Assembly: GCF_003945235.1 (NCBI RefSeq)
Contig: NZ_RSDW01000001.1
Location: 1,230,001-1,262,000, forward strand
Source: Edaphobacter aggregans
GTDB lineage: Bacteria > Acidobacteriota > Terriglobia > Terriglobales > Acidobacteriaceae
Length of the DNA: 32,000 nucleotides
Direction of reading: 5' to 3'
Part shown: positions 1 through 32,000 of the stretch, in pieces
Numbering within the stretch: position 1 is the first letter of the stretch
Layout of the letters: the number at the start of each line of letters is the position of its first letter
Made by a program: the position numbers and the translations under genes
The notes under the pieces: model-generated
Database searches by the model: none
What the model saw: the letters and a program-made list of their open reading frames with translations, nothing else
What the model was told of the DNA's origin: nothing

Positions 1-724
1 CGTCCGCCCACTCCCACGCATCGCCCAGGTGCATGTTGTGGCAAATCGCAACCACGATCCGTCCATGGTCATCGCGAATCGCCCGCCACTTCGCCACATA
101 GCCGTCCTTCTCATACGTCCTGCCCGTGCGAATGTACTGCTCGCCCGGCACCTGAAACCGATCGTCCATGTCATACAGCACATGAAAAATCTCGTCCTTG
201 TTCTCCAAATCCTCGACCGGCCGATCCGGAAAGACCTGCCGCATGCCATTCATGAAGTTCTCCCAATCGGCCGTCCCGTGGAAATCATCCACCATCAGAA
301 ATCCGCCCTTCAGCAGATACTCCCGTAGCCGCTTCGCCTCTTCCTCCGTAAACGACCACGTCTGCACCTGCACCGCATACACCCACGGATAATTGAAGAT
401 ATCGTCCGAATCCAGGTTCACCACCTGCTCTGTAGGACGACCCTCAATCCGCGTCAGCCGATTCAGCGCAATCAAAAACTGCCTGTCAGCCTTCGGATAA
501 TCCCGCGACCAGGTCGCCCACCCGCGCCCATAGTACCCACCATATCCCCCATAACCGCTGCTCCCCAGGTTCGACGTATAACTCAGCCGCGACCACGCAA
601 ACTCAGCCTTTACATTACTTTGCTCCGGCTGATACCCCCAGTCCGCCACCCGCTGATACGCAGCCACCGCCGAGCAGAACACCACTGCGACCACGGCAAC
701 CAACATCGCCTGCACGACCTTCAT
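1..724 (-). CDS. DUF4159-like protein with N-terminal membrane anchor; partial (C-terminus lies beyond the left window edge)
   Basis: The reverse-strand frame from ATG 724-722 stays open to position 2; I checked every codon and found no TTA/CTA/TCA in frame on the + strand. An in-frame TGA at 781-779 upstream fixes the start. The ORF track misses it because its stop lies outside the window. The translation starts MKVVQAMLVAVVAVVFCSAVAAYQRV (hydrophobic helix). It continues ...NLDSDDIFNYPWVYAVQVQTWSFTEEEAKRLREYLLKGGFLMVDDFHGTADWENFMNGMRQVFPDRPVEDL..., which matches my memory of the DUF4159 family pattern. Confidence 0.7.
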   Translation of the reverse strand, partial: MKVVQAMLVAVVAVVFCSAVAAYQRVADWGYQPEQSNVKAEFAWSRLSYTSNLGSSGYGGYGGYYGRGWATWSRDYPKADRQFLIALNRLTRIEGRPTEQVVNLDSDDIFNYPWVYAVQVQTWSFTEEEAKRLREYLLKGGFLMVDDFHGTADWENFMNGMRQVFPDRPVEDLENKDEIFHVLYDMDDRFQVPGEQYIRTGRTYEKDGYVAKWRAIRDDHGRIVVAICHNMHLGDAWEWAD

Positions 725-930
725 CGGCGGACCCCCGGTAGTGGGTGCTAGTAGGCGCGAGAATATCAGACTTTCCGATCAATCCGTGCCCGGCAACGTT
801 CGCCCCTACGGTGTTGCTATAGACGAAGCCCACCGGCAACATGTTGCGTCCACCCATCACGATTTCGCCCATATAATGGCCACGCTTCAGAAATCGCTTT
901 CTCAAACGCATCTAGCAGGAGACAAACCAC

Positions 931-3609
931 ATGGCACATCATCATATCCGCCTACTATCCGGCATATTCGCTGCCCTGACCCTCCTGCCGCTCCGTGCTC
1001 AACAACAACCAGACCCCGCCACACTCCCCTACATGAACCCCGCGCTCCCCATTGACCAGCGCGTCGACGACCTCATCGGCCGCATGACCCTCGAAGAAAA
1101 AGTCTCCCAGATGCGCGACCGAGCCCCCACGATCTCGCGCCTCAACATCCCCCGCTACGACTGGTGGAACGAAGGCCTGCACGGCGTCGCCTTCGCCGGT
1201 AACGCCACCAACTTCCCGCAAGTCATCGGCATGGCCGCCACATGGGACACCGACCTCGTCCACACCATGGGCCAGACCATCTCCACCGAAGCCCGCGCCA
1301 AATACAACCAGGCCATGCGCGACAACGACCACGAGATGTTCTTCGGCCTCACCTTCTGGGCGCCCAACATCAACATCTTTCGTGACCCCCGCTGGGGCCG
1401 CGGCCAGGAGACCTACGGCGAAGATCCATTCCTCACCGGCCGCATGGGTGTAGCCTTCGTCTCCGGCATGCAGGGCGACGACCCCAAATACCTCAAGCTC
1501 GTCTCCACCCCCAAACACTACGCCGTCCACAGCGGCCCCGAGCTCCTCCGCCACCGCTTCAACGTCGACGTCTCCCCGCACGATCTCGAAGACACCTACC
1601 TCCCAGCCTTCCGCGCCACCGTAACCGACGCCCACGCTCAATCCGTCATGTGCGCCTACAACGCAATCGACGGCGCCCCCGCCTGCGCCAACACCATGCT
1701 CCTCCGCGACCACCTCCGCGACGCCTGGCACTTCGACGGCTATGTCGTCAGCGACTGCGCCGCCGTAGCCGACGTCAACACCGGACACCACTACGCCCCC
1801 GACATGGCCCACGCCGCCGCCGCCGCCCTCAAAGCTGGCACCGATCTCGAGTGCGGCTTCGGCCAGGGCCAAGCCTTCCCCGCTCTCGTCGAAGCGGTCA
1901 AACAGAACCTCATCACCGAAGAAGAAATCAACACCGCCTTGCATCGCCTCTTCCGCGCACGCTTCCGCCTCGGCATGTTCGATCCGCCCTCCACCTACGC
2001 CTACGGCCGCATCCCCTTCACCGAAGACAACTCCCCCGAGCACCGCGCCCTCTCTCTCAAGGCCGCGCGTGAATCCATGGTCCTCCTCAAAAACGAGAAC
2101 CACACCCTGCCCTTGAAATCCGGCACCCGTCACATCGCCGTCATCGGCCCCACAGCAGAGCTCGTCCAATCCCTCCAGGGCAACTACAACGGACCGCCGC
2201 CAAACCCCGTCTACCCGCTCGAAGGAATCGAAAAGCGCTTCTCCTCCGCGCAAGTCGCCTACGCCCAGGGCTCAACCCTCGCCGAAGGCCTGGCCATGCC
2301 CATCGCCCACACGGCCCTCCACCCCAGCAAGGGCACCGGCAGCGGCCTCACCGGCGAGTACTTCAACTCCAAAGACCTCAGCGGCACCCCTATCCTCACG
2401 CGCACTGACCGCCGCATCAACTTCAATTGGGATAAAGTCATCCCCATCCCCGGCCTCGAGCGCAACAACTTCTCCATCCGCTGGACCGGCACCTTCACCC
2501 CACCCGCCCCCGGCGACTACAAGCTCGGTGTACGCGTCAACTACTGCTACGCCTGCGAAAACGCCGAAGGCTTCAAGCTCTATTTTGACGACAGGCTGAT
2601 CCTCGAAAGCAGCGCGAAGAGAACCGGCGAGCGCGGCTCCGTCATCGAAGCCCCCATCACCCTCACCGACACCAAACCCCACCCCATCCGCCTCGAATAC
2701 CTCCACGGCTCAGGCAGCGCAGGCATCGACCTCACCTGGCAAGCCCCCGCCGCCGCCCTCCGTGACGAGGCCGTCCAGGCAGCCAGGAGCTCCGACGTCA
2801 CCATCGCCCTCATGGGCCTCTCCCCGTCCCTCGAAGGCGAAGAGATGCCCGTCAAGCTCGAAGGCTTCAGCGGAGGAGACCGCACCGCCATCAACCTCCC
2901 AGCCGTGCAGGAAGAACTCCTCAAAGCCGTAGCCGCCACCGGCAAACCCCTCATCGTCGTCCTGCAAAACGGCAGCGCACTCGCCGTCAACTGGGCGCAA
3001 CAAAACGCGCAGGCCATCCTCGAAGCCTGGTACCCCGGCGAAGAGGGCGGCACCGCCATCGCCCAAACCCTCGCCGGAGACAACAACCCCGCCGGCCGGC
3101 TCCCCCTCACCTTCTACGCCTCCCTCGACCAGATCCCGCCCTTCGAGGAATACTCCATGAAGGACCGCACCTACCGCTACTTCCACGGCAAGCCACTCTT
3201 CAACTTCGGCGACGGACTCAGCTACACCACCTTCGCCTACAGCGCCGTCAAAGCCCCATCCGCCGCCGTCAAAGCAGGCGACCCCGTCACCATCGAAGGC
3301 ACCGTCAAAAACACCGGCCCCGTAGCCGGAGACGAAGTAGTCGAGCTCTACCTAACCCAACCCCAATCCCCCGAAACCCCCATCCGCCTCCTCGCCGGCT
3401 TCAAGCGAGTCCACCTCAACCCCGGTCAATCCACCAACGTAGCCCTCACCATCGACCCACGCCAGCTATCCCAGGTCGACTCCAAAGGCACCCGCACCAT
3501 CCTCCCCGGCGAATACACCATCTCCCTCGGAGGCTCCCAACCCAACGGCACCTCCACCACCCAAACCACCAAATTCACTATCACAGGCCAAGCCGAACTC
3601 CCAAAATAG
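931..3609 (+). CDS. Secreted glycoside hydrolase family 3 (beta-glucosidase/beta-xylosidase type) with inserted PA14 domain
   Basis: 892-aa ORF with an AGGAGA Shine-Dalgarno at 917-922, 8 nt before the ATG. The N-terminus looks like a signal peptide (LLSGIFAALTLLPLRAQ). GH3-type motifs are present: KHYAVHSGPE and GYVVSDC (nucleophile Asp context). A PA14-like insert reads GEYFNSKDLSGTP..INFNW..FSIRWTG..YKLGVRV. A C-terminal Fn3-like tail follows. Confidence 0.9.
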   Translation: MAHHHIRLLSGIFAALTLLPLRAQQQPDPATLPYMNPALPIDQRVDDLIGRMTLEEKVSQMRDRAPTISRLNIPRYDWWNEGLHGVAFAGNATNFPQVIGMAATWDTDLVHTMGQTISTEARAKYNQAMRDNDHEMFFGLTFWAPNINIFRDPRWGRGQETYGEDPFLTGRMGVAFVSGMQGDDPKYLKLVSTPKHYAVHSGPELLRHRFNVDVSPHDLEDTYLPAFRATVTDAHAQSVMCAYNAIDGAPACANTMLLRDHLRDAWHFDGYVVSDCAAVADVNTGHHYAPDMAHAAAAALKAGTDLECGFGQGQAFPALVEAVKQNLITEEEINTALHRLFRARFRLGMFDPPSTYAYGRIPFTEDNSPEHRALSLKAARESMVLLKNENHTLPLKSGTRHIAVIGPTAELVQSLQGNYNGPPPNPVYPLEGIEKRFSSAQVAYAQGSTLAEGLAMPIAHTALHPSKGTGSGLTGEYFNSKDLSGTPILTRTDRRINFNWDKVIPIPGLERNNFSIRWTGTFTPPAPGDYKLGVRVNYCYACENAEGFKLYFDDRLILESSAKRTGERGSVIEAPITLTDTKPHPIRLEYLHGSGSAGIDLTWQAPAAALRDEAVQAARSSDVTIALMGLSPSLEGEEMPVKLEGFSGGDRTAINLPAVQEELLKAVAATGKPLIVVLQNGSALAVNWAQQNAQAILEAWYPGEEGGTAIAQTLAGDNNPAGRLPLTFYASLDQIPPFEEYSMKDRTYRYFHGKPLFNFGDGLSYTTFAYSAVKAPSAAVKAGDPVTIEGTVKNTGPVAGDEVVELYLTQPQSPETPIRLLAGFKRVHLNPGQSTNVALTIDPRQLSQVDSKGTRTILPGEYTISLGGSQPNGTSTTQTTKFTITGQAELPK

Positions 3610-3650
3610 GGGGTTCGGCTTCACCCAGCACCAAACTGGCGAGGTTGCCA

Positions 3651-4118
3651 ATGACGAATCTGTTGACGTCAATACTTTTAGCTTGCGTGTTCTTGGCTCA
3701 AGCGGGCAAACCTTCTCAGGCGACCGACGTAATCGTTCGCTTGGTCTATCTAGACAGCGGAAAGCCTGCAGAAGGTCAGCAGATTATTCTCTATGAGGGA
3801 AATCCATCACTGGCCGCCACAAGTCGTTCTAAACAGATAACAGACAGGGATGGCGTAGCGAGATTTCGCGTGTCCACTCCCTTTCCTGAGAAGGTGTGGG
3901 TCGATGACAACAACGGGTCGATCAGAAACTGTGCATGGGAGGATCAGATTCCGCTCCATGAAATCCTGTCCGAGGGGGTGACTATTGGAAAGGATAATAG
4001 GTTCGGGTCATCCTGCAAGGGTGGGCAAGATACTATCGCCCAGCTAGGTGCGAAACCCGGTGAGGTCGTTCTTTTCGTTCGTAAGGTGAGCAACTGGGAT
4101 AACATTCGCCATTACTGA
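3651..4118 (+). CDS. Hypothetical small secreted protein (orphan; possibly a transthyretin/CarboxypepD_reg-like beta-sandwich)
   Basis: The track ORF starts at TTG 3645. I prefer ATG 3651, which has GGCGAGG 8 nt upstream. The N-terminal signal-like helix is MTNLLTSILLACVFLAQAG. The pattern VIVRLVYLDSGKPAEGQQIILY...ITDRDGVARFRV recalls carboxypeptidase-regulatory-like domains. G+C is lower than in the neighbours: 31-33 of 60 on two sampled lines against 39 of 60 in the GH3 gene. I recognise no family confidently. Confidence 0.5.
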   Translation: MTNLLTSILLACVFLAQAGKPSQATDVIVRLVYLDSGKPAEGQQIILYEGNPSLAATSRSKQITDRDGVARFRVSTPFPEKVWVDDNNGSIRNCAWEDQIPLHEILSEGVTIGKDNRFGSSCKGGQDTIAQLGAKPGEVVLFVRKVSNWDNIRHY

Positions 4119-4153
4119 CCCTATGAATCAATGGCGCTCGAGTGGCACCTTCG

Positions 4154-4537
4154 GGCGGGTGGCCCATACATAAAAACCCGCCGACACATTGGGTGCCCCA
4201 TTCATGCGGTCTCATCGCATGAGTGGGGCATTCGCGCAAAGCGCGAACCGCTCTCCCATCCCAGCCACAAGTCCCAGCACGCAGTCCGAACATTACAGAA
4301 ACGAAGCAAAGAGCATCTAGGTAAGCCAAGCCTTCAGGCTTGGCCCTCTCCCGCACGCCTAAGAAAGGGGCTTTAGCCCCTGGGGTATGCCTTCCACCGA
4401 TCCGCCCCCTAAAAACCTGTCAAGCCCCACTCCAACCTAACCCATTCCCCCACAACAACATCCATCTGCCAATTAATTACCCTCAACCAGCTAAAATAGA
4501 ACTAGAGAACAAAAGAGCCACGGACAGCGGTGGCTCT
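4154..4537. repeat. Array of six independent stem-loops (REP-like palindromic elements) in a non-coding spacer
   Basis: Six hairpins were read directly from the sequence.
- 4154-4182: GGCGGGT/ACCCGCC.
- 4194-4230: TGCCCCATTCATGCG-gtctcat-CGCATGAGTGGGGCA, 15 bp with one G-U pair.
- 4231-4247: TTCGCGC-aaa-GCGCGAA.
- 4325-4344: GCCAAGCC-ttca-GGCTTGGC.
- 4366-4381: AGGGGC-ttta-GCCCCT.
- 4514-4537: AGAGCCAC-ggacagcg-GTGGCTCT, followed by TTGCCGTT. Confidence 0.65.
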
Positions 4538-4550
4538 TTGCCGTTAAAGA

Positions 4551-4626
4551 ACCGAAGTCCAGACCTAAACCATCTAGTTCGAAGACTTTAGGACTAAAAG
4601 TACGGGGAGGGGGTACCACCCACACA
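4551..4626 (+). repeat. 76-bp direct repeat, copy A
   Basis: An ungapped hand alignment to 4686-4761 gives 61/76 identical bases. The shared core is ACCGAAGTCCAGACCTAA...CTTCGAAGACTTTAGGAC..AAAGTAC...TACCACCCA. Each copy can form a bulged hairpin (GTC-cagac-CTAAA pairing with TTTAGGAC). Confidence 0.75.
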
Positions 4627-4685
4627 AAAACAGATCCGTAAAATCCGTGCCTATCCGTGGTCAAGCCTTTCGTCTCCACCACAGG

Positions 4686-4761
4686 ACCGAAGTCCAGACC
4701 TAACTCGCCTACTTCGAAGACTTTAGGACCGAAAGTACCCAAGGGGCATACCACCCAAACA
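4686..4761 (+). repeat. 76-bp direct repeat, copy B (135 bp downstream of copy A, ends 52 bp before the oxidase start)
   Basis: See copy A: 61/76 identity in the same orientation. Confidence 0.75.
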
Positions 4762-4813
4762 CTTGTAACTCCAACCAAGGCATGAGACCATCCCACCAGC
4801 AGGAGACCCATCC

Positions 4814-6265
4814 GTGCAGCGGCGTGACTTCCTCAGGTACACCAGCCTCACCCTGGCCCAGGCAGCAACAACCCGGCTCCTGCCCGCCCAGATGCCGATG
4901 GCACAGGACCACGGCTCCACTCCCGCCCCCGAGGGCAAAGCCGACTACACCCTCCACATCGCCCCCGTCACCGTCGAGCTCGCCCCCGAGCGAGTCATCA
5001 GCACCATCGGCTACAACGGCCTCACCCCCGGCCCCGTCCTTCGAATGAAAGAAGGCAAACCCATCACCGTCGACGTCATCAACTCCACCGACGTCCCCGA
5101 ACTGGTCCACTGGCACGGCCTCCTCATCCCCGCCGAAGTCGACGGAGTCGAAGAAGAAGCCACGCCCTTCGTCCCGCCACAAGGTCGCCGACGCTACCAG
5201 TTCACCCCGCGCCCAGCCGGCTCCCGCTGGTACCACTCCCACGCCATGGCCTTCTCCGACCTCCACAAAGGCGCCTACACCGGCCAGTTCGGCTTCCTCC
5301 ACATCGACTCCGGCAACGACCCCGGCCAGTACGATCAGGAAATCTTCCTCGCCCTCCGCGACTGGGAGCCCTTCTTCACCACCTTCATGGACGACACCGA
5401 CGAGGAGGGCCAGAACGACCCGCAACTGGAGAAGCCCGCTGTCCTCAACACCGCCCCGAACGGCCTCGAGGTCAACTCCATGACTTACTCCATCAACGAC
5501 AAGTCCCTCGGTGCCGGCGAACCCATCCGCGTCAAGGAAGGCCAGCGCATCCTCCTCCACCTCCTCAACGCCAGCGCCATCGAGAACCGCCGCATCGCCC
5601 TTCCCGGCCACAAGTTCCGGGTCATCGCCCTCGACGGCAACCCCGTCCCTTCACCCCAACTCGTCGAGACCCTCTTCCTCGGCGCCGGCGAGCGCATCGA
5701 CGCCACCGTCGAGATGACCAACCCCGGCGTCTGGATCCTCGGCGCCACCGAAGACCCCATCCGCGCCGCCGGCCTCGGCATCGTCGTCGAGTACGCCAAC
5801 CAGCACCATCCACCCCAGTGGATCAAGCCCTCCACCCTACGCTGGGACTACGCCATCTTCTCCGCCCCCGAAGGCACCCACCCCACCCCACCCCCAGACC
5901 ACACCTTCGACATGACCTTCGAAAAAATTCCAAGCGGCTCCGGCAAATTCAACACCTGGCTAGTCAACGGCAAACCCTATCCTCACGAGAACGAATTCGT
6001 CCTCCAGCAGGGTGCACGCTACCGCCTTATCTTCCGCAACCGCACTGACGACGCTCACCCCATGCACCTCCACCGCCATCAACTCGAACTCACCGAGATC
6101 AACGGCCGCAAAACCTCCGGCATCATCAAGGACACCGTAGTAGTCCCCTATTACGGCCGAGCCAGCGTCGACTTTACCGCCAACCAACCCGGCCTCACCC
6201 TCTTCCACTGCCACATCCAGCAGCACATGGACTTCGGCTTCAAAGCCCTCTTCCGCTATGTCTAG
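4814..6265 (+). CDS. Tat-exported three-domain multicopper oxidase (laccase/CueO-like)
   Basis: GTG start with an AGGAGA Shine-Dalgarno at 4801-4806. A twin-arginine leader reads MQRRDFLRYTSLTLAQAA. All four copper-binding motifs are present: VHWHG, WYHSH, HPMHLHRH and HCHIQQHMDFGF. Confidence 0.9.
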   Translation: MQRRDFLRYTSLTLAQAATTRLLPAQMPMAQDHGSTPAPEGKADYTLHIAPVTVELAPERVISTIGYNGLTPGPVLRMKEGKPITVDVINSTDVPELVHWHGLLIPAEVDGVEEEATPFVPPQGRRRYQFTPRPAGSRWYHSHAMAFSDLHKGAYTGQFGFLHIDSGNDPGQYDQEIFLALRDWEPFFTTFMDDTDEEGQNDPQLEKPAVLNTAPNGLEVNSMTYSINDKSLGAGEPIRVKEGQRILLHLLNASAIENRRIALPGHKFRVIALDGNPVPSPQLVETLFLGAGERIDATVEMTNPGVWILGATEDPIRAAGLGIVVEYANQHHPPQWIKPSTLRWDYAIFSAPEGTHPTPPPDHTFDMTFEKIPSGSGKFNTWLVNGKPYPHENEFVLQQGARYRLIFRNRTDDAHPMHLHRHQLELTEINGRKTSGIIKDTVVVPYYGRASVDFTANQPGLTLFHCHIQQHMDFGFKALFRYV

Positions 6266-6281
6266 ATAAGTAACCGAGCAG

Positions 6282-7685
6282 CTAATTGCGACGACCCAGG
6301 GTTGGGCGATCGTCGGTGGTGCTGGAGCCGTTGCCGTTATTGGGGTTATTGGGATCGTTGTTGCCGCTCCCGCTGCTGGTTCGTCGCAGGGTGGGCTTGT
6401 TGCCGTTACCCTTGTCGTTGAGCTTGCGCTTGTTTTCGATGCGGGCGAGGCGGGCTTTGACATCGTCAAACTCGCTCGTGGTGACGATGTAGTCAGGCTT
6501 GGCAGGCATGATGGTCGCAATCTCGTCCTCAGAGTGTGCGATGCGATCCGGCGTCTGGGGGTGGTCGGCGAAGACCTTGGAAAGGGTGCCGGGTTTGTGC
6601 TTCTCTAGTGCGTCGATCTTCTCGAAGAACTGGATGAAGGCCTGTGGGTCGTAGCCAGCCTTGTACATGTATTGGAGGCCAAGCCAGTCGGCCTCAGCCT
6701 CATCGATGCGGGAGAACTTGAGGAAAGTGATTGGGATGGCGAGCTGGGTCGCCTCATAGATGCCGTAGCCGGTCCAGGTGCCCTGGGTAAAGATGATCAG
6801 GGGGATGGAGCCGATCTGGACGTAGTTCATCTTCGTCATCTGGCGGGCTGCGTGGTGGGCACAGACGTGGGCCGTCTCGTGGGCCATGACGCCGGCGAGT
6901 TCGGCCTCTTCATCAGCGGCTAGGATAAGGCCGGAGTTGACGTAGAAGAAGCCGCCGGGGAGCGCCATGGCGTTGATCTCATCGGAATCGAGAACTTTGA
7001 TGGTAAAGGGAACCTTGCAGTCGGAGTTCTTGACGATGTTCTGGCCGATGCGGTTGACGTACTCGACAATGACGGGGTCGGTGACGAGATGGGCAGACTT
7101 CTCGATTTCCATGGAGTAAGACTTGCCGTTGCGGATCTCCCAGTCGGTGGAATACCAGTTTCCAATGCCGCGTCCGCCGATGTTGCGGGTGCCGACGGCG
7201 TTGACGTCATCTTCGCTGCCGGGCTTGATATGGGGATCGAGATGCTCACCGGGGGATGGGAGGGAATCGGCCTTCTTGCTGGCAGTGTCTGTAGCCTTGC
7301 TGTCAGTGGTCTTACTGTCGGCCTTAACAGTGTCGGGCGCCTTGGAGTCCGCGTCCACTGTGGTTGGTTTGGTGGTGTCAGGTGTCTTGGTGTCGGTAGT
7401 GGTCGACGTGGTGGTGTCGGGTGCCTTGGTGTCCGTTGCCGTGGGCTTGGTTGTGTTGGACGTCTTGCTGTCCGCTGGTGCGGTGGACTTGGAGGCCTTG
7501 GAGTTCCGAGGTGGTGGTGGAGTATCGGTTGGCTGTACGGAAGGCTCAGTGGTCTGCTGGTTGTCCGGTGACGCTGCCTGCGGATTCGTCGGTTGGGTGC
7601 TGCTTGGCTGGGTGGCCTGGGCATAGGAGAGAATGGTCGAGAGAGCGATGGAAGCGGCTAGACTGAAGCGCGCGACGTTACGCAT
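6282..7685 (-). CDS. Secreted M48-family zinc metalloprotease (BepA/LoiP-like catalytic domain) with long Thr/Asp/Lys/Pro-rich N-terminal linker
   Basis: A GAGGAG Shine-Dalgarno lies upstream of ATG 7685. The signal peptide is MRNVARFSLAASIALSTILSYAQA. The HExxH motif HETAH sits at 6867-6881. The M48-type C-terminal segment reads EAEADWLGLQYMYKAGYDPQAFIQFFEKI. A low-complexity linker spans about 7250-7613 and carries reiterated (S/T)K(A/T)PDT(T/V) motifs. Confidence 0.85.
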   Translation of the reverse strand: MRNVARFSLAASIALSTILSYAQATQPSSTQPTNPQAASPDNQQTTEPSVQPTDTPPPPRNSKASKSTAPADSKTSNTTKPTATDTKAPDTTTSTTTDTKTPDTTKPTTVDADSKAPDTVKADSKTTDSKATDTASKKADSLPSPGEHLDPHIKPGSEDDVNAVGTRNIGGRGIGNWYSTDWEIRNGKSYSMEIEKSAHLVTDPVIVEYVNRIGQNIVKNSDCKVPFTIKVLDSDEINAMALPGGFFYVNSGLILAADEEAELAGVMAHETAHVCAHHAARQMTKMNYVQIGSIPLIIFTQGTWTGYGIYEATQLAIPITFLKFSRIDEAEADWLGLQYMYKAGYDPQAFIQFFEKIDALEKHKPGTLSKVFADHPQTPDRIAHSEDEIATIMPAKPDYIVTTSEFDDVKARLARIENKRKLNDKGNGNKPTLRRTSSGSGNNDPNNPNNGNGSSTTDDRPTLGRRN

Positions 7686-7832
7686 AGGGTTTCTCCTCTG
7701 GGCCGCTTCCCTGTTTTTCGTGGCTGGATGCAGCTCGACACTTGCTTAGACGTAGTATGCGCCTTTTTGTTGCGTTAGGACAGGGCGTCGGGGGCTTTTG
7801 GAGGGATGTTTCGGGGTCACAGCTTCCTGGTT

Positions 7833-8252
7833 TTACCAGGTGTTGTAAGAGGTGCCTTCGGAAGAGGTTTCCTGGGCGCCGGAGTGAACGTCGCTGATAC
7901 CGGATTGGGTCTGGTCGATGGTCATCAGGGAGTCGTCCTGGACAGCGAGCCACGTGTCGCTACGGTGGGTAAAGGGATCGACAGGCATGGCTTTGAGGTA
8001 GCCAGCCTGGACGAGATCGTCAAGGGTTTGTGGAGCCTTTTCTTTGTCGACGGTGTAGGAGTCGATGGCGGTGCGCATGGTGTGGAGGTCTTCCTTGAGG
8101 ACGGCCTCGCGTGCGTGGCGCACGTTATTCATATAAGAAGGGATAGCGATCGCTGCCAGCGTGGCAATGATGATCATAACGATCATCAACTCGAGGAGAG
8201 TGAACCCTTGCTCGGCGTGGCGCGGGGAACGGGATGGAGGGGTGGCTACCAT
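7833..8252 (-). CDS. GspG-like pseudopilin (type II secretion / type IV pilin fold) with class III prepilin signal
   Basis: Leader and cleavage motif: MVATPPSRSPRHAEQG|FTLLELMIVMIIIATLAAIAIPSY, with Glu at +5. The GspG-type body reads REAVLKEDLHTMRTAIDSYTVDKEKAPQTLDDLVQAGYLKAMPVDPFT. The ATG at 8252-8250 overlaps the stop of the upstream gene (ATGGTAG). Confidence 0.85.
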   Translation of the reverse strand: MVATPPSRSPRHAEQGFTLLELMIVMIIIATLAAIAIPSYMNNVRHAREAVLKEDLHTMRTAIDSYTVDKEKAPQTLDDLVQAGYLKAMPVDPFTHRSDTWLAVQDDSLMTIDQTQSGISDVHSGAQETSSEGTSYNTW

Positions 8253-8800
8253 GTGGAGTATTTTGTCCCGTCTAGGGCGGTGCCGGTGCTCTTGGTGTGG
8301 ACGTCAAAGACGTTTTGACCGCCGAATGAGTCGGAGTCCGTATCATCCTGGTTGGAACGGAGGCCCCATTCCGCGGTGCCAGTCATGGGATCGATAGGGA
8401 TGCGGCGGAGGAACTTGACTGTCTTGCCCTGGATTTCAACGCCGTTGACGAGGGTTTCGAGGTCGGGGGGATAGTTGTAGCTATCGGCTTTGGTCTGCAT
8501 CCCGCCCTTATCAGCTGCGTCTTTGTAGGCGTCGATGGCGGCGCGCATCTCCCATAGGTCGCGGCGGAGCTCGCGCTCCTTGGTTCGTTTGACCTGGAAA
8601 CGGGCCAATGGAATGGCTGCAGTGGCAAGGATGGAAACGATGGCCACAGTGATGATGAGTTCGACGAGGGTAAGGCCGGATTGAGGATTGCTGGGTGTAA
8701 GGGAGGAACCCACCTTCGCGCAAAAGCTGCGCGAAGGTGGAGTAACCGGATTTTCGACCGGGACCAGAGATGAAGTCACCGGGTTGTTGCGAGCGATCAC
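8246..8800 (-). CDS. GspG-like pseudopilin with unusually long prepilin leader
   Basis: Cleavage motif ...SNPQSG|LTLVELIITVAIVSILATAAIPL, with Glu at +5. The GspG-type body reads RELRRDLWEMRAAIDAYKDAADKGG...YPPDLETLVNG...RIPIDPMTG. The start is ambiguous. GTG 8800 overlaps the secretin TGA as GTGA. In-frame GTGs at 8779 and 8713 are alternatives. The TPPSRS motif shared with the next gene's leader argues that the long leader is translated. Confidence 0.8.
   Translation of the reverse strand: MIARNNPVTSSLVPVENPVTPPSRSFCAKVGSSLTPSNPQSGLTLVELIITVAIVSILATAAIPLARFQVKRTKERELRRDLWEMRAAIDAYKDAADKGGMQTKADSYNYPPDLETLVNGVEIQGKTVKFLRRIPIDPMTGTAEWGLRSNQDDTDSDSFGGQNVFDVHTKSTGTALDGTKYSTW
8710..8740. repeat. 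Perfect 13-bp inverted repeat (stem-loop) within the leader-coding part of the first pseudopilin gene
   Basis: CCACCTTCGCGCA (8710-8722), loop aaagc, TGCGCGAAGGTGG (8728-8740). The two arms are exact reverse complements. The function is unknown. Confidence 0.7.
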
Positions 8801-11223
8801 TTCACATGCACCACGGCCTGCGAACCGACGGCCGGGAGATTGGCCTGGGCGCTGTTACGGGCGCCGACCTTGACGAGAGCGAGGTTGGAGTCACCGGCTG
8901 CTGTCGCCTTGAAGGTGAGGGTGGCGATACTTCCCTGCCCGTTGACGCCGGCTACATTCGGCGGGCGGGAGGTGGATATGGTAACGAGACCATTCCCCTC
9001 ATCACGATGGACGATGGAGACTGCTTGACCGTCACGACTGAGCAAGTCGCCAGCGTCGACATTGACCAGTTCGAGGACACTGGGATTGAACTGGACCTGG
9101 AGCGGCACAGAATAGACGTCGCGCGCTCCATTGAGCATGATGGCAACCTGGAAAGTACTGCCTACGGGTTGGTTAGTAGCCGGAGCGTTGACGGTAAAGC
9201 TTATGGGTAAGCCACCGGTGTTAGGCGTCTGGCCCGGTGGAGTATTCAATATTTGGCCCGGCGTCGTCGGCGGGGCTATGGGCTGAGACTGCTGCTGAAG
9301 CTGCTGGACCATCGCAGCAGCCGCATTAGCTGCCGAGGTCGGCTGACCTGCCTGGGTGGGCCTCCGTGGATTTACGGGAAGAGCCAGGTCGGCGGCGGCT
9401 TGATCGGCAGTGATATTTGCCCGGCGCAGTTCGATCGACTGTCCAGTGCCGGTATCAATAGCGCGAGTATTGATACGGGTCAGAACCGACTCGCGGACGA
9501 TGTGAGGAATGAGGAGGAAGACGATCTCATCCCGTTGGGTCTCTCTGGACTGGGTAGAGAAGAAGTACTTGAAAAATGGCAATTCGCCGAGGCCCGGTGT
9601 ACCGCTGACACCCCTATTGTCCTGACGGGTGATGATACCGGCGAGGATACTGGGCTCGCCCTCCTTGAGTTGGATGGTTTGCTCGCTGATGCGCTGGCTG
9701 ATGACGGGCTCAGTCACGCCGGAGATGGTGACGGAGCTGGTCTGCGATGAGACCTCGACCTTGAGCTTGAGGGAGACCTCGCGGTCGTAGTGGACGGTGG
9801 GGGTCATGTCGATGTTGACGCCGACGTCGAGATAGGTGAACTGAGTCTGTACTCCAATACTGGCGACGCCGGTGGAGACACCGGCGTTGTAGGAGCCAGT
9901 GGCCACGGGAATCTTGGAGCCGATCTTGAGCGTGGCACGCTGGCCGTCGGTGGCGCGGATGCTCGGGTTCTGCAGGAGGCGAGTGTCGGCATCGGACAAA
10001 AGGGCCGTAAGCGTGCCTGGGCCGACGGTGACGGCAAAGTTGGTGGCGTTCAGATTCGCCAGAGTATTGAGGGTGAAGTTGGACGGCGTAGTGGTAGTAG
10101 TGGTAGTGCTCGAAGAGGAGCTGGAGGAAGTGGTGGTGCTGGGGCTGGCCTGAGGCTGTATCGAGATGGACTGCGGGAGCGTGATCCCAAGGTTGCGCAT
10201 CCGGTCGCGGTTAACCTCGAGGATTGCGACGTCAACAACAACCTCGGGACGGGCGCGGTCCAGATCGTTGAGAAGCTTTTGTGCGAGAAGCAGCTGGTCG
10301 GGGGTGGCACGGACGACGATGGCGTTCTGGCTAGGAACTAGGTTGACCTTGGTGCTGGGATCGAGGACGTTGCGAAGGGCTTGGGTGACTTCGTTCTCGT
10401 CGGCCTGTTGGCTGGCGTTGGTGAGGTAAAAGGTCTGGACGGCCTGCTCATCGAGGTCAGTGCGCTTGGTGCGGGTATTCTGGGCGACGAAGATGGTGTT
10501 GGAGGTGACAGGCTTATAGAAGGTTCCAGCGAGAGCACCAACGATGTGTAGGGCATCGGACCAGCTGACATTTGTCAGGTCGACGGGAATGCGCTTGGAC
10601 GTGTAGTCGGGATCAAACAGGACGTTGAATCCAGCGGCCTTGCCAATTGCCTGATAAATGACCTTGACGTCCTCAACCATGTGGATTGCGGGGATAGGAT
10701 CGTTGGACAGAGGTTTCAGCTCAACGGGGCCGGCTATGGATCCGAGGTTTCTAAGAATTTCATCCTGGTTTGACATCTGCTCTTGGGGCGGAGACGCACC
10801 TGACGGCTGCGACTGTTGCTGCTTGAGCAGAGGCTGGACTTGGTCTATTTCCTGGCTGGCGGTCTGGTTGCTAGGGTCTATCTGGAGGGCGCGTGTGAAC
10901 TCGTTGAGCGCTCCGGTAAGGTCGCCGCTTTGGCGCAAGACGCGGCCGCGGTCGACGTGGGAGACAGCAGCTTGGAACTTCATGCGCTCGTAGCGCGCCT
11001 TGTAACGGAGATCCTTGGGGCTCTTGAGCAAGGCCTGATGGTAGGCTTCGTAGGCAGTGTCCCAGTCCTGATGCGCCTCGGCGGCCTCACCCTTCTTATT
11101 CCAAGAGCTTGCGGATTGGGCATGAGCCGAAGCAGAAGTAAAGCCTGCGAGGCAGGACAGAAGAAGGAGCACCTGAGCGGCGCGTATCGATAGCGTACTG
11201 ATTCGTCTTTTCCCGCGACCCAT
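8797..11223 (-). CDS. Secretin (GspD/PilQ family) with N-terminal TPR module and C-terminal cohesin-like domain
   Basis: The track ORF extends to 11424. I prefer ATG 11223 because it is followed directly by a signal peptide, MGRGKRRISTLSIRAAQVLLLLSCLAGFTSASAHA.
- TPR-like repeats at about 10864-11103.
- A secretin core at about 9490-9960 (ATDGQRATLKIGSKIPVATGSY...GTPGLGELPFFKYFF...EIVFLLIPHIV).
- A C-terminal cohesin-like beta-sandwich at about 8800-9215. Confidence 0.85.
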   Translation of the reverse strand: MGRGKRRISTLSIRAAQVLLLLSCLAGFTSASAHAQSASSWNKKGEAAEAHQDWDTAYEAYHQALLKSPKDLRYKARYERMKFQAAVSHVDRGRVLRQSGDLTGALNEFTRALQIDPSNQTASQEIDQVQPLLKQQQSQPSGASPPQEQMSNQDEILRNLGSIAGPVELKPLSNDPIPAIHMVEDVKVIYQAIGKAAGFNVLFDPDYTSKRIPVDLTNVSWSDALHIVGALAGTFYKPVTSNTIFVAQNTRTKRTDLDEQAVQTFYLTNASQQADENEVTQALRNVLDPSTKVNLVPSQNAIVVRATPDQLLLAQKLLNDLDRARPEVVVDVAILEVNRDRMRNLGITLPQSISIQPQASPSTTTSSSSSSSTTTTTTTPSNFTLNTLANLNATNFAVTVGPGTLTALLSDADTRLLQNPSIRATDGQRATLKIGSKIPVATGSYNAGVSTGVASIGVQTQFTYLDVGVNIDMTPTVHYDREVSLKLKVEVSSQTSSVTISGVTEPVISQRISEQTIQLKEGEPSILAGIITRQDNRGVSGTPGLGELPFFKYFFSTQSRETQRDEIVFLLIPHIVRESVLTRINTRAIDTGTGQSIELRRANITADQAAADLALPVNPRRPTQAGQPTSAANAAAAMVQQLQQQSQPIAPPTTPGQILNTPPGQTPNTGGLPISFTVNAPATNQPVGSTFQVAIMLNGARDVYSVPLQVQFNPSVLELVNVDAGDLLSRDGQAVSIVHRDEGNGLVTISTSRPPNVAGVNGQGSIATLTFKATAAGDSNLALVKVGARNSAQANLPAVGSQAVVHVK

Positions 11224-11587
11224 GCTGCTTCCGTTTTTGTCCTTTACAGCGTGAAAAGTACGGCGTCTGCCGGAGCACACGCCTGCCACGGTGGGACGGA
11301 CGCTGCCGGTGGGGGCGGTGCCTGTCAGGCTATTGCGCTCGGGTGAGTATAGCACTTGCAACTGCATTGACCTCGCTAAAGGGGAGTACGGCTTTTGAGT
11401 CATACGCTTCGCTGGACTCGGCACAGGGATCGCCTAGGACCTGCGAGAAGCCTGCGGCGCGGTAAGTTCGCGATGGAAGCCCCCCTGACGAGAATCGGTA
11501 TCGAATGACAAAGGTTAGACGCGGATGTCCGCTGGTGGATAGGTGTTAGCAGGCGGTGATTGCAGGCATGTTAAAGTAAGAGATTCG

Positions 11588-12127
11588 ATGCCTCGTTCCC
11601 TTTCTAATCCGACACTTGCCCATCAGCCCAAGCCTGTGGCGAAGGCTAAAGACCGAGATCCGGTGGCCGCAGGGCAGCGGGATGCTGCGTTCAATCGTGC
11701 GGCGAGCCATAACTACTTTCTAACGGACAGGTTCGAGGCCGGCGTGGCTCTGCGGGGCACAGAGGTAAAGTCGATCCGCGAGGGCAAGGCCAACCTCAAG
11801 GATGCCTACGGTCTGCTGAAGGATGGGGAGTGCTTTCTACTGAATGCACACATCGGGCCGTTCTCGCATGGGAACACGATGAATCATGACTCGCTGCGGA
11901 CGCGGAAGCTGCTGCTGCACAAGAGCGAGGTGCGGAAGCTCGAGGCTCTGACGCGGCAAAAGGGCTTTACGTTGATTCCGACGCGACTCTATTTTCGCAA
12001 CGGACGTGTAAAGTGTGAGTTGTCTCTGGCCAAAGGCAAGCAGGACTGGGACAAACGCGAGACGGAGCGGCGGCGTGAGGCCGACAAGGAAGCCAAGGCT
12101 GCAGTTGCGCGAAGTCAGCGACGGTAG
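11588..12127 (+). CDS. smpB: SsrA-binding protein SmpB
   Basis: Typical SmpB sequence: NRAASHNYFLTDRFEAGVALRGTEVKSIREGKANLKDAYG...LLLHKSEVRKL...GFTLIPTRLYFRNGRVKCELSLAKGKQDWDKRE. I chose ATG 11588 over the track's GTG 11543; either way the protein has an N-terminal extension. Confidence 0.92.
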   Translation: MPRSLSNPTLAHQPKPVAKAKDRDPVAAGQRDAAFNRAASHNYFLTDRFEAGVALRGTEVKSIREGKANLKDAYGLLKDGECFLLNAHIGPFSHGNTMNHDSLRTRKLLLHKSEVRKLEALTRQKGFTLIPTRLYFRNGRVKCELSLAKGKQDWDKRETERRREADKEAKAAVARSQRR

Positions 12128-12226
12128 AGCAGGGTAACGGCTTCCGCTGATTCTGATATTGGTTCTTTTGTGTCGGCCACGGAACTTTTACACGGGCCGC
12201 TGGGTGAGTCGCGCTACGATAAGAAG

Positions 12227-13774
12227 ATGGAAACGAAGCTTGTCTTTCAGGATGCGGCTGGGTTCGCAACGCCAATGCTCGCTGTATTTGCGGTAGATAT
12301 CGCCTTGGGTGTAGATGCGGAGCCTCTGCTGGCGTTATTGACGACCTCGGACGCAGTTACAGATGCGGCTGCGAAGGCATTGGCATCGGGCGAGTTTAAA
12401 GGGACTCTGGGGGAACAGCTGCTGCTACATGGGCCAAGCGGGCTGAAGGCCGAGCGCTTGTTGATCATAGGATTGGGCAAAGCGAAGACCCTAAGTGTTG
12501 ATGAGGTGCGTAAGGGGGCAGGCACAGCAATCAGATCAGCCAAACCTAGAGGCATGCGAGAGTTGGCAATTGCGTTTCCTGAAGAACATGCGCTTTCGGA
12601 CGAGCATCTCGAGGCGCTGCCCTGCGTAGGTTTGGCGCGGGCAATCGTTGAGGGCGCGGAGTTGGCGGAGATCGACTGGGATACGTACAAGAGCGATCGG
12701 AAGGACCGGTCTGTCCAAAGTCTTACGGTTGTGGCGAAAGAAACAGAGAAGTCAACGACGGCAGAGATTCATCAGGGTTTCGATGAAGGCGTGATTGTGT
12801 CGGATGCGCAGAACTTTACGCGCGCGCTGGTAAATGAGCCGGGTAATGTACTGACTCCGACGGAGTTGGGCAAACGGGCGGCTGCGATGTGCGCGGAGAT
12901 GGGGCTCGCGTGCCAGGTGCACTCGACCGCTAAATTGCAGGAATTGAAGATGGGTGCGTTTGCGGCTGTCGCGCAGGGTTCGGCTGAGCCTCCCGCGTTG
13001 ATCGTGATGACTTATGAACCGAAGGGAAAGGCTCTGCCGAAGGACGCTCCGGTGCTTGGACTAGTCGGTAAAGGAATTACGTTCGACACAGGGGGAATCT
13101 CGATCAAGCCGGCGGACGGCATGGAAAAGATGAAGTACGACATGGCAGGCGCGGCGGCGATGATTGGCGCTATGCGCGCGATCGCTCAACTGAAGCCGAT
13201 GGTGAAGGTGGTTGGTGTGGTCTGCTCGGCGGAGAATATGCCTGATGGTCGGGCGTACAAACCAGGCGATGTCGTGACCGCGATGTCGGGCAAGACGATT
13301 GAGATTATTAACACGGATGCTGAAGGTCGGCTGGTGCTAGCCGATGGGCTGCACTATGCGAAGACGTTGGGCTGTACCCATCTGATCAATGCAGCGACTC
13401 TGACCGGGGCTTGCGTGGTGGCGTTGGGAATTCTGAATGCTGGGCTGTTTTGCAATGATGAGCCGACCGTTGAAAAGTTTTGGGAGGCGATGAAGGTATC
13501 GGGGGAGAAGTTCTGGAGACTTCCCTGCACCGATGACTATAAAGACCAGATCAAGAGCCAGATTGCGGACATCATGAATACGGGTGGAACGCGATGGGGC
13601 GGGGCTATCTCGGCAGCTATGTTTTTGAAGGAGTTTGTCGGAGAGACTCCGTGGGTGCATCTGGATATTGCGGGCTGCGCTTGGAATGACGATGTGAAGC
13701 CGTGGATTGGTAAAGGGCCGAGCGGGATTGCAGTGCGGTCGATTATTGAGTGGGTGCGGGCGTACTCTGCATAG
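12227..13774 (+). CDS. pepA: Leucyl aminopeptidase, M17 family
   Basis: Contains the M17 signature NTDAEGRLVLAD, plus VGKGITFDTGGISIKP and MKYDMAGAAA. ATG 12227 (METKLVFQD...) is preferred over the upstream alternative start at 12170. Confidence 0.92.
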   Translation: METKLVFQDAAGFATPMLAVFAVDIALGVDAEPLLALLTTSDAVTDAAAKALASGEFKGTLGEQLLLHGPSGLKAERLLIIGLGKAKTLSVDEVRKGAGTAIRSAKPRGMRELAIAFPEEHALSDEHLEALPCVGLARAIVEGAELAEIDWDTYKSDRKDRSVQSLTVVAKETEKSTTAEIHQGFDEGVIVSDAQNFTRALVNEPGNVLTPTELGKRAAAMCAEMGLACQVHSTAKLQELKMGAFAAVAQGSAEPPALIVMTYEPKGKALPKDAPVLGLVGKGITFDTGGISIKPADGMEKMKYDMAGAAAMIGAMRAIAQLKPMVKVVGVVCSAENMPDGRAYKPGDVVTAMSGKTIEIINTDAEGRLVLADGLHYAKTLGCTHLINAATLTGACVVALGILNAGLFCNDEPTVEKFWEAMKVSGEKFWRLPCTDDYKDQIKSQIADIMNTGGTRWGGAISAAMFLKEFVGETPWVHLDIAGCAWNDDVKPWIGKGPSGIAVRSIIEWVRAYSA

Positions 13775-13839
13775 CTTGCGTACACTACTACGCTCCCGAT
13801 CGTCGCAAGGATTAGTTTTGCTGATTCAGGAGGCACAGA

Positions 13840-14364
13840 ATGAACTGCTCAGTTACGGGAACTCTCGCCGGTTTTAAGCGGTCAGCAGTGTTACTGGCCG
13901 CGGTTGGCTTATTCTTTAGTGCCACGGATATCATCGGCCAGAGTGCTGGAGCGTCGTCCGATGCAGTCGCCTCATCGCAATACGCTAAGGGCGGCGCAGA
14001 GGCTACCCCTTGGGGTCAGGCTCTAGCAGTGGATTTTCTCTCGGATACAAAGGGAGTCGACTTCGGGCCTTACATGAGGAAAACGCTACAAACGATCAAG
14101 GCGACGTGGCTTCCCCTGCTTCCGGACGAGGCTCGGCTTCCCTTCAATCAGCAAGGTGAGACGATCATTCGTTTCACCATCAGCCCAGATGGCAAGATAA
14201 GCGCGATGCACCTGGAGGGAGGGCCTCATCAAGCTAAGTTTGATCGTGCAGCGTGGGGAGCCATTACAGGTGTTGGACAGTTTCCGCCCCTGCCGGCAGA
14301 CTTCCACGGATCCGAGCTCGAGCTTCGTATTCACTTCCGCGTAAATAGTTCTGCAACCCCTTAG
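13840..14364 (+). CDS. Secreted TonB C-terminal-domain-like protein
   Basis: An AGGAGG Shine-Dalgarno at 13828-13833 lies 6 nt before the ATG. There is an N-terminal hydrophobic signal. The C-terminal segment QGETIIRFTISPDGKISAMHLEGGPHQAKFDRAAWGAITGVGQFPPLP resembles the TonB_C fold pattern. No proline-rich TonB spacer is present. Confidence 0.5.
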   Translation: MNCSVTGTLAGFKRSAVLLAAVGLFFSATDIIGQSAGASSDAVASSQYAKGGAEATPWGQALAVDFLSDTKGVDFGPYMRKTLQTIKATWLPLLPDEARLPFNQQGETIIRFTISPDGKISAMHLEGGPHQAKFDRAAWGAITGVGQFPPLPADFHGSELELRIHFRVNSSATP

Positions 14365-14405
14365 CGAACGAAACAGTCTGGTTCAAATGCATGGAGTGAA
14401 ATTCG

Positions 14406-16418
14406 CTACATGCGTTCGGGGGCTTCGATGCCGAGGTAGCCGAGGGCACGGATCATCTCGCGTTGAGCTACGGCGGCGGTGGCGAGGTAAAGGGCCTTGC
14501 GGGTGGGATCGGACTCGGTGAGGATGTGGTGGCGGTGGTAGAAGTTGTTGAATTGCTGAGCTAGTTGGAAGGCGTATTTGGCGAGATATGCTGGCTCGGA
14601 GGTAGCAAGACACTGCTCGATCATGAGGGTGAGCTTAGATGTGAGCAGCCAGGTCTCCCATAGAGCGTTGGCGTCTTCGCCTTCGAGCAGAGCGGTGATG
14701 TCGAGGTCGGAGATGGCGGCGAGTGCGACTTCGGGGGTGGTATCGCCTTTGCGGAAGATGTTGGCTGCGCGAACGATTGCGTACTGAACGTAGGGGCCGG
14801 TCTCGCCTTCAAAGCTGAGGGCGTCTTTGAAATCGAACGCTATGACGGTATTGCGGGTGAAGCGGAGCATGAAGTAGCGGAGGGCGCCTACGCCGATCTG
14901 CTTGGCGATGAGTTCGCGATCCGGTTCGGTTAGGCCGGGGTGACGGGTGTCGACCTCGGCTTTGGCAGCGGCGATGAGCTGGTCGAGAAGGTCGTCGGCT
15001 TTGACACCGAAGCCTTTGCGACCGCTGACTTCGATGTAGGCCCGCTTCTGGTCCTCTTCGCTGATGGGATAGCCGAGTTCGATGGCGCAGCGTGGCGTGA
15101 GGGCGACCATCTCGTAGCTGAAGTGGGTGTAGCGGTCGGCGGCTTCGGTGAAGCCCATGCCGCGGAGGGCCTGGACGACCTGGGTCTGGGGGTCGTTCTG
15201 GCGGGAGTCGATGACGTTGTAGATGGCGTCGGCGTGGCCGAAGACGGGATGGCCGGGATCGCTTGGGCCATCGGTTGAGATCCAGCAGGTGTGGGTCGGG
15301 TACTGATGGAATTTTTTGTAGCCGAAGTCTTTGCCGGGCAGCAGACCGAACTTCCAGAGGTGGTAGGCGATGTCTTTGCCGACATAGGTGACGGTACCGT
15401 TGGAACGAACGATGACCTTGGCGTCTTCGTCGGGGCCGTCGGTTCCCTCTTCGGCTTCCGTGGCTCCGGCGCGGCGCATGACGTAGCAGCCTTTGTTTTT
15501 GCCTGCGGTCTCGAGGTAGAGGACACCCTTTTCCATCATGAGGGCCCCGGCGGCGTCCCAGAAGTGAAGATGAAGGATCTCGCTCTCGCGGGGGAGGAAG
15601 TCGTACTCGATGCTGAGACGCTCCATGGTTTCGAGGTGGCGGCGAAGGACTGCGGTGGCGATGAGGTCGGCGATCTCGGCGGTGTCGTTGCCTCCGGCTT
15701 CAAGGGCGTGGAGGGTATCGAGGCGGATTTGTTTGCGCGCGGCTAGTTGATCGGGGTCGGCGGTGTACCACTGGGAGATGCGGGCGTAGAGGTCCCAGCA
15801 GTAAAAATCGATGCGCTGGTTGGTGACGGCGAGATCGGCGAGGAGTTCTCGGGTGGATGCGAGGTCTTTGCCTTCGAGATGGACGAGGCCAACGACGACA
15901 TCTGCGACCTGGACGCCGGTGTTGTCGATGTAGTTCTGGACGCCGACCTCGTAGCCACGCTTGTAGCTGTCGGGGCGTAGGAGACGCTGGAAGGTATCGC
16001 CGAGGATGGCGTTGCGGAGATGGCCGATGTGGGCGGCTTTGTTGGGATTGATGCTAGTGTGCTCGACGAGGCGGAAGCCAGGGCCTCCTATATCGGCGTG
16101 CTGGTCGGCTGCAATGCGGCGGACGGTGGCGGCGCGGTCGAGGCGGATGTTGAGGTACCCGGCTCCTGCGACCTCTATGCTGGCGATGCCTTCTAGTTCT
16201 GGGAGAGCGGCGGTGAGTTCCGCTGCGAGTTCTGTCGCGATGGCCCGGGGGGCTTTGCGGAGGCGCTTGGCCAGCTCGAAGGCTACGGGGAGGGCGAGCT
16301 CGCCGAGGGCGATGCTGGGCGCCTGCTCGACGGATAGCTGCGCGAGCGTAATGTCGTACTTCGCGAGGAGGATGGCCTGGATGCGGGCCAACAGAGACTG
16401 CTGAATTGTGCGATACAT
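14406..16418 (-). CDS. argS: Arginine--tRNA ligase
   Basis: 670-aa class I synthetase carrying the HIGH motif (NPNKAAHIGHLRNAILGD). It has an ArgRS-type N-terminal additional domain and a C-terminal anticodon-binding (DALR-like) region. Confidence 0.93.
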   Translation of the reverse strand: MYRTIQQSLLARIQAILLAKYDITLAQLSVEQAPSIALGELALPVAFELAKRLRKAPRAIATELAAELTAALPELEGIASIEVAGAGYLNIRLDRAATVRRIAADQHADIGGPGFRLVEHTSINPNKAAHIGHLRNAILGDTFQRLLRPDSYKRGYEVGVQNYIDNTGVQVADVVVGLVHLEGKDLASTRELLADLAVTNQRIDFYCWDLYARISQWYTADPDQLAARKQIRLDTLHALEAGGNDTAEIADLIATAVLRRHLETMERLSIEYDFLPRESEILHLHFWDAAGALMMEKGVLYLETAGKNKGCYVMRRAGATEAEEGTDGPDEDAKVIVRSNGTVTYVGKDIAYHLWKFGLLPGKDFGYKKFHQYPTHTCWISTDGPSDPGHPVFGHADAIYNVIDSRQNDPQTQVVQALRGMGFTEAADRYTHFSYEMVALTPRCAIELGYPISEEDQKRAYIEVSGRKGFGVKADDLLDQLIAAAKAEVDTRHPGLTEPDRELIAKQIGVGALRYFMLRFTRNTVIAFDFKDALSFEGETGPYVQYAIVRAANIFRKGDTTPEVALAAISDLDITALLEGEDANALWETWLLTSKLTLMIEQCLATSEPAYLAKYAFQLAQQFNNFYHRHHILTESDPTRKALYLATAAVAQREMIRALGYLGIEAPERM

Positions 16419-16491
16419 GCTTCGAGTTCACCGCTTGTCGAGTGTAATTGGGGCTTGAATCCAGTTTACGCGAGCTGAGGCGAATCGAGGG

Positions 16492-17499
16492 CTAAGGCAG
16501 CTCGGCGGGGAGGGTTTCGATCTCTTTGAGCAACGGGGTGGTGTTGTGGATGCGGAAGCGGTGGATGAGGAAGATGAGGCCTCCCGCTCCTGTCACGGAG
16601 ATCAGCAGCCAGGCATGGAGGGCAAGGCCGTAGATGGCGGCTCGGGCGGGGTCTGCGCCGTGGCTTACGAGGGAAGTGCGGACGGCTAGCTCGAAGGTTC
16701 CGATGGCTCCGGGGGAGCTGGGGATAAGGTAGGAGAGGTTCGCGGCGGAGACAGCCTGCCATGGGCCGATGCGATCGGTGACCAGGCCGATGAGATGAGC
16801 GGCTGAGACGAAGATCATGCCCTCGCAGGCCCAGATAACTGCGGATTGAAGAAGAAGCAGGATTGAGCCGAGAATGCCTATCTGGCGGATGCAATCAAGC
16901 GCGAGGAGGAGCCAGTGCTCGATCTTGGCTAGCAGGGGCTTTTGCGGAAGACGGGCGAGGAGACTGCGGATGGGAGACTCGAGCACACGGGCGCCGAGGA
17001 TTAAGACGAGAAGTCCCGTGATGGAGATGGCCAGTGTCAGATAGGCCACGAAGCGGTAGTGGGGAGCGACACCTTTGCCCATGAAGACGACGAAGAGGAG
17101 GACGAGAATGAAGATGTCGAGGAGTTTTTCGAGGATGACGGTGCTGAGGATGACGGAGGGTGCGGCCCCGAGGTCGCCTGAGTAGGTGAAGACGCGCATG
17201 ATGTCGCCGATACGCAGAGGCAGGATATTGTTGGCGGCGAGCGAGGTCATCAGGACGCGGGCGCAGACAGCGAAACCGGCTCCGGTGGACCGCATCATGT
17301 ACGTCCAGCGGACGCAGCGGAGGGTGTAACTGGCGAGCGTGAAGGCGAAAACGCCGATGATCCAAAAAGGATGTTCGAAACGGAGAGCTCGGATCTGAGC
17401 GAAGGATATTCCTTTGAAGGTGTACCAGAGGAAGAATGCGCTGATGAGCAGGCCAGGAAGTGCTTTGAGCAGATTATGGCTACGCGAGGCATTAGTCAT
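16492..17499 (-). CDS. Polytopic membrane protein, UPF0104 / lysyl-phosphatidylglycerol-synthase-TM-like (flippase-like) family
   Basis: 335 aa with about 8 hydrophobic segments. The N-terminal pattern LLISAFFLWYTFKGISFAQIRALRFEHPFWIIGVFAFTLASYTLRCVRWTYMM fits my memory of this family. The assignment rests on size and pattern only. Confidence 0.6.
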   Translation of the reverse strand: MTNASRSHNLLKALPGLLISAFFLWYTFKGISFAQIRALRFEHPFWIIGVFAFTLASYTLRCVRWTYMMRSTGAGFAVCARVLMTSLAANNILPLRIGDIMRVFTYSGDLGAAPSVILSTVILEKLLDIFILVLLFVVFMGKGVAPHYRFVAYLTLAISITGLLVLILGARVLESPIRSLLARLPQKPLLAKIEHWLLLALDCIRQIGILGSILLLLQSAVIWACEGMIFVSAAHLIGLVTDRIGPWQAVSAANLSYLIPSSPGAIGTFELAVRTSLVSHGADPARAAIYGLALHAWLLISVTGAGGLIFLIHRFRIHNTTPLLKEIETLPAELP

Positions 17500-17627
17500 G
17501 CAGACACCGTCGTCTGATGGCGGAAAGCTGCTGCTTGAGTAGGTACACAGAGAGCCGGGAAGAAGAGAAGCATGCTGCTTCCATTGTATCGTCCGGTCGC
17601 ATGGTCTTCTGGATGGAAGTGATGGTG

Positions 17628-17659
17628 TGCCGTCTGCCCATTGTTCCGGGCAGACGGCA
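17628..17659 (-). terminator. GC-rich stem-loop directly after the stop of the 17666-19702 gene (terminator-like, no U-tract)
   Basis: TGCCGTCTGCCC (17628-17639), loop attgttcc, GGGCAGACGGCA (17648-17659). This is a perfect 12-bp stem located 6 nt downstream of the stop codon on the minus strand. No T-run follows it on the minus strand. Confidence 0.4.
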
Positions 17660-17665
17660 GTTTGA

Positions 17666-19702
17666 TCACTTGCCTGCGGGTGATGTGCTCGCGGTAGTTG
17701 TGGGAGCGACAGTGAGGACTACACTTTCCTGGTCCTTAGTCTCCACCTTGTTATAGAAGGTGCGGAGGTCAAAGTACTCGTTCGGCAAAAAAATGATCTC
17801 GCCCAACGTGTAATCCCGGCGGAAGGTGACGCTGGTTGGAGTGGACTCCGTTTTAAGGGTGTATGCAGCGGAGTTCTGAAATTGTTGTTTATCGCCGGTT
17901 GGGAGCGATTCCACTTTGAAAGTTGAGGGAAAGTTGATGCGAACGGCATCCTGCGCGACTTGGGGGTAATGGAAGTAGACGGCGACCTCCCGCTTCTCGT
18001 GAGGAAAGGTTGGCTTGGAGTTGGTTTCGAAGATATCGCCGGTGATCAGGAGACGCTTTCCGGTGGAGGAGCCGATCGGACCTTTGACGTAGAAGTTGAC
18101 GGAGAGAGGCTGTTCGTAGTCTTCGAGTTTTTCGATTGAGGATAGCTTGACGTCCATCCCCTGCGGCAGGAGATGTTCCAGACTGACGCGCAGTTCGCGT
18201 TCGAGACTGGTCTGGTCGCCTGTAAGCGAACGCTGCCGCCAGCTCATCGCCGGAGCCCCAATGTAAGTCATCTTGATGGCTCCAGTAACGATTCCCTGCT
18301 GATCCATGGTCAGGTTGGCAACACGCTGAACGTGGGATGCGGTGTAGGGTTCACGCGGAGTCTGAATCAGAGCGGTGCCTGAGTCGGTCTGGCGCAGACT
18401 GCCCGCCATGGTGTGCTTCCAGGCGAGATGCTGATATGGGCAGTAGCGCGAACCGGGATCGAAGTATTGCTCCTTGCCATCGACGTTGACGATCGCGATG
18501 TCGTCGTCGAATTGCGACATGTTGAGATAGCCCGCAAGAAAGATGTTGTGATCACGACTGACGACTGTGGAGAGATAAGCCTTCATACCAGCAGCGCGAG
18601 CCATAGCGACGAAGAGGGTGGCAAGCTGGTCTCCGTTGCCGCGCTTGTGCTCCCATATGTCGTCGGTGTTACGGACCTCGTGAAGACCCTGGGCCTTTTC
18701 TTCAGCGTCAGAGTGTTCGCGGGTAAAGTCGGTGTTCTCGAGCTTCATGACAGCGGCGTATATCTTGCGAAGCTTCTGGTCCTGCGTGTCTGTGGGAGTG
18801 GTTAGATCCTGAACAGCGGCGCGGATGCCGGGGCCGGGCCCAATGAATTTATCGCGCAGCTTGGACCAGTGCTTGCCCTCGCTCTTCCAAGCTTCGTCAG
18901 CGGTGCGGTAGGGCGAATAGTAGAAGAGAACGCGGAAGGAGAGGCTGGTTATCGGTGGCATGTACTCCTCCTCGGGGGCGGGAGGAACGTCGTGGGCGTT
19001 GACTTCGAAAGTGTACCGGCCATTATTTCCGCCCACGCCGGGTAGTTGTGTTTTTTTGAATTCCGCAGTGGCAGGCAGGACAGGAAACCAGGCGATGCTG
19101 CTGGTAAGCTGACCACGATCGTCACTGCTCACAAGCTGTTTGTCGGTCGGCTTCCACATATAGTGAGCTTTGCGGGTGTAGAGGTCGGATTGGATGTACC
19201 AGCTGGGAGCCATGAACCAGTGATCGTCCATACGGCGGGTGTATCTATACTCGATGATGCTGCCTACCTCGACGTCGGGTAGCGTAAAGACCTTGGCCAT
19301 ATGGCGCATCTCCTTGGTCTTTTCGATGAGTTTGTCGTAGGGCTTGCCGCTGAATGGGATGGCGGTGCCGTCAGGGTGAATGGTTCGACCGGCGATGTCG
19401 TTGACACTGATGCCGCCCTCGCCTTTCGAGTACGGCAGCTCAACGTTGGCGTACTCCTTACCCTTCTCCGTAAGGACCTTGAGACGAATGTAGATGCTGA
19501 ACATGTGCAGATCGTCTTCAGTCTTCTCTTCTCGGAAGAGATAGACGGCAGCGGCACCGGGAACCTCGGGCTGCGAGGTCATGGAGAGCTCTTCTTTGGT
19601 GGGGACTGTCCACTGATCGGCTCGAGCAAGCGGGGCGGCAAGGCTGATAAGTGAGGCAAGGAGTACAGTTCGGAGGAGGCGAGAGCTTAACGTGCACTTC
19701 AT
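17666..19702 (-). CDS. Secreted DUF3857 / transglutaminase-like / DUF3858-type protein lacking the catalytic Cys and His (predicted inactive paralogue)
   Basis: The signal peptide is MKCTLSSRLLRTVLLASLISLAAPLARA. The overall architecture parallels the upstream paralogue. The segment aligned to the transglutaminase core reads RGNGDQLATLFVAMARAAGMKAY, with Gly (18632-18634) where the paralogue has Cys. FDDDIAIVNV occupies the place of GNHMIAAIEI. Confidence 0.7.
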   Translation of the reverse strand: MKCTLSSRLLRTVLLASLISLAAPLARADQWTVPTKEELSMTSQPEVPGAAAVYLFREEKTEDDLHMFSIYIRLKVLTEKGKEYANVELPYSKGEGGISVNDIAGRTIHPDGTAIPFSGKPYDKLIEKTKEMRHMAKVFTLPDVEVGSIIEYRYTRRMDDHWFMAPSWYIQSDLYTRKAHYMWKPTDKQLVSSDDRGQLTSSIAWFPVLPATAEFKKTQLPGVGGNNGRYTFEVNAHDVPPAPEEEYMPPITSLSFRVLFYYSPYRTADEAWKSEGKHWSKLRDKFIGPGPGIRAAVQDLTTPTDTQDQKLRKIYAAVMKLENTDFTREHSDAEEKAQGLHEVRNTDDIWEHKRGNGDQLATLFVAMARAAGMKAYLSTVVSRDHNIFLAGYLNMSQFDDDIAIVNVDGKEQYFDPGSRYCPYQHLAWKHTMAGSLRQTDSGTALIQTPREPYTASHVQRVANLTMDQQGIVTGAIKMTYIGAPAMSWRQRSLTGDQTSLERELRVSLEHLLPQGMDVKLSSIEKLEDYEQPLSVNFYVKGPIGSSTGKRLLITGDIFETNSKPTFPHEKREVAVYFHYPQVAQDAVRINFPSTFKVESLPTGDKQQFQNSAAYTLKTESTPTSVTFRRDYTLGEIIFLPNEYFDLRTFYNKVETKDQESVVLTVAPTTTASTSPAGK

Positions 19703-19756
19703 CTTAGGGTCGTTCCTTCTTTCATTTGCAGCAGGAGGCTGACTTTCGTTTAGTAG

Positions 19757-21751
19757 CTACTTCTTTTTGAGGACGGCGCTACTTTGTTCGTCGGCAGCAA
19801 TAACGCCTGCCAGTTTCTGGAGATCGCTATACCGGTCGGCGGGAAGAGTGACCTCGCGGACGGTATAGGTGCGACTGTAGTGGAGGACGTTGTCCTTGAC
19901 TTGAGTGGAGCTCTCGTAGGCGGCGAAGCCCATGTCGAGCTTGACGGGCTCAGGAATCTCATCCACCGCGTAACCGGCGGGCAGCTCGATGTCGTAGTCG
20001 TCGATTGCCTGCATAGTCTCCTTCATGTCGATGGGGATGCGGCGTGTTTTGTGTTCGGTGTATAGGCCCTCACTGCCTAGGACGCGAGGGCGCACCATGA
20101 GCAGTGGTCCCATCACTTTGCCGAAACGGTCGGCGTTGAGAGCGAAGGTCGTGGTGAGGTCCTTGTTAAGGGCCTCGGCGTTTTCAACCTTGAAATCGGA
20201 GACTTTGAAGGTGGTGAAGTCCTGCTCGAGGAGGTGGTCGAGAGAGTCGCTTTGCTCCTTGGCATCACCAGAGGTGTAGAGAGTTCGGCGGCCTTCGGAG
20301 ACATCGCCGAAGCGCTTCTCTGTAACTGTACCTTTCAGGGAGCCATCGGGCTGAAGTTGGAAGCTGGCGGTGCGGCGGATGGTATTGAGTTCCGGTGCGA
20401 GGAGGGGAAACTTGATGACCTGGCTGTTGCTGCCTTCCATCAGGATGCCGTAGCTTCCCTGGAGGTTGTGCTCCAGCTGGCCGAAGGCAGTCTTGTCCCA
20501 TGTCGGATCGAAGATGAGGTATTGCCGGCCTGTCTTTGCGGTGACGACACTGCGGAGCTTTGGCGAGCTGTATCCCTTGGGGATTTCGATGGCCGCGATC
20601 ATGTGGTTGCCCACGATGGATGGGGCGTCGGGATCGATGACGCCGCGCCGGGTGTCGACCATCACGAGCGCAGCGTGAATGTCGACGGCAGAGAGCATCG
20701 CTGCAAGCAGGGTTGCCTTGTCCTTGCAGTCGCCGTAGCGATTACGGAAGATATCGCCGGCGAAGTGAGGCTGGTAGCCGCCAATGCCCATCTCGATGAC
20801 GAAGTAGCGGACCTGCTTCTGAACGAATTCAGCGATGGCTTCGGTTTTGTCGTAGAAATCGGTCTTGCCGGCGGTAAGTTCTTTTGCCTTAGCGGCGATC
20901 TCAGGGGTAGGGATAAGGCGATCCTTAGAGAGAGTCTGATACCACTCGCCGATGCTTTGCCACGAACCCTGACTTGCGGCAGGAGCTCCTGGCGGGGCGT
21001 AGTGCACGGTCATACGGCCGGCGAGGGCCATCTCAGAAGGACGCATCTGAACGTGCTGAAGTTCGATGGCAGGAGTGTCATTCATCTCCCATCGCCAACG
21101 CTGGTGCTCAAGATCGATGGACTTGGTCTGCTCATGGTGAGCCCATACTGTGCCGTAGGTATAGCCAGGAGGAAGCTCAAGTGTGAAGGCTTGATGGAGA
21201 CGCGGAGTGTCACTTTGGAAGTGCCAGGTCTTCTCAGTCAGGTAAGGCAGGACACGCTGTTCGTACTCGTAGGCGACGACGCCACCTGGATCGCGGCCGG
21301 GCGCCCGCGCTGCCTTGAATTTGATGTCTTCAAAGAGATTGCCTTGGCCGGGATAGCCGAACTCGACGATCTCCTTATCCTTGACCTCATATTCGTGTCC
21401 GTCGGGACCGACGCTCCACACATGGAGGGAGAGAATCTTCGTGTCTTTGTCGAAGGGCACATAGACGATGGCCTCGTCCCTGCCCTGAGGCCGGAGAATC
21501 TTTATAGCGGAACGGTAGTGCTCGATGGCGCTGCCGTCGGGGGCTACGGAGTAGGTCGTGTCCTCAAGAAGAATTGCCGCGTTGGTCTCTGGGGTGTAGG
21601 CTGGGAGTTTTTGCGCAGCGGCTGTGCGAACCCACTCCGGAACACTGTCCGGCTTGGCTGCGAGTAACGGCGACGACGTGATGACAGCGAGGACGGCAGA
21701 GACGAAGAGATGCTTACGGACTCTTCGCAGTGGAACAGTGCAGCCAATCAT
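19757..21751 (-). CDS. Secreted DUF3857 + transglutaminase-like (Cys-His-Asp) + DUF3858-type protein
   Basis: The N-terminus is signal-like (KHLFVSAVLAVITSSPLLAAKP). The core motif is RYGDCKDKATLLAAMLSAVDI, with the Cys codon at 20726-20728. GNHMIAAIEI and LIFDPTWD supply candidate His and Asp residues. The family call is from memory of DUF3857/transglutaminase proteins. Confidence 0.75.
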   Translation of the reverse strand: MIGCTVPLRRVRKHLFVSAVLAVITSSPLLAAKPDSVPEWVRTAAAQKLPAYTPETNAAILLEDTTYSVAPDGSAIEHYRSAIKILRPQGRDEAIVYVPFDKDTKILSLHVWSVGPDGHEYEVKDKEIVEFGYPGQGNLFEDIKFKAARAPGRDPGGVVAYEYEQRVLPYLTEKTWHFQSDTPRLHQAFTLELPPGYTYGTVWAHHEQTKSIDLEHQRWRWEMNDTPAIELQHVQMRPSEMALAGRMTVHYAPPGAPAASQGSWQSIGEWYQTLSKDRLIPTPEIAAKAKELTAGKTDFYDKTEAIAEFVQKQVRYFVIEMGIGGYQPHFAGDIFRNRYGDCKDKATLLAAMLSAVDIHAALVMVDTRRGVIDPDAPSIVGNHMIAAIEIPKGYSSPKLRSVVTAKTGRQYLIFDPTWDKTAFGQLEHNLQGSYGILMEGSNSQVIKFPLLAPELNTIRRTASFQLQPDGSLKGTVTEKRFGDVSEGRRTLYTSGDAKEQSDSLDHLLEQDFTTFKVSDFKVENAEALNKDLTTTFALNADRFGKVMGPLLMVRPRVLGSEGLYTEHKTRRIPIDMKETMQAIDDYDIELPAGYAVDEIPEPVKLDMGFAAYESSTQVKDNVLHYSRTYTVREVTLPADRYSDLQKLAGVIAADEQSSAVLKKK

Positions 21752-21855
21752 GAAGCCCCTTGCGCACGACTCTCTTATACCGAATGGGGGGAGCCATGCC
21801 GGAGTTGAGGGATCTGCGTGCCAGAGTTATACGACGAAGGACGTTACAGTTCAAG

Positions 21856-21888
21856 AAAAATCAAGCCCCAAAAGATCCTCTTCGGGGG
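21856..21888 (-). terminator. Possible rho-independent terminator about 70 nt after bcsC
   Basis: The minus strand reads CCCCGAAG-aggat-CTTTTGGGG, an 8-bp stem including two G-U pairs. It is followed by CTTGATTTTTCTTG. The stem is weak and the T-run is offset by 5 nt. Confidence 0.35.
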
Positions 21889-21958
21889 ATTGCGCTGAAC
21901 TAAATTCTGGTGTTCTTGAATTCTACATCCGAATCATTCCCCGCTGAAATGGCCGTGG

Positions 21959-24900
21959 CTACGGAACGCGGAGGGGACGGAAGCCGGTCGTCGGGAAGAG
22001 GCCCGTCGCGTAGCTTTCGGTTGGATACTGCGGCTTGAAGGTGTACCGCACGAAGAATCCACCGGAGACGGTGTTGTAGTTGTTCGTATTGTTGGCGACG
22101 AGGTAGCCGCCTACGTACCAGTGCTCGGCGACATGGTAGGCCGCCTCAGAGTTGATCGCATAGTTCAGACCTGTGTCGCTGTTCTGGGGGAAGAATGCGT
22201 TGCCTGAACCGGTCTGTAGTGGGCGGTCGAGCGGGAAGTAGGGTGCGCTGTCTTCCTGAAATGTCTGTACGCCGATGCTGCCGTTGATAGTGTAGTGGAA
22301 GTTCGTCTTGTAGTACCCGTTGAAGGTGACCGGGACCGAGGACAAGAAATAGATGTTGGGGCTGAAGTAGCCCCCCTGTCCGTAAGTCATGCCGCGCTCG
22401 TTGTGGTCGTAGTGCATCCCGAAGAAGCCGACTCCCATGTTCAGGCTGCCATATCCTGGCCAGTTCTTTACTCGGAAGTAGGAGCCCATCGTTCCTTCGA
22501 ACTTGAGGTTATCGAGGACGTGATAGCCATTGAGGACGGCACCGCCACCATTAACGTAGATCCCTGCACGTTCGTTGCCTATATCGAGACGAACGCCACC
22601 GCCAGTAGAGATGACGCCACCCCAGATATTGCCGGCGAAGACCGGCGAGATGGTGCCGGGATCGCGGAGGCCGGCGTAGGAAAGCTGCGTGTCCTTGACC
22701 GAGTCGCGGTCGCCGAAGAAGGTAAAGTGGCCGCCCATCGGACGCCACTGCGCGCGGCCTGTAATGTTAGAAACCAGAAATCCGTAAGGTGTGTAACCCG
22801 CTGCGAGGCCGATGTTAGCCGTCGTAAGCTGCAGTTCGCCGCCTACGCCGCTGGCGAACTGCTGAGCGGGTGTGTTCAGGGCATTTGCAGGCAGCGTGCC
22901 GAGGATCGGGATAGTGCCAGTGGCGGTCTGGAAGAACGCGCTATCGATAGTGCCGGAGTTGAGGAAGACGGCTTTGGGAACGACAGTAAGACGGACCGTT
23001 TTGCCCAGCACTGCGGAGGCTTCGAATGGGGCCTCGAGGTCGGTGAGGCGATCGAACCCAGCTGTGCCGCTACGATAACGGGCGTAGCCTGTGCCGCCAA
23101 CCCAACCGCTGTAGGAGCCTTCGAGAGCTGCCAGTTCGAGTTCAGTCTTCGCGCGCTGCGAGAGCGGTCCTCCAGGGACGACAGATGCGTCGTAGGAACC
23201 ACGGAGGGGTGGGACGCTCTTGGCAACTAAGTCGGCATCGGTAGGCGGTGTTCCTTGTGGAATGGGTGCCCCGAGAACGGGATAGCCGGAGTCATTGAGA
23301 GGCTGAGGAACGTTCGGATAGTTAAGCGCTGGGAGAGCGGGAGCTGGAGGCGGCGCAGTTCTTGTAGGTGCCGGCTGCGATGTGTGGCGACGAGCCGTGC
23401 TGGAGGTGCTGTGAGGATACACTCCCGGCTGAGGATACTGCTGGCCGATACCATTGCCCGGCGGCTGTGACTGGCCGGTATATTGCGCGTTCTGCGTTGT
23501 AAGGGTGTCCGGTGGCGGGTTGCTCTGTCCCATCATTACAGGACCGGAACGGGAGCTGGGGCGTGCATTAGGCACGTAGCGTGCGGTGGGCAGGACGTCG
23601 GTGATTTCGGCCTGTGCCGGCGCCGGTCGCGGACTGTTGTCACCTAACTGTATCGGGACAGGAGATGGAGTATAGCCAGCGTTCTGCGATTCCGGCACAT
23701 AGGGAACGTAGGGGCCGTAGACCTCCTGCGGAGGAGGAGCAGCCGTGATGGGAAGCGGTTGCAATTCTGCCCGCTGTGTTGCGGCGAGGATCTGCTGACG
23801 CTGGTAGTCCTGGGTAGAGACGATCTCCGGGGCAGCGGACGGATAGAGCTGCGGCTGGACGGTGGCTGCCTGCGGAACATAGTCCTTTAGGGTCGATCCA
23901 CCGGAGCCCTGTTGCGGGGTGCGTGAGCTGGGATTGGCCATGTACTGCGGGACGACGCTGGAGGTTCCGTTGTACACATTACCGTTATTCATATTGACCT
24001 GGACCGGAGCCTGTCCGTAGGAGTTGGTGTAGCTCGGCAGGTATGGCTGGGTTGGCTGACTGGGCTGCGAGGCAGCATCGGCAGCGTCCGGAGTGCCCAG
24101 AAGGGTTGCGAGATCCTGCGGCTCGGCCGGTTTGGGCAGGCGGGCCACCGGCATGGGCTGGCTGAGTTCGTTGGCCAGTTCGGCGCCGGGGTCCCCTGGC
24201 GGAAGAGCGGCGAGCGAAGCCTTGTAGTAGTCCGCTGCTCGGCTGCTGTTTCCACGGGCCTGCTCGAACTTGGCTCCAAGGTTGAGCATCTCGGCGTCCT
24301 TGGGATAGGCATCGAGGCCGTAGCGCAGCCATGTCTCGGCGATCTTGGTGTCTCCCGCAGCTAGAGCTGCGCCGACGGCGGCCTTGTAGTCGGAAGCAGA
24401 GGCCGAGGTCATGTCCTGTGCCTTGAAGATGGCAACGGCCTGCTTGGGCAATCCCGCGCGGGCGTATCCGGAAGCGAGTGCGCGGAGGACTCCGGGGTTG
24501 TCGGGGAATGACTTTGCCGCAGCGTTGAGGATGGCAAGGGAACGTTTGACGTTGCCGGCAGCGGCTGCCTGATTGGCTCGCCGAACAGCCCAGTTGGTCC
24601 AGATGGTTTGGACTGTGCGGCGCTGCTCGTCAGAGAGATCCTGACGACTGCCAAGCAGCATTAACTGACGATAAAGCCCTGCGTCGTTGCTACCATTGAA
24701 CAGGAGCCATGCATCCTGAATGTCAATGTCGGCCGGGGCAGAGGTATGCTGTAGCGCGTAGTGTTGCTGGACGCGGTTGATGAAGACCCTGGCCTGCTGA
24801 GGCTGGCCGAGCGCGTTGTAAACGGCACCCATCGTCTGGAGGTATTCGACGTCAGACTCGAGCTGAGTGCGCACAGCGGGAGGTATCTGCTGAACCTGTG

Positions 24901-26908
24901 CCAGGGCCTCCTGATCGCGGCCTGCGGTATGAAGCGCAGCGAGCAGTCCCTTCCATGCATCGGGATGGTCGGTGTTTTCAGCCAGAACCTGACGGTAGAT
25001 GGGGTAGGCCTGTTGCGGATTGTTGCGCATCAGGTAGATACCAGCCAGTTGGAGTAGGACTGCCGCGCTGGGTTTCTTGCCTGCGTTGACCTGCTGGGCT
25101 ACTGCTTTCTCCAGAATGTCCTGCGCGATATCGAGTTTGTTCTGGCTCTGGTAGACGGCGGCTACGGTCGTCTGGAAGCCGGGATCGCGCATCGCAGCCT
25201 GGTAAGTCGTCGGCGGCATGTTGCCGAGTGTCTGCACGGCCTGCGCGTCCTGCTTCATCGCGTGATAGACACGGACAAGACCTTGCCAGGCTTGCGTGTT
25301 GTTCATATCGATGGCGAGGACCTGACGATAGAGCCCAGCGGCCTGATCGAGATGATTGGCCTGCTGGAGAAGGCTTGCGTACTGGAGCTGTGTCTCAACC
25401 TGTAAACCATGCGCATCTGCAGGAAACGGCAGATCGAGGGCACTGCGAAGAACACGTTGTGCGTCGGCGTCGCGGCCCACAGAAGAGTAGGCGGAAGCGA
25501 GCGTGCGCAGGAAGTCCGGATCCTTCATCAACTGGCTGTGGACCGCAGGGGGGATACGGCGCTCCGTCAGCAGCGCCTGTGGAGCGTTGCCCGCGCCGTA
25601 CTGCGCCATGAAGAGGCCGCGCCATGCAGCCGTGGAGGTGGGCTTTGCCTTGACGTAGCGATCAAATATCTGGATAGCCGCCTCAGGCTGCTGCGCCTTG
25701 AGCAAGGTGCCGCCGAGACCTTCAAGCGCCTCGGTGCTTGTGGGCCGCATGGCAAGCGCTGCCTGATACTTCTGCTCGGCGGTGGTGAGATCGTTTTCAT
25801 TGAGGGCAACGGAGCCCTCGCCCATGGTGAACCAGAAGCGGGCGGTTTCAAGCGCCGTATCAAGGCCAGCATCGCGCGCACCGTACTGCTTGGCCTGCTC
25901 AAGGAAGCTCATGGCTCCGCCGAAGTTGGACTGCTGCATGCGCACATAGCCCATTCCAGCAAGAGCGCGGGGATTCTGCGGCTCGCTTGCGAGGATGGCC
26001 TTGAAGCGAAGCTCAGCATCATCGAGACGCTTGGCGTTCAGGGCGTTGTAGGCCTCCTGCTCCTGTGCGGTGCGCGCTCGCTGCTCGGCGGTGAGGGCGG
26101 TACCATGTGTCGCGCTGGGCTTGGGCTGGTTGTGCAGAGCTTGGCTTAGTTGCGCATCATTATGCTTGGCGAGATACGCTCTGATGTCGGCTGCTGAGGC
26201 CGGGTTTGCTGAGTCCCACACGAGCGACTGGCGCAGCGCCTCGACCGCCTGAGGACTATCGGGATGCCGCTCTAAGAGCTTACGGCCCTCGGCGCGGGTC
26301 TGCGGGTTGTAGGTCAGGATGCGGCCAAGCGCAATCTGATATCGCGAGTCGTTTGGATACTTCTCGACCAAGGAACGCAGCCCTGCGATGGCATGGGGAC
26401 GGCCGTCATCGGTGGCCGACTCGGTCTCGTAGTAGGCGAGAGCCCAGTCGCCGGGGGGTGGCGTGCTGCCAAAGATCTGACGGTAGATCGCCATCGATTG
26501 CGCATACTGTCCGGACTGAGCGTACTTCCCTGCCTGCTGAAGCTGGGCTGCCTGACTCTGCTGCGAGCCCATGTTCTCAATGCGGGAGATATTCGGGTCG
26601 TTCGGGTTAATTGCTCTCAGACGATCCAGATACGTGCTTGCCAGCGGAGCATTACCGTTCAGCTTGGCTGCACGAGCAAGACCAGCCAATGCATCAACAT
26701 TCACGGGATCGGCAAGCAGTACCTGCTGCCATGTCTGCTCGGCCATGTCCATCCGGCCGCGAAGCTCGAAGGCGTGTGCCTTATCGAGCAACGTCTGGGT
26801 CGCCGATTGTGTGGTCTGTGCGCGCAGTGCAACGGGAACCGACGTGCAGGCCAGAGCGCCAAATAGAATGGCCGCCGCCAAAGGCCGAATTGACGCAACA
26901 CTCTTCAT
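21959..26908 (-). CDS. bcsC: Cellulose synthase operon protein C (long TPR array + C-terminal outer-membrane beta-barrel) with a ~300-aa Pro/Gln-rich insert
   Basis: 1649 aa. The signal peptide is MKSVASIRPLAAAILFGALACTSVPVALRA. Many TPR-like repeats fill about the first 900 aa. The C-terminal region (ELELAALEGSYSGWVGGTGYARYRSG...YFRVKNWPGYGSLNMGVGFFGMHYDHNERGMTYGQGGYFSP) is typical of the BcsC C-terminal domain. Confidence 0.88.
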   Translation of the reverse strand: MKSVASIRPLAAAILFGALACTSVPVALRAQTTQSATQTLLDKAHAFELRGRMDMAEQTWQQVLLADPVNVDALAGLARAAKLNGNAPLASTYLDRLRAINPNDPNISRIENMGSQQSQAAQLQQAGKYAQSGQYAQSMAIYRQIFGSTPPPGDWALAYYETESATDDGRPHAIAGLRSLVEKYPNDSRYQIALGRILTYNPQTRAEGRKLLERHPDSPQAVEALRQSLVWDSANPASAADIRAYLAKHNDAQLSQALHNQPKPSATHGTALTAEQRARTAQEQEAYNALNAKRLDDAELRFKAILASEPQNPRALAGMGYVRMQQSNFGGAMSFLEQAKQYGARDAGLDTALETARFWFTMGEGSVALNENDLTTAEQKYQAALAMRPTSTEALEGLGGTLLKAQQPEAAIQIFDRYVKAKPTSTAAWRGLFMAQYGAGNAPQALLTERRIPPAVHSQLMKDPDFLRTLASAYSSVGRDADAQRVLRSALDLPFPADAHGLQVETQLQYASLLQQANHLDQAAGLYRQVLAIDMNNTQAWQGLVRVYHAMKQDAQAVQTLGNMPPTTYQAAMRDPGFQTTVAAVYQSQNKLDIAQDILEKAVAQQVNAGKKPSAAVLLQLAGIYLMRNNPQQAYPIYRQVLAENTDHPDAWKGLLAALHTAGRDQEALAQVQQIPPAVRTQLESDVEYLQTMGAVYNALGQPQQARVFINRVQQHYALQHTSAPADIDIQDAWLLFNGSNDAGLYRQLMLLGSRQDLSDEQRRTVQTIWTNWAVRRANQAAAAGNVKRSLAILNAAAKSFPDNPGVLRALASGYARAGLPKQAVAIFKAQDMTSASASDYKAAVGAALAAGDTKIAETWLRYGLDAYPKDAEMLNLGAKFEQARGNSSRAADYYKASLAALPPGDPGAELANELSQPMPVARLPKPAEPQDLATLLGTPDAADAASQPSQPTQPYLPSYTNSYGQAPVQVNMNNGNVYNGTSSVVPQYMANPSSRTPQQGSGGSTLKDYVPQAATVQPQLYPSAAPEIVSTQDYQRQQILAATQRAELQPLPITAAPPPQEVYGPYVPYVPESQNAGYTPSPVPIQLGDNSPRPAPAQAEITDVLPTARYVPNARPSSRSGPVMMGQSNPPPDTLTTQNAQYTGQSQPPGNGIGQQYPQPGVYPHSTSSTARRHTSQPAPTRTAPPPAPALPALNYPNVPQPLNDSGYPVLGAPIPQGTPPTDADLVAKSVPPLRGSYDASVVPGGPLSQRAKTELELAALEGSYSGWVGGTGYARYRSGTAGFDRLTDLEAPFEASAVLGKTVRLTVVPKAVFLNSGTIDSAFFQTATGTIPILGTLPANALNTPAQQFASGVGGELQLTTANIGLAAGYTPYGFLVSNITGRAQWRPMGGHFTFFGDRDSVKDTQLSYAGLRDPGTISPVFAGNIWGGVISTGGGVRLDIGNERAGIYVNGGGAVLNGYHVLDNLKFEGTMGSYFRVKNWPGYGSLNMGVGFFGMHYDHNERGMTYGQGGYFSPNIYFLSSVPVTFNGYYKTNFHYTINGSIGVQTFQEDSAPYFPLDRPLQTGSGNAFFPQNSDTGLNYAINSEAAYHVAEHWYVGGYLVANNTNNYNTVSGGFFVRYTFKPQYPTESYATGLFPTTGFRPLRVP

Positions 26909-27054
26909 ACGTTCGCCGCTCGGATGGACGATGCTGGAGGACTAGCATCGACACCTGTGCCGTCCCTCCGAAGCTTACCGCTTTTTTACGGATTTGTACC
27001 GTTTTATTCTGGTATTTACTGTTTTGTTATTGCTTGATTCAGCAATTGTTGCAA

Positions 27055-28245
27055 CTACTTCCACCTCACCCGCAGCCTGCCGTCGCGATCGAAGCGATAG
27101 CGCTGCTCAGACCATCCCGTCGCGAAGAGCGCCAGGTTCTGGTCATAATAACTTCCATCTCGGCCATAGAGACCAGCGGATGGGTCTTTCGTCGCGGCGA
27201 GACGATCTATCTGGGCTTTGGCCTGTGAATTCATACCCAAGGCCTGCAGATAGGGGTATACGGCGGCCGAGAAACCTGGTGGACCGTTGGGACTGATTAT
27301 CGTGCCGTTGCTGTCGACCTTCTCGGGCGGTGTGACATGGGATTTGAGGTAGTTGGCCATTCCGGGAACCTTGCCGAGAAGCGCATGAACGCCACGAGTG
27401 TCTGGGTCTGCGATGCCCAGCCAGAGATAGACGCGGATGGCGTCGTAACTGCCAATCGGCATCTCCTGGCTGGCTGAAGCGAGATGGGACGGTGGAACCG
27501 AGGGCCGAATGACCGAACCTGCGGCAACCCAATCCATCGCGAAGCCTGCTCCTGAGCCCTGCTCGAGGAGGGGTTGCAAGGAATCAAGAACGCCATCCCA
27601 TGGGCCGCGAGGCATCGCCTGAGCGAACCGGGCGAGCACGGGAGGAGGAAAATAGCTGGGATTCAGCAGCCATGTGCTTTCATCCGGATGAAAGCCGACG
27701 GGACCCGAGAGGAGCGTCGTGCCGAGTCCGGGGACGTAGACGACTTCCTGCTGTGCAATGCGAGCCAGCATGACAGTGCCTAGTTTGTCGTAGCGTGGTT
27801 CGCGCCAGAGGCGACCTGCTTCCAGCAGCGAATAAGCGATCCATAGGTCAGCGTCGGCGGCGGGATTGTGGTCAAGAATTTTCCAATTGCCATCGGGATT
27901 TTTTCCCCAACTCCAAGCGGGAAGGTGTTGTGTGAGATCTCCACCGGCAAGGTTGACCTCGGTCCAGTTCAGGAGCTTGTCGAAACGGGTGCGGTCGTTG
28001 TCGACGAGAGCGAAGAACATTGCGTAAGACTGGCCTTCGCTGGTGGTGCGGTCCTGCGCGCTATGATCGATGACCCTGCCCTGAGAGTCGATCATGCGAC
28101 TTGTGTAGCTCTCCCACAAGGGCCATGGCTGCTGGGCACGGCAGCCGATCTCGAGACAGCAGCCGAGAATGAGGCCGATTGCGACGAAACCTGGCAGCGT
28201 TCTCCCGATACGGCGATGGAACGATTCGCGGTTGGTCAACGCCAT
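27055..28245 (-). CDS. bcsZ: Endo-1,4-beta-glucanase, glycoside hydrolase family 8
   Basis: GH8-type motifs TTSEGQSYAMFFALV and AADADLWIAYSLLEAGRLW are present. I prefer ATG 28245 (MALTNRE...) because an AGGGGAGA Shine-Dalgarno lies 7 nt upstream; the track start at 28305 would overlap bcsAB. The gene sits between bcsAB and bcsC. Confidence 0.88.
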   Translation of the reverse strand: MALTNRESFHRRIGRTLPGFVAIGLILGCCLEIGCRAQQPWPLWESYTSRMIDSQGRVIDHSAQDRTTSEGQSYAMFFALVDNDRTRFDKLLNWTEVNLAGGDLTQHLPAWSWGKNPDGNWKILDHNPAADADLWIAYSLLEAGRLWREPRYDKLGTVMLARIAQQEVVYVPGLGTTLLSGPVGFHPDESTWLLNPSYFPPPVLARFAQAMPRGPWDGVLDSLQPLLEQGSGAGFAMDWVAAGSVIRPSVPPSHLASASQEMPIGSYDAIRVYLWLGIADPDTRGVHALLGKVPGMANYLKSHVTPPEKVDSNGTIISPNGPPGFSAAVYPYLQALGMNSQAKAQIDRLAATKDPSAGLYGRDGSYYDQNLALFATGWSEQRYRFDRDGRLRVRWK

Positions 28246-28276
28246 AATGGTTTCTCCCCTGAAGGGCCCCATGTGC

Positions 28277-31200
28277 CTAAACGACGGTTCCCTGCAAACG
28301 TGCACGGGCGCGTCTGCGCAGAAGGGCGCGAAGGATGGCCGCCATCAGGAAGCAGAAGATGACCGTGAAGAAGACCATTAGCCACTGGAACTCGGAGAAG
28401 AGCATGTTGAGGCGAATCCACCAGGATAGAGAGCCAACCCAGTAGACATCGTTACCGATCCGGTAAGAGACGAACCGCTTGCCGTGCAACACGCTGACCG
28501 ATTGCGAGATGTCGGACGATTGCGAGGTCTTCAGGAAGACAGACAGGAAGTTGGGGACGACGGTCTTATCGCGCAGTGCGACGATGACGACGGAGCGGCT
28601 AGAGCCATTGGGCCACTCAATGCCTTCGATCAGAGCATCAGGAAGTCCGCCGGCGGTTTCGAGCTGACCTGACTGGATACGGTCGGAGCTGTGCACCTTC
28701 CACCATGCATGCTGCATCTGGGCGAAGAAGCCCTGCGTGTCCTGAATGTGAAGGCCGCTGCCATCAATCATCACCGGCAGCGAGGGGTTGAGTTTGGCGA
28801 GGGCCGGTGAATCGTCGACGGTGCCGATGACCAGATAGTCCTTATGATGGTCGTTCTTCATGCCCTCGGCGTTGGTTACAGTAACGTTCACGACAGGGTA
28901 GCCGGTTTGGCCGCCGAAGTGTCCCATGAAGGTGAGGAAGGTCTCGATCTCCTCCGGGCCGGGAGTATCGGGCAAAACGACGGACGTGTCGGTCAGGTCT
29001 GCCCTGCGGGTAAAGGGATAACCGGCGTTCGAGAAGAGCTCGAGGTTCGGCATCACGGCCCAATGCGGGATGTCGCGTATATCGAGGTAGGAGTCCTTAA
29101 GGACGGCGCCCTGGAGATTGTAGGGTGCGGTGTCCTCGCATCTCCCTTTTTTGGCCAGCAGGAAGATGAACCGCATCATCATGGTGTTGGAAAATGGACG
29201 CATGTTCGCGACGGGAATCGGAACGATTGTCTCGAGGTGAGCCGAAGCCTTTTCCGTATGCGGGAGCGGAGTCGAGCTGACGAAGGCATCATTGATGTAC
29301 ACCTGCATCGTGCTCTCGTTCGAGATGGGAATGCCGTTGTAGCGATAGCCCAGATGGAAGCCAAGATTCCGCATGGCACCGTAGAAGAGCGCAGGCGGGA
29401 CGCGCATGTAGACCGTAACAGGCCCGGAGCCGTCAGTCTGCAGATCCTCTGTCTGGGCGATGTCTCCAAGGGTGGTCACCTTTTCCGTGCTCATCCAGCG
29501 CGGCGCGTCGTCCGGTTCCCGGGGGGCGGGCATCTTCAAGGAAGAGATGCGCACCTGATCGCCCTGAAGCAGGTCACGCTGCAACGACATCGCCAGCGCA
29601 GCAGTCAACAAATCGTCCGGATTGTCGCCGGTCAACACGAGAACCTTGGAGTAGGGATCGATTGGGTTGGATCGCATGGCGATCGTCGGGCCGGAGTTGG
29701 GACTGATCTTGAGTGTAGAGGGAAGCTCGGCGACGTTCTCGCTAATGACGATGACGTTGCCTGGAGGGATATTGGAGCCGATGGAGACAGGAAAACGGAC
29801 GGCACGGAAGTCGGTGAGGATACCGAACCATGAAGCAACGATGCCGGCCGCCTGAACGGCCTTAGGTGACGGCTGCCCTAGAAAGACAATTGGAACCACG
29901 GGACGCAGGTTCACGGCAGCATCGTAGAAAGGCAGCGGTAGAAGCTTGAGGTCGTCGTGCAGGGGAAGCAGTGAACCTGCCAGTTCGATCGTCGTCGTGG
30001 GATCGACGTGGCTCCAGAGCGTGGTGTGGGATGGGTCTTCGCAATCGAGAGTGTAGTGCCCAATGAACTCGAAGGTAAGTTGATTATTACGGACAAGCAT
30101 CTCAGCAGGAAGCGTCAGCGTTGCTTCGAGGAGAGTGTTGTTCTCGTTACGAATGATGTTGGCTTGATTGTCTGCCGAGCCCGTACCTGCATCGGACGGA
30201 TTAACGGGCGTCTGTTTTGTATTGACCTGAAGTGTCGCGAAGAGAGTACCGTTCAGGCTTACCTTCAGGTGGCTGAGAGATGGAATCAGACCAGGCGAGA
30301 AGTGATAGCGCAGGTGCATGGTCGCGGTTTTGACGACCTGGGTCTGCGGCAGCGAGAAGTTAACGGTGTGGTAGGCATCGACGCCGCGCAGCACGATGGT
30401 TTCGGATACACCGATGTCGGCCAGCGTGAAGACATTGTCGAATGTGCCAGGCGCTGCTGGGCGGGCTTCCATGCCGCTCTGTGCGGTGTCGTTGACGTCT
30501 GTTTGGACTGACGAATTCGGAATAGCACGAACCTGTGCCGCGAGTCTGGTGGCGCCTGCCAGCAAAAGAACAAAAAGCAGTGGTGCAATGCTTGTGGCGA
30601 GTCTGCCCTTCGGCTGACTTTTCTTCGTCTTCATCAATCCGCGTATCGTTTGCGAAAGCCCGTGCATGGACAACTGGAAAATTCGGCCCAGGCTTCTCAT
30701 TGGACGGTCCAATTCGCGAGCTTCGCCCCAGTTCAGCCAGGTATCGGCACGGGAGTAAAGCACCATCGTCAACGCCTCCTCCTCCTGAAGAGAGAGGGGG
30801 TCGAACTGGGCGCGGAGAACATTGCCGCTGACGCTGATAACCGTGGCAGGCAAGGTCGCTTCTCCGTCGAGGACAGGAAAGGTCATCCTGATGGAGTCAC
30901 CGGGAGTAGCCGTAAAGTCGCGGCTCATCCGCATCATCACGCCACCGCTGGAAAGATCCGAGGTGACACCCTGAATTGCCGTTCCGTTTGCGAGTTGGAT
31001 CGTCGAGGGAACTGCCATCGAAACACGCACGGTCTGTCGGCGCTGCTGGCTCTCCCACGCAACCGCAGTGCAGACGCCCAGGATGATGATGTTAAAGCAG
31101 ACCCATATCAGGTTCATCACGATGGTTCCGGGATGAGTACCGTCGTACAGCCCGCTGATCACAGGAATCGGGATGTAGAAGAACCTGGGAATTGCCATCA

Positions 31201-32000: not shown

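Follow-up and report, generated by a model that had tools for sequence, protein, structure and literature searches.

A secretin gene and two prepilin genes overlap at both junctions

Within the 32-kb stretch of DNA analyzed here (the window), positions 7833-11223 of the minus strand, read directly, hold a secretin gene (8797..11223; 808 amino acids from the ATG at 11223) followed by two prepilin-type genes, pil1 (8246..8800) and pil2 (7833..8252). The overlapping start and stop signals described in an earlier note on this DNA were confirmed: the secretin TGA at 8799-8797 is shared with the pil1 GTG at 8800-8798 as GTGA (8797..8800, minus strand), and the pil1 TAG at 8248-8246 lies within the ATGGTAG (8246..8252, minus strand) in which pil2 starts, at the ATG 8252-8250. 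Both junctions recur in relatives, the -4 secretin/pil1 overlap in 16 related loci, with a gap of at most 60 nt in most others, and the -7 pil1/pil2 overlap in 15. A pil1 start at the internal GTG 8713, giving a leader of 13 amino acids rather than the 42 counted from GTG 8800, would abolish the overlap with the secretin; in some related loci with the -4 overlap, the overlapping start is the only in-frame start of pil1.

Upstream, the secretin gene is divergent from smpB (11543/11588-12127), and the 364-bp gap noted previously (11224..11587) was found again between the ATG at 11223 and the smpB ATG at 11588; it shrinks to 319 bp if smpB begins at its first in-frame GTG, 11543. This intergenic region presumably contains the cassette promoter; a consensus scan of 11224..11587 found no sigma-70-like promoter and an Rfam search no match, and across 81 loci the sole conserved intergenic element was a GGAG-like ribosome-binding site before the secretin ATG. 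Downstream, 147 bp beyond pil2, lie the M48 protease gene (6282-7685, minus strand) and then the convergent multicopper oxidase gene (4814-6265, plus strand), in the order given before. The 32 kb indeed lacks an ATPase, a platform protein and a prepilin peptidase, as claimed, with no T2SSE, T2SSF, PilM/N/O or A24 peptidase match by Pfam in the window's 13 other long open reading frames.

The secretin carries additional TPR and cohesin domains

Profile HMMs upheld the secretin and pilin family assignments, the GspG likeness of pil2 remaining under the curated cut-offs. The secretin consists, in order, of a signal peptide, a TPR region, two periplasmic N-domains, a Ser/Thr-rich insert, the pore, a disordered linker, and a cohesin domain, with Pfam scores of 119.2 bits for Secretin (PF00263), 49.7 for Cohesin, 40.2 for TPR_2, and 31.9 for Secretin_N. 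Among curated families GspD gives the highest score, 140.8 bits, missing the cut-off of 351; the secretin matches the PilQ model at 112 bits, again under the cut-off (284). Foldseek matches of its AlphaFold2 model were secretins and cohesins, and more than 7000 homologues share the architecture.

All secretin features are given on the minus strand. The TPR region (residues 38-138; 10810..11112) has Pfam matches at residues 88-120 and is modeled as helical repeats with a pLDDT of about 90. It is also present in Vicinamibacteria and Ralstonia secretin orthologues, where lipoboxes precede it; the Ralstonia lipobox is clear, whereas the window secretin has only a doubtful one (LLSC). HxcQ, a "liposecretin," is a self-piloting lipoprotein secretin, and PilF, PilW, and Tgl are TPR pilotins. 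In such cases a TPR module is tied to secretin assembly, whereas in the window it is fused to the secretin itself, where, as a guess, it may serve as a built-in pilotin-like assembly domain. TadD is described as a lipoprotein pilotin of the Tad secretin RcpA (PMC10499894).

The N0/STN-like domain (residues 180-260) and the Secretin_N domain (263-326, matched by Pfam) together occupy 10246..10686, the model showing alpha/beta domains at residues 180-345, and an STN domain was found at the equivalent site in the Ralstonia and Vicinamibacteria orthologues. Between the N-domains and the pore lies a low-complexity Ser/Thr-rich insert (residues 346-400; 10024..10188; QASPSTTTSSSSSSSTTTTTTTPSNF) with a pLDDT below 50; similar Thr/Gly/Ser runs occur in two related loci, L002 and L084. 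The pore domain, i.e., beta-barrel and gate (residues 408-577; 9493..10002), matches PF00263 over profile positions 2-169 of 169, and the nearest solved sequence to the secretin is the T2SS secretin XcpQ (5wln; E=1.6e-21).

A Pro/Gln/Ala-rich disordered linker (residues 588-670; 9214..9462; pLDDT 31-53) shows the lowest conservation within the protein, being alignable in only 11 of 59 loci. It leads to the C-terminal cohesin domain (residues 677-808; 8800..9195), which exceeds the PF00963 cut-off of 24.1 bits and is modeled with a pLDDT of about 90; its Foldseek TM-scores were 0.76-0.81 against 2xdh, 2jh2, and 6kgc. The domain thus resembles non-cellulosomal cohesins (e.g., that of Archaeoglobus fulgidus, PDB 2xdh) in its Pfam match and predicted fold (TM about 0.8) but differs in that a disordered linker of some 85 residues joins it to a secretin; no dockerin partner was found for it. 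In the literature searched, we found no description of a native secretin-cohesin fusion. We would guess that the tethered domain may be a docking site.

The two prepilins are paralogues

Both pil1 and pil2 have a prepilin N-methylation motif with E at +5 (N_methyl, 30.4 and 33.7 bits, respectively), and they are paralogues (hhalign probability 99.9%). The mature part of pil1 (8249-8674, 142 amino acids) runs from LTLVELII... to ...GTALDGTKYSTW. The GspG-like pil2 has a 16-residue leader (…AEQG/FTLLE) and a mature part of 123 amino acids (7836-8204) ending in GTSYNTW; it reached 19.3 bits against T2SSG (cut-off, 21) and 56.3 bits against TIGR01710 GspG (cut-off, 88.85), missing both. The best solved match of the pil2 family profile was GspG (5wda; E=9e-13).

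The cassette is conserved in relatives with no motor gene nearby

The secretin-pil1-pil2 block was present in all 76 scorable Acidobacteriaceae/Terriglobales loci, with pil1 directly following the secretin each time at 61-98% identity, and a GspE-type ATPase lay within 10 kb in none of them. A search of 1.63 Mb of cassette flanking DNA likewise revealed no open reading frame with a GspE-type Walker A motif, the only matches being ClpX and one FtsK-like protein. The genes conserved next to the cassette are smpB, pepA, argS, and clp/lon genes. Compared with the window, median identity was 76% for pil1, 64% for pil2, and 51.5% for the secretin, against 79% for SmpB and 63.5% for PepA. The pilins thus evolve slowly, like housekeeping proteins, a rate more in keeping with a pseudopilus in the periplasm than with an exposed pilus.

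Orthologous cassettes lie within complete operons

In two Vicinamibacterales loci (L084 and L085), the cassette is part of a one-strand operon, gspF-gspE-pilM-pilN-pilO-pilP-secretin-pil1-pil2, and a third locus (L083) has the same genes in slightly different order. Twenty metagenomic loci are likewise contiguous, the secretin following the ATPase by 1.8-2.9 kb, as is a locus of the same gene order on the Ralstonia solanacearum megaplasmid; orthologous cassettes inside complete gsp/pil loci, the finding that the earlier note had named as refuting its proposal, were therefore observed. The pil1 and pil2 proteins of L083-L085 share with those of the window the motifs KFLRRIPxDPMT…GGQNVFDV…GTALDGTxYxxW and …DVHSGS…DG..Y..W. 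The Ralstonia secretin has the domains TPR+STN+Secretin_N+Secretin+Cohesin, its pil1 orthologue is a 172-amino-acid protein labeled "PulG," and full-length alignments with the window gave identities of 28% (secretin), 41% (pil1), and 39% (pil2). A prepilin peptidase was located in none of the loci.

With orthologous cassettes in complete operons, the suggestion of a reduced, undescribed outer-membrane conduit is not supported. [quoted passage not shown] We consider it very improbable: the bcs genes do not neighbor the cassette in other loci, that operon brings an outer-membrane component of its own, BcsC, and the orthologous operons include the full ATPase and platform set.

A complementary locus in Terriglobia lacks exactly the cassette genes

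Metagenomic ATPases were searched by the motif NEKKGLTFxRGLR, and 120 loci were retrieved, of which 34 cover 4.5 kb or more beyond the ATPase; 20 of these 34 are the contiguous loci described above. Also among the 34, 13 of the 14 loci with a Terriglobales-type ATPase had no secretin, a GspK-like gene directly following pilP. Because the K-like gene follows pil2 in the contiguous loci, the missing piece is precisely secretin-pil1-pil2. The resulting arrangement on Terriglobales/Bryobacteraceae contigs is lolA-gspF-gspE-pilM-pilN-pilO-pilP-GspK-like, and three such loci (L207-L209) had no secretin within 10 kb. NCBI names the sources of these ATPases "Terriglobales bacterium" or "Bryobacteraceae bacterium," labels of metagenome-assembled genomes that place the locus at order level (Terriglobales) only.

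The earlier note had also proposed a satellite module with a motor elsewhere. The complementary loci bear out this outline, while the evidence favors a cognate motor over a borrowed one. Use of a non-cognate motor, e.g., PilB/PilC of a type IVa pilus with PilD, the cognate F-E-M-N-O-P set being absent or unrelated in the window's lineage, would agree with the lack of motor genes up to 10 kb from the cassette at all of the roughly 80 loci and with the ability of prepilin peptidases to serve several systems (PMC6668835), and a complementary locus in the same genome as the cassette is inferred rather than observed. It is nevertheless unlikely, since a locus missing exactly secretin-pil1-pil2 is known from Terriglobales and Bryobacteraceae, its PilP-like and GspK-like genes would be partnerless without this secretin and these pilins, and pil1 and pil2 are under strong purifying selection, which fits a dedicated partner.

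The motor genes also bear on whether pil1 and pil2 form an extracellular, type IV-like surface pilus for adhesion or uptake on a PilM/N/O/P-like platform. Like the type IVa pilus (PilB/C, PilMNOP, PilQ), the system has PilM/N/O/P-like alignment proteins, closer to PilM, PilN, and PilO than to GspL or GspC, and a PilB-like ATPase, whose PilB and GspE scores are about equal (535 and 525 bits, respectively) and whose closest solved structures are PilB. On balance a surface pilus seems improbable, somewhat more so than a borrowed motor: the pilins evolve more slowly than is typical of exposed major pilins, GspG is nearest to the pil2 profile, no PilT-type retraction ATPase (PilT/PilU) occurs in any locus examined, and the secretin is nearest to GspD and has no AMIN domains.

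A probable relocated block of a T2SS-like system

From the complete operons together with the complementary locus, the best reading of the cassette is an internal operon block relocated beside smpB, its motor more likely cognate and parted from it by rearrangement than foreign. The cassette probably encodes the outer-membrane and pseudopilus part of a T2SS-like system within the type IV filament superfamily, with motor genes at a separate locus. This T2SS-like system is found across Acidobacteriota. Type IV filament systems are known to be encoded at multiple loci, which is normal for type IVa pili, and to share prepilin peptidases (PMC6668835). The ancestral operon would have been gspF-gspE-pilM-pilN-pilO/gspM-pilP-secretin-pil1-pil2-(GspK-like); in Terriglobia, the window's class, the internal block would have split off to its present place beside smpB, the rest staying together elsewhere behind lolA. 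In L083, smpB lies divergently upstream of gspF, as it does of the secretin in Acidobacteriaceae; this single case is only suggestive of a trace of the old arrangement.

We infer that the window's genome has both halves and that these cooperate, presumably, by homology with the T2SS, in protein secretion. On that basis, the exported secretin would multimerize into a gated pore and dock through its N-domains on the inner-membrane platform, at the PilP-like protein; a prepilin peptidase with its gene at another site would cleave pil1 and pil2, and the GspE-type ATPase and GspF platform would polymerize them into a short periplasmic pseudopilus that may push folded cargo out through the pore. The cassette is real and conserved, and it probably belongs to a T2SS-like variant.

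Relation to canonical and unorthodox T2SS

Features in common with canonical T2SS (Gsp/Pul/Xcp/Eps) are the GspD-like secretin, the GspG-like pseudopilins and their class III signal peptides, tight operon packing, and, in the cognate loci, a GspE-type ATPase together with a GspF platform and a GspM-like protein. However, the system has no GspC and no recognizable GspH, I, or J, PilM and PilN replace GspL, the window secretin has two N-domains in its model instead of N0-N3 as well as the added TPR and cohesin domains, and the genes are divided between two loci in Terriglobia. The curated GspD, GspG, GspE, and GspF equivalog models were all matched under their cut-offs, so that "T2SS" denotes likeness and not membership.

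Another close counterpart is the "unorthodox T2SS" of the R. solanacearum megaplasmid, described as a gene cluster alone (PMC5080846). Its order, F-E-four small genes (PilM/N/O/P-like)-secretin-pilin-pilin-pilin, matches the operon set of the cassette, and its secretin has the window's TPR…Secretin_N-Secretin…Cohesin architecture. It is contiguous, whereas in the window the secretin and two pilins stand alone beside smpB, and it opens with an extra canonical GspG (T2SSG, 132.7 bits), which the Acidobacteriota loci examined do not have. Clusters of the Ralstonia type also occur on Cupriavidus, Paraburkholderia, Burkholderia, and Janthinobacterium replicons.

Organization and conservation of the cassette

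On the minus strand of the window, a secretin gene (8797-11223; ATG at 11223, followed by a good signal peptide) precedes genes for two prepilin-type proteins, pil1 (8246-8800) and pil2 (7833-8252). The GTG of pil1 overlaps the secretin TGA as GTGA, and the ATG of pil2 lies inside an ATGGTAG shared with the pil1 stop, so that the three packed genes read as an earlier note on this DNA had described them. Its statement that the window holds no motor genes was likewise borne out, as family searches of the rest of the 32-kb window found no ATPase, platform protein, alignment protein or prepilin peptidase; GspC, GspL, GspM and the minor pseudopilins H, I, J and K were not found in the window either. 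A longer secretin ORF starting at GTG 11424 is probably an artefact. The in-frame stretch 5' of the ATG (11224-11424; MPSPAKRM…LYSPERNSLTGTAP…) is kept in parts among close relatives, and because of this pseudo-ORF many databases annotate secretin versions of 850-875 amino acids. A regulatory RNA or conserved leader 5' of the secretin was rejected, since Rfam gave no match for this region and a comparison of 81 loci revealed nothing common to all of them except the ribosome-binding site. Promoter and terminator scans gave no signal above chance.

Secretin homologues with the same architecture number in the thousands; the 120 best matches have 68% identity or more, and those with names come from Edaphobacter or Acidobacteria. 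A genome scan with one genome per species returned 80 loci with 47-92% identity. Almost all bear an Acidobacteriaceae, other Terriglobales or Acidobacteriota label, and the few exceptions seem to be mis-binned contigs. Wherever the secretin ORF was intact and DNA downstream of it was available (76 of 76 loci), pil1 and pil2 were located on the same strand directly 3' of the secretin. The stop/start overlaps recur exactly, with -4 in 16 loci and -7 in 15, and the remaining junctions mostly have gaps no longer than 60 nucleotides. The cassette is not a decaying remnant, given that all loci preserve intact ORFs with strong conservation. Its conserved neighbors are smpB, pepA and argS; gspF-gspE-pilMNOP genes are absent beside the cassette in the window and about 80 related loci, and 1.63 Mb of flanking sequence contained no GspE-type Walker A protein, the sole matches being ClpX and one FtsK-like protein.

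Anatomy of the secretin

The secretin matched PF00263 with 119.2 bits against a Pfam gathering threshold of 27.5, over positions 2-169 of the 169-position profile, and matched solved secretins by Foldseek with an E value of 1e-16, its core aligning with type II, III and IV secretins. Among secretin subfamilies the GspD equivalog TIGR02517 scored best, at 140.8 bits (below its cut-off of 351.35), and PilQ (TIGR02515) scored 112.3 bits (below 284.35); Pfam detected no AMIN domain in the protein. The Pfam domains are TPR repeats, Secretin_N, Secretin and a C-terminal Cohesin. The cohesin assignment (PF00963, 49.7 bits versus a cut-off of 24.1; domain pLDDT of about 90) agrees with a Foldseek comparison, in which the last domain of the AlphaFold2 model reached TM-scores of about 0.8 against cohesin crystal structures.

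The AlphaFold2 model, built from an alignment of 38 sequences with a mean pLDDT of 70 and pTM of 0.35, contains confident TPR helices (residues 38-138) before two alpha/beta N-domains (residues 180-345), secretin beta-sheets (residues ~415-577), a disordered linker (residues 588-670) and a confident beta-sandwich (residues 674-808). Canonical GspD has four periplasmic domains, N0-N3; the model of the window secretin, with a pTM of only 0.35, shows two N-domains. At the boundary of the last N-domain and the pore domain lies a Ser/Thr-rich insert predicted to be disordered (residues 346-400; window 10024-10188), which may serve for glycosylation or as a spacer; comparable Thr/Gly/Ser runs are present at the same position in two distant orthologues, from loci L002 and L084. 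With regard to a lipobox, the window reads LLLSC, and a good signal-peptidase I site (AHA|Q) comes after it. Lipoboxes are clear in the secretins of Ralstonia and of the Vicinamibacteria contigs L083 and L084, and the Acidobacteriaceae consensus has no conserved Cys.

The S-domain of GspD provides the basis for placing the secretin C-terminus in the periplasm, and by this analogy the C-terminus of the window secretin should face that side of the outer membrane. In that case, tethered cohesins would form a ring on the periplasmic side of each pore. No description of a native secretin-cohesin fusion was found in the literature searched.

The two prepilin-type proteins

Both pil1 (QSG|LTLVE) and pil2 (EQG|FTLLE) carry a class III signal peptide, with G at -1, a hydrophobic residue at +1, E at +5 and a hydrophobic helix after these, and both exceeded the PF07963 cut-off of 21.2 bits, scoring 30.4 and 33.7 bits, respectively. 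Against the GspG models TIGR01710 and PF08334, pil2 scored 56.3 and 19.3 bits, short of the cut-offs of 88.85 and 21, and pil1 scored 24.6 bits against GspG, below the curated cut-off of 88.85. The best solved match of the pil2 family profile was GspG 5wda (E=9e-13), including the GY..LP.DP motif; judged from these profile comparisons, we consider the likeness of pil2 to GspG real. The two proteins are paralogues of one another (hhalign probability of 99.9%).

The mature pilins are unusually well kept. Across 59 loci, the median identity to the window protein was 76% for pil1 and 64% for pil2, compared to 79% for SmpB, 63.5% for PepA and 51.5% for the secretin. Such slow evolution would be expected of a periplasmic pseudopilus rather than of a pilus exposed at the surface. 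We regard it as quite improbable that the system builds an external pilus. The leaders, in contrast to the highly conserved mature parts, appear unusually long and variable: with the most upstream in-frame start used, they span 12-75 residues in pil1 and 9-158 in pil2 among the cassette loci L001-L082. In some of these loci the long form is the sole possible start. The corresponding regions of the window are 8675-8800 (pil1) and 8205-8252 (pil2), and the leader of the Vicinamibacteria pil1 orthologue has 8 residues.

Complete operons in Vicinamibacteria and Ralstonia

A profile of distant family members detected relatives in Vicinamibacteria and Thermoanaerobaculia. Two Vicinamibacterales-type contigs carry the gene order lytic transglycosylase-gspF-gspE-pilM-pilN-pilO-like-pilP-like-secretin-pil1-pil2, with an MshEN domain in gspE. 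Their pilins are clear orthologues of pil1 and pil2 and have motifs such as KFLRRIPIDPMT, GGQNVFDV and GTALDGTKYxxW in common with them. A third contig, L083, has the same gene set with the pilins ahead of pilP, and a divergent smpB upstream of gspF. The earlier note had considered a reduced, undescribed outer-membrane conduit as one reading of the cassette; finding its orthologues inside complete operons does not support that reading, and it is the very arrangement that the note had named as refuting its interpretation.

On L083, the gspE ORF breaks off after the Asp box and runs via an (MR)n repeat into pilM as one 772-amino-acid ORF (4905-7223), the result of an assembly error or else of a frameshift at a CGCATG-type microsatellite. 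Large Big_1/PKD/invasin-like repeat proteins adjoin the operons (L084, 13559-14833; L085, 13813-15045; L083, 12351-13541), and the system may have these as cargo or partners.

Comparing the Vicinamibacterales ATPase with the proteins of plasmid records led to a cluster on the Ralstonia solanacearum megaplasmid, organized as gspG-gspF-gspE-four small genes-secretin-three pilin-like genes. The secretin of this cluster has TPR, STN, Secretin_N, Secretin and Cohesin domains, and full-length alignments of the window secretin, pil1 and pil2 with the Ralstonia proteins gave 28%, 41% and 39% identity, respectively. The window thus resembles the Ralstonia-type system in that its secretin has TPR at the N-terminus and cohesin at the C-terminus, and in that the pil1 and pil2 genes after it are orthologous; it differs, as do the roughly 80 related loci, in that these genes are not contiguous with gspF-gspE-pilMNOP. 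Ralstonia genome papers note two "unorthodox T2SS," functionally unstudied there (PMC5080846), and the megaplasmid cluster matches the description of one of them.

Compared to canonical type II secretion systems, in which GspC, L, M and H-K are encoded beside D-G, the cognate loci have PilM/PilN-like, GspM-like and PilP-like proteins and one GspK-like protein, and domain searches of these loci gave no matches to GspC, H, I or J. Altogether, this is a type II secretion-like system in which PilM/N replace GspL, GspC is lacking, pseudopilins are few and the secretin bears TPR and cohesin domains.

A complementary locus in Terriglobia

The ATPases of this system have in common a motif, NEKKGLTFxRGLR, unlike solved PilB. 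Searching metagenomic DNA with a degenerate pattern of this motif gave 120 loci, and among the first 80 nearly all encode the system's ATPase beside gspF and/or pilM. We scored for a secretin the 34 loci that reach at least 4.5 kb downstream of the ATPase. A secretin lay 1.8-2.9 kb after the ATPase in 20 of the 34, and 19 of these 20 have an ATPase of the Vicinamibacteria or Ralstonia type; the one-operon arrangement is found in Vicinamibacteria, Ralstonia and 20 metagenomic loci. Loci with a third ATPase type lacked a secretin in 13 of 14 cases, and in those a GspK-like gene follows pilP directly. Because the K-like gene is placed after pil2 in contiguous loci, the part missing from the third type is exactly secretin-pil1-pil2.

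At NCBI, the third-type ATPases are labelled "Terriglobales bacterium" or "Bryobacteraceae bacterium," Terriglobales being the order that contains Acidobacteriaceae; one labelled Chlamydiota is probably on a mis-binned contig. The third type thus falls in Terriglobia, the class of the window. Three long contigs read lolA-gspF-gspE-pilM-pilN-gspM-like-pilP-like-K-like, with no secretin within 10 kb. This complementary locus was seen solely on Terriglobales- or Bryobacteraceae-labelled contigs; it had no contig in common with the cassette, and no flanking genes common to the two sets of loci were found. Records of the exact pil2 protein of the window are confined to 1-kb contigs. A gene for a LolA-like periplasmic chaperone consistently lies ahead of the motor half in Terriglobia (7779-8456 on contig L207, 7956-8621 on L209, and also on L112, L089 and L149), whereas a lytic transglycosylase gene lies ahead of the operon in Vicinamibacteria.

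The data are most simply explained by a model in which an internal three-gene block of one operon would have been relocated in an ancestor of Terriglobia, giving rise to two loci, a motor/platform half and the pore/pseudopilin half that lies in the window. The cassette is thus likely to be half of a split cognate system, and we infer that both halves are present in the same genome. The other reading of the earlier note, a satellite module using a motor elsewhere, was right in outline, as seen from the complementary locus in Terriglobales and Bryobacteraceae; that a non-cognate motor serves the secretin and pilins is distinctly unlikely. Systems of the type IV filament superfamily are well known to be encoded at several loci and to share prepilin peptidases (PMC6668835).

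In Terriglobia, then, the system is most likely encoded at two loci, the placing of which in one genome we infer, and one-locus detection tools would report them as two incomplete systems. The feature is real and conserved and the answer to the puzzle is ordinary: the motor-less pore and filament subunits are most likely half of a split operon, and a new secretion principle is not called for. It is conceivable, if unlikely, that TPR-secretin-cohesin machines of Acidobacteriota and Betaproteobacteria form a distinct, unnamed branch of type IV filaments, in which a tethered ring of a dozen or more cohesins per pore would dock cargo or envelope proteins, with the pore-pseudopilin block of Terriglobia separately regulated. 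If this were true, the cohesin docking array would be a principle of cargo selection or anchoring that type II secretion is not known to use.

Acidobacteriota rank with the most abundant bacteria in soil, and little work has addressed how they export proteins; literature searches for acidobacterial type II secretion or pili gave nothing useful. The present data indicate that they possess a type II secretion-like system that is conserved and subject to strong purifying selection. The same system is found, uncharacterized, in R. solanacearum, a tractable plant pathogen with easy genetics.

Neighboring genes in the window

Family searches assigned the rest of the window to a GH3 glycosidase, a multicopper oxidase, a BepA-like M48 protease, SmpB, leucyl aminopeptidase, a TonB_C protein, ArgS, a membrane protein resembling LPG synthase, two DUF3857/transglutaminase proteins and a bcsAB-bcsZ-bcsC cellulose synthase operon. 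The operon (21959-31999, minus strand) encodes a fused BcsA-BcsB that has a PilZ domain and runs off the end of the window, a BcsZ-like GH8 endoglucanase and a 1,649-amino-acid BcsC with many TPR repeats. Export of a polymer through the secretin, an idea prompted by PMC12475490, is highly improbable, given that the cellulose synthase operon near the cassette is not syntenic in other loci; a tie between operon and cassette was rejected on the same grounds.

The earlier note had also entertained a four-gene cassette including the M48 protease (6282-7685, minus strand). The protease gene lies downstream of the pilins in only 21 of 82 loci, with unrelated genes elsewhere, and is hence outside the unit. 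Its product resembles BepA with 154 bits, below the cut-off; about 170 residues at its N-terminus form a low-complexity region rich in Thr, Pro and Asp, and its tail is rich in Gly and Asn. The two DUF3857 proteins are adjacent paralogues of about 670 amino acids (17666-19702 and 19757-21751, minus strand) that combine the DUF3857 domain with a transglutaminase-like core, and the pair is also found beside the LPG-synthase-like gene in L001, the closest relative.

Follow-up and report, generated by a model that had tools for sequence, protein, structure and literature searches.

The window, i.e. the whole stretch of 32,000 nucleotides that was analysed, encodes a secretin of 808 residues with a TPR module at its head and a cohesin domain on a long tether at its tail. 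In our reading, to which we assign a probability of roughly 0.55, this protein is the outer-membrane secretin of the organism's only T2SS-like (type IV filament) machine and a counterpart of PulQ, with the cohesin most likely serving as a periplasmic tethered capture module. Behind its signal peptide, the chain consists of the TPR module, an N0-like and one N domain, the secretin core, a linker of approximately 95 residues and the cohesin (table 1). The gene lies on the minus strand exactly where a previous sequence-only reading had placed an open reading frame; its start codon is the ATG at 11223, with GGAAG located 6 nt 5' of it, and the protein opens with MGRGKRR, which is kept among homologues. 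All 120 of 120 close homologues share the architecture, and TPR, an N domain (STN and/or Secretin_N), Secretin and Cohesin are also kept in 10 of 10 distant orthologous secretins, with the Cohesin match falling slightly below the Pfam cut-off in two of these. The TPR–secretin–cohesin architecture is old and conserved across Acidobacteria; whether it recurs had been raised by the sequence-only reading, and it is present in 33/33 family genomes and in 199 of the 401 phylum genomes sampled.

Table 1. Features of the secretin gene, its product and its downstream neighbours (positions in the window).
Feature	Positions	Strand	Basis
Secretin gene, PulQ-like, 808 aa	8797..11223	-	ORF and translation, Pfam and NCBIfam matches
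Signal peptide, residues 1-35	11119..11223	-	N-terminus alignment
TPR module, residues 38-138, five helices	10810..11112	-	Pfam TPR_2, TPR_1, TPR_12; AlphaFold2
N0/STN-like domain, residues 181-248	10480..10683	-	weak STN match, E 0.052
Secretin_N ring-building domain, residues 261-326	10246..10443	-	Pfam PF03958
Secretin barrel core, residues 327-580	9484..10245	-	Pfam Secretin
18-residue pure Ser/Thr loop	10087..10140	-	codon inspection; aligns to variable segment of XcpQ
C-terminal tether, residues 581-673	9205..9483	-	conservation profile, alignment
Cohesin domain, residues 674-808	8800..9204	-	Pfam, AlphaFold2, Foldseek
Pseudopilin 1, prepilin motif G|LTLVELI	8246..8800	-	Pfam N_methyl, NCBIfam
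Pseudopilin 2, GspG-like, G|FTLLELM	7833..8252	-	Pfam N_methyl and T2SSG; TIGR01710 E 3e-15
Secreted M48 metallopeptidase	6282..7685	-	Pfam Peptidase_M48, E 3e-29; neighbour by position only

The sequence-only reading had recognized TPR-like repeats at 10864-11103 (residues 41-120), a Ser/Thr run at 10087-10140 (residues 362-379) and a cohesin-like domain at 8800-9215 (residues 670-808), and a Pfam profile search, the check it had itself suggested, shows its TPR, secretin and cohesin calls all to be correct. In the TPR module, TPR_2 (PF07719 and clan) scores 40.2 bits at residues 89-119 (cut-off 27), TPR_12 spans residues 37-116, and the helices at 38-138 are predicted by AlphaFold2 with a pLDDT of >90. 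By contrast, the 'N-domain-like repeats' of that reading are only partly real: N domains are present, but rather than a repeat array there is one weak STN/N0-like domain, which AlphaFold2 models as a beta-alpha fold (pLDDT ~75) and whose STN match becomes significant in orthologues (down to E 2.4e-6), and a single Secretin_N domain (residues 263-326; 31.9 bits versus 28.2) with a predicted beta-alpha-beta-beta-alpha secondary structure. The core matches Secretin (PF00263) at residues 408-577 with E 1.8e-34 and 119.2 bits (cut-off 27.5), and residues 541-575 contain both the amphipathic-helix-loop motif (GELPFFKYFF) and the final strand of the barrel, which ends in IPHIVRES. Among solved structures, the T2SS GspD proteins XcpQ (5wln, E 1e-21) and ExeD (6i1x) come closest to it, with PilQ being more distant (E 3e-11), and its scores stay below the equivalog cut-offs of both GspD (TIGR02517, 140.8 versus 351.35 bits) and PilQ (TIGR02515, 112.3 versus 284.35 bits). 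The secretin thus belongs to neither of these canonical subfamilies.

The Ser/Thr loop is part of the secretin core and belongs to the variable lip/cap region. Its codons (AGC ACC ACC ACT TCC TCC AGC TCC TCT TCG AGC ACT ACC ACT ACT ACC ACT ACG) are mixed, just as had been noted, which rules out a slippage tract; the sole repeat in the run is a 9-nt unit in 2.2 copies. A Ser/Thr/Gly-rich loop of similar length is found at the same position in 120/120 close homologues, with its sequence drifting, and of the distant orthologues, one carries a Ser run there and in several others the loop is short or rich in Gly/Ser.

Following the barrel, the tether starts with a conserved segment, continues with the family-specific helix TSAANAAAAMVQQLQQQ (9286-9342) and finishes with a Pro/Gln-rich spacer of variable length; apart from a helix at residues 632-645 it is disordered in the AlphaFold2 model, and in distant orthologues the spacer is rich in Pro/Ala/Glu/Gly and differs greatly in length. 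At its end, Cohesin (PF00963) is matched at residues 677-784 with E 5.8e-13 and 49.7 bits (cut-off 24.1). The same domain scores 54.5 bits in a genome-wide search, where it is the only cohesin found. Structure prediction agrees: the last 149 residues are modelled with nine strands at a pLDDT of 86.5, and the best 50 PDB fold matches of this nine-strand jelly-roll in Foldseek are all cohesins, headed by 2xdh (E 9e-10, TM 0.71-0.76). Thus, the resemblance to cohesins that had led to the original call holds in both profile score and predicted fold. Residues 721-808 are conserved to the level of the barrel core, and the near-invariant LPAVGSQAVVHVK closes the domain. In fold the domain resembles the non-cellulosomal cohesins of Archaeoglobus fulgidus (2xdh) and Clostridium perfringens (2jh2, 2vo8), i.e. 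nine-strand jelly-rolls (TM 0.71-0.85) occurring as single cohesins in non-cellulosome proteins, at an identity of only 13-20%; it differs from these in being joined to an outer-membrane channel, in a diderm whose genome has no dockerin.

At the N-terminus, two signals overlap. Cys24 (codon 11152-11154) lies in an LLSC motif that fits a PROSITE-style lipobox pattern, and the conserved signal-peptidase I site AHA|QSA comes after it in the same signal peptide, so that a lipoprotein call from this protein alone is ambiguous. Among 107 family homologues, 73 have the Cys and only 36 a PROSITE-like lipobox, whereas 96 have the conserved signal-peptidase I site AxA|Q[ST]A, which shows the lipobox to be decaying in the organism's family. 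In 9 of 10 distant orthologues, however, a canonical lipobox (LAGC, AAGC, TAAC, IVGC or similar) stands right before the TPR, a layout that, going by its motifs, corresponds to a fusion of a lipidated TPR pilotin with its secretin. Self-piloting, as proposed by the sequence-only reading, is partly borne out: the distant orthologues speak for it and the family statistics against it; the TPR head is best described as a pilotin-like module whose lipid anchor, found in most of the phylum, is here uncertain or being lost. Type IVa PilQ works with a separate lipidated TPR pilotin (PilF, PilW, Tgl), and self-piloting liposecretins are represented by HxcQ and BfpB. In Acidobacteria, the TPR and, in most of the phylum, the lipid anchor are likewise tied to the secretin, but fused into one chain; furthermore, the acidobacterial TPR is short (~100 residues) and outside the PilW family (TIGR02521, 12.7 bits versus 154), AMIN domains are absent and lipidation is uncertain. 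The N-terminus also matches the NCBIfam TraC lipoprotein and Akkermansia Amuc_1098 families. The latter match (NF042912, E 3e-9), which aligns residues 32-130 with model positions 35-135, reaches 35 bits, well short of the family cut-off of 750; since it covers the signal peptide and TPR of Amuc_1098, TPR-headed secretins exist in other phyla, and we know of no cohesin tail in the Amuc_1098 family.

Which machine does this secretin belong to? The start of the pseudopilin 1 gene overlaps the secretin stop codon, and both pseudopilins are translationally coupled to the secretin. Pseudopilin 1 follows directly downstream of the secretin in Acidobacteriaceae and is also found in distant operons at 49-55% identity; the synteny of pseudopilin 2 is conserved in both as well. 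The two are among only three canonical prepilin genes of the genome, which otherwise encodes one GspE ATPase, one GspF, PilM/N/O homologues and one prepilin peptidase, and the cassette of secretin and two pseudopilins is split from these remaining machine genes by ~0.7 Mb. In distant genomes of the phylum the parts make up a single operon: loci L114, L116 and L121 read GspF-GspE-PilM-PilN(-PilO)-x-secretin(cohesin), with the pilins next in L114 and L116, and L122, L119 and L120 retain parts of the order GspF-GspE-PilM-PilN-PilO-x-secretin (identities of 57-64% for GspE and 49-55% for pilin 1). Beyond the pilins, an HExxH ORF comes after the two genes in most of the ~60 full-length Acidobacteriaceae loci listed; a promoter/terminator scan, uninformative overall, gave no terminator-like site in the 147-bp gap before the M48 gene. 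A Tat-signal multicopper oxidase gene at 4814-6265 adjoins the secretin cassette, but as no homologue of it flanks any of the 92 related loci searched, this adjacency is genome-specific and the oxidase was dropped as a conserved linked cargo.

The distant gene order is that of the Pul/OxpG system. In the supplement of PMC3543383, the Pul cluster of P. carbinolicus is given as pulF-E-M-N-O-P-Q('secretin lipoprotein')-G-oxpG, and, as cited in PMC3543383, this is the 'atypical' T2SS of Geobacteraceae (Mehta et al. 2006). In Geobacter, the multicopper oxidase OmpB is stated to depend on the Pul system for its secretion. The order F-E-M-N-O-P-Q-G-G is found in L114, L116 and L121 and partly in L122, the likeness being one of gene order and annotation. 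Geobacteraceae PulQ is an annotated lipoprotein followed by two pseudopilins, and the acidobacterial secretin likewise precedes two pseudopilins; in both machines the platform is of the PilM/N/O rather than the GspL/M/C type. In contrast to Pul/OxpG, the cluster is split in the organism's genome and the lipobox is degenerate in its family. With GspD, exemplified by P. aeruginosa XcpQ (5wln) as the best solved match, the secretin shares N0, a ring-building N domain and the barrel, but there is a single N domain in place of N1-N3, the S domain is missing, and the TPR head and the cohesin tail come in addition. The sequence-only reading knew of no characterized secretin with such a tether, and our literature search found no paper joining a secretin with a cohesin domain, describing a function of the tether or naming GSU1778 (Granulicella papers merely count 'Cohesin 1' in CAZyme tables); the machine type as such, however, matches by gene order the Pul/OxpG system of Geobacter, which has been studied genetically.

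The topology of the protein rests on homology to solved secretins, because the monomer model of the barrel is poor (overall pLDDT 62.8, AlphaFold2). By this homology, Sec export would come first and approximately 15 subunits would then assemble the barrel, with the TPR, N0 and N domains hanging into the periplasm and the Ser/Thr loop located at the outer end, in the lip/cap region. The chain would run through the amphipathic-helix loop and down the last strand and then exit the barrel at its periplasmic end. This is where the last barrel strand ends in solved secretins and where T2SS secretins carry their S domain, and the end of the barrel aligns with XcpQ up to RPTVVRD, the start of the XcpQ S domain. 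With its exit at this end, the cohesin would most likely be periplasmic on a flexible tether of ~95 residues, and a ring of such protein-binding modules would surround the channel, where they may keep a ligand without a recognizable dockerin (a periplasmic partner, a machine component or cargo) near the pore. In relatives, cohesins of the same clade (39-41% identity) follow a single TM helix that is itself preceded by cytoplasmic PilZ-GAF modules, and their sister proteins have a periplasmic TonB_C domain in the cohesin position, which supports periplasmic placement. These c-di-GMP receptors of relatives would be one candidate partner class under the bolder version given below; the organism's own genome encodes no PilZ-GAF-TM-cohesin protein, and their possible proximity to secretion genes was set aside because the contigs carrying them are <4.3 kb and thus uninformative.

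With a surface location, the cohesin would act as an adhesin or offer extracellular proteins a place to dock. Most characterized cohesins do work outside the cell and the machine uses PilM/N/O-type components, but the secretin sequence is closer to GspD than to PilQ (see the E-values above), and both the periplasmic end of the last strand and the periplasmic position of the same cohesin clade in PilZ-GAF-TM proteins speak against it. By flow cytometry, the C termini of the type IV pilus secretins BfpB and PilQ were found to be extracellular, whereas those of T2S or T3S secretins went undetected on the surface (Lieberman et al. 2015). All in all, an extracellular C terminus seems quite unlikely here. 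The cohesin fold could also be purely structural, as a peptidoglycan or glycan anchor or an outer-ring oligomer that does the job done in other secretins by the S domain with its pilotin, by AMIN domains or by accessory rings. In line with this, no AMIN or S domain of the secretin is matched in Pfam or NCBIfam, the cohesin is located where other systems put stabilizing accessories, it persists where dockerins are absent, and in the PilZ-GAF-TM proteins it is interchangeable with the envelope-bridging TonB_C. The cohesin jelly-roll is, moreover, similar to that of carbohydrate-binding modules. However, no carbohydrate-binding family is matched, the Foldseek matches are cohesins and not carbohydrate-binding modules, and a long, low-complexity tether of variable length is more in keeping with a module that reaches out or captures than with a fixed ring, so that we regard a structural role as rather improbable.

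For the sequence-only reading, the cohesin was a built-in site to which a cargo or partner with a dockerin would bind; at the secretin this would be docking of the classical, calcium-dependent kind. Fold and Pfam family are genuinely those of a cohesin, some of its remote relatives occur in multi-cohesin proteins (5 of 25 of them dockerin-bearing), and 78 of the 199 phylum genomes with the cohesin encode dockerins. In the complete genome, however, no match to Dockerin_1 (PF00404) reaches the cut-off, dockerins being short and divergent enough for a Pfam-based search to miss a non-Pfam one; the strongest match under the cut-off comes from a TonB-dependent-receptor-like protein and consists of one calcium loop, and two regex scans for tandem calcium loops found only FG-GAP-like repeats. 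Dockerins occur in just 2 of 33 family genomes, leaving 31 without, and in 1 of 13 genus genomes, whereas the cohesin-secretin is present throughout (33/33 in the family). Across the phylum, dockerins are similarly frequent in genomes with and without the cohesin (39% and 36%), and in one family (f20) each genome shows at least 14 dockerin matches, yet 0/8 genomes have the cohesin. The docking proposal is thus not sustained for this genome and appears quite unlikely; the partner of the cohesin is probably no classical dockerin. Within the preferred reading of a periplasmic capture module, a bolder version, which we put forward very tentatively, would be a dockerin-free device in which the ~15 cohesins of a pore bind either one particular cargo or a regulatory partner in the inner membrane and keep it at the mouth of the atypical T2SS channel.

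Overall, a pore with a built-in, leashed interaction domain is conserved in one of the most abundant soil phyla, in a machine of the same type as the multicopper-oxidase exporter of Geobacter. Both the recognition of folded cargo by T2SSs and the assembly of secretins that lack classical pilotins or S domains are still poorly understood. Since the conserved pore carries its own interaction domain and the machine type exports a multicopper oxidase in Geobacter, the question of the cohesin partner is directly testable. If the capture device were real, it would represent a new mode of T2SS cargo selection or gating and a new class of cohesin ligand. Finally, a genuine cohesin that has been kept under selection over the long term in dockerin-free genomes bears on the roles of non-cellulosomal cohesins in general.

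The combination of a TPR head, a secretin core and a cohesin tail in this 808-residue protein is an old design under selection and not a local fusion. The Pfam set is identical in all of the best 120 homologs (68-100% identity), several of them assigned to Edaphobacter and labelled at source either 'general secretion pathway protein D' or 'cohesin domain-containing protein'; this cohesin type is present in every one of the 33 genomes of the organism's family; and ten out of ten distant orthologs (26-41% identity) retain TPR, an N domain (STN and/or Secretin_N), Secretin and Cohesin, with two of the ten Cohesin matches slightly below the Pfam cut-off. Across the phylum, the cohesin type occurs in 199 of 401 sampled genomes and 129 of 227 genera, nearly always on an open frame of 720-1000 aa. 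No paper describing or testing a cohesin on a secretin was found in the literature. The entry 'Cohesin 1' appears, uncommented, in the CAZyme tables of two Granulicella genome papers, a count that fits the single, secretin-borne cohesin of the genome studied here.

All coordinates that the sequence-only reading had given for parts of the translation agree with the analysis, and its TPR, N-domain, secretin and cohesin regions have Pfam matches (see table). The ATG at 11223 is the real start: aligned homologs keep the N-terminal MGRGKRR, while the stretch reaching upstream to 11424 lacks such conservation; GGAAG lies 6 nt 5' of this ATG. An AlphaFold2 model of the full-length protein (overall pLDDT 62.8) is confident for the TPR helices (residues 38-138) and the cohesin (674-807), with a poorly modelled barrel, as expected for a monomer, and disorder from 577 to 670 except for a helix at 632-645. 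The closest solved secretins by sequence are GspDs of type II secretion systems (XcpQ, E 1e-21, versus 3e-11 for PilQ), and the curated NCBIfam cut-offs for the GspD and PilQ families are not reached.

Features of the secretin, its neighbourhood in the window and related loci elsewhere in the genome (G000)
Feature	Position	Strand	Details
Secretin gene	window 8797-11223	-	808 aa
Further TPR models	residues 37-123		Pfam
TPR_2	residues 89-119		Pfam, 40.2 bits (cut-off 27)
STN/N0	residues 199-246		Pfam, weak match
Secretin_N	residues 263-326		Pfam
Ser/Thr run	residues 362-379; window 10087-10140		
Secretin	residues 408-577		Pfam, E 1.8e-34
Cohesin	residues 677-784		Pfam, E 5.8e-13, 49.7 bits (cut-off 24.1)
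Multicopper oxidase	window 4814-6265	+	three domains; twin-arginine signal RRDFLR
M48 metallopeptidase	window 6282-7685	-	secreted; long Thr/Pro/Asp/Lys-rich linker
Probable cellulose-synthesis region	window 17666-31999	-	GH8 (BcsZ-like) gene, two very large ORFs (1649, 1240 aa), two DUF3857/transglutaminase-like paralogs
ATPase cluster (L007)	G000 1944000-1953000 (1.944-1.953 Mb)		GspF, GspE, PilM, PilN, PilO-like, Pro-rich bitopic protein, GspK-like pseudopilin
Second secretin	G000 5973245-5975203 (5.97 Mb; L008 8245-10203)	-	652 aa
Homolog of the P0126/P0320 membrane part	G000 2213891-2214958		no cohesin

The machine to which this secretin belongs is encoded at two places. In the complete 6.15-Mb genome there are one GspE-type ATPase, one GspF, one prepilin peptidase and just three canonical prepilin genes. 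Two of these lie directly downstream of the secretin gene with overlapping stop and start codons; a second, PilT-like ATPase was not found in this genome. The ATPase cluster at 1.944-1.953 Mb has no secretin. Distant members of the phylum, however, have a contiguous GspF-GspE-PilM-PilN-PilO-x-secretin(cohesin)-pseudopilins order, with GspE 57-64% and the first pilin 49-55% identical to those of this genome, and thus the secretin-pilin cassette and the ATPase cluster are parts of a single machine that is split in Acidobacteriaceae. By gene order and annotation, these distant operons match the Pul cluster of Geobacteraceae, tabulated as pulF-E-M-N-O-P-Q ('secretin lipoprotein')-G-oxpG in PMC3543383. 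The GspE carries an MshEN N-domain of the c-di-GMP-binding type and a MASE1-GGDEF cyclase adjoins GspF, which suggests that c-di-GMP controls the machine. Two secretins share this genome with one GspE/GspF set; the other one is an orphan with an N-terminal TPR and no cohesin, and adjoins a PAS histidine kinase.

Acidobacteriaceae loci keep the genes for the secretin, two pilins and the M48 peptidase in this order, the M48 gene following in most of them, and the 147-bp gap before it contains no terminator-like site here. Its product may be an envelope quality-control protease of the BepA kind with a link to secretin assembly. A multicopper oxidase gene abuts the M48 gene. According to PMC3543383 (citing Mehta et al. 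2006), secretion of such an enzyme, the multicopper oxidase OmpB, requires the related Pul system in Geobacter. The flanks of the 92 related loci searched hold no multicopper oxidase homolog, and the adjacency is therefore specific to this genome. Exactly at the junction of the two genes (~6000-6300), GC skew flips, being about -0.27 in the 4-6 kb bin and +0.16 in the 6-8 kb bin, which fits a rearrangement or replication landmark as well as the non-conserved neighbourhood to the left.

Self-piloting of the secretin, as the sequence-only reading had suggested, is partly supported. In nine of the ten distant orthologs a canonical lipobox (LAGC, AAGC, TAAC, IVGC and similar) directly precedes the TPR, so the ancestral form looks like a fusion of a secretin with its lipidated TPR pilotin. 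Among 107 family homologs, the Cys is retained in 73 but a PROSITE-like lipobox in only 36, and in 96 a conserved AxA|Q[ST]A site lies some ten residues past the lipobox position; the lipobox signal is thus decaying in the organism's family. The secretin studied here carries both, i.e. LLSC and AHA|QSA. In NCBIfam, its TPR region has matches in the N-terminal parts of the Amuc_1098 secretin family and the Myxococcus TraC lipoprotein, and none to the PilW pilotin family.

The topology of the secretin can be drawn from homology. In a secretin alignment, the Ser/Thr run falls after the first barrel strand, in a variable segment that ends before the conserved 'LTALLS' strand. In solved secretins this segment forms the lip or cap at the outer barrel end, where this loop would also lie. 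A Ser run occurs at this position in one of the ten distant orthologs; in several others the loop is short or Gly/Ser-rich. As already read from the sequence, the run is no slippage tract: four different Ser codons and three different Thr codons make it up, and its sole internal repeat is a 9-nt unit in 2.2 copies. Further on, GELPFFKYFF and a long strand ending in IPHIVRES (residues 541-580) correspond in the alignment to two elements of XcpQ, the amphipathic-helix loop and the last strand of the barrel. In solved T2SS secretins (PDB 5wln, 5wq7) this strand returns to the periplasmic end, where the S domain begins, and therefore the ~95-residue tether and the cohesin should be periplasmic. 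Independent support comes from a small metagenomic family (P0214, P0220, P0226, P0233, P0246, P0272; loci L123, L124) in which the same cohesin clade (39-41% identity) follows cytoplasmic PilZ and GAF domains, a single TM helix and a linker, while sister proteins have periplasmic TonB_C or Sel1 repeats at the cohesin's position. These proteins, none of which is encoded in this genome, look like receptors for c-di-GMP whose periplasmic head can be swapped. The rival placement, with the cohesin displayed on the cell surface, draws on flow cytometry by Lieberman et al. (2015), who report extracellular C termini for two type IV pilus secretins but not for T2S/T3S secretins, a caveat to the periplasmic assignment.

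The tail itself is a genuine cohesin, as the sequence-only reading had suggested. Modelled with AlphaFold2 on 20 homologs, the last 149 residues form nine strands (pLDDT 86.5), and cohesins make up all of the model's top 50 Foldseek matches in the PDB, headed by 2xdh from Archaeoglobus fulgidus (E 9e-10), a non-cellulosomal cohesin, and with TM up to 0.85 for Clostridium perfringens cohesins; PDB sequence searches also place cohesins first, if weakly. Conservation of residues 721-808 across 120 close homologs is on a par with that of the barrel core, and the final 13 residues are almost invariant. Two of the proteins compared, P0126 and P0320, are polytopic membrane proteins (~12 TM helices) ending in a cohesin 63% identical to that of the secretin, with an identical final LPAVGSQAVVHVK.

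The partner of this cohesin is another matter. A classical dock for a dockerin-bearing partner or cargo, as originally envisaged, agrees with the identity of the domain, but no protein of this genome matches PF00404 at cut-off, pattern scans for duplicated calcium loops returned only FG-GAP-like repeats, and the best weak dockerin match consists of a single calcium loop within a TonB-dependent-receptor-like protein. Two of the 33 family genomes have dockerins, versus 33 of 33 for the cohesin-secretin; in the phylum, dockerins occur in 78 of 199 genomes with this cohesin (39%) versus 72 of 202 without it (36%), a description of related genomes rather than a statistical test. An obligatory pairing of cohesin and dockerin finds no support in these co-occurrence counts. 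A structural role, i.e. wall anchoring or ring formation, is a further rival.

Overall, we favour a model in which the secretin is the PulQ-type pore of the cell's sole type II secretion-like machine. Of this picture, the identity of the domains, their conservation and the place of the secretin in the machine are shown, and the topology comes from homology. The TPR head of the secretin would act as a pilotin-like module that was formerly, or possibly still is, lipid-anchored, and about 15 tethered cohesins would hang around the channel in the periplasm, where they would bind a putative non-dockerin partner, either a component of the machine or a cargo protein.
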